A stretch of 62,987 nt of DNA, the filler included, from Octopus bimaculoides (lineage: Eukaryota): assembly GCF_001194135.2 (NCBI RefSeq). It is 7 parts of 6 records of this genome, joined end to end, with 100 filler letters (N's around TTAATTAATTAA, not from the genome) between each part and the next. Parts side by side here need not be neighbours in the genome. Positions count along the whole stretch, not along the records: positions 3,577 to 15,372 come from NC_069010.1; 6 more parts are not named here. One strand, 5' to 3'. Below are positions 1 through 62,987 of the stretch, one piece after another. Under the pieces are notes generated by a model that was not told where the DNA came from, searched no databases, and saw only the letters and a program-made list of their open reading frames with translations. The position numbers and the translations under genes are program-made. How positions within the stretch are numbered: position 1 is the stretch's first letter; each line of letters opens with the position of its first letter.

Positions 1-1153
1 TGTGTATCAACATGGTACATAATCATTTTCATTTGCACAATTTTTTTTTATTTATGAAGTAATTATACAAAAAGTCCAGTATTCGTACATTTTGTAACAT
101 TTAGTAACATACCAATTCATATGCATTCGTGCACGTTCATATCCTCTCACAAACACATTTACACACATACACACACATACACACACATACACACACACAC
201 ACACTCACACGCACTCAACACAACACAACAAAACACATACGCGCACACATATTAGTCAATTACAAAACCAAACACTGAAGCTGTTAGATGCATACACTTC
301 ACGATAGATGCATGGGATCACACAAGACAAACAAGAACCACGATATCCAATGATTGCCAAGAATACCAACGATGTTTTTGGTTAATTTGGTGAGAAGTTT
401 TAATTATAAACAAACAACGAACTTCCTATCGAAAATGACAACTGATTCGTTTCTTCCATATTGGATCTGGACGTTAGCGTGTTTTAGTCAACCATTTTGT
501 TTTTCCGTTAGTCTTCTTCGTGATGTTGTTTTTATAGTATATCGATTAGTTCGTGTTCTGTTGATTGGTTGATTATGTTTAGCCTCAGGTTAGCTCATTT
601 AAGTGGATCTGTGATCAGAGGTGTTCTATCCGTGACCATCCTGTTTTATTTTATTAACCCTTTGTGGATAAAGATACCAGATGTCTAACAACCGATCTGG
701 CATTTCTGTCTGTGAGATTAGCTTATTTTGTTTTTACTCATATCAGCAATTTCTCCAAGAGACTTGTGATCAGAACTATTCGAGCCGTGACCATCCTGTC
801 CTATTTTATACAAACTTAAACGTATTCTAGTTTATACAAACTTAGACATATTCTACAACGCCAACTGTCAAGCGGTAATTGGGGACAAGAACACACATAC
901 ACACATGCGCACGGGCACAAAGGCTTCTTTTAGTTTTTCTCTAGCAAATGCACAGACATAGTTTTGATCAGTTCGAGGTTACAGTCAAATAGAGTCGCTC
1001 AGTGTGTCTTGCTGCATGACCGAACACAGAATGATTTGCTTGAGAAGCAAAATTCTTACCAGAAGACCACGCTGGCGCCTAATATAATATATTAATTTTA
1101 TCATGTGTTGGCTTGGATTTAAATAAACAATAAGTAGATCTCTAAGAGAAAAT

Positions 1154-3476
<2,323 letters not shown>

Positions 3477-3520
3477 NNNNNNNNNNNNNNNNNNNNNNNN
3501 NNNNNNNNNNNNNNNNNNNN

Positions 3521-3532
3521 TTAATTAATTAA
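3521..3532. other. Artificial scaffold-join linker TTAATTAATTAA inside a 100-bp N spacer; also at 15417-15428, 41166-41177, 51533-51544, 57766-57777 and 60594-60605
   Basis: The identical 12-mer is flanked by 44 N on each side at six positions and encodes stops in all six frames. Confidence 0.95.
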
Positions 3533-3576
3533 NNNNNNNNNNNNNNNNNNNNNNNNNNNNNNNNNNNNNNNNNNNN

Positions 3577-3780
3577 GCTCGTGTTGGCGGAAGAGAAGAC
3601 TTCCTCAGAGCTTGTTTGAAGGTCTGCACCAAACGTTCCGCTGCTCCGTTGGTAGCTGGGTGGTAAGGTGCCCCTGTCAGGTGTGTGATCCCGCGTTCTT
3701 TGCACCAGCTCTGGAACTCCTCAGACGTAAAAGTTGGTGCATTATCGGTGACCAGTGTGTGAGGAATTCCCTCGGGAAAC
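3577..3780 (-). mobile_element. Ty3/Gypsy LTR retrotransposon integrase (rve) core fragment
   Basis: Translation EGIPHTLVTDNAPTFTSEEFQSWCKERGITHLTGAPYHPATNGAAERLVQTFKQAL contains the second D and the E of the DD35E triad and the YHP.xNG.AER motif. Confidence 0.92.
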
Positions 3781-3785
3781 ATAAC

Positions 3786-3868
3786 AAAAAGTATTTGCTG
3801 TCCACGGACCCCCTGTCTTATCCTTGCGGACCCCCTGTGGTCCGCGGACCACAGTTTGAAAACCCCTG
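3786..3868 (-). mobile_element. Terminal fragment of a Charlie-type hAT MITE, same family as 25438-25732
   Basis: Ends in GTTTGAAAACCCCTG (reverse complement of TIR CAGGGGTTTTCAAAC), followed by TTCTAGAA, which fits the NTCTAGAN target consensus. Confidence 0.85.
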
Positions 3869-4484
3869 TTCTAGAAAACTCTTGCTGACTGCTACAAAGC
3901 CATTCGCAAACACAAGGGTTTTTTTTTTTACCAAGGGGCATAACTCTTAACCTAATCCCTTACTCGATTCCTTTCATCGACAAACCGGATGTGTCCCTTC
4001 ACATCCAAGAATAAGAGAAAAGTCGCCATATTTCGTTCCATGACATGACCATAATCTGTCCTTTACCTAACAATCCGTTGAACTCCGACTACGAACACGA
4101 TTGGCAAGATCGGCCGTAATAGATATATAATACATACTGTACACTTCGATTAACATATATATATATATCGAATGCATTAAATGCGCCTCATTATAACTGA
4201 TATAAAATGCTGTGTCATACCAAAACTAGTTGGACAACGTGAAGCAAACAAGCAATTGTTCTTCTCCATCATATAATACGATGAAAAGTTGCTGAGAATT
4301 GGTAAGTGAGGAATATATTGATGTCACAAACAAATATAAGGAATGGTTTCTATGTTTACAACTAATTAATATGGGCGATCTTTTGAAACGAGTCCTAAAT
4401 ATCGGCCTTTTCCGTAAAAAGTGTCTTCGGCGATCTTTACCAAAGATCGCCCTTTTCCTTAACACCCGCACGATCTTCACTACG

Positions 4485-4601
4485 GTGTCAGGGTTAGGGT
4501 TTTAGTGTCAGGGTTAGGGTTTTAGGGTTAGGGTTACGATTACGGTTAGGGACGGAATTCTCTAACCCAAGCCCTAAAACCCAAACCCTAACCGTAAACC
4601 C
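4485..4601. repeat. Degenerate telomeric-like repeats arranged as (TTAGGG)n then (CCCTAA)n
   Basis: GGGTTAGGGTTTTAGGGTTAGGGTTA is followed by CTAACCCAAGCCCTAAAACCCAAACCCTAACC, with GAATTC near the centre. Confidence 0.85.
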
Positions 4602-4679
4602 TTCAAAAGAAATCGTGCTCTCTGTATCTCTTTCGCTTTTACGGTGTCCTTTCCCTCTTTCTCGTTGCAATTAAATTAA

Positions 4680-5275
4680 TATGTTCTGTGTGCAGGAACA
4701 ACAAGCACTAAGAGCATACGGGACTTGGATTCTCTCAAATACCCAGGGGGCTCTTTTGGGGTTGTAGATAGTTTCTCTTACGTAGGTGACCAAATTAGCA
4801 ATGGTGTAGGATGCGCTGAAAGCATTGTTTCTAGAATAAGAATAGGGTGGAGGAAGTTTAGAGAGCTCTGTTGTCAACAAAAGGATTCTCAGAGTGAAAG
4901 GTAGACTGTGTGATGCTTGTGTGCGAACGGCTATACTCCATAGTAGTGAGACGTGGGCTCTGAATGCAGAAGACATGCATAGACTGGAGAGAAATGAAGG
5001 TAGTATGCTCTGTTGGATGTGCAACATCAGTGCACATGTACAACAAAGTGCAAATGTATTGAGAGAAAAGTTGGGCATAAGAGGAGTCAAATGTAGCATG
5101 CAAGAGAGAAGACTATGTTAGTTTGGACATGTGATGCGTATGAATGAGGATAGGTGTATAAAGAAGTGCTGATCACTGAAAGTGGATGGCTCCTGTGGAA
5201 GAGGGAGACTCAGGAAGACGTGAGATGAAGTGGTGAGGACCGATCTCAGGATGTTGGGCCTCACGGAGGAAATGA
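4680..5275 (+). mobile_element. RTE-clade LINE, degraded 3' portion of ORF2
   Basis: KGRLCDACVRTAILHSSETWALNAEDMHRLERNEGSMLCWMC...LREKLGIR...QERRL, followed by a GRGRLRKT-type motif typical of post-RT RTE sequence; contains stops. Confidence 0.9.
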
Positions 5276-5513
5276 GGGATAAAGGTAGATTAGATTTAAA
5301 CAGTCTGTTTATGAAATCTTAGTAGATTTATCATGTCTCTAACACACACCCATAGCAAATTATAGAGGGACCTTTAGAAAGTTGACTGCACTGACAAATG
5401 TCTAACGTATTTGATCAGTTTGATCAAGTACCCAGTAGAAGACAGTAATGACACATTGATATCAACCCTAATTTTCATTTAACTTTTTGTTTCATATTTT
5501 TATCTTCTCAAAG

Positions 5514-5723
5514 GATTCAACGCAATTGGATATAAAGAACCGTAAGCAAATGACACCATTACTTGAAGCTGTCTCCGGGGGTCATATTGGGATGATTCGC
5601 CAGCTGATAGCAAGAGGAGCAGACGTAAATGCTGTTGATGGTAGTGGCAGTAACTGTCTGCACCTTGCTGTGGAGAAAGAGGTGTTTCATTCCGAGGGTG
5701 AAACCCTAAGTATTTTAGACGAG
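5514..5723 (+). CDS. MIB2-like: Internal exon (210 bp, phase 0-0) of a Mind bomb-2-like E3 ligase; ankyrin repeats
   Basis: Polypyrimidine tract with AG at 5512-5513; GTAAGT donor at 5724. Translation DSTQLDIKNRKQMTPLLEAVSGGHIGMIRQLIARGADVNAVDGSGSNCLHLAVEKEVFHSEGETLSILDE contains TPL..A...GH and GADVN..D..G..CLHLA ankyrin motifs. Confidence 0.93.
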
Positions 5724-5959
5724 GTAAGTTTTTAAATTGTTTGTGAATATGTGTAGTGTGTGTGTGTGTGTGTGTGTTTGAGAGAGAAAGAGACGGACAT
5801 TGCATGTCATGCCTCAGTTCACACCCATCAACCCCAACCTCCATTACCATTGAGTAATCCACTCTCTCCTGATAACTTAATTATATTATGTAACTAACTC
5901 CATATCCCTTACACCCTTAAAGACATAGCTCCTCCACCACAGAGAAGATGACCCATCTC

Positions 5960-6540
5960 AGATGTTGGGCATATAAACACAGCCATCACAGAGTGATGGA
6001 GGGGTGACCTACTCAAGATATTCCCAAATGACTGTGATATAGGGTAGAGGAGAGGTGATGCATAGGAATGAGGACAACTGTATAAAGAAGTACTAATCCC
6101 TGAAAGTGGGTGGTACCTGTGGAAGAGAGAGACCCCAGGAAGATGTGGGATGAAGTGGTGAGGACCGATCTCAGGATGTTGGGCCTCACGGAGGAAACGA
6201 CAAGGGACCGAAATGTCTGGCAATGTGAGGTTCTTGGAAAGACCCACCCACATCAGCAAAACTGAGTTCTGGAAATGCTATGTATTCCACCGAATAAAAC
6301 TTTTTGCACACCCTACCCCAACAAACCAAANNNNNNNNNNTGCATAGGAATGAGGACAACTGTATAAAGAAGTACTAATCCCTGAAAGTGGGTGGTACCT
6401 GTGGAAGAGAGAGACCCCAGGAAGATGTGGGATGAAGTGGTGAGGACCGATCTCAGGATGTTGGGCCTCACGGAGGAAACGACAAGGGACCGAAATGTCT
6501 GGCAATGTGAGGTTCTTGGAAAGACCCACCCACATCAGCA
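5960..6540 (+). mobile_element. RTE LINE 3' fragment, present twice across a 10-N gap (about 6061-6330 and 6341-6610)
   Basis: Same GAAGAGAGAGACCCCAGGAAGATGTGGGATGAAGTGGTGAGGACCGATCTC region as the 4680-5275 copy; the two units are essentially identical. Confidence 0.8.
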
Positions 6541-7250
6541 AAACTGAGTTCTGGAAATGCTATGTATTCCACCGAATAAAACTTTTTGCACACCCTACCC
6601 CAACAAACCAAACTACATCTCTTCTCTTCCTCACATTTCCTCTTGCTCCCAAATCTTGTCTTCACTGTATCATTGCTATCCTGTTGTCCCCCATACCGCT
6701 AAGCATTCCGTCCGGCGTGCTAATGTTTCTGCCAGCTTGTCACCTTGTTTCTTTATTAATTATGGAAATATTATTGGTATGTTTAGGATATTTCTGTTTG
6801 GTGTTGGTTTTGTTGTTATGTCTGAAGAAATTGATATGTTGTAGGTGTTCTCTGTTCTGATAACTTACATTGTTTGTTGTTATGTTCATATACAATACAC
6901 TTCCATAAGTATTTCTTTTGGTGTGGCCAGTTGGCTTTATCACACCAGTTGTACAGATAGGATTTTGTTGGCCTGTTGTGTTTCGTATTTTATTCTTGTG
7001 ATGTTTGTTCCATTATATTTCCCATATTTGTGATGAGGCTATCATTTGTTTCATCATCATCATCGTTTAACGTCCGCCTTCCATGCTAGCATGGGTTGGA
7101 CGATTTGACTGAGGACTGGTGAAACCGGATGGCAACACCAGGCTCCAATCTAAATTTGGCAGAGTTTCTACAGCTGGATACCCTTCCTAACGCCAACCAC
7201 TCAGAGAGTTGTGTAATATTCTACTCTATTTTATATTTCATCATTTCTAG

Positions 7251-7426
7251 TGTTGCATTGAACTCAAACTGAACAAGGAAAACAGGCTCTCTGGTGTAAT
7301 AGTCGCTAGTTATCTAGCTCACCAGGGAGCCAGCTTTTATCATATGAACAACAAGAACGAAACCCCATTGGACCTCATCAAGAATCGAAATTTGAAAGAA
7401 AACTTACGAACGTTTTTACTATCCCG
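7251..7426 (+). CDS. MIB2-like: Internal exon (176 bp, phase 0-2) of the MIB2-like gene; last ankyrin repeat
   Basis: TTTCTAG acceptor; GTAAGT donor at 7427. Translation CCIELKLNKENRLSGVIVASYLAHQGASFYHMNNKNETPLDLIKNRNLKENLRTFLLS(R) resembles the recalled MIB2 segment VACFLALEGADVSYTNHRGRSPLDL. Confidence 0.9.
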
Positions 7427-7475
7427 GTAAGTATTCACTGGCAATGACAAGATGGACCAGTACATACCCTCTCTT

Positions 7476-7704
7476 TACTCTTTTATTTGTTTCAGTCATT
7501 TGACTGTGGCCATGCTGGAGCACCGCCTTTTTTAGTCGAGAGAATCGACCCCAATTCTTATTCTTTGTAAGCCTAGTACTTATTCTATCGGTCTATCTTT
7601 TGCCGGACCGCTAAGTTACGGGGACGTAAACACACCAGCATCAGTTGTCAAGCGATGTTGGGTGGACAAACACAGACACACAAACATATACATACATACA
7701 TACA

Positions 7705-7757
<53 letters not shown>

Positions 7758-8082
7758 CATCATCATCATCGTTTAACGTCCGCTTTCCATGCTAGCATGG
7801 GTTGGACGATTTGACTGAGGACTGGTGAAAACCAGATGGCTACACCAGGCTCCAATCTGATTTGGCAGAGTTTCTACAGCTGGATGCCCTTCCTAACGCC
7901 AACCACTCAGAGAATATATATATACATATATACGACAGGCTTCTTTCAGTTTCCATCTACCGAATCCACTCACAAGGCTTTGGTCGGCCCGAGGCTATAG
8001 TAGAAGACACTTGCCCATGATGCCACGCAGTGGGACTGAACCCAGAACCATGTGGTTGGTAAGCAAGCTACTTACCACACAG
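7476..8082 (-). mobile_element. Long tRNA-head SINE with an internal (TA/CA)n microsatellite; other copies at 10825-11536(-), 14998-15372(-), 43480-43665(+, partial), 45812-46203(-), 60360-60520(+, partial), 60650-61020(-)
   Basis: Shared sense sequence TGTGTGGTAAGTAGCTTGC...GGTTCAGTCCCACTGCGTGGCACCTTGGGCAAGTGTCTTC...GGTGCTCCAGCATGGCCACAGTCAAATGACTGAAAC, with a B-box-like GGTTCAGTCCC. Confidence 0.88.
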
Positions 8083-9817
8083 TCCATGTTTATATGTTTG
8101 TTTTTAGATCCCTATCATTCTACAGATGTGATTCTCTAGGGCATAGTATGTTATCCTGGTACTGTGACTATTTCATTTCAACTGAGAATGAGCAACATAA
8201 ACCCTTTTTTATATAAATTAGGGTCTTGCACTAATTGCAGATAGCTTCACCAGAGTTCGTTTATGCAGCAGAGAAAGGCTTTGGTGAAGTGGAGATAGAT
8301 AACATCTACCCATGGGCCACTGTCTGTGATTTAGGCTGATGTCCTCAAGAAGTTCTAGGAGTCAGCTACAGCATCTGGAGTTAGGGATAAATCCAAATTC
8401 TGAGGGTTGAATAAGGTTATGTGAGTTACAGATTTTTCAAAGTATCTCTTTCTCTCTCACATAGAAGACCATAAATTTGGTGAGGCAGTTAGTGAAGCCC
8501 TTTTACAAGCGCTCTCCAGGATCAAATTAGCTTATATCATCATCATGATTTAACGTCCGCTTTCCATGCTAGCATGGGTTGGACGATTTGACTGAGGACT
8601 GGTGCAACCGGATGGCTACACCAGGCTCCAAATATATGTATANNNNNNNNNNNNNNNNNNNNNNNNNNNNNNNNNNNNNNNNNNNNNNNNNNNNNNNNNN
8701 NNNNNNNNNNNNNNNNNNNNNNNNNNNNNNNNNNNNNNNNNNNNNNNNNNNNNNNNNNNNNNNNNNNNNNNNNNNNNNNNNNNNNNNNNNNNNNNNNNNN
8801 NNNNNNNNNNNNNNNNNNNNNNNNNNNNNNNNNNNNNNNNNNNNNNNNNNNNNNNNNNNNNNNNNNNNNNNNNNNNNNNNNNNNNNNNNNNNNNNNNNNN
8901 NNNNNNNNNNNNNNNNNNNNNNNNNNNNNNNNNNNNNNNNNNNNNNNNNNNNNGGTGGCACATAAAACACACCATTTTGAGCGTGGCCGTTGCCAGAACC
9001 GCCTGACTGGCCTTCATGTGGGTGACACGTAAAAGCACCCACTACACTCTCGGAGTGGTTGGCGTTAGGAAGGGCATCCAGCTGTAGAAACTCTGCCAAA
9101 TCAGATTGGAGCCTGGTGTAGCCATCCGGTTTCACCAGTCCTCAGTCAAATCGTCCAACCCATGCTAGCATGGAAAGCGGACGTTAAACGATGATGATGA
9201 TGATGATGATGATGATTGATATATATATATATATATACACACAACACACGCACATATACATGCATGTGTGAGTCACTCAAGCACAAGTCTGTCTGTATGT
9301 AATTGTATATCTTTAGAGTAGCATTGTAGGGTAGGTGTGAGAGGTAGGATCTGGCTGGTTTGAGTGTAAAACAGGTAGAATATTTGGGCCGGATATGGCC
9401 GGTTTAAATGCTAAAGGGTTAAAGAAGAATTTGTGACGTTTTCTTGCTGGTCTCTGTAATGTCTTGTTATATTCTGTACTGTAAACATGTACACAATGTA
9501 ATCATCATCATCATCATCATCATTGTTTAACGTCCGCACCAGGCTCCAATCTAATTTGGCAGAGTTTCTACAGCTGGATGCCCTTCCTAACGCCAACCAC
9601 TCAGAGAGTGTAGTGGGTGCTTTTACGTGTCACCCGCACGAAAACGGCCACGCTCGAAATGGTGTCTTTTATGTGCCACCCGCACAAGAGCCAGTCCAGG
9701 GGCACTGGCAACGATCTCACTCGAAAATCCTACGGGAGCCAGTCAGGCGGTACTGGCAACGGCCCGTGTTATAAACGAATGTTATTGGTGAGGTGTATTT
9801 CTGTTTTTTTTGTACAG

Positions 9818-9966
9818 GTTACCGTGTCTGTTTTGTGAAGATAAAGAGGCCACCATAACCTTCCATCCATGTGGACATTGTGTGTTGTGTTTGGAATGCT
9901 GTCCAAAACGTCTACCTAGGCGATGCCTCAAATGCCGGCAACCTGTATCTGGCAGAAGTGGATTTG
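9818..9966 (+). CDS. MIB2-like: Internal exon (149 bp, phase 2-1) of the MIB2-like gene; RING finger
   Basis: T-rich TACAG acceptor; GTGAGA donor at 9967; in frame with the previous exon. Translation LPCLFCEDKEATITFHPCGHCVLCLECCPKRLPRRCLKCRQPVSGRSGF is a MIB/IAP-type C3HC4 RING (C..C...PCGH...C..C...C..C). Confidence 0.93.
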
Positions 9967-11340
9967 GTGAGAATACTATTTAATGATCTGTCTGTTTGTC
10001 TCGTTGACTTTATGGTGTAGAATATCATCATCATCATCATCATCTTCGTTTAACGTCCGCTTTCCATGCTAGCATGGGTTGGACGATTTGACTGAGGACT
10101 GGTGAAACCAGATGGCTGCACCAGGCTCCAATCTGATTTGGCAGAGTTTCTACAGCTGGATGCCCTTCCTGACGCCAACCACTCAGAGAGTGTAGTGGGT
10201 GCTTTTACGTGTCACCCGCACGAAGGCCAGTCAGGCGGTACTGGCAATGGCCACGCTCAAAATGGTGTATTTTACGTGCCACCTGCACAGGAGCCAGTCC
10301 AGTGGTACTGGCAACGATCTTGCTCAAATGTCTTTACACGTGTCACCGGCACAAGTGCCAGGAAGGCGACGCTGGGCACTGGTGCTGTCACGATTTCGCT
10401 TATGTACTTTATTTTGTTGTGTAGATTCTGATCTGGCAGATTTATGATAAAAGTTGTCTTAGGTGTCTTTTTTTCTGTGATAGTAAATCTGTCACTACAT
10501 CTGTTAGACTTTATCCAAGCAAGAAAACCAGTCACAATTCAGGAAAGTATTGTCTGAAACATGTGACTAATGAATGATACTGTAACATAAATGGTGACTA
10601 GCAGAAACATCTCCCATTTTACAGTTGGCGGCGAGTGATTAGAGGTGATTAATGATTTATCAGTGTCTGGGTAAGCTGGTAATTAAAGTCAGTGGGACTT
10701 ACAAGAACACCAATGTCTGCTTTGGTAAAGTGGGAGATTGGATCAGAAAATCCCAACTGAGTGTTTAAGGACCAACATTAGCAAGCCTGGGAGTTGAATC
10801 AGGTGTTTTGTTTATATTGGTAATTCTTTTACTCTTTTACATGTTTCAGTCATTTGACTGCGGCCATGCTGGAGCACCGCCTTTTCACTCGAGCTAATCG
10901 ACCCCAGGACTTATTCTTTGTAAGCCTAGTACTTATTCTGTCGGTCTCTTTTTGCCGAACCGTTAAGTTACGGGGATGTAAACACACCAGCATCGGTTGT
11001 CAAGTGATGTTGGGGGGAACAAACACAGACACACAAACATATACACACATATACATCATCATCATCATCATCATCGTTTAACGTCCGCTTTCCATGNNNN
11101 NNNNNNNNNNNNNNNNNNNNNNNNNNNNNNNNNNNNNNNNNNNNNNNNNNNNNNNNNNNNNNNNNNNNNNNNNNNNNNNNNNNNNNNNNNNNNNNNNNNN
11201 NNNNNNNNNNNNNNNNNNNNNNNNNNNNNNNNNNNNNNNNNNNNNNNNNNNNNNNNNNNNNNNNNNNNNNNNNNNNNNNNNNNNNNNNNNNNNNATCTCG
11301 CTCGAAAATCCTACGGGAGCCAGTCAGGCGGTACAGCTGG

Positions 11341-11383
<43 letters not shown>

Positions 11384-11946
11384 TACAACCGGCTTCTTTC
11401 AGTTTCTGTCTACCAAATCTACTCACAAGGCTTTGGTCGGCCCGAGGCTATGGTAGAAGACACTTGCCCCAAGGTGCCACGCAGTGGGACTGAACCCGGA
11501 ACCATATGGTTGGTAAGCAAGGTACTTACCACACAGACACGTCCTCCAGAAATTCTTCATGATTTTTCATTTATGAAGATCTCAAATAGTTTGCTGTTTG
11601 ATATGAGATGTCATCTATTGTTGAGGTCTGTACTCAGACTGTCAGAAAAGATTATATGCTGTAGCAATCAATAACCAAAGATAATTGCAGCGTTTTTACA
11701 TTATGTCGGATGTCTTAATAGAGAGAGAGGAGGTTTAGGAAGGTTAGTCTATTCTGTTGAGGAACTAAATATTGAGCTATTATATAGTACCACTGTAGAA
11801 AGTGTGACAATGCTGTACCAAACCACAGTGGTCACCAGTTGACCATTGATGATAGGAATGTCTCCTCACAGTAATCGAATACAGATAATTAATAAAGATG
11901 AAGAAATGTTACTTCAAAGTGTAAAACTTGGAAATGTTTATTTCAG

Positions 11947-11997
11947 AGGGTCCAAAGTTGTCTGACAAGGAAGTCCAAACGGCGGCAGAGCCAGGTG
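11947..11997 (+). CDS. Predicted 51-bp linker micro-exon (phase 1-1), (E)GPKLSDKEVQTAAEPG
   Basis: TTTATTTCAG acceptor and GTGAGT donor at 11998. Phase matches the RING exon and the exon is homologous to the 14891 exon. No transcript evidence. Confidence 0.68.
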
Positions 11998-12239
11998 GTG
12001 AGTACAAAATAAGTGTACATAACTATGTTAGTCCACAGAACTCCAAAAGGAACATAGGGGTGGTTTCCTGGTCCCTCTGGCATAGGTATATTCCTCACTG
12101 GATGGGACGCTGCTTCATGACAGAATTACCTATTTTCACAAGCTGAGTGGGCTGGGGCATTGTGAAATAAAAGTGTTTTGCTCAAGAACACAATACATTG
12201 CCCAGTCCAGGAATTGAAACCACAATCTAATAATCATAG

Positions 12240-13070
12240 CAGTGACTCGGCTATCAGAGCAAGGTCATCAGCATAGAGAAGCTCCCAGGGGCAGCCTATT
12301 TTGAATTCCTCTGTTATTGCCTGGAGGACTATGATGAATAAAAGGGGGCTGAGAACTGATCCTTGGTGAACCCCTACTTCTACCCAGAAGTCTTGACTAT
12401 ACTCGTTGCCTTACTGACAGCATCCCTGTACAGGTCTTACCAACCACTCGTCTATCCCCAGCTTCTGCATTGACCACCAGATAAAGGATATGGGGACCTT
12501 GTCAAAGGCTTCTCCAAGTCAACAAAAGACAAGTACAGAGGTTTATCTTTGGCTAGGTATTTCTCCTGCAGTTGCCTTACCAGAAATATAGCATCAGTGG
12601 TGCTTCTGCCTGGCACAAAACCAAACTGCATCTCACCTAGGCTAACTCTCTCCCTAATTAGTTAGGCTATGACCCTTTCTGAAACTTTCATCACCTGATC
12701 CAATAATTTGATGCCCCAATAGTTATTTCTATCTAAAGCATCACCTTTACTTTTGTAGCAGCTGACTATGGTGCTGCTACACCAGTCATTGGGTATGACT
12801 CCTTCATGAACTACCTGATTTACGATGTGGGTGACAAGACCATAACCTACATCGCCTGATATTTTAAGCATCTCAGGGGTTATTCCTGATGGGCCAGGTG
12901 CTTTCCCTGTCTTCATATCCTTAATTGCTGTATCTACCAAGGTACTGTTGATTTGGGTAGCTGGTCCCTCTACTGGGTCAACATTTGGCAGACTCTCCTC
13001 CTCCTATTCATTCTCCACATTCAGCAGTCTTTTTATAATGGCATCTCCAAGCCTCTTCCTTTGCAGAATC
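12240..13070 (-). mobile_element. RTE-clade LINE reverse-transcriptase fragment
   Basis: MKTGKAPGPSGITPEMLK...VIPNDWCSSTIVSCYKSKGDALDRNNYWGIKLLDQVMKVSERV covers the RT N-terminal motifs; the QFGF-like and F.DLEKAFD-like segments follow, with stops. Confidence 0.92.
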
Positions 13071-13084
13071 ATTGGATCTAGTTC

Positions 13085-13267
13085 AAAACGGGGGCGCCAG
13101 TATTTTCTTAACGAAACACTTTGAAACTTGGGACACTGGTAGAATGTGTCATATAAAACATCTTTTTCTTTTAGTCTTCTTAAGAAAAATTATTATATTG
13201 CAACTTATTTCATGTTAAATTTGTCGTATTTCTGTAATTTCAACCAATCACTGACGTCCATTCAGCC
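13085..13267 (+). mobile_element. Terminal-inverted-repeat arm of the same foldback family as 25828-26694, inside an intron of the MIB2-like gene
   Basis: ACGAAACACTTTGAAACTTGGGACACTGGTAGAATGTGTCATATAAAACATC...TTTCAACCAATCACTGACGTC matches 25864-26010. Confidence 0.8.
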
Positions 13268-14030
13268 NNNNNNNNNNNNNNNNNNNNNNNNNNNNNNNNN
13301 NNNNNNNNNNNNNNNNNNNNNNNNNNNNNNNNNNNNNNNNNNNNNNNNNNNNNNNNNNNNNNNNNNNNNNNNNNNNNNNNNNNNNNNNNNNNNNNNNNNN
13401 NNNNNNNNNNNNNNNNNNNNNNNNNNNNNNNNNNNNNNNNNNNNNNNNNNNNNNNNNNNNNNNNNNNNNNNNNNNNNNNNNNNNNNNNNNNNNNNNNNNN
13501 NNNNNNNNNNNNNNNNNNNNNNNNNNNNNNNNNNNNNNNNNNNNNNNNNNNNNNNNNNNNNNNNNNNNNNNNNNNNNNNNNNNNNNNNNNNNNNNNNNNN
13601 NNNNNNNNNNNNNNNNNNNNNNNNNNNNNNNNNNNNNNNNNNNNNNNNNNNNNNNNNNNNNNNNNNNNNNNNNNNNNNNNNNNNNNNNNNNNNNNNNNNN
13701 NNNNNNNNNNNNNNNNNNNNNNNNNNNNNNNNNNNNNNNNNNNNNNNNNNNNNNNNNNNNNNNNNNNNNNNNNNNNNNNNNNNNNNNNNNNNNNNNNNNN
13801 NNNNNNNNNNNNNNNNNNNNNNNNNNNNNNNNNNNNNNNNNNNNNNNNNNNNNNNNNNNNNNNNNNNNNNNNNNNNNNNNNNNNNNNNNNNNNNNNNNNN
13901 NNNNNNNNNNNNNNNNNNNNNNNNNNNNNNNNNNNNNNNNNNNNNNNNNNNNNNNNNNNNNNNNNNNNNNNNNNNNNNNNNNNNNNNNNNNNNNNNNNNN
14001 NNNNNNNNNNNNNNNNNNNNNNNNNNNNNG

Positions 14031-14078
14031 AGATTCCAAAGTCTGGAGAGAAAGTCCCAAAGACATCACAGAATGTTG
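14031..14078 (+). CDS. Predicted 48-bp linker micro-exon (phase 1-1), (E)IPKSGEKVPKTSQNV
   Basis: GTAAGT donor at 14079. The acceptor lies mostly in the N gap (only G14030 is visible). Aligns codon by codon with the 11947 exon (CCA AAG..TCT..GTC C.A). Confidence 0.55.
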
Positions 14079-14274
14079 GTAAGTGTAAAATAACAGCAGC
14101 TAATTGATCTCTATAAACTTTACCTGCAGGTGGGGCATAATTTGTTTGTGAGAATGACAAAGGACAGGTTCCATGCCTGTATTTCAATTGAACAGTTAGC
14201 TGTAAAGTGATATCTATTAAAGATATTGATATTACTGAAATATCATAAAATATCCACTGAGATAACATAAGAAG

Positions 14275-14620
14275 CATCAGTAGTGGTGTGCAAGAGAGAC
14301 GATTGCGTTGGTATGGGCATGTGGCGAGAATGGAGGAGGATAGCTGTGTGAGAAAGTGCCACACCCTAGCAGTTGAGGGAACCTGTGGAAGAGGTAGGCC
14401 CAGGAAGACCTGGGATGAGTTGGTGAAGCACGACCTCCGAACATTGGGCCTCACCGAGGCAATGACCTCTGACCGAGACCTTTGGAAATATGCTGTGCAT
14501 GAGAAGACACGGCAAGCCAAGTGAGACCTAAATCCAAAGCCTCTACCAGGATGCGTTTCTGCCTACATTGGACACTAAACTCCGCTTGCGAAGACCTGTT
14601 GAGGCAAGTGAAATCGAATT
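14275..14620 (+). mobile_element. RTE LINE 3' end
   Basis: QERRLRWYGHVARMEEDSCVRKCHTLAVEGTCGRGRPRKTWDELVKHDL is a canonical RTE C-terminus. Confidence 0.92.
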
Positions 14621-14890
14621 AAATGACATAATTGCAACGTTGTTAGATTATGTAGGATGCCTTAATAGAGAGAGAGGGGGGGATATAGGAAGGTTGGTCT
14701 GTTTTGTTGTGGACCTAAATATTGAGCAGTTATGTGGGACCATGATAGAAAGTAAAATGTTGACCAAAATCATAGTGGTCACCAGTTGACCATTGATGAT
14801 AGGAATGTCTGACAGTAATAAACTATAGATTATTTATAGAGAGAAGGAAATTTTACAGTAAATTATAAAACTTGGAACTATTTATTTCAG

Positions 14891-14962
14891 AGAGTTCAAA
14901 AGTGGAGGAACAAGATCTCCTGAGAGTGGCTAAGAATTTAGGAACTAACTGGTGGCAAGTGG
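14891..14962 (+). CDS. Predicted 72-bp exon (phase 1-1) encoding the N-terminal helices of a death domain, (E)SSKVEEQDLLRVAKNLGTNWWQV(G)
   Basis: TTTATTTCAG acceptor and GTGAGT donor at 14963. DLLRVAKNLG..W..VG matches the death-domain start pattern L..lA..LG.dW..La. Downstream exons are lost at the 15373 join. Confidence 0.75.
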
Positions 14963-15956
14963 GTGAGTATACCTTAGCAACACCCGATTTATTTCCCTTT
15001 TACTCTTTTAGTTGTTTCAGTCATTTGACTGTGGCCATGCTGGAGCACCGCCTTTAGTCGAGCAAATCGACCCCAGGACTTATTCTTTGGAAGCCTAGTA
15101 CTTATTCTATCGGTCTCTTTTTCCGAACCGCTAAGTTACAGGGACGTAAACACACCAGCATCGGTTGTCAAGCGATGGTGGGGGGACAAACACAGACACA
15201 CAAACATATACACACACATACACATATATACGACGGGATTCTTTCAGATTCCGTCTACCAAATCCACTCAGAAGGCTTTAGTTGGAGTGAAGCTACAGTA
15301 GAAGATACTTGCCCAAGGTGCCACGCAATGGGACTGAACCCGGAACCATGTGGTTGGGAAGCAAGCTACTTGNNNNNNNNNNNNNNNNNNNNNNNNNNNN
15401 NNNNNNNNNNNNNNNNTTAATTAATTAANNNNNNNNNNNNNNNNNNNNNNNNNNNNNNNNNNNNNNNNNNNNTCTTCTTCTTCTTCTTCTTCTTCTTCTT
15501 CTTCGCCACCTCCATTATCTACTACCACTGCTGCTTAAACAATCAAAGACAAGAATTCATATCAAACTAACTGCTGCTAATTACCTAGAACCCACAAGAG
15601 TGAAAAAAAGAGACAGAGACAGACTGAAAAAAGGAAAATGTCCCTTGCATTTGAAAACTATGGAAATATTTTTAAAAAAACATTTCATTTAATTTTTCCA
15701 CAATTGTTTTTCATGCTTTACTTTAAGTTCAAAAAGTCGCAAAGACTGAAACCAGTACTAAAATGTTCTTCATGATAAAATTATTTTAGAATTTTCTTCC
15801 TTGTCTTATTTTCCTTATACATATCAACTCGTGTGTTCCTTTTCAACCTTCTACATATATATTTTTTTTTATTTTCATTCTCTTTGAAATTGCTTTTATC
15901 CGTGGTTTGGGTTTTAACTGCCCTTTCTAGCATGTACAGTGTCCTGTCTTTGTATA

Positions 15957-15990
<34 letters not shown>

Positions 15991-16607
15991 ATACATACTC
16001 ATTTGTTTCATTGGTAGTATGTGGGACATAATATATACAGACCAGATTTAGCACTAGAAGGCAGGGGCCAAAAACACCGTTGATATTTAAATCAGTTTAT
16101 TTGCCATTCCTTGCGTAGGTCTCAGTAATGCATTTTAATAAACGCTGCACGAACAATACATCAAGTGCACCTCTCACTGGAGGAATTTAGAAGATACATT
16201 AGAAAACAAATTCACTGATGAAATTTATAAGAAAAAGTAAAAGTGAGAATAAGATGAAGCTTAAAAGATAAAATAAGCGATCAATTAATTTACACTAGTA
16301 ATTGACAGGCATCAAGTTTCGTTTATAACAGTTGATTTTATAACAGTTTTAAGATTGAAATATAAATTAGCATACGTGACTTCACGGAATAAATGCTATC
16401 GTCAGAATTGTTAACATCAGAAATACGATTTGAGATCATCAATAAATAAGTACGTGCAATAGTTGTCAGCATAAATTAGAATTTTATTATAAAAGATAAG
16501 AATAAATACATAAGTAATGAAATTAAGTTTGGACGATGTGACACACAGATGTTCAGGTATTTACACTTATAAATTCCTTTTACACAAAACAAGTAATACA
16601 TAAATCT

Positions 16608-16814
16608 TGGCTTCAAGTTTTTGCACAAGGCCAGCAAATTCAGAGGGGAGTTAAGTCGATTACCTCGACCCCAGTGTTCAACTAGTACTTATTTTATCAA
16701 CCCTGAAAGGATGAGCAGCGAAGTCGACAGAATTAGATCTCAGAACGTAAAGACGGACCAAATATCGCTAAGCACTTTGCCTGGAGTGCCAACGATTCTG
16801 CCAGCTCGCCGCCT
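16608..16814 (-). mobile_element. Short (about 200-230 bp) tRNA-type SINE; other copies at 20140-20350(-), 22571-22802(-), 33968-34135(+), 34206-34420(+), 48412-48622(-), 49190-49390(-, partial), 55830-55960(+), 56104-56280(+)
   Basis: Shared sense sequence AGGCGGCGAGCTGGCAGAA.CGTTAGCAC.CCGGG.GAAATGCTTAGCGG...GAGTTCAAATTCCGCCGAGGTCGACTTTGCCTTTCATCCTTTCGGGGTCGATAAA with a B-box-like GAGTTCAAATTCC. Confidence 0.88.
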
Positions 16815-16967
16815 TAAATTATACATAAATATTAACATCAATAGATTTAGACAGATACATGCATAAACTCAAATACATTCCTTTATATTCCACAGACACA
16901 TGTCCTTCCTTATATTCCACATATTACACACGTCCTTCTGTACTTCAACTGCAATGTATGTATGTAT

Positions 16968-17351
16968 CAGGGACGTGCCGCTTGGGTAGGCAAGGTAGGC
17001 AGTGCCTAGCCTGAATGAAATAGATCGATAGTAACATTTTCTTTTTATGGCAAAATATACACCTAATTCGATAAAATTATGAAAGTTACCCTGACTATTT
17101 TATTTTTTTGTAGATTAGGTAGGCATAATTCGCCCCTGCCTTTCAGTCTCAGTATTAAAACTACGCATAGTAGTGCTGTAGTACACGTTTTGCGTACATT
17201 CCTACAACAACGTTTTCTTTATACGCTATAAAGGCAGAAGTAAATCTGCCTCCAACTCAGTTGAGCACCTGTGTTTCGCTTAATTTTTTTGTTTTACTAC
17301 ATAAACGTCACCAACTGCCTACCCTGAGTAATTACTCACGGCACATGCCTG
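16968..17351. mobile_element. Complete 384-bp hAT MITE
   Basis: TIRs CAGGGACGTGCCG and CGGCACATGCCTG (11/13 match); 8-bp TSD GTATGTAT on both sides (16960-16967, 17352-17359). Confidence 0.88.
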
Positions 17352-17757
17352 GTATGTATGTATGTATTGCTTGTATGAGCGTGTGTATTCGTGTTATGCT
17401 GCTTGCCCGTGGGCGTTTATACATCCATATCGGTTAACGGTTATTTTCAATACTTTTCTCGCTGGATTAAGTGTTCGTTTCCCTTTTTGTCTTCTGCAAC
17501 TTTATTTTTGGATCTTCTTGTATCTTTACTTGTGGGGCTACACAAAACAAACCTCGCACACTGGATGACTTGAAGACACGGATTCATGAGGTTCTCAATG
17601 AAATCCCTTCAGAAGGTTGTTCATTCCAACTCTGACCGTTTGGGGAAACTGGTTGACTCCACCGATCCTCACATTGAAATATGAAGATTTACTTTTATTT
17701 TCCAATGTAATAAAGAACATTTGTTTCAATAAATTTGTAAAAGGAATATAGATTTTA

Positions 17758-17968
17758 CATTATTTACATTATTTACAATTGACGGATATTTTTCCTCGTC
17801 ATGTTTGTTGTTAACACAACGTTTCGGCTGATATACCCTCCAGCCTTCATCAGGTGTCTTGGGGAAGGTATATCAGCCGAAACGGTATGTTAACAACAAA
17901 CAAAATGACAAATATCCGTCAATTGTAAATAATGTACATAATTCCTAATCTCTTAAATACAGAACTGT
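17758..17968. mobile_element. 211-bp hairpin-forming PLE-type mini-element carrying a hammerhead motif
   Basis: 13-bp direct repeat AATATAGATTTTA at 17745-17757 and 17969-17981; inverted arms at about 17762-17838 and 17866-17937. Confidence 0.8.
17814..17857 (-). ncRNA. Minimal type-I hammerhead ribozyme motif
   Basis: Minus strand reads ACAC CUGAUGA A GGCUG-(10 nt)-CAGCC GAAAC GUU GUGU. Helix I is ACAC/GUGU, helix II is 5 bp, and helix III is the palindrome ACGU (dimer type). Confidence 0.8.
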
Positions 17969-18348
17969 AATATAGATTTTATTACCAATTTTTAATGCCT
18001 ACTTACTTTTCACCAGCCCTATAGTACAAACACAAGCGAAGCACAACAGGATCACAACTAAATCACATTCTAAATAACCTACAGTAATATGTTTATATGC
18101 TTCACTAAACTAACTACAACAACATTTCTTAGGCATGACCCTCTGCACTTCTAGCAATCAGAATTACATGACAAACCACTTCTAACTCTCTCCTGACTAT
18201 CTTTGCATCATTATCATAAAATACTTACACATCAATGTACAATATAAAAATACTCTCACAAACTTAAAAAATGCCCTGAGAAACCACTCCCATTAGTAAA
18301 CAGAATTATGTTTCATAGAAATGAACACTATATTAGACACTGTTATAT

Positions 18349-18742
18349 TGTTGTTTTTGTTGTTGGCACTCCGTCGCTTACGACGTCGAGGGTTCCAGTT
18401 GATCCGATCAACGGAACAGCCTGCTCGTGAAATTAACGTGCAAGTGGCTGAGCACTCCACACACACGTGTACCCTTAACGTGGTTCTCGGGGAGATTCAG
18501 CGTGACACAGTGTGACAAGGCTGACCCTTTGAATTAGAGGCACAACAGAAACAGGAAGAAAGAGTGAGAGAAAGTTGTGGTGAAAGAGTACAGCAGGGTT
18601 CGCCACCATCCCCTGCCGGAGCCTCATGGAACTTTAGGTGTTTTCGCTCAATAAACACTCACAACGCCCGGTCTGGGAATCGAAGCCGCGATCCTATGAC
18701 CGCGAGTCCGCTGCCCTAACCACTGGGCCATTGCGCCTCCAC
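18349..18742 (-). mobile_element. Approximately 390-bp tRNA-derived SINE with (CAA)n tail, full length
   Basis: A box TGGCCCAGTGG and a B-box-like sequence (here GGCTTCGATTCCC; GGTTTCGATTCCC in the other copies); 12-bp TSD ACACTGTTATAT (18337-18348, 18743-18754). Confidence 0.93.
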
Positions 18743-20503
18743 ACACTGTTATATATCAACAAAGGATCCCTCTAAAAAAATCGTACTCAACAACGCAATA
18801 TACAAAAATACAGTGTTGATTACACAACTGAAATAACCAACTGATAACATCTGGAAATAAGCTCAGCCATAACATGAATAAACTCAACACCAAAAAACAA
18901 GAAACAAAGAAATAAAAGAGATCAACCATTCTGTTCATAAATCACATCATAAATCGCAAAATAAACAATTAAATACGGTATAGAAAAATAGCAACGTTTC
19001 AGCAGAAACATTACCACAACCCGTATCATAATAATAACAGGAAATAACATACATGCACTCAACAGAAAGCGAACTCGTTTATTAGGCATCTTTCGAAAAC
19101 CATTTCCCCAAGCACTGCACAAAGAAAACAAGCAAAATATAAAATAACTATTTTCCATCATGACTTCTATCTTAACTTCTTCCTTCTGTCAGACGTAAGT
19201 AATGCTCTATGGAAAACACGAAACTTGGAACTTTAGGGTCACAAATATACGTGTAAATTTCGCCGCTTCCTCAGTAGTTTGTACACTGAAGGTAAATTTG
19301 CTAGCTTTGCGTTCCATCCATCCTTTTCCCTCAGGTCCAGGAACCAGATATTCCAGACACTAACCCAGATTTCAAGATCTGGTGAGAACGGAATCCGTAA
19401 CCCTGGGGAAGATGGTGGCCCGTTTCAAGTACTGTCAGCAGGCGACAGCTCAGCCTAGGAATGCATAAGATAAGGTCATCACGTCCTTTTGTTATGACTG
19501 AAGTCATTGTGGCCACGTGCTACATGTGCTGTAAGGAGATCAGTAAGAACCTCTCTCGAGTGGAAGCCAAAGGAATCATTGAACAATTATTCAAACCAGC
19601 ACTGCCAAATTTACAGAAACTAGAATGATTACCATCGATTGCAAAAGTTCCAACTCCATACTCTGCCTCCTACTTATAAACAAAATACTTAACAACATTC
19701 GTGAGACAATACGCAAAATGCTAGCAAACAACCTGTCAAGTTGTCGTGCTTAAGCAGTGTAGAAACTAATATTACTAGGATCAGTAATTTCCCGAACATC
19801 AAGTAATACAACCAGCCACCACTACAAACAACATAAATATACCACATACGCGCGCGCGCACACACACGTTATATGAAAATACTAAAAACTACATACAATA
19901 TCTCTACAACATTCACAGCATACATAGAATACATTGTAAATGAATCAGATCATTACACAAACATATTTCTAAAACTTACACGTACCACATTTGGACACCG
20001 CAAAGATACAGCATTAGTATACAAACAATAGGGAAGTCTCCATTTTCCAGGTTACAAACTACATTAAACTATAGAGAACATGAAACGACGTAATTTGTGT
20101 TATATATATTGCGCTAAAAACACAGATTCTCTTACGATTCTTTTCTACTCTAGGCACAAGGCCCGAAATTTTGGGGGAGGGAGCTAGTCAATTAGATCGA
20201 CCCCAGTACGCAACTGGTACTTAATTTATCGACACCGAAAGGATGAAAAATAAAGTCGAACTCGGCTGAATTTGAACTCAGAACGTAAAGACAGAAGAAA
20301 TACCGCAAAGCGTTACGCCCAGCGTGTTAACGTTTCTGCCAACTCGCCAACATACTACAAAAATATTGGCAGACGAGGAACACAGTTTGTTACTGACACT
20401 TGATCGAAACTTCACAGTCTATATCACTACAAATACAATCACACCAAACACTAATACAATATCCCGGAATATAACTACAACATCATTCTAATATTCTTTC
20501 GCT

Positions 20504-22220
20504 TGTAGTAACGCCGTGTGCATGCGTAGTCTCACGCATGCGTGGAATTGAACAACCAAGCTTTCCCGCTTTGATCGATCTCTTTCTTACTGGCCAGCGA
20601 TTGAGCAAGGACGTGTCTAGCTGTCTCTCCATCTTCCGAACTCACGCTAGACAGCTCACATCAATATACCAACGTCCCAACAACCATGTTCTGACACACC
20701 GAAGACGTCTCAACAAACAAGATTAAAGATGTATATAACTTTCCACCATGAATAAATATTGTTTGTGTTGATAGTCTGGAGTTCAGCGTTCCGTTCAATT
20801 CCTAATTNNNNNNNNNNAGCTACAATAACCACCACACACATACCTATAAAGTGGTGACCCCCCCCCCCGACGTGATTCAAACACGCAGCCCGCTGAGCTA
20901 CAATAACCACCACACACATACCTATAAAGTGGTGACCCCGAGTACGAACAACTGCAGCATGGATTCTGGACTACCAACCTATAACTGGTGACCCCGACTA
21001 CAGAACAAATGCGGCCATGGAGACTGAACTACCAAGCAACGATGACCACCAACGTCACCAACATCTCCAACCATAGTCAACACGACTTACTATGTACACC
21101 AAACTAAACCACCGCGGCAAATCTCTCTCTTCGATTCTGTTAGGTGACTTAGCTTCACCACGATAATAAACAGACAAGAATTACAGCCTGCGATACTTCC
21201 AATTGTGTACTCAAGAACTTGGTATAAAACTCTCACGTGTACTGACTTTCTATCTGCTGTNNNNNNNNNNNNNNNNNNNNNNNNNNNNNNNNNNNNNNNN
21301 NNNNNNNNNNNNNNNNNNNNNNNNNNNNNNNNNNNNNNNNNNNNNNNNNNNNNNNNNNNNNNNNNNNNNNNNNNNNNNNNNNNNNNNNNNNNNNNNNNNN
21401 NNNNNNNNNNNNNNNNNNNNNNNNNNNNNNNNNNNNNNNNNNNNNNNNNNNNNNNNNNNNNNNNNNNNNNNNNNNNNNNNNNNNNNNNNNNNNNNNNNNN
21501 NNNNNNNNNNNNNNNNNNNNNNNNNNNNNNNNNNNNNNNNNNNNNNNNNNNNNNNNNNNNNNNNNNNNNNNNNNNNNNNNNNNNNNNNNNNNNNNNNNNN
21601 NNNNNNNNNNNNNNNNNNNNNNNNNNNNNNNNNNNNNNNNNNNNNNNNNNNNNNNNNNNNNNNNNNNNNNNNNNNNNNNNNNNNNNNNNNNNNNNNNNNN
21701 NNNNNNNNNNNNNNNNNNNNNNNNNNNNNNNNNNNNNNNNNNNNNNNNNNNNNNNNNNNNNNNNNNNNNNNNNNNNNNNNNNNNNNNNNNNNNNNNNNNN
21801 NNNNNNNNNNNNNNNNNNNNNNNNNNNNNNNNNNNNNNNNNNNNNNNNNNNNNNNNNNNNNNNNNNNNNNNNNNNNNNNNNNNNNNNNNNNNNNNNNNNN
21901 NNNNNNNNNNCATGCGTAGTCTCACGCATGCGTGGAATTCAACAACCAAGCTTTCCCGCTTTGATCGATCTCTTTCTTACTGGCCAGCGATTGAGCAAGG
22001 ACGTGTCTAGCTGTCTCTCCATCTTCCGAACTCACGCTAGACAGCTCACATCAATATACCAACGTCCCAACAACCATGTTCTGACACACCGAAGACGTCT
22101 CAACAAACAAGATTAAAGATGTATATAACTTTCCACCATGAATAAATATTGTTTGTGTTGATAGTCTGGAGTTCAGCGTTCCGTTCAATTCCTAATTTAA
22201 TATAGGAAAGTCAGGTGTAC
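20504..22220 (+). mobile_element. Small, probably non-autonomous Gypsy-type (CsRn1-like) LTR element; LTR1 about 20504 to at least 20807, LTR2 from at most 21911 to about 22220
   Basis: About 287-bp direct repeats with one visible mismatch. LTR1 starts TGTAG; a TATA-like GTATATAA, then AATAAA and a GT-rich tract lie inside the repeat; three TGGTGACCCC PBS motifs lie just inside. Gaps hide both inner LTR ends and no TSD was found. Confidence 0.6.
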
Positions 22221-22547
22221 ATCTAATGATGTATAACCCACTTTCCTATACGCTTATTCCAGATAAAAATATTAAAAAAAGGTAAAATGATAGTATCACT
22301 AGCAGTTTTAGGATCCCCTAATGACACTATTCACAAATATATAAATTTAAAATCTGTTTTGATATGCACAGCACCAGTAACAATTGCAGAATAGCAGAAA
22401 CAAAGGCGTAATGGCTACAATCAATTACAACTTCCTCGCCTCTGCTATGAGCAAAACCAGAATATCCAATCCAGATATAGAGAAATAGACCAGACGTTGG
22501 AGAGAATACTTATATCTAAATTTCTACGCAACATCCGATACTATTAA

Positions 22548-23010
22548 CCCCTTAACATTCAGATTATTCTTATTTCTTTATTGCCTACAAGGGGCTAAAC
22601 ATAGAGGGGACAAACAAGGACAGACAAAGGTATTAAGTCGATTACATCGACCTCATTGCGTAACTGGTACTTAATTTATCGACCCCGAAAGGAAGAAAGG
22701 CAAAGTCAACCTCGGCGGAATTTGAACACAGAACATAACGGCAGACGAAATACTGCTAAGCATTTCGCCCGGCGTGCTAACGATTCTGCCAGCTCGCCGC
22801 CTTTAGCATTCAGATTATTCTGTCAAATGTAATGCTCATTTATTCACATTGATAAAAATTAATCACGCATTGCTTTGTAACTTTGCGATTTCAATGTGTT
22901 ATTTTTATAACAATACTGTAGGGTTAGTGTAGGAAGCCAAATCTGGCCAGTTTGATTATAAAACAGGTAGAACGTCTTGGCCAGATATGGGCGGTTTAAA
23001 TGCTAAAGGG
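22548..23010. mobile_element. piggyBac-like MITE interrupted by a short SINE; partial copy at 9315-9422
   Basis: TTAA|CCCCTTAACATT ... AATGCTAAAGGG|TTCA (TTAA in the 9422 copy). The SINE at 22571-22802 is flanked by an approximately 19-bp duplication TTA(A/G)CATTCAGATTATTCT. Confidence 0.75.
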
Positions 23011-25437
23011 TTCATCACTGCATGTCAGCATACGCTGCATGGACTTTCAGCTAGGCAGTGGGGTGATATACATGAACTAATAAATCTGAAGGTCAGACCT
23101 GTTCGTCCAGCTGACCATTTCCTTACAAGCTAACATGATGTTACACAAGACAATATAAAACCATTCTACAATGAAAAAAAATACTTTGGTTATTTCTGTA
23201 AGAAACCTTTCTGTTTTCAATGAAAATGAATTAACGTTATGTACAATACTTATTAATCTTCATTGTCAAACATTGAGTAAAAGAAATAACGCCAACTACT
23301 ATAACATGTTTAATTGAGAAATCTCTACACGATCCTATAAAAGCCAACGTGACAGTCTTTACACGAAAGAATTTGAGAGCCACTACTCTAACAAAAGAAA
23401 GGTCCTTAATCCTCGCGATTCATCTAGGAGACTTCTACAAGAAGCAAATAAAGACCTTTAAAGAGCTTACGCTTGAGCTAGCTAGTGGGTGTTTAGTTGG
23501 TCTCAACTAGTAAGCTACTTCAAGAATCTAATAGTGTTCTCTGTTTGAACCAACAAGAAACTGTAGGTGACCCAACTAGAAAGCATTTCCTCGTGCTAAA
23601 AAGAGAGTCAGTATTTGAACAAAGGAAGCTAATAAGGAACAATCTACCTGAGTCAACCAGTAAATCTCTACGTAAACCTATCTCCTTCAAATCATAATCT
23701 AAACCTTAAAAAGAAAGATTATTTAAACTAACCCGAAATATTCTGCGTTTGAAACAAATTGGAATAGTCATGGCTGGAACGATTGTTTTTATTATGGCTC
23801 TGCTTCGACAGAAGTAACAACTGTATGAACCGTAACAACAACAGTTTATCTAACTAATAATTCTTGTCGCAGTGTTATGTGACTTATTTCTAGGACAATT
23901 TAGTTTTGTAGAGGACATCCTCCCCGAAATATTTATATAAAGTTGTTGAACTTGATACTACAAACTAACGAAGCTTTCGTTAATCTCTCAATGCAACTGC
24001 TGCTTACTGCAGTAAATGCTGCTATACTGTCACCAATTATTAGCAAAAGCCGGCATCAGCCGGCATTGAGAGAGCGGTTTTACTAATGATCACTACGCAA
24101 TGTAGGTTATAGGATGTGAACAGCCAACATTTTGGCAAAGAAACAACTTATTCTAATATTTAAAAGAGAAAGAATATTTCTGATTAAAACACTGATAAAA
24201 AAAATTCAATACATAGAATACTACCAAACCAGCAAAGGAGCTAATGGAAAAGACTAATTTGACAGGATTTTGTACACATGATAGAAATAATTACGACCCC
24301 TTAGGCACCGCTCGACTCTTTGTGGATGGTAAAAAAGATGTTATACATTTCTTAAATTACTCAAATTGGTAACAAATTTAAAATGAATAAGGAAAAAATC
24401 GAAAAATACAAAAAGAAATCCCGTGCATGATGTTCAAAGTAAAGAACATTATTTAAAATTTATTTTACCTTATTTTACTTGTAGACTTCTTCACAACACG
24501 TTAATGGAACACCTTTTATCTTGATATTGAGAAATTATTATTCCATGTATATGTGACTGTAAATGAACTGTAAATGAATGTTTAAATGTTGAAAGGTTTT
24601 CATAGCTTCAGTTATATAAATTAATGTTAAATACCACAGAACAAAGAATACCGTTTCATTTAACATGCATTTTATGGCAAACGAGGAAATCTTTATTACA
24701 TAAAAAGGTAAATTCAAATTAGTAACAGCTGGAAGTAGATAAAACATTATTTTATTTCTTCAATCTGATTGCTTACACACATCGTGTATTCATGCTTAGG
24801 AATGACGCCTAATAGAAGGGAATGCCACTACTAAAGGGGCTATTGTTTTGTCTACTAATTTTCTTTCCTTTAGAAAAGAATTATAAATCAGTTAAGTAAT
24901 TGTAGAAAGGTTATTGACAAGAGCTAGTCACAGATGGCAATGTTGAGTGGATAGGGTTGGGTGCTATTACATCAAGTGCGATTTTGTAAATATCTGCGAC
25001 AGTTGGTACAACCTAAGCAGCAGGAACATTAAATATTTGACGAGTGTTTCGTTACTCTATAATGCTAATCTTTCGTAGTAATATTGGCATATTAAAGATG
25101 GTAGAAAGCCATTCTAATGCAATATTCACTGAAAATTTTCTGAAAATCTTTTAATTGCTTTCTCTGCATGGGTACTAGAAAACAACCACGAGACAATCGT
25201 GATCTTGCTGATGTTACTTAATGCTATACCCGGTCAACCATGTGTGAGTAGACAGACATGTAGTTAAATACATACCAACTGTGACCCACTTGTCTATTTT
25301 TGAAACGTGTTGTTTCTAGGATTAAATTATTTGAGGTAATTTTTTTTTTAAGACAGCTAAGTATGACTTGAAGAAGATTTGTGTGTTATTTTAGCACTCT
25401 TCCTGTAGACAGTCACTCGCTGGTTTGTGATCTAGCC

Positions 25438-25732
25438 CAGGGGTTTTCAAACTGTGGTCCCCGTACCACAGGGGGCCCGCAAGGACAAAACAGGGGGTCC
25501 GTGGACGGCAAATACTTTTTATGGGCAATTTGATTTTATATATGTTTTTTAATCGAAATCTTTTAATTGACAATAAACCTATTTGTTAAATATTGTTAAA
25601 TAAATAAATGTATATATATGTTATTTTAAGCAAATATTTATGTGTAAATTTCATAAGCGTTTATAAAGGGGTCCCTAAGGTAAAGCCTGAAATATAAAGG
25701 GGTCCGCAAGTCAAAAAGTTTGAAAACCCCTG
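25438..25732. mobile_element. Complete 295-bp Charlie-type hAT MITE
   Basis: TIRs CAGGGGTTTTCAAACT and AGTTTGAAAACCCCTG; flanks ATCTAGCC and A(T)TCTAGCC, an 8-bp TSD with a 1-nt indel. Confidence 0.9.
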
Positions 25733-25827
25733 ATTCTAGCCTATTCGATTTAGCCTTCTCTAATCAAAGTCATCCATAAGCATGCGAGTAGTAAGTTTAA
25801 CAAAATGAAAGTTGTGACGGATTTTTC

Positions 25828-26694
25828 CCTTTGAACGGCACATCGAGAAATTTATTTTTTGTAACGAAACACTTTCAAATTTCGAACACTGGTAGAATGC
25901 GTCATATAAAACATCTTTTACTCTTAGTGTTGTTGAGAAAAGTTTATATTTTTAAAGTTATTTCGTGTTAAAGTTGTCGTATTTCGGTAATTTCAACCAA
26001 TCAATGACGTGTATTCAGCTGAATAAAATTACTGCCGCTGTTTGTCAAGAACAACTATCGGCGGTGTATATTTCGTTTGTCACTGTTATTTATGACATTG
26101 TTCGTGCGTTTGTACTGGTTTTAGCTTTAGGGTTTTAGGGTTAGGGTTTTAGGGTCAGGGTCAGGGATAGGGTTTTAGGCTTAGGGTTAGGGTTCGGGTT
26201 TTAGAGTTAGGGTTAGGGTTCGGGTCTTAGAGTTAGGGTTAGGGTTCGGGTTTTAGGGTTACGGTTAGGGTTAAGGTTTTAGAGTTAGGGTTAGGGTTAG
26301 GGTTGGGATTTTAGGATTAGAGTTACGGAAAAATGTGAAAAATGAAGAGATTGGAGGGGGACGGAGACAAAAATGTGTTTCCGAAAATAGTAGCTGAAAA
26401 ACAGGAAAAAAAAACTAAAAGCAGTAGAAATGCACGAACGATTGTGGTGGTGTCATGAAGTAAACATGCTTCTGATACACTCGTTTATTCATACAAACGT
26501 AACTGAGATGAAATATGTCATAAATAACAGTGACAAACGAAATATACACCGCCGGAAGTTGTTGTTGACAAGCTACAGCAGTAATTGTTTTCATCTCAAT
26601 AGACGTCATTGATTGGTTGAAATTACCGAAATACGACAACTTTAACGCGAAATAACTTCGAAAATACACAATTTTCTCAAAATATTCTTTATGT
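25828..26694. mobile_element. Foldback element with long TIRs enclosing about 210 bp of degenerate (TTAGGG)n
   Basis: Arm 25960-26099 is the reverse complement of arm 26513-26660 (about 85% by eye); TTAGGG-type repeats at about 26110-26325; the right end runs into a gap. Confidence 0.85.
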
Positions 26695-27441
26695 NNNNNN
26701 NNNNNNNNNNNNNNNNNNNNNNNNNNNNNNNNNNNNNNNNNNNNNNNNNNNNNNNNNNNNNNNNNNNNNNNNNNNNNNNNNNNNNNNNNNNNNNNNNNNN
26801 NNNNNNNNNNNNNNNNNNNNNNNNNNNNNNNNNNNNNNNNNNNNNNNNNNNNNNNNNNNNNNNNNNNNNNNNNNNNNNNNNNNNNNNNNNNNNNNNNNNN
26901 NNNNNNNNNNNNNNNNNNNNNNNNNNNNNNNNNNNNNNNNNNNNNNNNNNNNNNNNNNNNNNNNNNNNNNNNNNNNNNNNNNNNNNNNNNNNNNNNNNNN
27001 NNNNNNNNNNNNNNNNNNNNNNNNNNNNNNNNNNNNNNNNNNNNNNNNNNNNNNNNNNNNNNNNNNNNNNNNNNNNNNNNNNNNNNNNNNNNNNNNNNNN
27101 NNNNNNNNNNNNNNNNNNNNNNNNNNNNNNNNNNNNNNNNNNNNNNNNNNNNNNNNNNNNNNNNNNNNNNNNNNNNNNNNNNNNNNNNNNNNNNNNNNNN
27201 NNNNNNNNNNNNNNNNNNNNNNNNNNNNNNNNNNNNNNNNNNNNNNNNNNNNNNNNNNNNNNNNNNNNNNNNNNNNNNNNNNNNNNNNNNNNNNNNNNNN
27301 NNNNNNNNNNNNNNNNNNNNNNNNNNNNNATTTTTCATAAGGTTCGTTTTTTTAAGAACCGAAACATGTGAAATATCTCTGAGAAAATTATAAATTAAAA
27401 TTTATTTTATATAGTGGCGTTTTCAAACTTCTTTTTTATAA

Positions 27442-27527
<86 letters not shown>

Positions 27528-28587
27528 GTGAGTTAAGTTAGAGGTTATAACAACCGTTTAAAGGATACTTGTATCCAATGAAGCAACTGGTGTATTACCT
27601 ATATGTGATTGTGAGCATTAGTATTAATGCTCATAAATGACAAGTAATGACAAGAATATACCGACGTTTATCTATATTTAAAGAAAAAAGAAAATGGAGA
27701 TAAAATTAATGAATGATAATTGATGAACAATTATCATTTATTGATTATAAAAGACAGAATCTCATCTGACAGCTGTTTCTGTTGGTGCTATTCTCAGGCT
27801 TAACTACCACAATAATAATAATAATAATTATCATTGTAAGTAATTAATTATACCAATTTGAATAACTTCATCAGAGCGGAAAAGTAAAGAAAAAGAAAAA
27901 GAGGGAGAAAGCGAGAAGATGATGATATATCAATTCATATTACACGTTGTCCCTCTGGGAACCTTTTGACCGGCAAAAATTTAGTAACAGAATTGGAATA
28001 GTTATAATACTTAGTAGTACATTCCTATATACGGGAAGAAGGCTACTGTCGGCATGGGTTAAATATACAATAACTATAGGAGTATTTTGGTTAGCTCGTA
28101 AAATAAAAATAAAAAGTAAGAAATAGAATTGAAAATACCGGCAGTTACAGAATTAAAATAATAACAGTTAACTATAATTTGTTATTTATCACTGATTTTC
28201 TATGTGTTTTACTTGGTATTATATGTGGTCGACATACCTGAAACAACCCCAGATCAGGAGTAGGAATGTTCAAGACAGTAAGAGGATACTATTGATCAGT
28301 TAATTTCAAAAATAAAAGGACAGACATTAAAGAACCGTTAATCGATGGAGCGGAAATAGATAAACAATGAATATTTATCGTAAGGGGTAGAAAGTCGCTT
28401 ATATCCATGCAGATTAGAAGTGTATAATGTGGTAGGAACATTTACGAATATCTGTGGTTAATGAGAGGCAATTATTAATTTATCAAGCAATATCTAAGCT
28501 TAAGTATTTATTCCTCAAGCGCTTAAAAGAGTTTAGCCAGAGTTGTTTATGTATTATATTAAATTATGTAATGTGTATAGATGTATA

Positions 28588-28974
28588 GTGGAGGTGCAAT
28601 GGCCCAGTGGTTAGGGCAGCGGACTCGTGGTCGTAGGATCGCGGTTTCGATTCCCAGACCGGGCGTTGTGAGTGTTTATTGAGCGAAAACACCAAAAGTT
28701 CCACGAGGCTCCGGCAGGGGATGGTGGCGAACCCTGTTGTACCCTTTCACCACAACTTTCTCTCACTCTTTCTTCCTGTTTCTGTTATACCTGTATTTCA
28801 AAGGGGCCAGCCTTGTCACACTCTGTGTCACGCTGAATCTCCCCCGAGAACTACGTTAAGGGTACACGTGTCTGTGGAGTGCTCAGCCACTTGCACGTTA
28901 ATTTCACGAGCAGGCTGTTTCGTTGATCGGATCAACTGAAACCCTCGTCATCGTAACCGACGGAGTGCCAACCA
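28588..28974 (+). mobile_element. Approximately 390-bp tRNA-derived SINE, full length
   Basis: Same family as 18349-18742; TSD ATAGATGTATA (28577-28587, 28975-28985). Confidence 0.93.
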
Positions 28975-29479
28975 ATAGATGTATAGATGGGCGGACTGTA
29001 TCCAATCTACAATATTACACAATATAATATAATATACTATGTGAATGAAAATAACTGAATAGCTAAAGTAAGTAGCAAAATTAAAATTAAATGGGTTATA
29101 GTTTTTCAGATAACAAAAAGAGGGGTGGTCCAATGGGACTAGCTAGAACCTAGGAAGGTATTGTGTATATCCGTGCGTATGTTGTTTATCTTGCCGCGCC
29201 TCTTCGCACACATATGGGTACCTGTAAGTCTACACACATACATCAATGGATGTACTTATGCATACACAAACAGTCATATAGATACAGGTTCATACACACA
29301 CATATATACAGTTATGTGTAAATTAATATAGAAAGAAAGATAAGTACGTACCTAAATAAGAGTGAAAAGTTGAAATTTAGTTATGTAAGGAGAATGTTTA
29401 GCTGTGTGGGAAAAAGTGCTAGCAGTGAGTTATTGGACTAGACGGGAGGATTGGTATATCTGTTTCAAGATATTTAATT

Positions 29480-31790
29480 GCTGAGTTTTAACAATGAGAG
29501 ATGAGGTAAAAGTTAATCAAGTTATACCAAATGGGCTTGCAACAAGGACAAATCTTGTTGCCAAAAATGAAATCCCCGAGATGGCAGGAAACTATAGGCC
29601 CATTGCTTACCGAAACATTATGTACAAACTGTACACAAGTTGCCTCAACCATTTCCTCCAGGACCATTGTGAGTCGAACAACATTGTGACTGATAAACAG
29701 ACTGGTAGAAACAAGGGAGTGTGGGGATGTGCCGAACAACTTTTAATAAACAAAACTGTTCTCTGAAGTAAAAAAACAACGCAGAAACCTTGTGACAGTA
29801 TGGCTTGACTATAAGAAGGCATTCGACTCTATCCCTCATTCATGGCTATTGAAGTGCCTTCATCTGGCAAAAGTACCTACTACTTTAATTACTACTATAG
29901 AGAGACTCACAAAGACATGGACAACAATTCTTACCCTTACAACTGAGAACATAATAATTGTTTATGATAGTATAGACATTTCAAAGGGAATATTCCAGGG
30001 AGATTGTCTTTCTGTACTTCTTTTCATTTTGGCACTGAATCCATTATCGTTCCTACTGCAGAAAACAAATGGTTACATGCTAGGATCTTCAACTGCTAGA
30101 AATATCAGTGTAACTCATAATTTCTTTATAGACGACTTGAAGATTTGTACTAAAAGTGTTAACAATGCCAAAGAAAAAACTGGAGTACATAACATTTTCA
30201 GCTGATATGGGTATGGAATTTGGCCAAAAGAAATGTTCATATTTGGTTATAGAACATGAAAAGTCAGTCCACCAAACCTAAAACCTGTGCATCAACGGTC
30301 TCTCTATCTCTCCCATTCCACACAAAGAATGTTACAAGTACCTAGGCATAGACGAAAATGTATCATGAAGGCACTGTAGATAAAGATAGAGTGACTCGAG
30401 AATATTACATCAAACTTAGGAAAATATGACAGTCGGAACTCGCCTCTTACAACAAGACAATATACCACAATGCATTTGCAGTACTAGTGCTGATCCCAAC
30501 ATTTGGGATACTTGATTGGTCTGTAGAGGAAATCCACTCCATATATATCAAGACCCGCAAAATCCTGACAACAGCTGGGAACTTCCACAGAAACAGTGAT
30601 GTTGACAGGCTCTATCTAAGAAGAAATGAAGGTGGTAGAGGGCTGAGATCGAAATGAAAGTGGTAGAGTGCTGAGATCGAATGCTGTATGGTATCACTCA
30701 GGCAGCATCTGGTAAACAACAGCAGCAAAAATAAATATATAAATGCAGTGCTGAAAAATGAAGTGAGCAACATGGTACGAGTTGGTACTCCTCAAGAAGC
30801 ACTCTCTTCCTGATGATCTCCAATACAGCCCCAAAACAGCTGGGCTCTCTTACCTCAGAGAAGACCTGGATGGAAAGCACTCAGCATGCAAAAACAGACT
30901 ATGCATGGGTATGTGGCCCGGAAGCTTGAGGAAGGCAGTAGAATTGACATGAAGCGCAGCCTCTCTTGGACACAAGACCACTACATCACATCACACTTTG
31001 AGAGTTATGTGTTTGCAATCCAGGAACAAGAGATGGTCTCAAAGTACCTGATGAACACGAGAGACAGTGACACTTTTGTAATCCCAAGGTGCAGCCGCAT
31101 GTGTAGGCTATGTCATGTTTCTGTGAAAGACATCACGCATGTGATTAGCAGCTGTCCTAAAATGTCGTCACGGTACTACCTCACTATGCGGCACGATGTT
31201 GTTGCTAAAACAATTTACAATGCCATCCGCAAAAAAAGACTGCCCTAAAATAAACTTAGAAAATACTTCTGTGTGAAATACATTCATAAACACCAACCCA
31301 AGGAATACTGGTGGAATATTCCCATCAAAACTTCTGTCAAATGTAAACATAACAGGCTGGATATTGATGTTTGGGACAGACGGGCAAAGGTATGTACCAC
31401 CAGAGAGGTCAGCTGCCCTACAGATATAAATATCTCTTTGAAAATAAAAAAAAAGAGGGCATCTATGGACAACTGCTTTGAAACTTCCATCTTCTATATC
31501 CAGACTATGAATTCATATTCATACCAATAATAATTGGAGCACTAGGTTTTGTTAGTAAATGCTTAAAGGAGAATCTGGATAAACTGGGATTTTTAGAAAG
31601 AGAAATCGATCGGCTAATTTGTACAAGTGCAATCTGTGAGTGGAACAGTAAAAATATGCAAGACTTTTCTCAAGTTCCAAATGTGAATTTGTCTATGTTA
31701 ACTACATCCCAAAGATGGAGCTTTGTATCTTTGTTGGAAACCGGCTCCGTCTTCAGTGGAAGATTTTCAATAACTAAAAAGTTGAAGAGA
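29480..31790 (+). mobile_element. R4-clade non-LTR retrotransposon (RT, CCHC finger, restriction-like endonuclease), 5'-truncated and degraded
   Basis: NYRPIAYRNIMYKLYTS, WLDYKKAFDSIPHSWL, GIFQGDCLS, FFIDDLK, CRLC...DITHVISSCP...RHD and HNRLD.D...EVSCP motifs, with frameshifts and stops. Confidence 0.92.
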
Positions 31791-33179
31791 CATGCATACA
31801 TATATACATACATACNNNNNNNNNNNNNNNNNNNNNNNNNNNNNNNNNNNNNNNNNNNNNNNNNNNNNNNNNNNNNNNNNNNNNNNNNNNNNNNNNNNNN
31901 NNNNNNNNNNNNNNNNNNNNNNNNNNNNNNNNNNNNNNNNNNNNNNNNNNNNNNNNNNNNNNNNNNNNNNNNNNNNNNNNNNNNNNNNNNNNNNNNNNNN
32001 NNNNNNNNNNNNNNNNNNNNNNNNNNNNNNNNNNNNNNNNNNNNNNNNNNNNNNNNNNNNNNNNNNNNNNNNNNNNNNNNNNNNNNNNNNNNNNNNNNNN
32101 NNNNNNNNNNNNNNNNNNNNNNNNNNNNNNNNNNNNNNNNNNNNNNNNNNNNNNNNNNNNNNNNNNNNNNNNNNNNNNNNNNNNNNNNNNNNNNNNNNNN
32201 NNNNNNNNNNNNNNNNNNNNNNNNNNNNNNNNNNNNNNNNNNNNNNNNNNNNNNNNNNNNNNNNNNNNNNNNNNNNNNNNNNNNNNNNNNNNNNNNNNNN
32301 NNNNNNNNNNNNNNNNNNNNNNNNNNNNNNNNNNNNNNNNNNNNNNNNNNNNNNNNNNNNNNNNNNNNNNNNNNNNNNNNNNNNNNNNNNNNNNNNNNNN
32401 NNNNNNNNNNNNNNNNNNNNNNNNNNNNNNNNNNNNNNNNNNNNNNNNNNNNNNNNNNNNNNNNNNNNNNNNNNNNNNNNNNNNNNNNNNNNNNNNNNNN
32501 NNNNNNNNNNNNNNNNNNNNNNNNNNNNNNNNNNNNNNNNNNNNGTGTGTTTCTTTCTATCTCTCCTTCCAAGTTTCATGATACTGACAACAAATAATGT
32601 AATTAATGTTTCATAATTTCATGGATTGGTAGTGCTTATGAAATGTAAAACTCGTGAAAATGGCCAAACGGTGTATAGTGCTACTTTTGGTTTGGCAATA
32701 CATGTATTTGATTTTTATTTTTTCAGTTGCTAGTGGACTGAGTTTGTATTTCATTCTGTCAATTTACATAGTGCTGGTGATGTCGCTATGTGCATTTTGT
32801 TTTTCCAAATTTAATCAATAAAATTATCTTCACCCTCGAAAAAATATCTCTGGAATATTTCATTAAAAAATATTCATTTAACAAAGTCCTGTCCGTGGTG
32901 GGGTTTCATCATAAGACAAAAACATTTACATCTCTTAATAATTTCTCTCGAATGTTTATAACTTCGTAAAAATCTTGAAATAAAATTTATTTAGATGTTG
33001 TCGGAACAGACACACATATCTCTTTATTCATAAATTTCTCACTGGGAAACTTTCAAATTAAAATAATTAATTTATTTCTTAACTCTCAGAAATGTTAACC
33101 ACATCATTTTGTTTGTTTAGCCTGCTTTATTTTCTTATTCTTATTCTTCTTTCCATCTAGGTCACCATTGACTGATCTT

Positions 33180-33580
33180 GTTCAATTATCATCTCTGGCA
33201 GATTCGCATGTGGGTTACAAGGTCTGCTCTTGATCTCCAGCAGTGATGTCATGTACTACAGGTGAAGCTACTTGACGCAACGGAGAAGTGTCATCTCTCA
33301 TGTGCCCTTTTGTATTCTCCCTGTTGTTTCTCCTCAATGGATGGAACTACGAACGTCAGCGATTGGTGCCACTCATCGTACTGAAGAGCCTTCTCCTCCA
33401 AGGTGTCTGGGGGATTTAACAGAGTTTTTCATGTCTCTTCAATACAACCTTGTATCGCACTCTCTGGCAACCACGGCTCCGCCTGCCCTGACGCAGTTCA
33501 GCAAAGAAAACTCTCTTTGGGAGCCTGCTGCCCTCCTTCATGCAAACATTTACGAAAAGTAAAGAAAAATACGATTGCAA
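33180..33580 (-). mobile_element. RTE (BovB/Expander-like) LINE 3' fragment
   Basis: MKEGSRLPKRVFFAELRQGRRSRGCQRVRYK matches the RLPK..FYGEL..GKR.RGGQRKRYKD motif. Confidence 0.85.
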
Positions 33581-34756
33581 CCCAATCTCATCCAATAACA
33601 ATAAGCCATAGACATTACACGAGATATCTCAAGCAAATGAACCTTCAACCGATCGTGTCGTCCCTACCAGTAAATGACAAATCAAACCCTATTCCACTCT
33701 TCTTAATAACATTTGATTACTTTCTTGTTCTTGCGCATCACATTTTCATACCATTCTAGATTCCGGTATCCTTTATATCTTTTTTATCGCATTAGAATGT
33801 CCATCAATTGTTTAAAAGCCACCTGACCGCTTTCAATACCCAATAAGTCGCACAAAGTGAAAATATTTTTATATTTAAAATTAAGTTTTAAGTTCTTTTT
33901 ATTAGCTGGTTAAATATTCGGTCCATAAAAAATGTGTAGAGTAGAACATCTGATGTTTTCTAATTTTAAGGCGGCGAGCTGGCAGAATCGTTTACACGCC
34001 GGTCAAAATGTATAGTTCAATCTCTTCCGTGGTCGAATTTGCCTTTCATCCATTCCGGAGTCGATAAAATAAGCACTGGGGTCAATGTAACTGATTTAAC
34101 TCCTCCTCCTCAAATTGCTGGCCTTGTGCCAAATTTTTGCACCGATATTCTCTAATATCAGTTTAACGCATATCACAATTAAGTCAATAATTGGAGGCCA
34201 TTTAAAGGCGGCGATCTGGCAGAAACGTTAGCACTCCTGGAAAAATGCTTAGCGGTATTTCGTCTGTTTTTACGTTCTGATTTCAAATTCCGCCGAGGTC
34301 GACTTTGCCTTTCATCCTTTCGGGGCCGATAAATTAAGTACCAGTTGCGTACGGGGGTTGATCTAATTGAGTGGTCCCACCTCCCCAAAAATTTTGGGCC
34401 TTGTGCCTAGAGTAGAAAAGAATAACTGGAGGCCATTTGAACTATGTAGAATACTACGTCCAAATCGAAGGAAACAACCTGTTATCTGCAAACAACCTGT
34501 TGCATATCATTCTTCTTCGCTTGACATGGGAATAGATATAGTATGTAAATGATATACAGTACTTAATATTGAGAAATTAAGATTAATGTCAAATAACATT
34601 TAAGAAACTCTGGATATCAGTGTCATATAATTATCTATTAATCGTGTTTCAGAATCTGATGCGGATTTGGTAAGGACTTTCTTGTCACACTATAAAACTA
34701 ATGTAAAGGAAAAGAAAACAAGGACGCACACATGTAATGTGTTTGTGTGTGTGTGT

Positions 34757-34798
<42 letters not shown>

Positions 34799-35439
34799 AC
34801 ACATATACATACATACATATCTACATATTCACGCACGTGCAGTATGAATGTGTATGTGTGTGTGTGCAATATAATATAAATCTCGTTCTGTGTGTGTAAA
34901 AGATTATAACGGCTGTATTTTTCAACTATTTTTTCTCCAAACTGGGAACATACATTACGTATGTTCCAGGGATGGTTTTAGACTCTTAAAATTTTTCACA
35001 TAATGAGTAACGGACCCCTGGGACAGAAAACACCCGTTCCTGGGTTACGTGGAGAAGGGCAGTAACTCTTTCCGAAGTAACTTTCAGAAAATGATTGTCT
35101 TCCTAGCATCCATTGGTCATAAAAAGAATTTTAAATATTACTTTTAATATTAGGTTCACGTCTTTCAAAGCTTTTAGAATATTTGCTTCCGGTTTTCTAG
35201 CGTAAATGACGTCTATATCTCTCTATTCATCTCTATCTATGTCTTTCTCTCTATATATATATCTATTTATACGTCTCTGTCCATCTCTGTCTCTATATCT
35301 ATCTATGTCTCTGTATCTATATCTTATTTGTGTCTATATCTTATTTATCTTATTTGTGTCTATATCTTATTTATCTATCTGTATCTATCTTGTTTATCTA
35401 ACTAGTTATCTCTCTCTCCCCCTCTCTCCCTATATTTCA

Positions 35440-36955
35440 CTCACTCTCTATTGTTTTCAATTTCACTTTTCAGACGCTATTGTTTTCACTCTAAGTTCAA
35501 CTGGTATTGTTTTCACTGTAAGTTTTCAATCGCTATTTACGAACAACGACAAANNNNNNNNNNNNNNNNNNNNNNNNNNNNNNNNNNNNNNNNNNNNNNN
35601 NNNNNNNNNNNNNNNNNNNNNNNNNNNNNNNNNNNNNNNNNNNNNNNNNNNNNNNNNNNNNNNNNNNNNNNNNNNNNNNNNNNNNNNNNNNNNNNNNNNN
35701 NNNNNNNNNNNNNNNNNNNNNNNNNNNNNNNNNNNNNNNNNNNNNNNNNNNNNNNNNNNNNNNNNNNNNNNNNNNNNNNNNNNNNNNNNNNNNNNNNNNN
35801 NNNNNNNNNNNNNNNNNATTTCCCTCAAAATTTCTTATTTACTTTTGCAACGGTTCTGTGTTTTCTGTTGTTAACGGTTTTTTTTTTTGGTTCCTTCGAT
35901 ACTGGCTCTTTGGTTCACTGGCAAATTTCGCTTCAACCCGTACAATGCTTTATTTTCCGTAAAAATTTCTTATTTACTTTCTACCCGTCGTATTAAGAAA
36001 TATAATTTCCGTTACCCACTTATTTTCATCGTTTACTATCTTCTGCACCCGTGTATTTCTGTATACGTATATAACCATACCTAGAAGGAAAATGTCAAAT
36101 TTGTCTACAATGTCAAGGTCAACTAAAAAGAATGTCTCTGTCCAAAGAAAAAGAGACAGCTTAAGAAAAGGAAGCATACCAAAAACGAACAGCCTGTGCA
36201 CTACAAAAGCCAGACCATCTTATAGTGATGAACAGAGGAACGCACGGCTGAGAAGGAATAGGATCTCCACTGCAGAACGAAGAGCAGTTGCAACAACTCA
36301 GAGAAGCAACTTCTATGAAGCAGCTTTCAATTATGATCCAGCAGTTCCTTATGCAGATGACACTAGAGTTTCCATTGGTGCAAAGACAACTGTAAAGCAA
36401 GAAAGAGGCCTGGAGAGACACCTGCACTGTGCTGCAGTGGTAGAAAGGTTAAGCCCCCTGCAATCCCCAACCTCCAGAACCATTGAAGAAACTGTTCTCA
36501 TCAACTGACCAAGATTCCAAGCACTTCCAAAACAAAATTAGATAATACAACGCTGCAATACAGATGACATCATTTGGAACCACAAGAGATTTAACTGTAA
36601 ACTTTCAAGATCCACGGTCAGATTTATCATTGGATTAGCTTTCTACTATTTCTGTCAAATGAATCGCCAAAATCGATCTTTAATTGATTATAATCTGTGC
36701 CTGTTTTTTGGTAACGAAATAAGCTACACAAAATGTGTTTTTGAATTATGTGTATTTACTTTATATACATATATGAGTTGAAAACTTTCTTTTAACATTT
36801 CACTTAACGTCTATGTTCCATGCTGGCATTGGTTGGTGAGTTATTAATGAAGAAAGTTGGTATCTCAGCTACTAGCAGTTGTGACCTGCGCAATCTTGAC
36901 GGCGTTTTAAAATTTCATTCTCTTTAACCCGGGCAAGGCAGGATATTTCTGCATA
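35440..36955 (+). mobile_element. Internally deleted Helitron: RepHel N-terminal region plus a degenerate 3' hairpin
   Basis: AAFNYDPAVPYADDTRVSIG; then, across frameshifts, PGETPALCCSGGKVK, SKHFQNKIR*YNAAIQMTSFG and TFKIHGQIYH, all diagnostic of the metazoan Helitron N-terminus. The 3' CCCGGGCAAGGCAGGATATTTCTGC resembles a terminal hairpin. Boundaries are approximate. Confidence 0.85.
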
Positions 36956-37589
36956 TATATATATATATANNNNNNNNNNNNNNNNNNNNNNNNNNNNNNN
37001 NNNNNNNNNNNNNNNNNNNNNNNNNNNNNNNNNNNNNNNNNNNNNNNNNNNNNNNNNNNNNNNNNNNNNNNNNNNNNNNNNNNNNNNNNNNNNNNNNNNN
37101 NNNNNNNNNNNNNNNNNNNNNNNNNNNNNNNNNNNNNNNNNNNNNNNNNNNNNNNNNNNNNNNNNNNNNNNNNNNNNNNNNNNNNNNNNNNNNNNNNNNN
37201 NNNNNNNNNNNNNNNNNNNNNNNNNNNNNNNNNNNNNNNNNNNNNNNNNNNNNNNNNNNNNNNNNNNNNNNNNNNNNNNNNNNNNNNNNNNNNNNNNNNN
37301 NNNNNNNNNNNNNNNNNNNNNNNNNNNNNNNNNNNNNNNNNNNNNNNNNNNNNNNNNNNNNNNNNNNNNNNNNNNNNNNNNNNNNNNNNNNNNNNNNNNN
37401 NNNNNNNNNNNNNNNNNNNNNNNNNNNNNNNNNNNNNNNNNNNNNNNNNNNNNNNNNNNNNNNNNNNNNNNNNNNNNNNNNGTAGTAGTAGTAGTAGTAA
37501 CAGAAAAAGAAGGAATTTCGATTATCCCCACGTGCTGAGTTGTAATATATATAAGAAATTAAAAAAGGAAAATACACACACTTAACGTA

Positions 37590-39380
37590 GTTTCAGTATA
37601 ATTTTTAATATATCGACCGGTTTCGCTTTCGCTATTCATGATATTGAGGTTTACTTATTTGAATTTATATTTTCTTAAGAAGAAATTTTTGTCCATGTTG
37701 TGTGTGATGATATTTACGAGTGAATGACTTCACAAGTAGAAAAATAAGGGGAGAAAAATTGGTTATTGTTATTACTGTTATTGTTGTGGGCAACGGAAGG
37801 GGAATATATATATACACATAAAAGAAAGTTTCGAAAAACTTGTTTAGTGAGGGGATTTATGTACAGTTATGTAATTGTGAATTGAAATATGTAAAAAGAT
37901 AAAAGTTGGTTATGCGTGCATATCAAGACGTGTTCTGTATTTTTCAATGAAAAAAGTTTCTTTATTTAAACGTTCTTGTGGAGAAATTGTGTCTTTGCAC
38001 CGGTAGAAGGGAGAGACTGTGAAATTTGGTTTGATGTTATCTGCACATTTTTCTGTGTTCACTGAGAGGAATTTGCCTGTATTGCGGGAAACGGATTTGC
38101 TCTTTATATAGAGCGGTTCTCCGTCTCAAGGTCATACTCGTCTGTCCAATATAGTTGTGTCCACAACCCGAGCAGGTTATTACATAAATTAGGTTCTCAG
38201 AGGCACAAGTGAAACTAGTTTTAATTGTGAACCTTTGTCCTTGTTTGAAAAGGAAATCCGAGCCTTCAAGTAAGTTGGGGCAGTTTCCACAGTTTGGGCG
38301 TCCACATTTTTTGACCGTTTGTTTCGTGGTTGTTTTGTAAAGCTTAGCATTTGTTAGTAGTCTCTTTAGCGATGTGTGTTGCTTTTTGCATTTGATGAGT
38401 TTGTATGTTTTCAGGATGTTGTTCATTTTTGGAACTCTAGTTAGTAAAGGGAGATTTTGCACAACAGTGTTGAATACCTCACTGTTTCTGGGGTTGTGTG
38501 TTGATATAAATAGTAGTGTTTTGAAATGAGGTGTGGCATTATGTTTTGTTGTTCTTAGTGTTTTTATGTCTAATTATTTGGCACGTTTAATTCCTTCGTC
38601 TATAAGTGAGGGTGAATATTGTCTTTCAGTAAGCGTTGTTTTGAGGTCTTGAAGACGAAGGTCAAGAGTAGTTCTATCAGACACTATTGTTCAAATCCTT
38701 TTTTGCCAAATTGAAAGGGATATTTATTTTGATGTGTTTTGGGTGGCATGGGCAAAAGAGGAGATATTATGTCAGTTATATTTTGATTGTTGACTTTTTT
38801 TATCGTGATGTCTAAAAATGGGAGCTGTTCTTTATTATATTCCATTGTGAATTGAATGTTACTATTTATATCATTTAGTGTTGATTTGAAATCCAAAAGT
38901 TTATCGATGTTCTCCTTCCAAATGATAAAACAGTCATCCAGGTATCTTTTTCCAATTTTCTCTTATGTAAAGGTAAAATGGGTAACCATATTTCTGAAGT
39001 GATATTTCATATAAGGTGAATTTAAAATAACCCATTATTAGGTTCGCAAGAACAGAGGCTGCTTTCGTTTTCATCGCAATTCAGTATTTCTGACGATAGT
39101 ATGTGTCATCAAATAGGAAATAATTGTTCTAAAGCATAAATTTTAAAGATTCAATAATAAAGATCTGATTTATGCGTTCCGGGAGTACTTCGGAGTACTT
39201 TTCCAACCAGAATTTGATTGCTTTTATTCCATAGTCATGTGGGACATTGGTGTAAAGATTGATAACATCGAGGGTAACCAATATTGCCTCTTCATTAATT
39301 GTTTTTGGTAGGTGTTCTAGCATGTCTAAATCATCTCTAATGAAACTTTTTATGTAATTCAGCAAGGGTTCAGTAGGATG
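37590..39380 (-). mobile_element. Penelope-like retroelement: RT, GIY-YIG endonuclease and 3' terminal repeat; degraded
   Basis: LVTLDVINLYTNVP, (W)KRYLDDCFIIW, FTMEYNKEQLPFLDITI and NLIYVITCSGCGHNYIGQTSMTLRRR motifs. Confidence 0.93.
37610..37644 (-). ncRNA. Degenerate, probably inactive minimal hammerhead in the Penelope 3' terminus
   Basis: AUAUC AUGAAUA GC-GAAA-GC GAAAC CG GUC GAUAU: helix I 5 bp, GNRA-capped helix II, palindrome ACCGGU and a GUC site. The core differs from CUGANGA at C3 and G8. Confidence 0.65.
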
Positions 39381-39381
39381 T

Positions 39382-39700
39382 CTATAAAATTCTATAGAAC
39401 TTATGGCTAGATTGAAAGTATTTAGAAACTAATTTTAAGAATTCCCTACCTATATTAGTTTTTAAGGCAATATTAAATACGGGGTTAAACCACAAAACTT
39501 TCCTAGTTCTAGTTCTACGTGCTCTATTGTAGTTAGAATTAGCCTGACTATACCAGATCTCCGAAAATCCACTTTTCCTTAATGCATTATTATAATGCGG
39601 CGCAGCATTTTGAAATGCTGTCTCATCTGAAGAAATTGGTGATATTGATGATATGGTGGTGACAGTAATTTTGATAATAGATCTCGTAAAGTAGGTGACA
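39382..39700 (-). mobile_element. Fragment of a second, different Penelope-like family (region between RT and GIY-YIG)
   Basis: SSDETAFQNAAPHYNNALRKSGF...RTRKVLWFNPVFNIALKTNIGREFLKLVSKYF matches the RxRxIIWFNPPYS..VKTNIG..FL motif of marine-invertebrate PLEs. Confidence 0.82.
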
Positions 39701-40149
39701 TTAATGTTGCAGATAGTAACAGACACAATAATGATTCTAAGGGTTCTACCAGGCAACATAACTAGAATATATCCAACTGTAACTGCTGAGCCCCTTCTAG
39801 CTGCCCTCTGAACGAAAAATGTAATAAGTATATCGTTTATAAATACAATGTCATAACAAACAACAATATTAAATTCTACAGAGAATCATCCATAAAATTT
39901 TTCAATGTGTACATTCGTGCGTGAATGTATGTATGTATATAGGTGTATATGTAAATATTGTATGGGTAATTATGTTTGTGTATATGTATGTGCATATATA
40001 TTTTATATATACATACATACATATATGCATGTTATGTCTTTATATATTTATATGAATGTGTGTGTGTGTGTGTGTTCTTTTATTTGTTTCAACCATGCAA
40101 CTTCAGTCATGCTGGAGCACCACCGTGATTTTGCGCTTTTACGTATGAA

Positions 40150-40310
40150 TTTTCATCTGATTTCTTCCTTGCCTTCTTTCTCAACAGACCCCTGTGCCCG
40201 ACCTGCGGCAGAACCTTCCGATCTCCCATCGGCCATCGTGATCCATCTTCTCCTATTCTCCCATGTGATGTCGTTGGTCATCATTGACAACGACAGACGA
40301 ACATTAGACA
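40150..40310 (+). mobile_element. RTE LINE extreme 3' end (C-terminal zinc-finger remnant and 3' UTR)
   Basis: CPTCGRTFRSPIG followed by GTCATCATTGACAACGACAGACGAAC. Confidence 0.65.
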
Positions 40311-40470
40311 GACAGACTGATAGATAGATAGATAGATTAGAGGTATTGGTATCTAGAAGACCCAAATAGTGTCGGGTAACGCTAAGCAAGTGCTATGAAT
40401 AGACCGTGGTTAAACTCTTGGTTCGATAATGATACGAGTGAGGAGTCTAATGTATTGTATTAGCTTGCAT

Positions 40471-41030
40471 ATATATATATTAGACAGAATGAGATAAAAA
40501 AAATCCAAGGCTGTGAGGAGTTTTCAGGACGTTATAATGAAATAGTCTTACAGCTGTTTCTGGGATATTATGGCTATCCCTTCATCAGAGACGGTGTGAA
40601 AAAATATTCACTTTCCATCTATCCACAAATACTACTAATACATTTTCGAATTTCCTTCACACCATAAACCCCTTTCGAACGAGCAACACTGATTTCACGG
40701 CTCCATTCTTTGAAATGACTGAACATGTACTGCTATTGGAACTTACATACCATGTACAGGAAACTTTTTTGCCACTTCTATACACCATTTTCCTCGAATA
40801 ATGGAACTGCAACAACAATATCTTTATATATCTTATTTCTACTTATATCCCTCTATATTCCCTATCTTCCCCTTTTCTACAATAATTCGAACTCAGATAT
40901 TTTTTCACACCGTCTCTGATGAAGGGATAGCCATAATATCCCAGAAACAGCTGTAAGACTATTTCATTATAAACGTCCTGAAAACTCCTCACAGCCTTGG
41001 ATTTTTTATCTCATTCTGTTTAATATATAT
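40471..41030. mobile_element. PLE-type terminal repeat with an inverted duplication (arms about 40471-40607 and 40897-41030)
   Basis: About 135-bp near-perfect inverted arms around an approximately 290-bp spacer; each arm carries a hammerhead motif. Confidence 0.8.
40912..40959 (+). ncRNA. Minimal type-I hammerhead ribozyme motif; identical copy on the - strand at 40545-40592
   Basis: GUCU CUGAUGA A GGGAUA-GCCAUAA-UAUCCC A GAAAC AGCU GUA AGAC: helix I GUCU/AGAC, helix II 6 bp, palindrome ACAGCUGU and a GUA site. The extra A on each side of helix II is non-canonical. Confidence 0.75.
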
Positions 41031-42067
41031 GTATGTATGTATGTATGCATTGTAAACAAACCAAAAATGTCGCTTTAAATTGGAGAATATATATTAAGAT
41101 ATATTATTGTTATATATATATNNNNNNNNNNNNNNNNNNNNNNNNNNNNNNNNNNNNNNNNNNNNTTAATTAATTAANNNNNNNNNNNNNNNNNNNNNNN
41201 NNNNNNNNNNNNNNNNNNNNNATATATACACATACATACATACATAATACATACCTACCTACATACATACATACATACATACATACATACATACATACAT
41301 ACATACATACAAACGCGGATATAATTCGAAGGTATAAAAATATACAGAGGAAAAAATTTAAACGTATATGTTGTGTACACATATATTTGAGATGTGTTTT
41401 GTGACTATGTACGTGTTTACATAAATGTGTGTATGTACATATGTGTGTATATATATACGTGTGTGTGTGTGTGTGTGTATACATATGTGAGTACATGTAT
41501 GTATGTATGTTTGTATGTATGTAGTTACATGCCATATGTATGAACATCGTATAAGTACACGTGCACTATTCCTCAACAATTTCCCACAGCATGATATCTA
41601 TAGGCTCTGCATGAACCATTTAACATATGGTTTATGTTTATTTACCACTTTTATACGCACTCTATCCATATATATGTGTGTAAATATACAATTGAATTTG
41701 AGTATATATAAATGTATACAAACACACGCGCACGCTGGAACGAACGCACGCATAGATACACACGCTTACCTAGGCAAACATATATTCATGTATGCATGCA
41801 TGCAGACATTCATTGTATATGTGAGTGCGCGTACGTGTGTGCGTGCTTGTGTGTGTGTGTGTGTGTGTGTGTATTTATGCGTACACACGTGCGCACACAC
41901 TCACGCACACATACACATACTCGTATGTAAGTGTGAACATAATCCCCGTGTCACGGTTCGGTGAGAGGCAGCGGAAAAATAAGGACCTGATCCATTTCCA
42001 GCTGTTTAATGCTACGTTTTTTTACGCACAAATACCTCCGAGCAACAATTATATATCCATATATACA

Positions 42068-42099
<32 letters not shown>

Positions 42100-42118
42100 C
42101 ACAACTATATTTATGTAC

Positions 42119-42152
<34 letters not shown>

Positions 42153-42262
42153 GTATGTACATATATATGTATGTATATAGATGTGTATATATATATATAC
42201 ACATGTGTATATATATCATAAATATATGTGTATATGTATATTATAAATATATAGTGTATGTT

Positions 42263-42297
<35 letters not shown>

Positions 42298-43262
42298 AAA
42301 TGCAGAGATGCCTATAATACATGCATACATTGACTGTTTTTTTACTCTCGCTAGACCACTGGTGGTAAATAAAATTTCTAAAATTTTTTTTGCTACCCTA
42401 TAATTTATTATNNNNNNNNNNNNNNNNNNNNNNNNNNNNNNNNNNNNNNNNNNNNNNNNNNNNNNNNNNNNNNNNNNNNNNNNNNNNNNNNNNNNNNNNN
42501 NNNNNNNNNNNNNNNNNNNNNNNNNNNNNNNNNNNNNNNNNNNNNNNNNNNNNNNNNNNNNNNNNNNNNNNNNNNNNNNNNNNNNNNNNNNNNNNNNNNN
42601 NNNNNNNNNNNNNNNNNNNNNNNNNNNNNNNNNNNNNNNNNNNNNNNNNNNNNNNNNNNNNNNNNNNNNNNNNNNNNNNNNNNNNNNNNNNNNNNNNNNN
42701 NNNNNNNNNNNNNNNNNNNNNNNNNNNNNNNNNNNNNNNNNNNNNNNNNNNNNNNNNNNNNNNNNNNNNNNNNNNNNNNNNNNNNNNNNNNNNNNNNNNN
42801 NNNNNNNNNNNNNNNNNNNNNNNNNNNNNNNNNNNNNNNNNNNNNNNNNNNNNNNNNNNNNNNNNNNNNNNNNNNNNNNNNNNNNNNNNNNNNNNNNNNN
42901 NNNNNNNNNNNNNNNNNNNNNNNNNNNNNNNNNNNNNNNNNNNNNNNNNNNNNNNNNNNNNNNNNNNNNNNNNNNNNNNNNNNNNNNNNNNNNNNNNNNN
43001 NNNNNNNNNNNNNNNNNNNNNNNNNNNNNNNNNNNNNNNNNNNNNNNNNNNNNNNNNNNNNNNNNNNNNNNNNNNNNNNNNNNNNNNNNNNNNNNNNNNN
43101 NNNNNNNNNNNNNNNNNNNNNNNNNNNNNNNNNNNNNNNNNNNNNNNNNNNNNNNNNNNNNNNNNNNNNNNNNNNNNNNNNNNNNNNNNNNNNNNNNNNN
43201 NNNNNNNNNNNNNNNNNNNNNNNNNNNNNNNNNNNNNNNNNNNNNNNNNNNNNNNNNNNNNN

Positions 43263-43357
43263 NCAATAAACACTCACAACGCCCGGTCTGGGAATCGAAA
43301 CCGCGATCCTATGACCGCGAGTCCGCTGCCCTAACCACTGGGCCACTGCGCCTCCAC
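43263..43357 (-). mobile_element. 5' part of the 390-bp tRNA-derived SINE; the remainder lies in the gap
   Basis: Matches 18650-18742 almost exactly. Confidence 0.9.
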
Positions 43358-43889
43358 TTATAGTATATATAGTAAAATGAAATGAAGTATTGATTGTCTT
43401 ATTGAATAAATGAAATATTGAATATCAAATATTAAATATTAAAGGACTAGTATACTTTCTTGCATTTAAGCAGGCTTCAAGGTCTGTGTATATGTGTGTG
43501 TGTCTGTGTTTGTCCCCCCACCCCCACCATCGCTTGACAACCGACACCGATACAATAAGTACTAGGCTTACAAAGAATAAGTCCTGGCGTCAATTTGTTC
43601 GACTAAGAGCGGTGCTCCAGCATGGCCGCAGTCAAATAAATGACAGAAACAAATATAGGGATAAAAGAAGAAGAGCACTCAGAGAGCACAAATTTCTGCC
43701 AAGGCAACACAAACGTCCTCTCAACAATTAGCCAGAGATGATTTTTGAAATGTGAATATCTGACATAAACTCGACTACTCTCGCAAACGAGAATACTAAG
43801 AATGAACCCGACCGCTCTCAAAAGTTAAGTAAAAGAAACCGGAAAATAATCCAGAATCCTTGTCCGGTACCTGATCGATCCCAATGGTA

Positions 43890-44125
43890 GTTATGGAATG
43901 TGAAGGTGGGTGTGCGGGACATGTTTGTAACGCTGTATGTGTGTCGTCTGCAGTGGGAACAGGGATAGTTTTCTCTATGCAGGCCTGTTTTAGTCTACCC
44001 AGATATATAGTGTATTTACGACCATTAAGATCTATAGTGAAAAATTTATCTGTGCGTGAAAGAAAACGGAAAGGACCTGCATACGGTGCTGTTAACGGAG
44101 GTTTAACAACATCGTTGTGCACAGA
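43890..44125 (-). mobile_element. Gypsy (CsRn1-like) integrase C-terminal GPY/F module fragment
   Basis: KPPLTAPYAGPFRFLSRTDKFFTIDLNGRKYTIYLGRLKQA matches L.PPY.GP..VL.R..K.F.I...G....VSIDRLKPA. Confidence 0.85.
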
Positions 44126-44869
44126 AACGCAAATCCAAGAAGTAAAACTTCCTTCAAGGCAGAGCTAGACATGTAATTGTCAAGTAGGTAAGAGATTTTA
44201 AACAGGAGCGATATACTCAAAATTGGTAAAACTAAATATTGTCGAGGATGAATTAAATTTATTATTGTTACTGAATATATTAGTGTTATTTAATTTCTGA
44301 GTGGTTTTGCTGCCGTTTGTTTATGTAGGTTGATTTCTTTATCCCTCGGTTTCTACTAAGATAGAGACGCAAGCCGCCACGTGGAAACTATAAGCGTGCT
44401 TTCAAGGGAGATAATCAGAGAACGACTTGAAAGAACATAAGAGTGCAATACTTCATGTTATATAACAAATAATCCAGAATTCTTGTCCGGTACCGGATTG
44501 ATCCCAAAATCTAATCAGCCAGGACTAGTCACGAGGCCAAACATCCCTGATCGTTACAAACTTTCTTAATGTTACTTTTGATGTAACAGGTGTTCAAAGT
44601 TTATTTTTTAAGAAGTTTAGAATCATTGGCCAGTGATCACTTGATGTTGGTCTAATACATTGTGATTAGAATGATAGCCAAGTCACAATTATCTACGTGT
44701 AGTATAATTTTGTCTGCTGTTGTGCTAAAATGAAAATGAGGACGTAGGAAGCTGTCAAGTGACAAATAAAGAGTGAGAGTGGAAGTAGCAAAAGTAAAGT
44801 GAAAGTACAAAAACTTTCCAAGCAAACGTCAAGTGACATCCCGTTAAACCTGAAAATTTTGATCGGCTG

Positions 44870-45010
44870 TTGAAATATAATCTAAGATAGCTCTTCTACG
44901 TTCGAACGAGGCTATAGTAACATGAATGAGGGAAACAAGGTCTGGACTGTCAATCAGCCATTCAAACAATCTCATGATTATCACTTCACCGTACTCTAAT
45001 TCCATTCTGG
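44870..45010 (+). mobile_element. hAT transposase C-terminal dimerisation-domain remnant
   Basis: SSSTFERGYSNMN then, after a frameshift, RETRSGLSISHSNNLMII resembles S.A..ERGFS.MN.IKT..RNRL....L..LM.I. A repeated GACCCATTATG motif at about 45369 and 45573 may be subterminal repeats. Confidence 0.6.
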
Positions 45011-48000
45011 AAACCAGACAGTTACCTACACAACTGACTAAGGTGACATCATTCTGCCACTTATACACAAACAAAAATAGTGAAGGACAAGAATCTCATT
45101 GTGGATCTAGTCTGGAAATTCCTTTTAAAATTTCTCCAATTGAAAATATTCAAGGAAAGCGTAAATAAATATTTTTCAGAATTGTAATAAATACATTGTA
45201 TTGCTTAGAGAGAGTAGAATCATGATTAATTACCTATCGCCATTATGAAATAGTTTTGTACCAAAATTAGATGATGGTAAATATATTAGCTTATATTTTT
45301 CAACATTACCCCACAATCTGACGTATTTTCATCCAAATACTACTTTGCATATCGCTCCCTTTGTGGATGACCCATTATGCCCCACCAAGTTTTGAAATTT
45401 CAAATTTTTAAAGTAGTTCAAATATGTTTATATATGTATGAAATAAGCATTCAAAATTGCCTCCCAATCTATCAGAAGTGCTTATCAGAATCATGAGGTG
45501 CTTTTTGAGATTGTAAATCTATGTTAACAGTTGGTTTTTATTTGACATTGTTTTCAAAATTTTGGAAAAATTGACCCATTATGTCCCGCCGCAGCACACT
45601 AAAGAATACACAAACACACGTAATAATATGCAGTAGAAAATACTGATGACAACAAAGGATGTTTAAACATTTTCAGAATTCGATTTAGTATCCATTTGCT
45701 AAAAATACATGAGTCAGAAAAGGCATTCGAATGGTGTATGTGCTGACATCTGGTTCGTTGCATCATTGATCCTTCACATGTCAAAATTCATTTTCAGTAT
45801 CTTACTACCTCTTTTATCTTTTACTTGTTTCAGTCATTAGTCTGCGGCCAGGCTGGGGCACCACCTTGAAGGGTTTAAGTCAAACGAATCGACCACTGTA
45901 TTTCTTCTTTTTTAAGCCTGGTACTTATTCTGCCGGTTTCTCGGGCCGAACCACTAAGTTATGGTGGCATAAACACTCCAACACCGGTTGGCATGCAGTG
46001 GTGGGAAACACACACTCACACACGCACTCACATAAACACACACACATGATAGACTTCTTTCAGTTTCTGTGTAATAAAAATACACTTTGGTAAGCCCGAA
46101 GCTATAGTAGAAGAGTAGAATACACTTGCCCAAGATCCCACGCAGTGGGACTGAACCTAGAACCATGTGGTTGGGAAGCAAATTTCTTACCAGACAGCCA
46201 CGCCAGCACCTGTTCATCTTTAACCTTCCTTTACTCCGATCAATATCTGGTGTCTCCTAAAGTACTTGATTTGTAGTTCTTGTCGGTCAGTTAGCAGCCC
46301 ACGTATCTCATTTGAAGTTCAGACAATTCCCGGACTCGTTTTATGGACACACAATAACTTCGTCACCATGGTGTTAAAGAAATTGTTTTATTTACATGGC
46401 AGTATTTTCGATGCCCAGTCTTGCAATTTGTTTTCCTAGCAGCTAGACAATCAGTAGTTTTACGTTTCACTTGGATGAGAAAGCCAGATTTCGTACCCAG
46501 AATGATTACCCAAACCTGCTTTCATACTGGATACTCTGAATCGGAACTTCGAATGGGATTTTGCGTTGATTGTTTCAATGAATGACTTGAAATGATTATT
46601 TAGGGATTGTACAAAGAAATGTGGTATGAAACAATTTCTCAGATAAGTTAATTGTATGAAAATAAAAAATAAATAAAATAAAATACATCCCCAGATTAAA
46701 ATATCCGTGGTTGTCGTAACCATATGATATATTTTGCTCTCACCCACCCGTTTTAAGATGCAGATGTTGTTGAGTGATAGATAACCTTGTAGAATGAGGC
46801 TTCGACATTTCATTGGATGCTAGAAGTGACGTCACAGTACGAGTAGGATGAGGCCAAAGGGTAAAGGATGGCAGATAAAGATCTTTTAGATTTGGAGTGG
46901 AAACAGGAAACAATAAATAAATAAATTGAGTGAAAAAGGAAAAATAAACAATAGGAATAACTGAATACACTTTGAGTGAGTGAGAGGGGGAGAGAGAAAG
47001 GAAATATGTTGTTAGGCCTAGATGCAAAAATACATATGTATTACTTTATGCACATATGTATATGTGGTTTATGCGCATATTATCTACATATAGTAAATAT
47101 GCATACATATGATTATAATACATACATTTATATACATACACATCCACACACTCATATATATATACACGCACATATCTATACACTTTCATACAGACACACA
47201 CACATGTATGTATATGTATGTATGCATACATGCATGTCTATGAATATATATACATATGCATATGGATATATGTATATGAGTATTTTTATGTATATCAGAG
47301 TTTATGTACGCACGAATGTAATATGTGTGTGTGGGGGGGGGGGGGTAGTTTGTCCGTATCTGTATCTCTCCCAGACAAAAGGGTTATAGATTCAGTGTAG
47401 GAGTAGTATTTGGAGAAGTTTGACAATTATACAATCTCCAACTCATCCCAACCCCTATAAGTTTCAGGAATTGAAACTCTTACGAAATCATTCTTGACTA
47501 TGTAATAATGCTGTTTTAGCAGATTTATGGATACACATACATATGCACATATGCGCATATTTCTACAATGTCGCCTACATATATATATATATATATATAT
47601 ATATANNNNNNNNNNNNNNNNNNNNNNNNNNNNNNNNNNNNNNNNNNNNNNNNNNNNNNNNNNNNNNNNNNNNNNNNNNNNNNNNNNNNNNNNNNNNNNN
47701 NNNNNNNNNNNNNNNNNNNNNNNNNNNNNNNNNNNNNNNNNNNNNNNNNNNNNNNNNNNNNNNNNNNNNNNNNNNNNNNNNNNNNNNNNNNNNNNNNNNN
47801 NNNNNNNNNNNNNNNNNNNNNNNNNNNNNNNNNNNNNNNNNNNNNNNNNNNNNNNNNNNNNNNNNNNNNNNNNNNNNNNNNNNNNNNNNNNNNNNNNNNN
47901 NNNNNNNNNNNNNNNNNNNNNNNNNNNNNNNNNNNNNNNNNNNNNNNNNNNNNNNNNNNNNNNNNNNNNNNNNNNNNNNNNNNNNNNNNNNNNNNNNNNN

Positions 48001-49131
48001 NNNNNNNNNNNNNNNNNNNNNNNNNNNNNNNNNNNNNNNNNNNNNNNNNNNNNNNNNNNNNNNNNNNNNNNNNNNNNNNNNNNNNNNNNNNNNNNNNNNN
48101 NNNNNNNNNNNNNNNNNNNNNNNNNNNNNNNNNNNNNNNNNNNNNNNNNNNNNNNNNNNNNNNNNNNNNNNNNNNNNNNNNNNNNNNNNNNNNNNNNNNN
48201 NNNNNNNNNNNNNNNNNNNNNNNNNNNNNNNNNNNNNNNNNNNNNNNNNNNNNNNNNNNNNNNNNNNNNAGTGCTCGGCTGGTACTTATTTTATCGAGGA
48301 GCCTGTGAAATACTCAGCCACTTACTTTATAATTCCGTAAGCAGGTGGTTCAAGGATGCAAAACAACCAGAACACTCATCATCGAAAATTATAAAATAAC
48401 TCATAAATATTGGTTTCTAACTTTGGCACAAGGCCAGTAATTTCAGGACAGGTGGGAAGTCGAGTACATCGACCCAGTGCTCGGCTGGTACTTATTTTAT
48501 CGACTTCGAAAGGATGAAAGGCGAAGTCGACCTCGGCGGGATTTGAACTCAGAATGTAAAGACGGACGAAATACCGCTAAGCATTTTGCCCGGTGTGGTA
48601 ACGATTCTGTTAGCCCGCCGTTTTAGAATCTACATTGGTGCATTCGTGTATTAGTACAAAGACTTCCATCTTAAGTCAATGAAGCAACGAAATTTGTTAT
48701 ATGTATTCTTTACTCTTTCAATATATTCGCAAAAAATATATTCGTAATCTTTGTCGACTATTCCACTGTTCATTCGAGGTGTTTCAGTATGGTTTCTCTC
48801 TCAATACAATTCCATTCTCACATATTTAGAGTCGACTTGAGGCTATAGTAGAGGACACAGGCCTAAGATACTGTCCAGTGATACCGAACGCTAGATCTCA
48901 TAAATCCGATAAGTCCTGAATTACAATCTGTAAAGACGCGCATTCGCAAATCCGCATAGTCCAATGAGAGTTACACATGACGTTCCTGGCCTCTTAGTGA
49001 CTCATGAAATTTTCCGACACTCCCTGACAAATAGCCGCCCAGTTTCTAGAAGCAATCTTGGACTTCCTCTATTTCTTCATTCGATCAACTGATCCTACAT
49101 GAGCTAAGTTTCGGTAAGGAGCCGGTAAAAC

Positions 49132-49173
<42 letters not shown>

Positions 49174-49405
49174 ATTAAAATAATTTCAGGGGAGGTGCTA
49201 AGTCGATTACATTGATCCCAGTATTCAACTGGTACTTATTCTATTCACTCTGATAGGATGAAAAGGCAAAGTCGACCTTGGTGGAATAATAATAACAATA
49301 ATAGTAATAATAATAATAATAATAATAATCCTTTCTACTGGAGCCATATTGACTCCGAAAAGATGAAAGGTAAATTCGACCTCGGCAGAATTATGATGAG
49401 GATGA

Positions 49406-49474
<69 letters not shown>

Positions 49475-50781
49475 TGATAATAATAATAATAACCAGCGAC
49501 ATCAGTTAGCAGCGTCAAGAAAACGGCGTTAAAACGTCTCCGGTGTGAAGGTGAGTGTGATCGTTTTTGCTTTTTAATTGAAGGGGAGTCATTCATCCGG
49601 AGTTTGTTACGCATTGTCAAATAATGAATAAAGAGTTTCACTTGGTTGTCCTGAGACGTTTGGATGTTCCAGATGTCTCTGTTCCAAATGTTCCGTATGT
49701 TCTGCACCATGGCCAAGTTTCGACAGCTGTACAAGACGAAACTTTTAAAACATTTCATACACATATCACTAAACGTTGCGGCAATTAAAATTCACACAAG
49801 CAGAATATTCAAGAGTGAAAACTTCTCTGTATTACTGTTGTTATTGTTGATTGTCCTCTAACCAGTTTGGTCCAGAAGACCCATGATAAAAGGAATTACA
49901 ACTGAGAGCACCCCAAGGTTTTAGGACTATGGAGCCGGACGTTTACAATGGTACTATTCGAGGGAAATTTTGCTGCTATTTCTAGCATTCTGTGCGACGA
50001 CAAAAATAACCTTATAAGCGTAGGCGTAACTGTGTAATAAGTAATAAGAGCAAAATCCATGTCACCTACGTTTTTTTTTAACAATGATCTGAAGCTGTAC
50101 CTTGATAGCATTTGTGGTTTCAAGAGAACATATATCCAAGAACTGGTGAGAATATTCATAAGATGGAGTTATAGCACACACACACACACACTAAACACAT
50201 GAGTCGTACTGTTGTATACTTAGAAAACAACCATATGTTCATATATGCAAACACCTAACATTATAAGAGTCGTGAGATTTACTAGAAAGAGAGACGAAAC
50301 AAGCTTTTAACTTGTAGTCATGCATTCGCTTAAGTTAGTCGAAATACTAGCAAACAAACAGTTATGACATGCGTAAAATTTGAACTCATAACCACTGCGA
50401 CATTTATGTAGCTATACAAAATGCTTATTCACGAATAAAATTATGTTGTTTTTTCCTTTTTTTTTTGCAATTTTTATTATTTCAAATTTAATCATTATTT
50501 AATTGTCATTTTCTATTATGTTGACAGCAGAACGCCTCTCCCTGTGATGTCAGCGCGACTGGCACGGCGAGAATTATAAAGCTCATAGGTCAATGATTAA
50601 AAAACATGACAGACTGCGCGATTGTTCAAAACTTTGCCAATTTCGGAAGCGATCAATTGACGCATGCGCACTAATCTGTATTTTTGGCACCAAAAGTACA
50701 CCTACACTAAATTGCCCGAATCTTCCAGAAGCTTTAGTCGTGTATTTAATGTTTTTATAAGGGTGTAGGAAATAAACATAA

Positions 50782-50819
<38 letters not shown>

Positions 50820-50868
50820 TTATGTACTCAAGTGTGTTTGCATATGTGTACATGTGTAAATGCATTAT

Positions 50869-50923
<55 letters not shown>

Positions 50924-51433
50924 CATAGATGCATACATGTATGTATGTTATAAATTTATGTACGTATGTATGTTGTATGTTTTGTGTGTATTCTTTAAAA
51001 ACCGTCAAAATTGCAAGCTTGGCAAACGGCCATCAAAAATTCCATTCTGTTCTTACAAAGCACTGAACTATGTGAACGTGTTTCTATTTGTGCTCATGTG
51101 GTTGTATGTTTGTGTGTATGCGCCTGTGTATGTGTACGTGTGTGCATGCTTGTGTGTGTGTGCCTGGGAGTATGTATGTGTGTCTGTTTGCTTGAGTGCG
51201 CACGTATGTTTAGGCGCGCGCGATCTTGCGAGCATTTGTGTGCGATTGAATGTATAAGTAGTAGAAATGGATAAACTAGTCCCCATTTTCACGCATGCCC
51301 GTCTGTACATTTAGATTTGCATCACTGTAAAAGCAACATGCATTAGAGCATCTTCATTACAGCATGTGTATATATTGGCATACTCTTAAGTTCTCCTCTC
51401 TTTCCTTGCATACACATACACACATATACATAC

Positions 51434-51488
<55 letters not shown>

Positions 51489-51588
51489 NNNNNNNNNNNN
51501 NNNNNNNNNNNNNNNNNNNNNNNNNNNNNNNNTTAATTAATTAANNNNNNNNNNNNNNNNNNNNNNNNNNNNNNNNNNNNNNNNNNNN

Positions 51589-51642
<54 letters not shown>

Positions 51643-51644
51643 CA

Positions 51645-52272
51645 TTATTACTGTTGAGTGAGAGAGAGCAGTGCATGCCATCAAAGTGACACTGGGGTAA
51701 AATATACGAAGCCTATTATACCCATCATGACTACCCGTCTGATAAGGGTACACTAGGCACATGCATCACAACCATATGTGCGTGACATAGTAATCTCGTA
51801 TCAGGATAAACAGTGCATGACCTTACAGGTGGGGCCCAGTTAAAATTTTCTTCAGCTCGAAAAACCCATCCCGCTCAAAAGGTTCTTGAATAAAGGTTGT
51901 TTGAGGATCTCGAACGAAACACACATGTTTTCAGAGGTGAATTATCCAAACCCCAAAGAATTTGCTAATTTCTATTTCAAGATCTTTATATTTGCTCAGT
52001 TTTTGGTAGGTCTTGACAGATACTTTTATATCGATTGGGACAGTCATATCAATGAGGAGGCATTTCTGCTCATGATCAGAAATGCACATATCGTCAGCCA
52101 CAAAGGGACATGCTCAACTGGTTAAGGTCAAACAACTGACAAGCAAATCTGTGGTACTGAGAAGAATATTTGCTGTAGCCCATCTTTTATACCAAGGCAA
52201 AACAATATACATGATAGCACCTCCAATCAGTTAAGAAGCCATCAGAACTACTGTCTGGTACTGCATCATGGC
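51645..52272 (-). mobile_element. Short R4/Dong-derived element flanked by (TAA)n on both sides
   Basis: Minus strand 51962-52065 encodes KCLLIDMTVPIDIKVSVKTYQKLSKYKDLEIEISK, a restriction-like endonuclease motif. Confidence 0.75.
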
Positions 52273-52274
52273 AT

Positions 52275-52344
<70 letters not shown>

Positions 52345-52345
<1 letters not shown>

Positions 52346-55300
52346 CACACAATAAATTAAACTGTTGGAAAAGAAAAAATGCCTTACATGAGACTACAAC
52401 AAGTAACCTTAGATGCCAAAAACCTTCCTAAGTATCGTAGCTGACCCTAATAACACTGTTTACTTGAACTGTACTAAACTGGGTTTTATGCCTATTTCGT
52501 CTGTCCATCTGTTCAAATCTTTAGGAATAGTCCCTAATGCACCTATAACTACTGGGATACATTTTACCTGCACTTTCCATAGTCTCTGTAATTCAATGGT
52601 TAGGTCCTCGCATTTTTCTGTTTTTTAAATACTTCTCATATTGATTTTTTCATCATTTTGGAGTGTAAAGTCAATAATCTGGCATTTTCTATTCTCTTTA
52701 TCTACTACTACCAAATCAGGCCTTCTAGCTTCTACTTCTCTGTCAAGTCCCACATCTTATATTTCTTACTTTCTAGTATTTTATTAGGTTCATGTTCATA
52801 CCATTTATCAATATGTTCAAATCCTAGCTTTCTACATTATTATTATTGGATGATTTCGTTTGTTTGTTTTTTCTTTTTCTTTTCTTCTGTTTTCGCTGCC
52901 TCTTCTTGTGACTCTAGCAGCTTTTAATAAACTTTCTTCACTTTATATATATAGGAGTCTATATCTACTCTAGCTAACTACACGCAGTCTTCTACTAATA
53001 TCAACCCTCTTCCACCTTCCTTTCTTGGTAAGTATAATCTTGCTACTCCTGCTCTTGGGTGGAGTTCTCCATTCATATTGAATTTCTTCCTAGTTATTCT
53101 GTCTAGATTTGCTAATTCAGTTTTTGTTCAATTTACAAAAGCTGTTGTGTATCTACGTAATGATATTGCCCAAGTATTTACAGCCTTCACTAAATTCGGA
53201 CCATTTAGCTCTGACTTCATTAGCCTCCTCATGCTTCTGATGTAATCCTCAATTTTCGTTTTCATTTTTGTAGTTAGTACTCTGTCAGATTCTAAAACTC
53301 CTAGTTACTTATAACTCTCTCCTCCTTTCAGTGATTTTAATGTCTGGCCATCTGGTAATTGAATGCCTTCAGTGCTGACTACTTGTCCTCTTCTTGTGAC
53401 TAATATTTCACACTTACCTGTGCCAGATTCCATGTCTATATCTTACAGTCTGTATTAAGTAATCTCTTTTTCATTCTTACTAAAAAGCTTCGGATCATCC
53501 ATGTAGAGCTAATGGTTAATTTTTCCCTTACTATTTTTAAACTGATATCTTGCTTTTGCCTTCCTTAATACTAAACTAAGCAGTATCAAACATAACACAG
53601 ATATTAAAGGGGATAACGAGTCTTCTTGGGAAATTCCTCTTTTGATATTAACTTACCCTTAGTGTCTGTCACTTGAGTAGAGACCTACTTTCCATTTCTT
53701 CATGCTACAGCTAATTAATTCTCTTATGTTGTCTACTATACTGAATATGTGGAGGCGCAATGGACCAGTGGTTAGGGCAGCGGACTCGTAGTCATAGGAT
53801 CGCGGTTTCGATTCCCAGACCGGGCGTTGAAAGTGTTTATTAAGCGAAAACACCTAAAGCTCCACGAGGCTCCGGCAGGGGATGGTGGCGAACCCTGCTG
53901 TACTCTTCCACCACAACTTTCTCTCGCTCTTACTTCCTGTTTCTGTTGTGCCTGTAATTCAAAGGGTCAGCCTTGTCACGCTGTGTCACGCTGAATATCC
54001 CCGAGAACTACGTTAAGGGTACACGTGTCTGTGGAGTGCTCAGCCACTTGCACGTTAATTTCACGAGCAGGCTGTTCCGTTGATCGGATCAACTGGAACC
54101 CTCGACGTCGTAAGCGACGGAGTGCCAACAACAATACTGAATGTCCTCAAACATTCACTTCATCAGTGTGGGATCACGTCATAGGCTTTCCTATAATCTA
54201 TCCATGCTATTGTTAGATTTTTCTTTCAAGTTTTTACTTCATTTAGAACTGCTTTATCTATGTATAATCATGCTTTCGTCTAGCCATCTTCCTGAAACCA
54301 TTCTGTTCTTCTGGCAGTAAATTCTGCTTGTCAAGGTTTTTGTAAATGCTTTTCAAAGCATTCCTGTTAACAGCTTCCACACTAATGGTAAGCAAGTGAT
54401 TGCTCTATAATTGGTAGCTGTATTATCCTTGCTTTTATCTTTCATAAGGAGTATTTTTTTCTCCCTCTACTCATCCAATGTGATATTATTCCTCCATTAA
54501 GACAATCCTAAAGTTCTTCCCTCAGCCTCCTATGTAAACTACTAAATTTCTTTAACCATTACCTTTGAACTAAATTTGGTCGTAGGTCTTTCTAATTCGG
54601 CAATGTTCCTAACTCTTTACTCATTAATGCACTAGTTAGTTTTAGTTCTGGCTGCTTCTCACTCACTACTTCTTCCCCTCACTTGCTTTAACCATACTAC
54701 ATCTCCACTATGATTGACTGGTTTATCTCAAATATTACTCCAGAACTTTCTAGCTTCTTCTGCACAAGGTTTCTCAGATCGNNNNNNNNNNNNNNNNNNN
54801 NNNNNNNNNNNNNNNNNNNNNNNNNNNNNNNNNNNNNNNNNNNNNNNNNNNNNNNNNNNNNNNNNNNNNNNNNNNNNNNNNNNNNNNNNNNNNNNNNNNN
54901 NNNNNNNNNNNNNNNNNNNNNNNNNNNNNNNNNNNNNNNNNNNNNNNNNNNNNNNNNGCTATCTGAAAAGCTTACTTGCTATTGCTATGATATGCTATTT
55001 CAACTCTTCTATTACTGTCCCAAATCCTTCCTCTTTGACTATCTTTTCTCAAGAGAAGATTTAAATTTTGTGTTACCCAACTTGTTCAGTTTCCTTGCTT
55101 CTATTCCACTCAGATCTTGTCTTAAAGTCTTCACTTTATTTTGTAATTTCCTTTTCCACATTTGCTCTTTTCTAATCTTTCCTTGTGGAATATCTAATCT
55201 TCTAGTAACTACTATTTCTTCTGCATAGATCAATAAGTTAGTGTCTCCTATATTTTTAGTATCTATCCTACTGATAACAGAATCTCCTTTCCTAGTCATA

Positions 55301-55750
55301 TCTAGCAGATTTCTTCTGTTGGTCCCTTTTAATGCTGGCAATCTTTTTCTTACTTCTTTACTCATTACTTCCTGCAACTCATCTAAAATTTTCTGATCTT
55401 CCTCACCTAAACCATTTGAGTCGGTGGCGCCAGTTGTCCCTTCCTTAATGGTAGTGCTATTATTTTTTTTCTTCTTATAGGTTCCTCTTTGGTTTAGTCG
55501 TATTTCTTATGTTGTTGTTTGTCTTTCCTACTACCTGGTCTTTCTTTTCCAGTTCTCTTGCGATCTCTTCTCCCTCCAATTCTGTCATCCACTTTCTTCT
55601 CCTAATAGCATTAGCTTGACCAACTAATCTCTGCTCAGTCCATATAAACATACCCTTCTCTACCCAAAGTGTTAACATCCGTTTTCTATTGCCCCTTCTT
55701 TTAGGTTCGCTTTCTAAGTAGCTCTGCATCACTATCATGTTTTCTTCGCT
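52345..55750 (-). mobile_element. Near-full-length but degraded Dong/R4 non-LTR retrotransposon ending at a (TAA)n array
   Basis: N-terminal YLESEPKRRGNRKRMLTLW...EQRL..QAN.IRRRKWM.ELE, RT motifs (YMDDPKLF-like) and C-terminal IPVVIGALGTIP...LLGSATILRKV. Confidence 0.88.
53747..54133 (+). mobile_element. 390-bp tRNA-derived SINE nested in the Dong/R4 RT region
   Basis: TSD ATACTGAAT (53738-53746, 54134-54142); same family as 18349 and 28588. Confidence 0.92.
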
Positions 55751-56514
55751 GGTTCACTTACTCCTCCTTGCTTTATTATCTGTTGATGCTGTATTTAGAT
55801 GATAGCTGTGGTCAGTTTACATTTCGTTGGTCTCTACGTTCTGAGTCGACTTTGCCTTTCATCCTTTTGGGGTCGATAAATTAAGTACTAGTGAAACACT
55901 GGGGACGATGTACTGGACTAGTCACTTATCCAAAATTACAGCCTTGTGCTTTGGTAATAAAGGATTATTATTATTATTATCATTGCTGCTGCTGTTGTTG
56001 TTGCTGTAGTTGCTGTTGCTGTTGTTGTTGTTGTTGTCCTTGTTGTTATTGTCGTTGTTGTTGTTGTCGTTGTTGTTGTTGTCGTCGTTGTTGTTGTCGT
56101 TAAAGGCGACGAACTGGCAGAACAGTTAGCACGCTGGGTAAAATGCTTAGCGGCATTTCGCCCGTCGACTTCACATTTCATTCCTTCGAGGTCGGTAATA
56201 TAAGTAATAGTGATCACTGGGGTCGATGTAATCGATTTATCCACTTCCCCTAAATTTTAGGCCTTGTGCTTATAATAGGAAGCACTATTATTACCCATAC
56301 GTATTGAGTTTTTAGCTCAAACCTTTACACAAACTTGTTTCCACTGTTACACTGAAATAACGTTTTTGCAATTTTATATATCTATATGCACACAAACACA
56401 CACACATACACACACACGCACACGCACATATACACATGTATTATACAAACGTATGCGTGTGTGCTTATGTGTGTATGTCGGTGTGCGTATGTTTATATAT
56501 GTATACCGAGATAG

Positions 56515-56519
56515 CTAGC

Positions 56520-56577
<58 letters not shown>

Positions 56578-56600
56578 GACGGACAGACAGACAGACAGAC

Positions 56601-56662
<62 letters not shown>

Positions 56663-56788
56663 AGACAGACAGACAAATGCATACATACATACATACATAC
56701 ATACATACATGAATAGATAGATAGAGACAGAGAGACAGATACAGACACATAGATAGATGGACAGACAGACAGACAGACTGATTGATTA

Positions 56789-56827
<39 letters not shown>

Positions 56828-56850
56828 AATTGATTGATTGATTGATTTGA
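56515..56850. repeat. Compound tetranucleotide microsatellite: (GACA)n, (GATA)n, (CATA)n, (GATT)n
   Basis: Seen directly. Similar (GATA)n runs at 57562-57635 and 62944-62987; (GTT)n at about 55990-56100. Confidence 0.97.
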
Positions 56851-57561
56851 TACGAGGTACAATCCATAAGTTATGAGACTTTTTTTCAGAAGAGGTATTT
56901 ATTGTGGGGGTCGAGGGTCGATGTAATCAACTCACCGCCAAAATGTAATCAAATGTAATCAACTCACCGCCAAAATTCGAAAGCAATATTTTGGTACTTC
57001 TAATGTACCCTTCATGTTTCCTTTAGATGGTTAAGATATGGTTTGCGAGAAATTTAGCTGTCATGGGAACCACGTACAACCATTAAACAAAAGTTGTTTA
57101 TTGATTACAACGGTACTAATTATGCAAATTAAGTAGCAGTTCTGCAAGATTTGTGGCCGTTGTTGTTCTTGTTATTGTTGTGCTGTTGTTCTTCATAATC
57201 AAGAGTTTTCCACCTAGAAACAGCGTTCCTATCGCTAGAAATTATAAACTGTCAATAAATTGGTTGACTCATCTAATTTGCATTACAGTATCTTAAATTG
57301 ACATTTAAAACTTTTTTGTCTAAATGCTAAATTTTTACCGATTCTTTTTGATCAGCTTGCGCACCATACTGAGAGTGACAAGGGCCGATACTTTAAAAGA
57401 CTACATTGCAATCCATAACTAGCGAGCGTCTTTCGTTTATCTCCATGTTCCTGCGTGCGTTCACGATGCTATTGTAGATGAGATGCTTTCAAGAGTGTAC
57501 GGGTGTTCTTGTTCTAGCGTTGAATATAATTAAAAACACGCATACACACACACACACACAT

Positions 57562-57634
<73 letters not shown>

Positions 57635-57821
57635 CAGACAGAGAGACAGACAGATATACATATACACACATCATTATGTGCATATACATATTTAAGTCTA
57701 TATTTGTGTATGTGTGTGTATNNNNNNNNNNNNNNNNNNNNNNNNNNNNNNNNNNNNNNNNNNNNTTAATTAATTAANNNNNNNNNNNNNNNNNNNNNNN
57801 NNNNNNNNNNNNNNNNNNNNN

Positions 57822-57857
<36 letters not shown>

Positions 57858-58821
57858 TCAATCTTTGCCTCTCAGGAAAACTCTTCATTCTGTTCCAGGA
57901 TATACATGTATTGAACCAAAGACGAGAACTTTTAAATTTCTGCAGGTACGCTACAACATTTAAAATGTCAATTAAAAAAATACCATGTTGATAAAAAATT
58001 TTGACTTTCGAAAAATTTCAAATTTCGCATTTCAATTTGGCTGTTACACCTAAAATATAGACATTCTTTAGTATTACAATCCTCGTACATATTTCACCTT
58101 CATATTTTACATCCAACTTTTAAGAAAGCCTTCAAATGTTTTGAAAATTTAAATTTAAATTTTGCCGAGGTTTTATATATATATATATTTAAACTTATAT
58201 ATTTATATCACATTTAATTATATTATGTTAATTTATCATACAATTTTCTTATTTTAATGTTCTATACATCAGACACTTTTAAAAAAATATATTTGTATGC
58301 GTATATACGTTATGGTGTATATATGTATATATGTATCTTGATTTGAATATATGAATGTAGATATATATCTACGTATATGTTTATTTCTATATGTATATGC
58401 TTGTGTACATGTGTGTTCCTATTGCATGTATGAATGTATTTATGTAGATATGCATGTCTTTTTATGTGTGCGCTTGCAAATTTACTGCAGTATCTAACAT
58501 CTGTTAGATACTTTTTGAGAACGCCAACATCCAAATCATTTCTCTCTCTCTCTCTCTCCATTTTTCTCTTTCTAATTTTCTCTTTCTCTTTCTTTTTTTC
58601 TTTTTTCCGCCACCTATTTCCTTTTTCTTTCTCCTACCACTTATTATCTGATATTCTTTTCGTTTTCTTTCTCTAGCTTAGTAATATACATGGAGAAGTA
58701 TTATGTGTGTATATATTTGTACGTGGATTCCTATATATGCATTAGTGTATATATATATATATGTTCTGCCTGTATTTGTTTGTATATGTATGTAGGCATA
58801 TACCAACGTTTGTATGTTTTG

Positions 58822-58852
<31 letters not shown>

Positions 58853-58889
58853 TTCAGCTTAGAGCTGCGACCATGCTGATGCACCGCCG

Positions 58890-59760
58890 TGTTGCGACAC
58901 TGTTATTACAGGGAGCCTCTTACAATTTGTGGCACTTGGTGAAGAATGGAGTTTGATTTAGCAACCCTCATTTGCACCTCCTGTCGCGAGGTAGGTTCAT
59001 CTGGGACTCTCGACAGGAAGAGGTCCAGCTTTGATTAAAAAACCCCTACATCTACTTTGTGCAGGTTCCTCAGGCTCTTTGGGAGAATATTAAAAAGCTG
59101 TGGGNNNNNNNNNNNNNNNNNNNNNNNNNNNNNNNNNNNNNNNNNNNNNNNNNNNNNNNNNNNNNNNNNNNNNNNNNNNNNNNNNNNNNNNNNNNNNNNN
59201 NNNNNNNNNNNNNNNNNNNNNNNNNNNNNNNNNNNNNNNNNNNNNNNNNNNNNNNNNNNNNNNNNNNNNNNNNNNNNNNNNNNNNNNNNNNNNNNNNNNN
59301 NNNNNNNNNNNNNNNNNNNNNNNNNNNNNNNNNNNNNNNNNNNNNNNNNNNNNNNNNNNNNNNNNNNNNNNNNNNNNNNNNNNNNNNNNNNNNNNNGCTT
59401 CAAGGTCTGCTGTTAATTTCACACTGCTGGGTGACCACAGCTGTGAGCAGTAATCCAGGCGGCTGAGGACGAATGTCCTCCAGAGGATCATCATGGTTTC
59501 CTTATTTCTGGTTCTGAATGTTCTCAGGATCCATCCAGCCAATCGTCTGCACTTTGTTGCCATCCTGGTAATGTGCACTTGGAAAGAGGCATCATCACTC
59601 ATGTCGATACCCAGGTCTCTCACTGATTTAGGCTCTGGGATTGAAATTCCCTGCGGACCAGTGTACTCTGTAAGTTTCATATTCAGTTTTGGGCGTTGGT
59701 AGCGCAGGGCTTGGAATTTTTCAGCATTAAACTGCATATTATTATCCTCAGCCCATCTAT
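58890..59760 (-). mobile_element. CR1/L2-group LINE, 3' part of ORF2
   Basis: MQFNAEKFQAL...VRDLGIDMS...FQVHI...ILRTF...LWRTFVLSRLDYCSQLWSP...PQLFNILP is the post-RT region of CR1-group LINEs. Confidence 0.92.
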
Positions 59761-60277
59761 ATATATAAAGGTTTTTTGGTATGTGTATGTATCACCAAAT
59801 GTATATGTATTTTCATGATGTTAGTTCTTTGTAAATGTTTTTATTTTAAACGGACATATCTTTTTAATTAATTTAAATTTATTTTACCATTAATTAATTT
59901 ACCCTGGGTGTACAGGTTTTTCCCTTCTACTAAAGCTAATTTTTGATTTAAGGTTTTCTTCGATTTCTATGTTAATATGATTTTAAACTGTAATTGTAAT
60001 TTCATATAACTGGTTATTGAAAAGTCCTTTAGTTGAAAGGACCAATGAAACTAAACCATTTTCAAATGTCTATATATCAAAGTGATTGTATATTTATACA
60101 TGTAACCTAATTTTTGTTTCATTTTCAACTAAAACTGTCGGACAAACAGGAATGTGAAACTCTGAGTAGCAGCTTTTGTGATGTCTTTGCAGCTTTATTA
60201 ATAAATCATATTACTCTACTTTCCGAAATTCGATTACTATTTTTCCACCTTGTTTCACATTCATGTGCTTAATCTGG

Positions 60278-60325
<48 letters not shown>

Positions 60326-60649
60326 TGTATGTATGTATGTATGTATGTATGTGTGTAAGTAGAGCATGGCTACGTAGTAAGAACCTTACTTCCCAACTTC
60401 ATGGTTTCGCGTTCTGTCACACCGTGTGGCACATTGGGCAAGGTTTTCGTTGGCGGCCCGACGCAAGCCTAGTGAGAGGATTTGGTTGACGGAAACTGAA
60501 ACTCATCGTGTACATCTATATGTATGTATATATATATATATATATATATNNNNNNNNNNNNNNNNNNNNNNNNNNNNNNNNNNNNNNNNNNNNTTAATTA
60601 ATTAANNNNNNNNNNNNNNNNNNNNNNNNNNNNNNNNNNNNNNNNNNNN

Positions 60650-60686
<37 letters not shown>

Positions 60687-61790
60687 ACTGAGAAGCTTCT
60701 TTTAGTTTCCGTGTACCAAATCTACTCACAAGACTTTGTTCGGTACGTATTCTATTGGTCTCTTTTGCCAAACCACTAAGTGACGAGGACGTACACAAGC
60801 CAACGCCGGCTGTCAAGCTGTGGTGACGGACAAACACAAACACAAACACACACACACACATACACACACACACATAACTGAGAGGCTTGTTTTAGTTTCT
60901 GTGTACCAATTCTACTCACAAAACTTTGCTCGGCACGAGACTATGGCGGAAGAGACTCATGAAAATGAACCCGGAACCATTTGGATGGGAAGCGAACTAC
61001 TTACCCAAAAGCCACTCCCGCTGTTAAAAATACAACAATAAATTAATATAAACATCAGTTCGTAATAACTAATTATATTTACTAATTGCTGAAGCGACTT
61101 CCTGCTTATTTACTGCTTACGTAAAGGTTGTAATTATCTGTCATTCACGTCTCTCGCACTTTTCTACTTTATTCGCTATTATATTATAGATGACGCTGTC
61201 ATCTCTAACTCTCCGATCCTTCCCTCCCCTCTCTCTTTCTCCTTTTTCCTCCCTCCTTTTCTTTCTTTATCTGTTCCCCCTCACTCTGATTCTCTCTATC
61301 TCTCTCTCTCTTTCTCCCTTTATGTGTGTGTATGTGTGTGTGAGAGAGTATCGTTTAAATGTACAGAAAGCAGAAGACAAAGAGAGGAGAGAGAACAACA
61401 AGCAGGTGTATTAGTTTGACGCTGGAGAAGAATTTTAAAATCTTTGACAATTCGAGCCTACGCTCTTCGACAGAATGTGATAAGAAGGAAACAAATGGAG
61501 AGAGAGAAAAAAAAAGAAAGGTGAGCGAAAACATATGTTGGAATTAACGGTTTAACATGATGAAATGACCGGAAGAAATAGGCCGAGTGAAGGTGAAATA
61601 ACAGTGACGCGGCTGAACTAAGGTGCGCAAGCAAGTGCGTGTATGTGAGAATGGTGTGTGTGTTTGTGTGTGAGAGCGAGCGCATGTGTGTGAATGGTCA
61701 GGGGTGGGTGCGTGTGTGTATATATGTATGGCGAGGATACACTCATCAGCAGGAACTACCCACCATCACTAACTGATATAGGCTTTCAGC

Positions 61791-62460
61791 GTGCCCTATA
61801 ACTCAACATCCACGAACTCAAACACCAAACTAAAGAAAGATTTGCAACCAAAAACCCTACCATACATATCCCAGCAAAACTCCCTAAACAATGAGGCGTT
61901 CGACACCATCCTCCGAAACATTCCTTTACTAAAAAGAGACTATAGAATGGATCAAATCTTCCAAACGCACACCATCATAAAGAGCAAAAGACAGCCCAAG
62001 TCAATGAAAAGTTTTCTAACACAGGCCCAAGTACACTCGTCAACAACATCGAAACCGACAGTAAAAATTACGGAAGACCTTGCTGTGGTATATGTGTTAA
62101 CCTAATTGAGGGATCGGAATTCTTTTTCAAACAGGGTGAACGTTTTACAGTGAAAAACAATTTCACGTGTGGTTCGGAAAACCTAATATATGTATTAACT
62201 TGCTCAGGGTGTCGAGAACAAGATGTTGGTCAAACTGAAAATAGTCTACGCCTGAGGATGACGGTGCATAGATCCCAGATTAAAATATGAGAATGCAGAA
62301 AAATAGGATTAAGCGAGCACATCGATATTTACGCCACAAACGAACAACTCAACATTAGAATTTTTCCCCTCTATAAATTCAGGGATAATGCAACCTATAA
62401 TCAGCGCATTAGCAAAGAAGGATATCCTATCGTAAAATATAAACCTATTTTGAAAGCTTC
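61791..62460 (+). mobile_element. Penelope-like element 3' portion (GIY-YIG), same family as 37590-39380
   Basis: IIKSKRQPKSMK..., then CGICVNLIEGSEFFFKQGERFTVKNNFTCGSENLIYVLTCSGC...VGQTENSLRLRM. Confidence 0.9.
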
Positions 62461-62762
62461 CACTACAGATGAAACTACTACAAGAATTTAGAACAATTCC
62501 AGCCTCTACTGCTACGACCACAACAGGTCACTTTTAGGTCATTAAAGAAGATTCCACGAACAATATACTGTGGCACAGCACTCGCGCATCCTTCTTTTCC
62601 TTTCTTTTCTTTTCTTTTCTTTCTCCTTCTTCCTATTCTTTCCCTACTCCTACTTCTCTTCCTTCTTCATCTTCTTCTCCTCCTCCTTCTTCTTCTCTTC
62701 CCCCATATATATATAGTATAGGACAATTAGTAAGTTGTCATAACAGAACTCAGAGTTTCAAA

Positions 62763-62849
62763 TGCCGGAGCTAAAAGCTTCGAGGCATTTTCATCGGCGA
62801 TTCGTCCAAATAGCTGATGAAAATTCCTCGAAGCTTTTAGCTCCAGCAT
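62763..62849. other. Approximately 36-bp near-perfect inverted repeat with a 14-nt loop, downstream of the Penelope ORF
   Basis: TGCCGGAGCTAAAAGCTTCGAGGCATTTTCATCGGC pairs with GCTGATGAAAATTCCTCGAAGCTTTTAGCTCCAGCA with 3 deviations. Confidence 0.85.
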
Positions 62850-62912
62850 ATAGCTAAACCCTTTATGGACGGGAAACCTAAGGTAATTCCATGCACCGGC
62901 CTTCCCCATTTA

Positions 62913-62987
<75 letters not shown>

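What the first reader, a model, noticed from the sequence alone, without database searches (positions are those of the whole stretch)
5514..14962. Mind bomb-2-like ANK-RING protein that appears to continue into a death domain
Seen: six exons with canonical splice signals join in one open frame. The first three are collinear with the C-terminal ankyrin repeats and first RING of Mind bomb proteins. Known: MIB1/MIB2 follow this RING with further RING(s), not a death domain. Inference: here the RING is followed by short linkers and DLLRVAKNLGTNWWQVG, the start of a death domain. That would give a ubiquitin ligase fused to a death-fold adaptor, plausibly a lineage-specific immune or apoptosis regulator.
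Basis: partly seen in the sequence, partly recalled or inferred. Interest (0 to 1): 0.72.

Follow-up and report, generated by a model that had tools for sequence, protein, structure and literature searches.

The report
Octopus ankyrin–RING–death-domain ubiquitin ligase gene
This is a real Octopus bimaculoides gene in which a Mind-bomb-type ankyrin–RING ubiquitin-ligase module is joined by a floppy linker to a genuine death domain; it belongs to a multi-copy family found here only in octopuses, already in public annotation (as "MIB2") but not found described in the papers searched.

Summary
Six exons (5514-5723, 7251-7426, 9818-9966, 11947-11997, 14031-14078, 14891-14962) join in one frame with GT-AG signals. 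All four assembly gaps lie in introns; only the exon 5 acceptor is hidden by a gap.

The spliced product is 100% identical to a 287-aa NCBI model, "E3 ubiquitin-protein ligase MIB2 [Octopus bimaculoides]". A seventh exon lies beyond the piece, after a 1687-N gap, and completes a death domain:
- Pfam PF00531 scores 29.5 bits against a cutoff of 22.6.
- The AlphaFold model is a six-helix bundle with pLDDT 91.
- All best PDB matches are death domains (PIDD, RIPK1, RAIDD, ankyrin).

Exons 1-3 align collinearly with the last ankyrin repeats and RING1 of a true Mind bomb protein. Full-length paralogues lack the Mind bomb N-terminal domains and carry one RING, so "MIB2" names a resemblance.

Every protein matching RING plus death domain came from three Octopus species, at many loci. 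A paralogous locus has the same intron positions.

The linker exons are disordered, and exon 4 arose by tandem duplication of the death-domain exon's start.

Function is inferred, not shown: a RING ligase recruited into death-domain signalling assemblies. The finding is correct, publicly annotated and moderately interesting.

The parts
5514..5723 (+). Exon 1 of the piece (phase 0-0). It encodes one canonical ankyrin repeat plus the start of an atypical last repeat: DSTQLDIKNRKQMTPLLEAV...ILDE. The NCBI model starts at Met 5550, but homology to paralogues runs back to the acceptor at 5514.
   Evidence: (Ank 7e-8). Paralogues share ...DS(V/T)xL(D/E)I... upstream of the Met.
7251..7426 (+). Exon 2, the last, degenerate ankyrin-like repeat: CCIELKLNKENRLSGVIVASYLAHQGASFYHMNNKNETPLDLIKN...LLS(R). 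It ends in phase 2.
   Evidence: 100% to P0001 residues 59-117. Same junctions in paralogue L002.
9818..9966 (+). Exon 3, a C3HC4 RING finger of the MIB/IAP type with all eight zinc ligands: CLFC...PCGHCVLCLEC...CLKC. An Arg follows the last Cys. Read-through of the donor reaches a stop after 5 codons (9981-9983).
   Evidence: Pfam zf-C3HC4_3 33.9 bits against cutoff 27. PDB profile hits to cIAP1/2 and XIAP RINGs at 1e-8 to 1e-5. Collinear with MIB RING1. ORF 9810-9983.
11947..11997 (+). Exon 4, a 51-nt symmetric (phase 1-1) linker mini-exon: (E)GPKLSDKEVQTAAEPG. It is a tandem duplicate of the 5' part of the death-domain exon 6.
   Evidence: About 310 nt upstream plus the exon start are about 80% identical to the region upstream of exon 6, at spacing 2944. 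Predicted disordered.
14031..14078 (+). Exon 5, a 48-nt symmetric (phase 1-1) linker mini-exon: (E)IPKSGEKVPKTSQNV. Its acceptor is hidden in gap 13268-14029; only 'g' at 14030 is visible.
   Evidence: Counterparts in paralogues...TTSQQI|ESP...VKQQQV|ETP. Predicted disordered.
14891..14962 (+). Exon 6, the first death-domain exon covering helices 1-2: (E)SSKVEEQDLLRVAKNLGTNWWQV(G). The domain is completed by exon 7 at L001:21806-22001, outside the window piece and beyond a 1687-N gap.
11690..11946 (+). Intron segment upstream of exon 4, paralogous to 14640-14890 upstream of exon 6. This is the footprint of the tandem duplication that created the linker exon.
   Evidence: alignment A3; families D11, D12.
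6059..6612 (.). Two 272-nt, 100% identical copies either side of the 10-N gap in intron 1. This is an unmerged assembly overlap, so the intron is probably 282 nt shorter than written.
   Evidence: D3; period 282, 2.0 copies.

Best explanation
**What it is (shown).** The window holds the middle of a real, intact protein-coding gene of Octopus bimaculoides. Its product has a Mind-bomb-type ankyrin-repeat plus single C3HC4 RING module. This is followed by a disordered linker of about 35 residues, built from two symmetric mini-exons, and a C-terminal death domain of the PIDD/RIPK1/ankyrin kind.

**Family (shown).** It is one member of a multi-locus family detected only in Octopus species. Several relatives lie on the same 10-Mb chromosome. 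The closest relatives are only about 50% identical, which suggests rapid turnover.

**Likely missing N-terminus (inferred).** The NCBI model is probably truncated at its N-terminus. An upstream ankyrin exon, now annotated as a separate gene, matches the first exon of a paralogue. The missing ankyrin exons would lie in a 5085-N gap.

**How it most likely works (inferred).**
- The RING recruits an E2 and transfers ubiquitin.
- The death domain docks the ligase by homotypic DD-DD contacts into oligomeric death-domain assemblies (DISC-, PIDDosome- or Myddosome-like).
- The ankyrin repeats bind the substrate or a further partner.
- The flexible linker, whose number of cassettes varies between paralogues and isoforms, sets the reach.

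This would hard-wire a relationship that in mammals is indirect: MIB2 ubiquitylates the DD protein RIPK1 and cFLIP in TNF complexes.

**My estimates.** Gene and architecture real: about 0.9. Active E3: about 0.6. DD acts as a recruiting module in cell-death or innate-immune signalling: about 0.4.
For: **Gene and frame.** Canonical junctions and one open frame. The product is 100% identical to a 287-aa NCBI model carrying precomputed PF00531 + PF13920 + ANK. The last exon was found at L001:21806-22001.

**Domains.**
- Pfam Death 29.5 bits (cutoff 22.6) and zf-C3HC4_3 33.5 bits (cutoff 27).
- DD profile against PDB: PIDD 9e-10, RIPK1 1e-7, ankyrin-3 1e-6, FADD 1e-4.
- AF2 DD model: pLDDT 91.3, six helices.
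- The top 40 Foldseek matches are all death domains at TM 0.6-0.84, most 0.75-0.84; the CARD and pyrin matches that follow have probability below 0.5.
- Linker residues 167-201 have pLDDT below 50.

**Conservation.**
- The same exon order and intron positions occur in paralogue locus L002 on another chromosome.
- A family alignment of 28 proteins has conserved Zn ligands and DD core.
- All RING+DD hits are Octopus.

**MIB-type module.** Collinear alignment to a true Mind bomb protein.

**N-terminus.** L001:2428-2613 is 48% identical to exon 1 of P0117 and ends at the same junction.

**Functional precedent.** MIB2 acts on RIPK1 and cFLIP in TNF signalling (PMC5912950, PMC7815719). Oyster IAPs carry BIR-DD-RING (PMC8917759).
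Against: - No transcript evidence could be examined here. The searches returned no assembled-transcript protein for this gene; all family hits came from genome annotations.
- The exon 5 acceptor is hidden in a gap, and exon 7 is separated from exon 6 by a 1687-N gap.
- Read-through of the RING-exon donor stops after 5 codons, so a DD-less isoform is possible. O. sinensis models P0007 and P0009 end in retained linker introns.
- DD-only genes of the same cassette exist (P0107, P0126, P0133), so fusion of neighbouring genes by the annotator is conceivable.
- Some paralogues have degenerate RINGs (H to D; P0004 lacks three ligands), so ligase activity is not universal in the family.
- No functional data exist for any member.
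Confidence: 0.75

Rival explanations
1. Annotation fusion. The ANK-RING gene ends at or just after the RING exon. The linker and death-domain exons belong to a separate neighbouring DD-only gene, so no RING-DD protein is made from this locus.
For: DD-only family members exist, some on the same chromosome (P0107, P0126, P0133). The RING-exon donor read-through stops after 5 codons. DD-less models P0007 and P0009 exist. No transcript data were examined.
Against: Four successive junctions (E3-E4-E5-E6-E7) are all phase-compatible with open frames. The same ANK-RING-linker-DD order and intron positions recur at a paralogous locus. They also recur in dozens of models from three species. No start codon or upstream exon for a separate DD gene is evident between E3 and E4.
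Confidence: 0.07
2. The locus is a partial or decaying duplicate in a birth-and-death family. It is an N-terminally truncated copy (the 287-aa model has only about two ankyrin repeats) that is weakly expressed or not expressed, and has no function of its own.
For: The NCBI model begins inside exon 1. The region upstream is filled with transposon fragments (rve integrase, LINE tails). The nearest relative is only 53% identical, and no close orthologue was found in O. sinensis or O. vulgaris. The searches returned no assembled-transcript protein for it; all family hits came from genome annotations.
Against: All seven known exons are intact, with all 8 zinc ligands and all family-invariant DD core residues. 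Exon 1 has a good acceptor, and its homology continues upstream of the Met. An upstream ankyrin exon homologous to a paralogue's first exon lies beyond the 5085-N gap. This points to an assembly or annotation split rather than truncation.
Confidence: 0.12
3. Same protein, different logic. The death domain acts mainly in cis as an autoinhibitory or oligomerisation switch for the RING, as the CARD does in cIAP1. It is not a recruiting adaptor for other DD proteins.
For: The RING is closest in profile to cIAP1/2 and XIAP RINGs. cIAP1's CARD autoinhibits its RING (Lopez et al. 2011, as cited in PMC8917759). A long flexible linker would allow fold-back.
Against: The domain is a DD, not a CARD. The same DD cassette occurs alone and on an adhesion GPCR tail (P0139), which fits a portable interaction module. 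The AF2 full-length model shows no confident RING-DD packing (pTM 0.43).
Confidence: 0.2
4. Same protein, but its biology is neural or developmental, not immunity or cell death. It would act in Notch-ligand-type endocytosis or in axon-guidance and adhesion-GPCR signalling.
For: Mind bomb ligases act in Notch signalling (PMC7815719 abstract). DDs also occur in UNC5 and ankyrins. An octopus adhesion GPCR carries this DD cassette (PMC6408891). Octopus-specific expansions are often neural (my own knowledge).
Against: The MIB N-terminal domains, which bind Notch ligands (my own knowledge), are absent from full-length paralogues. Rapid divergence and multi-copy turnover are more typical of immune-type families (inference).
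Confidence: 0.2

Closest known systems
Mind bomb E3 ligases (MIB1/MIB2)
   Same: C-terminal ankyrin repeats, including the atypical long last repeat, run straight into a zf-C3HC4_3 RING. A single collinear alignment to a true Mind bomb protein covers residues 470-648 and ends in RING1, with a near-identical RING tail. MIB2 works on death-domain complexes in mammals (PMC5912950, PMC7815719).
   Different: Full-length octopus paralogues have no MIB/HERC2, ZZ or Mind bomb SH3-repeat domains. There is one RING instead of two or three, and a death domain sits where RING2 would be. The name 'MIB2' is a best-hit label.
IAP ligases with a death-fold domain: cIAP1/2 (BIR-UBA-CARD-RING) and oyster BIR-DD-RING IAPs
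   Same: A RING of the same Pfam class sits in one chain with a death-fold domain; cIAP1/2 and XIAP are the best PDB profile hits. Molluscs are known to shuffle DDs into RING ligases (PMC8917759).
   Different: There is no BIR domain. The order is RING then DD, not DD/CARD then RING. The N-terminal module is ankyrin repeats.
Death domains of PIDD1, RIPK1, RAIDD/CRADD and ankyrins
   Same: Best sequence-profile and fold matches; six-helix bundle at TM 0.75-0.84 and rmsd about 2 A. NCBI names one paralogue 'p53-induced death domain-containing protein 1-like'.
   Different: Identity is only 19-28%. None of the partner domains (LRR/ZU5/UPA, kinase, CARD) is present. No orthology to a particular DD protein can be claimed.
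Ankyrin-repeat plus death-domain proteins (NF-kB p105/p100, ANKDD1A/B, DAPK1, ankyrins)
   Same: Ankyrin repeats lie N-terminal to a C-terminal DD in one chain (my own knowledge of these architectures).
   Different: None of them has a RING between the two. No RHD, kinase or ZU5-UPA domains were found here.

Membership tests
Mind bomb (MIB1/MIB2) E3 ligases | N-terminal MIB/HERC2 domains flanking a ZZ zinc finger | tested here: not met
   Pfam scans of full-length paralogues (P0116 545 aa, P0123 563 aa, P0124 505 aa, P0154 574 aa) show only ANK, one RING and Death. For this locus the N-terminus lies in a gap. The one upstream exon found is ankyrin.
Mind bomb (MIB1/MIB2) E3 ligases | Mind bomb SH3-like REP repeats (PF18346) | tested here: not met
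   Absent from all family members scanned. Present in the true MIB comparator P0190.
Mind bomb (MIB1/MIB2) E3 ligases | Ankyrin repeat block followed collinearly by a zf-C3HC4_3 RING | tested here: met
   Single BLASTP alignment of window exons 1-3 to P0190 residues 470-648, E=2e-17. Pfam Ank and zf-C3HC4_3 are both above cutoff.
Mind bomb (MIB1/MIB2) E3 ligases | Two (MIB2) or three (MIB1) C-terminal RING fingers | tested here: not met
   There is one RING stretch only, followed by the linker and a death domain.
Death domain (DD subfamily of the death-fold superfamily, PF00531) | Sequence match to the DD profile above the curated threshold | tested here: met
   P0001 residues 207-279 score 29.5 bits against cutoff 22.6, E=8.5e-7. 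Paralogues reach 39-45 bits. The family profile hits PIDD DD at 9e-10.
Death domain (DD subfamily of the death-fold superfamily, PF00531) | Six-helix antiparallel bundle, closer to DD than to CARD, DED or PYD | tested here: met
   This rests on a predicted structure only. AF2 gives pLDDT 91.3 and six helices. Foldseek ranks 1-41 are all DDs; the CARD and PYD matches that follow have probability below 0.5.
Death domain (DD subfamily of the death-fold superfamily, PF00531) | Homotypic DD-DD assembly | not testable with these tools
   Needs binding or oligomerisation assays.
RING-type E3 ubiquitin ligases (zf-C3HC4_3 class) | Eight zinc ligands with C3HC4 spacing and a profile match above threshold | tested here: met
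   CLFC-x11-C-x-H-x3-C-x2-C-x9-C-x2-C, read directly from exon 3. Pfam 33.9 bits against cutoff 27.
RING-type E3 ubiquitin ligases (zf-C3HC4_3 class) | E2-dependent ubiquitin transfer | not testable with these tools
   Only indirect signs: a hydrophobic residue in CxFC and an Arg after the last Cys (sequence). Some paralogues have degenerate ligands.
Inhibitor of apoptosis proteins (IAP) | At least one BIR domain | tested here: not met
   No BIR hit in the window product or in any paralogue. BIR was detected in the RING-only comparators P0176 and P0207.
Ankyrin / UNC5 / PIDD type ZU5-UPA-DD supramodule | ZU5 and UPA domains preceding the DD | tested here: not met
   No ZU5 or UPA hits. The DD is preceded by a disordered linker.

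The most novel reading that the evidence does not exclude
Octopuses have built a private layer of death-domain signalling. It would be a rapidly turning-over, partly clustered family of ANK-RING-DD ligases. Their portable 'linker mini-exon + DD' cassette has also been exon-shuffled onto other proteins, including the cytoplasmic tail of an LRR adhesion GPCR. The length of their tether would be tuned by duplication and alternative splicing of symmetric 48-51-nt exons. Together these would couple ubiquitylation directly to DD assemblies in innate immunity or cell death.
Probability: 0.3. Interest if true: 0.55.

Novelty: new variant of a known kind. Interest (0 to 1): 0.4.

Why it matters
- **A natural fusion as a clue.** In mammals MIB2 reaches death-domain complexes (RIPK1, cFLIP) indirectly. 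Here a MIB-type ANK-RING module is physically fused to a DD. This fusion argues that the link between the two functions is old and useful.
- **Another mollusc example.** Molluscs rewire cell-death and immune signalling by domain shuffling, as in oyster BIR-DD-RING IAPs. This adds a case from cephalopods, whose immune genetics are little known.
- **Annotation.** Dozens of octopus genes named "MIB2", "MIB1", "ankyrin-3-like" or "26S proteasome non-ATPase regulatory subunit 10" are one family with a different architecture. At least this locus is probably split into two gene models by an assembly gap.
- **Limit on surprise.** Lineage-specific DD architectures are common in invertebrates, and the model is already public.

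Tried and rejected
- **PDB sequence search with exons 1-3.** It returned only generic designed ankyrin proteins, so it says nothing about the Mind bomb relationship. A direct comparison with a true MIB protein replaced it.
- **Fold search with the full-length model.** It was dominated by DARPins, although RAIDD, RIPK1 and ankyrin-G DDs and the MIB1 ANK structure did appear. It was repeated with a DD-only model.
- **Is exon 5 a duplicate of exon 4?** The DNA similarity (score 24 against shuffles 16 +/- 2.3, maximum 26) is not significant. Only the exon 4 / exon 6 duplication is established.
- **tRNA scan of the SINE-rich introns.** Nothing found.
- **Literature searches.** Searches for an ANK-RING-DD family or for octopus MIB2-like genes found no description.
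- **Homologues outside Octopus.** Three word-index searches and one full HMMER scan of 1.84 billion representatives found RING+DD matches in Octopus only. The coverage of squid, cuttlefish and Nautilus proteomes in these libraries is unknown to me.
- **P0088 (RING, partial DDs and LRR in one model).** I treated it as a probable chimeric gene model and did not build on it.

Full report
**Source and gaps**

The piece 3577-15372 is identical, base for base, to L001:8028-19823. That is Octopus bimaculoides assembly GCA_001194135.2, chromosome CM046630.1 (10.08 Mb), with window x = L001 x - 4451. Runs of N bound it on both sides: 5085 N upstream and 1687 N downstream.

The four internal gaps all fall in introns.
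- **6331-6340.** It sits between two 272-nt copies that are 100% identical (6059-6330 = 6341-6612). It is therefore an unmerged contig overlap, and intron 1 is probably 282 nt shorter than written.
- **8643-8953 and 11097-11294.** These are flanked by copies of the common octopus SINE in both orientations.
- **13268-14029.** It ends one base before exon 5, so only the last 'g' of that acceptor is visible.

No exon is broken. All exons are on the + strand in the order expected from a paralogous locus, so the scaffolding is credible. A further hidden 48-51-nt linker exon in the intron 3 or intron 4 gaps cannot be excluded.

**The exons**

| Exon | Coordinates | Content |
|---|---|---|
| E1 | 5514-5723 | ankyrin repeat |
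| E2 | 7251-7426 | last, degenerate ankyrin-like repeat |
| E3 | 9818-9966 | RING finger |
| E4 | 11947-11997 | linker mini-exon |
| E5 | 14031-14078 | linker mini-exon |
| E6 | 14891-14962 | first death-domain exon |

All visible junctions are AG|...|GT with polypyrimidine tracts. The phases are compatible (0, 2, 1, 1, 1) and the joined frame is open for 235 codons.

Pfam on the window's own product gives ankyrin (Ank 7e-8, Ank_4 1.7e-8) and zf-C3HC4_3 (2.7e-8, 33.9 bits against cutoff 27). It gives no Death hit, because only about 24 residues of that domain lie in the piece.

**The death domain is real**

The spliced peptide is 100% identical to a 287-aa NCBI protein, "E3 ubiquitin-protein ligase MIB2 [Octopus bimaculoides]" (P0001). 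That protein carries precomputed PF00531 (Death), PF13920 and ankyrin hits.

Its last 64 residues are encoded by a seventh exon at L001:21806-22001. The acceptor is ...ttttgcag|, the stop is TGA, and the exon lies just beyond the 1687-N gap.

Evidence for the domain:
- Pfam Death scores 29.5 bits (cutoff 22.6, E=8.5e-7) over residues 207-279.
- A profile of 11 family DDs hits the PIDD DD (9e-10), RIPK1 DD (1e-7), ankyrin-3 DD (1e-6), then FADD, Fas, TRADD and CRADD in the PDB.
- An AlphaFold2 model of the DD alone has pLDDT 91.3 and pTM 0.83, with six helices.
- Its top 40 Foldseek matches are all death domains (RAIDD, RIPK1, PIDD, ankyrin-G/-1, TRADD, FADD, TNFR1) at TM 0.6-0.84, most at 0.75-0.84, with rmsd about 2 A for the best. 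The CARD and pyrin matches that follow have probability below 0.5.

In the full-length model, residues 167-201, which are exons 4 and 5, have pLDDT below 50 and so form a disordered tether.

**The Mind bomb resemblance and its limits**

Exons 1-3 align in one piece with P0190, a true Mind bomb protein (Mind bomb SH3 repeats, ankyrin repeats, three RINGs). The alignment runs from its penultimate ankyrin repeat through the atypical last repeat into RING1 (residues 470-648, 28% identity, E=2e-17). The RING tails are almost identical: RCLKCRQPVSGR against RCLKCRQDVTGK.

Full-length octopus paralogues (P0116, P0123, P0124, P0154; 505-574 aa) contain only six to eight ankyrin repeats and one RING, and most also carry the DD. 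They have no MIB/HERC2, ZZ or REP domains. The family therefore shares the C-terminal module of Mind bomb but is not a Mind bomb orthologue. "MIB2" is a best-hit name. Other members are named "MIB1-like", "ankyrin-3-like", "26S proteasome non-ATPase regulatory subunit 10" or "ankyrin repeat protein RF_0381". By profile, the RING is also close to the cIAP1/2 and XIAP RINGs.

**A family seen only in Octopus**

Three word-index searches and one exhaustive HMMER scan of 1.84 billion representatives were run. The HMMER scan gave 613 hits at E<=1e-3 and 21 at E<=1e-30.

- Every protein that matched both RING and DD, and that I could name, came from O. bimaculoides, O. sinensis or O. vulgaris.
- Named hits from other animals matched the DD only or the RING only. 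DD-only hits came from starfish multi-DD proteins, amphioxus, a tubeworm and a sturgeon contaminant. RING-only hits came from MIB and IAP proteins.
- At least three more family members lie on the same 10-Mb chromosome (P0122, P0126, P0133).
- The nearest relative of this gene is only 53% identical, and no close orthologue appeared in the other two species. This suggests fast turnover.
- The window's copy keeps all eight zinc ligands and all family-invariant DD core residues. Some paralogues have degenerate RINGs (H to D; P0004 lacks three ligands).

**Independent support for the gene structure**

The paralogue P0117 (424 aa), on chromosome CM046629.1, has the same exon series with the same intron positions:
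- ...ILDE|CC...
- ...LLSR|
- RING...F|
- a 17-residue mini-exon
- a second 17-residue mini-exon
- ...WWQVG|I...stop

It is preceded by three ankyrin exons. Exon 5 has counterparts in paralogues (...TTSQQI|ESP...VKQQQV|ETP). This supports exon 5 although its acceptor is hidden.

**The N-terminus is probably mis-annotated**

NCBI starts P0001 at Met 5550, inside exon 1. However, homology to paralogues continues to the acceptor at 5514.

An ankyrin exon at L001:2428-2613, upstream of the 5085-N gap, is 48% identical to the first exon of P0117 and ends at the same junction. NCBI assigns it to a separate 154-aa gene, whose last "exon" is a tiny unsupported ORF ending at window 4295 (sequence).

The simplest reading is one gene of roughly 400 or more residues, split by the gap. 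This is an inference.

**How the linker arose**

The roughly 310 nt upstream of exon 4 and its first bases are about 80% identical to the region upstream of exon 6, at a spacing of 2944 nt. Exon 4 is therefore a tandem duplicate of the start of the DD exon that has become a symmetric (phase 1-1) linker cassette.

Paralogues carry from zero to four such cassettes, and isoforms differ in their number. Similarity between exon 5 and exon 4 is not significant at the DNA level.

**Mechanism**

- **Shown:** the domain content, order and integrity.
- **Inferred:** the RING binds an E2. The DD takes the ligase into oligomeric DD assemblies by homotypic contacts. The ankyrin repeats bind substrate. The disordered linker sets the reach.

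The inference rests on established properties of these domains. It also rests on two precedents. MIB2 ubiquitylates RIPK1 and cFLIP in TNF complexes (PMC5912950, PMC7815719). Oyster IAPs combine BIR, DD and RING (PMC8917759).

The rivals are a cis-regulatory DD as in cIAP1's CARD, a neural or developmental role, an annotation fusion, and a decaying duplicate. They are weighed in the Rival explanations section.

**Novelty**

The gene model and its Death hit are public. I found no paper describing the family. One paper notes a Death domain in a single O. bimaculoides adhesion GPCR (PMC6408891). That protein is probably P0139, which carries this same linker+DD cassette.

RING ligases with a death-fold domain, and ankyrin proteins with a DD, are both known. 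The combination ANK-RING-DD, and its restriction so far to Octopus, make it a new variant of a known kind. The finding is correct and tidy, and of moderate interest.

Noticed in passing
L001:2428-2613 (upstream of the piece) and window 4230-4295: The neighbouring NCBI gene model (154 aa, ankyrin) has a first-exon homologue of paralogue P0117. It ends in a tiny unsupported terminal ORF at window 4230-4295. It is probably the N-terminal half of the same gene, split off at the 5085-N gap.
   Followed up: partly
window 6059-6330 and 6341-6612: A perfect 272-nt duplication lies either side of a 10-N gap. This is an unmerged contig overlap, that is, an assembly artefact. The repeated unit is itself the tail of a LINE-like element.
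   Followed up: yes
window 11690-11960 vs 14640-14905: Tandem duplication at about 80% identity and spacing 2944 nt. It covers the intron end plus the exon start, and it created a symmetric linker mini-exon from the first death-domain exon.
   Followed up: yes
P0139 (O. bimaculoides, 1283 aa; not in the window): An LRR-GPS-7TM adhesion GPCR carries the same linker+death-domain cassette at its C-terminal tail (profile positions 43-165). This suggests exon shuffling of the cassette. It is probably the single DD-bearing GPCR mentioned in PMC6408891.
   Followed up: partly
window 9967-9983 and 11998-12146: Read-through of the RING-exon donor hits a stop after 5 codons (…GFGENTI*). Read-through of the exon 4 donor gives GEYKISVHN…, which resembles the C-termini of O. 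sinensis models P0007 and P0009. DD-less isoforms by intron retention are therefore possible.
   Followed up: no
window 4485-4551 and about 4553-4603: An interstitial telomere-like repeat, (TTAGGG)n-like, is followed by its reverse complement, (CCCTAA)n-like, in a short palindromic arrangement upstream of exon 1.
   Followed up: no
window 3577-3941 (- strand): Fragment of a retroelement or transposon integrase (Pfam rve, 36 bits), cut off by the upstream gap.
   Followed up: partly
window 12452-12940 (- strand); 5076-5275, 14266-14465 (+): A reverse-transcriptase fragment of a non-LTR element lies in intron 4 (weak RVT_1 hit, below cutoff, one internal stop). Repeated LINE-tail copies lie upstream of exon 1 and in introns 1 and 5.
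   Followed up: partly
window 7040-7200, 7746-7900, 8523-8639, 8954-9213 (inverted), 9500-9760, 10023-10400; and 7470-7711, 10830-11018, 14995-15231: Two families of short interspersed repeats fill introns 1-3 and the region after exon 6, in both orientations. They coincide with the edges of three assembly gaps. ARAGORN finds no tRNA-like part.
   Followed up: partly
P0088 (O. vulgaris, 278 aa; not in the window): A gene model combining the family RING, two partial death domains and leucine-rich repeats. It is probably a chimeric annotation.
   Followed up: no

What the first reader, a model, noticed from the sequence alone, without database searches (positions are those of the whole stretch)
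11680..14970. Linker built from degenerate tandem duplicates of the death-domain first exon (micro-exon array)
Seen: about 265 bp of intron upstream of exon 11947 (about 11680-11946) aligns with the intron upstream of exon 14891 (about 14628-14890), including ACCAGTTGACCATTGATGATAGGAATGTCT and the TTTATTTCAG acceptor. The 51-, 48- and 72-bp exons all start with AG, are all phase 1-1, and align codon by codon; the 11947 copy fits a 21-nt deletion. Inference: a segment holding the first death-domain exon was duplicated at least twice and the copies were kept as in-frame spacer exons. Because they are symmetric they could be skipped combinatorially, tuning RING-to-death-domain distance. More copies may lie in the 760-N gap.
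Basis: partly seen in the sequence, partly recalled or inferred. Interest (0 to 1): 0.7.

Follow-up and report, generated by a model that had tools for sequence, protein, structure and literature searches.

The report
Duplicated small exons form protein linker
In an octopus gene for an ankyrin-RING-death-domain protein, the spacer between the RING and the death domain is encoded by two small in-frame exons that are old tandem copies of the segment carrying the first death-domain exon; this is a clean but ordinary example of a protein linker grown by exon duplication.

Summary
The piece is Octopus bimaculoides chromosome CM046630.1, gene XP_014780589.2. RefSeq calls it 'MIB2', but it is an ankyrin-RING-death-domain protein.

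The intron repeat is real: 11681-11956 matches 14628-14900 at 79.6% (E 4e-66). The three exons (51, 48 and 72 nt) are all phase 1-1, and RefSeq joins them directly. Two caveats apply. Within the window only m1 and m2 align above chance as exons. The m2 acceptor is hidden in the gap, with only the g at 14030 visible.

Seven related octopus loci settle the origin. The same ~265-nt upstream flank and a conserved donor-side flank bracket every linker exon and every first death-domain exon. They always lie on the sense strand and occur nowhere else in 431 kb, so this is not a dispersed transposon. The ancestral unit was about 500 bp and is now spread apart by retroelement insertions.

The array predates the family's expansion. 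Paralogues carry 0-6 cassettes, and some copies are dead through splice-site mutations. One paralogue has a young 166-bp array. RefSeq isoforms of an O. sinensis paralogue use four cassettes in nearly every combination.

Splicing in this particular gene and the content of the gap remain untested. This is a new member of a known kind, of moderate to low interest.

The parts
9818..9966 (+). RING exon (context). It ends in phase 1 and is the upstream partner of the cassette array.
   Evidence: Translation. Pfam zf-C3HC4_3 at P0078 residues 263-306, 32.5 bits.
11680..11946 (+). Upstream intron flank of unit 1. It contains a (GA)n stretch, the core AGTGGTCACCAGTTGACCATTGATGATAGGAATGTCT and the acceptor tgtttatttcag.
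   Evidence: 82% identical to 14628-14890. 70-78% identical to the flanks of linker and death-domain exons in L002-L009.
11947..11997 (+). Cassette exon m1: 51 nt, phase 1-1, encoding EGPKLSDKEVQTAAEPG, donor GTG|gtgagt.
   Evidence: Included in RefSeq P0001. Best exon match is Osin6_ua at 72%, z = 10.
11998..12237 (+). Downstream intron flank of unit 1. It is collinear with the flank of the 51-nt cassette in locus L006.
   Evidence: Window 11681-12237 aligns to L006 20668-21174, 70% over 557 nt.
12241..13267 (.). Two dispersed repeats inserted in the intron. 12241-13073 is retroelement-like with a weak antisense reverse-transcriptase ORF. 13072-13267 is a second repeat.
   Evidence: Non-collinear hits in L002-L007 on both strands. 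RVT_1 E = 0.029, below threshold.
13268..14029 (.). Assembly gap. By analogy with the other units it should hold the upstream flank and acceptor of m2.
   Evidence: Its content is unknown.
14030..14078 (+). The last visible acceptor base (g at 14030) plus cassette exon m2 at 14031-14078: 48 nt, phase 1-1, encoding EIPKSGEKVPKTSQNV, donor TTG|gtaagt.
   Evidence: The exon start is homologous to the 48-nt unit u3 of L002, L004 and L007, where this base is a (caa, a dead acceptor). z = 7-8 against u3 and against m1.
14079..14261 (+). Downstream intron flank of unit 2. It is homologous to the donor-side flank of death-domain exon 1 and of cassettes in the paralogues.
   Evidence: 70-74% identical to L006 23394-23572, L005 26640-26822, L004 53849-54000, L003 18095-18268 and L007 44027-44178.
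14265..14624 (+). Retroelement 3' fragment inserted at the junction of units 2 and 3. Without it the m2-to-m3 period is about 500 bp.
   Evidence: Dispersed hits on both strands. Related copies in the window at 5076-5275 and 6059-6330. ORF ending ...GRGRPRKTWDE....
14628..14890 (+). Upstream intron flank of unit 3, with the acceptor tatttatttcag.
   Evidence: 75-80% identical to the flanks of death-domain exon 1 in L002, L004, L006, L007, L008 and L009.
14891..14962 (+). Exon m3: 72 nt, phase 1-1, the first death-domain exon, encoding ESSKVEEQDLLRVAKNLGTNWWQV. The first ~7-8 codons are linker and helix 1 follows.
   Evidence: Pfam Death at P0078 352-424, equal to P0001 207-279, 29.5 bits. 76-77% identical to death-domain exons of paralogues, z = 12-14.
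14963..14997 (+). Remnant of the downstream flank of unit 3, cut short by a SINE at 14998-15371.
   Evidence: 60% identical to the m2 flank, z = 3.3. The SINE has many copies in every locus.

Best explanation
The region is the linker-coding part of an Octopus bimaculoides gene for an ankyrin-repeat / single RING / death-domain protein. Exons m1 (51 nt), m2 (48 nt) and m3 (72 nt, the first death-domain exon) are three members of an old head-to-tail array. Each unit was about 500 bp: roughly 265 nt of intron 3' end with its own polypyrimidine tract and acceptor, a phase 1-1 exon whose length is a multiple of three, and roughly 185 nt of intron 5' end with its own donor.

The array arose by tandem duplication of the unit carrying death-domain exon 1. 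Unequal recombination or replication slippage is the inferred mechanism. This happened before the family radiated, and the array was inherited by this gene. Retroelement insertions later pushed the units apart.

The upstream copies lost the helix-1 coding constraint and shortened. They now encode a Glu/Lys/Pro/Ser-rich segment of 33 residues that is predicted to be unstructured and that spaces the RING from the death domain.

Every unit carries its own splice sites and is symmetric, so any subset can be spliced in without changing the frame. Copy number and inclusion can therefore change the spacer length, both over evolution and through alternative splicing.

Shown here: the repeat, the exon phases, the homology of the flanks across the family, the variation in copy number, the dead copies, and the isoform models in paralogues. 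Inferred: the duplication mechanism, the disordered-spacer function, and alternative splicing in this particular gene.
For: - The repeat is real and unique within the region.
- All exons are phase 1-1 and all subsets stay in frame.
- RefSeq XP_014780589.2 and the older .1 model both join m1-m2-m3.
- The same upstream and donor-side flanks bracket every linker exon and every death-domain exon 1 in L002-L009. They are always on the + strand and always end at an acceptor.
- The m2-to-m3 period is 860 bp, which is about 500 bp plus a 360-bp retroelement fragment.
- Intermediate exon forms of 78, 72, 57, 51 and 48 nt exist. The 72- and 78-nt copies keep the 'A(K).LG' motif.
- m1-type and m2-type exons recur in other paralogues.
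- The tree of the flanks is star-like, and m1 does not pair with m3.
- The family has 0-6 cassettes.
- L008 holds a young 166-bp array with 5.9 copies at 94% identity.
- Dead copies show donor GT>CT, acceptor cag>caa or a frameshift.
- Fourteen RefSeq isoforms of one O. sinensis gene use cassettes a-d as none, a, b, c, d, ab, ac, ad, bc, bd and cd. O. bimaculoides paralogues have isoforms that differ by one 17-18-residue cassette.
- In the AlphaFold model, residues 162-201 have pLDDT 29-35 and no secondary structure, and the death-domain helices start at 206.
Against: - Within the window, the exon bodies of m1 and m2 do not align with m3 above chance (z of about 2.5). Homology to the death-domain exon therefore rests on the flanks and on family intermediates.
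- The m2 acceptor and upstream flank are unread because they lie in the gap.
- No RNA data could be examined. Inclusion of m1 and m2 rests on the RefSeq models alone. The paralogue isoforms are computed models whose full-length combinations may not all exist.
- The structure model is poor overall (mean pLDDT 53, 8-sequence alignment), so 'disordered' is weak evidence.
- Only 431 kb of a genome I know to be in the gigabase range was surveyed for stray copies of the element.
Confidence: 0.85

Rival explanations
1. The 265-nt similarity is a dispersed transposon, such as a MITE or SINE, that inserted twice and supplies a splice acceptor. The small exons would then be exonised transposon sequence rather than duplicates of a gene segment.
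For: The window is dense with SINE and LINE fragments. The similarity stops about 10 nt into the exons.
Against: In 431 kb from nine octopus loci the element is found only directly upstream of linker exons or death-domain exon 1. It is always in the sense orientation and always ends at the acceptor. The donor-side flank is also homologous between units. True transposons in the same loci show 10-30 hits on both strands.
Confidence: 0.03
2. The repeat reflects a recent event private to this gene: either a fresh duplication of the m3 unit or gene conversion between the two introns. It would not be an inherited array.
For: The m1 and m3 flanks are 78-82% identical, slightly above most comparisons between paralogues (64-78%). 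They share a 37-nt perfect run.
Against: The m1 exon body and its derived downstream flank match the 51-nt cassette of L006 rather than m3. The neighbour-joining tree does not pair m1 with m3, and m3 sits with other death-domain units. The 37-nt core is nearly the same in Osin6_DD and L009, so it looks ancestral. The exon bodies are far more diverged than the flanks, which argues against a recent whole-unit copy.
Confidence: 0.08
3. m1 and/or m2 are dead duplicates that the gene predictor threaded into the model. The real mRNA would join the RING exon directly to m3.
For: No transcript data were available here. Several homologous units in paralogues are demonstrably dead. One O. vulgaris / O. 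sinensis paralogue has a model with no cassette (P0008, P0080).
Against: m1 has a strong acceptor and donor and an open frame. m2 has a strong donor, an open frame and the diagnostic g at 14030 that is mutated in the dead u3 copies. Both RefSeq versions include them. Lengths that are multiples of 3 are kept across paralogues.
Confidence: 0.1
4. The upstream element is kept similar by selection because it is itself functional, for example as an intronic splicing regulator or a small RNA gene such as an intronic snoRNA. On this view the duplicates are only a by-product.
For: A 37-nt perfect core containing TGATGA lies about 90-125 nt upstream of the acceptor. The element is as conserved as the coding exons between paralogues.
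Against: No Rfam family matches the element, even at E = 10. Other introns of these paralogues align at 65-70% as well, so the element is not exceptional. The core varies among units. In units u2 and u3 of L002 and L004 only about 60-100 nt of the element remains alignable, yet u2 of L002 is still used.
Confidence: 0.05

Closest known systems
Tandem exon duplication in general, for example the 54-bp exon arrays of fibrillar collagen genes (from my own knowledge)
   Same: Small exons whose lengths are multiples of three, all in one phase, generated by repeated tandem duplication of an exon with its flanking intron. They are retained additively to lengthen a repetitive protein segment.
   Different: Here the source exon is the start of a globular domain (death domain), and the copies have lost that coding role. 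There are only 2 copies in this gene and 0-6 in the family. The flanking intron homology is still visible.
Titin PEVK exons (from my own knowledge)
   Same: Tandemly duplicated, symmetric small exons that encode a disordered Pro/Glu/Lys/Val-rich spacer. Differential inclusion sets the length of that spacer.
   Different: Titin has about a hundred such exons and a demonstrated mechanical function. Here the spacer sits between an E3 RING and a death domain, the function is inferred, and splicing in this gene is untested.
Mutually exclusive tandem-duplicated exons (substitution events; PMC9741552, PMC8373072 listed; Dscam1 from my own knowledge)
   Same: The origin is tandem exon duplication, the duplicates share phase, and alternative splicing acts on them.
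   Different: Those duplicates replace one another, with exactly one included. Here the copies are additive cassettes: the RefSeq model of this gene includes all of them, and paralogue isoforms include 0, 1, 2 or more.
Schistosome micro-exon genes (MEGs) (from my own knowledge)
   Same: Runs of short symmetric exons whose combinatorial skipping yields in-frame protein variants.
   Different: In MEGs the micro-exons make up most of a secreted protein. Here they form only a linker inside an intracellular multidomain protein, and the exons are larger (48-78 nt).
Mind bomb E3 ligases MIB1/MIB2 (the RefSeq name of the gene)
   Same: Ankyrin repeats followed by a C-terminal C3HC4-type RING (PF13920).
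   Different: No MIB/HERC2, ZZ or Mib-repeat domains were found. There is a single RING, and a C-terminal death domain that MIB proteins lack. The name reflects partial similarity only.

Membership tests
Tandem exon-duplication array | Neighbouring exons in the same orientation with homologous flanking intron sequence on both sides | tested here: met
   The upstream flanks of m1 and m3 are 82% identical. The donor-side flank of m2 is homologous to the flanks of death-domain exon 1 and of cassettes in paralogues. The upstream flank of m2 is unreadable because of the gap.
Tandem exon-duplication array | The exon bodies themselves are homologous | tested here: inconclusive
   m1 vs m2 gives z = 7. 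m1 or m2 vs m3 gives z of about 2.5 within the window. Paralogue exons give z of 4-7 for some cassette / death-domain pairs, and the 72- and 78-nt copies keep the 'A(K).LG' motif.
Tandem exon-duplication array | Same intron phase and lengths that are multiples of three, so copies can be added or removed in frame | tested here: met
   51, 48 and 72 nt, all phase 1-1, and all subsets keep an open frame. All intact units in paralogues are 48, 51, 57, 72 or 78 nt.
Dispersed transposable element | Copies scattered in unrelated genomic contexts and in both orientations | tested here: not met
   Across 431 kb of nine loci the element is found only beside linker exons or death-domain exon 1, on the sense strand. 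A whole-genome search was not possible.
Cassette (skippable) alternative exons | Transcripts exist both with and without the exon | not testable with these tools
   There are no RNA data for this gene, and only one RefSeq isoform. In paralogues, RefSeq isoform models differ by whole cassettes. This is annotation-level evidence only.
Mutually exclusive tandem exons | Exactly one member of the array is included per transcript | tested here: not met
   P0001 contains m1, m2 and m3 together. Paralogue isoforms contain from 0 to at least 2 cassettes.
Microexons in the strict sense (3-27 nt, as in PMC13174390 listed) | Exon length of 27 nt or less | tested here: not met
   m1 is 51 nt and m2 is 48 nt. 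They are small exons and would count as 'micro' only under the looser limit of 51 nt or less, which I know from memory.
Death domain (Pfam PF00531) | A profile match above the curated threshold that starts in exon m3 | tested here: met
   P0078 residues 352-424, 29.5 bits against a cut-off of 22.6. Residue 352 corresponds to P0001 residue 207, inside m3 (residues 200-223).
Mind bomb (MIB1/MIB2) E3 ligases | N-terminal MIB/HERC2 and ZZ domains, Mib repeats and multiple C-terminal RINGs | tested here: not met
   The Pfam scan of the longest model, P0078, finds only Ank families, one zf-C3HC4_3 and Death.

The most novel reading that the evidence does not exclude
The cassette array could be a regulated length and sequence diversifier in an Octopus-specific, rapidly expanding family of death-domain E3 ligases. 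Tissue- or stimulus-specific inclusion of 0-6 cassettes would set the RING-to-death-domain distance and so determine which partners of a death-domain signalling complex are ubiquitinated. Some cassettes in paralogues carry CPxC every 17 residues and could bind metal. Birth and death of cassettes would give the family an evolvable 'ruler', and the unit has also been moved into an LRR-GPCR-like gene.
Probability: 0.15. Interest if true: 0.6.

Novelty: new member of a known kind. Interest (0 to 1): 0.35.

Why it matters
This is a well-preserved example of how a protein linker can be built from a domain's own first exon. The intron flanks still show the duplication. Paralogues capture every stage: full-length copy, shortened cassette, a young 166-bp re-amplification, and copies killed by single splice-site mutations. 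Annotated isoforms in paralogues suggest that the cassettes are used combinatorially. The case is useful as a teaching or benchmark example for exon-duplication detection, and for annotating this octopus-specific ankyrin-RING-death-domain family, which RefSeq mislabels as MIB1/MIB2. It does not reveal a new mechanism.

Tried and rejected
- **snoRNA or other ncRNA in the conserved core.** The Rfam scan of 11500-15372 at E up to 10 gave nothing in the element, only four sub-threshold chance hits elsewhere.
- **Special selective constraint on the element.** Other introns of the paralogues align at 65-70% too.
- **Recent gene conversion between m1 and m3.** The tree is star-like and the core looks ancestral.
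- **Filling the gap.** Assembly version 2 keeps the same 762 N. No orthologue above 53% protein identity was found in O. sinensis or O. vulgaris. L006 is collinear at m1, but its middle unit is reduced to a 76-nt remnant next to a SINE.
- **Transcript evidence.** The 90% cluster of P0001 holds no member derived from a run assembly. P0006 and P0008 had no record as non-longest isoforms.
- **A 78-nt-type unit between the RING exon and m1.** None was found. There is only RING-downstream intron, SINEs and a 198-N gap.
- **Identity of the 12241-13073 insert.** Pfam gave only a weak RVT_1 hit, E = 0.029.
- **Structure.** The model was too poor (pLDDT 53) to justify a fold search.
- **Literature.** Two searches found nothing on this family or array.


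Full report
**Source and gene.** The piece 3577-15372 is identical to Octopus bimaculoides assembly GCA_001194135.2, chromosome CM046630.1. Window coordinate + 4451 gives the coordinate in locus L001. It carries part of the gene for RefSeq XP_014780589.2 (P0001, 287 aa; the older model P0078 has 432 aa), which RefSeq names 'E3 ubiquitin-protein ligase MIB2'. The exons in the piece are:
- two ankyrin exons, 5514-5723 and 7251-7426;
- a RING exon, 9818-9966;
- m1, 11947-11997 (51 nt);
- m2, 14031-14078 (48 nt);
- m3, 14891-14962 (72 nt).

Pfam finds ankyrin repeats, one zf-C3HC4_3 RING and a death domain. The death-domain match scores 29.5 bits against a cut-off of 22.6. It starts at P0001 residue 207, inside m3. 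No MIB/HERC2 or ZZ domain is present, so the MIB name reflects partial similarity only.

**Gap test.** The 762-N gap (13268-14029) is unchanged in assembly version 2. It lies within the intron between m1 and m2 and ends one base before m2. The acceptor and upstream flank of m2 are therefore unread, apart from the g at 14030. The sequence to the left of the gap (13072-13267) is a dispersed repeat. Continuity cannot be tested. The frame across the gap depends only on whether an unseen exon lies inside it. Both RefSeq versions join m1, m2 and m3 directly.

**The observation.**
- A self-comparison of 11541-15372 yields one significant repeat: 11681-11956 vs 14628-14900, 79.6% over 279 nt, E 4e-66.
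- A global alignment of the two flanks gives 82% identity and z = 72.
They sit within a 37-nt perfect match.
- All three exons start with AG, are multiples of three and are phase 1-1. Every subset is in frame.
- As exons, only m1 and m2 align above chance (67%, z = 7). Each against m3 gives z of about 2.5.
- The nucleotide similarity between the m1 and m3 units ends about 10 nt into the exon.

**What it is.** I fetched eight further octopus loci:
- five O. sinensis paralogues (L002, L004, L005, L006, L008);
- one O. bimaculoides paralogue (L003);
- one O. vulgaris paralogue (L007);
- one O. bimaculoides LRR-GPCR-like gene with a C-terminal death domain (L009).

The ~265-nt element recurs in all of them, 1-4 times per locus. 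It is always on the sense strand and always ends at a ...tatttatttcag acceptor. It always sits in front of either a small phase-1 exon or death-domain exon 1. It occurs nowhere else in 431 kb, apart from microsatellite and LINE-tail fragments at the edges of the queries. The donor side is also conserved between units (gtgagtataaaataacagtacctaattgatttctataaatttta...). For m2 this homology runs about 185 nt.

The repeated unit is therefore about 265 nt of intron, an exon, and about 185 nt of intron. In the window the m2-to-m3 distance is 860 bp. That equals one 500-bp unit plus a 360-bp retroelement fragment (14265-14624) inserted at the junction. The m1-to-m2 interval is swollen by two other repeats and the gap. 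This rules out the dispersed-transposon reading as far as it can be tested here.

**Direction and age.**
- The exons in these units form a length series: 78 nt (death-domain exon plus 6 nt), 72, 57, 51 and 48 nt. The 72- and 78-nt copies still encode the 'A(K).LG' motif of helix 1. This fits derivation from death-domain exon 1 followed by shortening.
- m1 belongs to the 51-nt type. Its best match is the cassette of L006 (72%, z = 10), with which it also shares a derived downstream flank.
- m2 belongs to the 48-nt type, unit u3 of L002, L004 and L007 (z = 7-8).
- A neighbour-joining tree of the upstream flanks is star-like. m1 does not pair with m3, and m3 sits weakly with other death-domain units.
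- Other introns of the paralogues align at 65-70%, so the element needs no special constraint to explain its conservation. Rfam finds nothing in it.

The array is ancestral to the family and is not a private event of this gene.

**Dynamics in the family.** An exhaustive profile search found 129 relatives with E below 1e-3. The nine closest that I looked up are all Octopus proteins, and the tenth, a weak death-domain-only hit, is from Branchiostoma.
- Their linkers hold 0 to 6 cassettes, for example 6 x 17 residues in P0088 and 5 in P0086.
- L008 contains a young array with a 166-bp period: 5.9 copies at 94% identity, each a 51-nt exon plus a 115-nt intron. One copy has been killed by a deletion and loss of its donor.
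- L002 has lost the donor of unit 1 and L004 the donor of unit 2 (GT>CT). The L004 loss explains the read-through isoforms P0006 and P0083.
- Unit 3 has a cag>caa acceptor in L002, L004 and L007. The window has g at the homologous base.

**Splicing.** No RNA data for this gene were reachable. At the annotation level:
- fourteen RefSeq isoforms of one O. sinensis paralogue use four cassettes as none, a, b, c, d, ab, ac, ad, bc, bd and cd;
- three of those isoforms also use an alternative acceptor inside the death-domain exon;
- two O. bimaculoides paralogues have isoforms that differ by one 17-18-residue cassette.

However, these are computed models, and the evidence does not extend to the window's gene.

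**Function.** m1 and m2 encode 33 residues rich in Glu, Lys, Ser and Pro. In an AlphaFold model that is poor overall (mean pLDDT 53), residues 162-201 have pLDDT 29-35 and no secondary structure, while the death-domain helices begin at residue 206. The most likely role is a flexible spacer between the RING and the death domain. This is an inference.

**Verdict.** The phenomenon belongs to a well-known class, tandem exon duplication that lengthens a repetitive or disordered segment, with collagen and titin PEVK as analogues from my own knowledge. The exons are already in RefSeq models. Two literature searches found no description of this family or array. I rate it a new member of a known kind, with interest of about 0.35.

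Noticed in passing
L008 13394-14370: A young tandem array with a 166-bp period: 5.9 copies at 94% identity, each a 51-nt cassette exon plus a 115-nt intron. It encodes near-identical VCPKSE[DE]KAVQAVVESV repeats. The fifth copy (about 14072) has a deletion and a lost donor and is skipped in the RefSeq model.
   Followed up: yes
L002 33128-33210 and 35786-35840; L004 46459-46540 and 49120-49175: Two very similar O. sinensis loci have lost donors reciprocally (GGTGAGT>GCTGAGT). Unit 1 is dead in L002 and unit 2 is dead in L004. In L004 this produces read-through isoforms that end without a death domain (P0006, P0083).
   Followed up: partly
L009 89293-89470 and 92806-93155: An O. bimaculoides LRR / 7TM (GPCR-like) gene on another chromosome ends with the same element, death-domain exon 1 and donor flank. 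This is preceded by a linker exon with the same acceptor context, whose '...TSQ...' motif is amplified into (STSQQ)n. It looks like exon shuffling of the unit into another gene architecture.
   Followed up: partly
Proteins P0088, P0096 and its isoforms: In some paralogues each 17-residue cassette starts with CPxC (ECPRCREKTVKTVAESF repeated), giving CPxC-x13-CPxC spacing. This could be a metal-binding module rather than a plain spacer. The window's cassettes have no Cys.
   Followed up: no
window 6059-6330 and 6341-6612: Two 272-nt copies that are 100% identical, separated by a 10-N gap. This is almost certainly an assembly artefact (overlapping contig ends that were not merged) and not a biological duplication.
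   Followed up: no
L001 1-8746 vs 10001-22001 (window piece starts at L001 8028): The version-2 annotation splits the former 432-aa model (P0078) into a 154-aa 'PP6 ankyrin subunit-like' gene (P0077) and the 287-aa P0001. The split lies at a 5-kb assembly gap, so it is probably an annotation artefact.
   Followed up: partly
window 4498-4601: Telomere-like (TTAGGG)-type repeats arranged as an inverted pair (39-nt arms, 82% complementary, 26 nt apart), inside the piece upstream of the first ankyrin exon at 5514.
   Followed up: no
window 7474-8082, 10825-11091 with 11341-11540, and 14998-15371: Three copies of the same SINE-like element (TTTACTCTTTTA..CAGTCATTTGACTG.GGCCATGCTGGAGCACCGCC...). It is present 20-30 times in the other octopus loci. 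One copy truncates the downstream flank of m3. A weak, sub-threshold mir-2843 Rfam hit (15184-15255, minus strand) lies inside it.
   Followed up: partly
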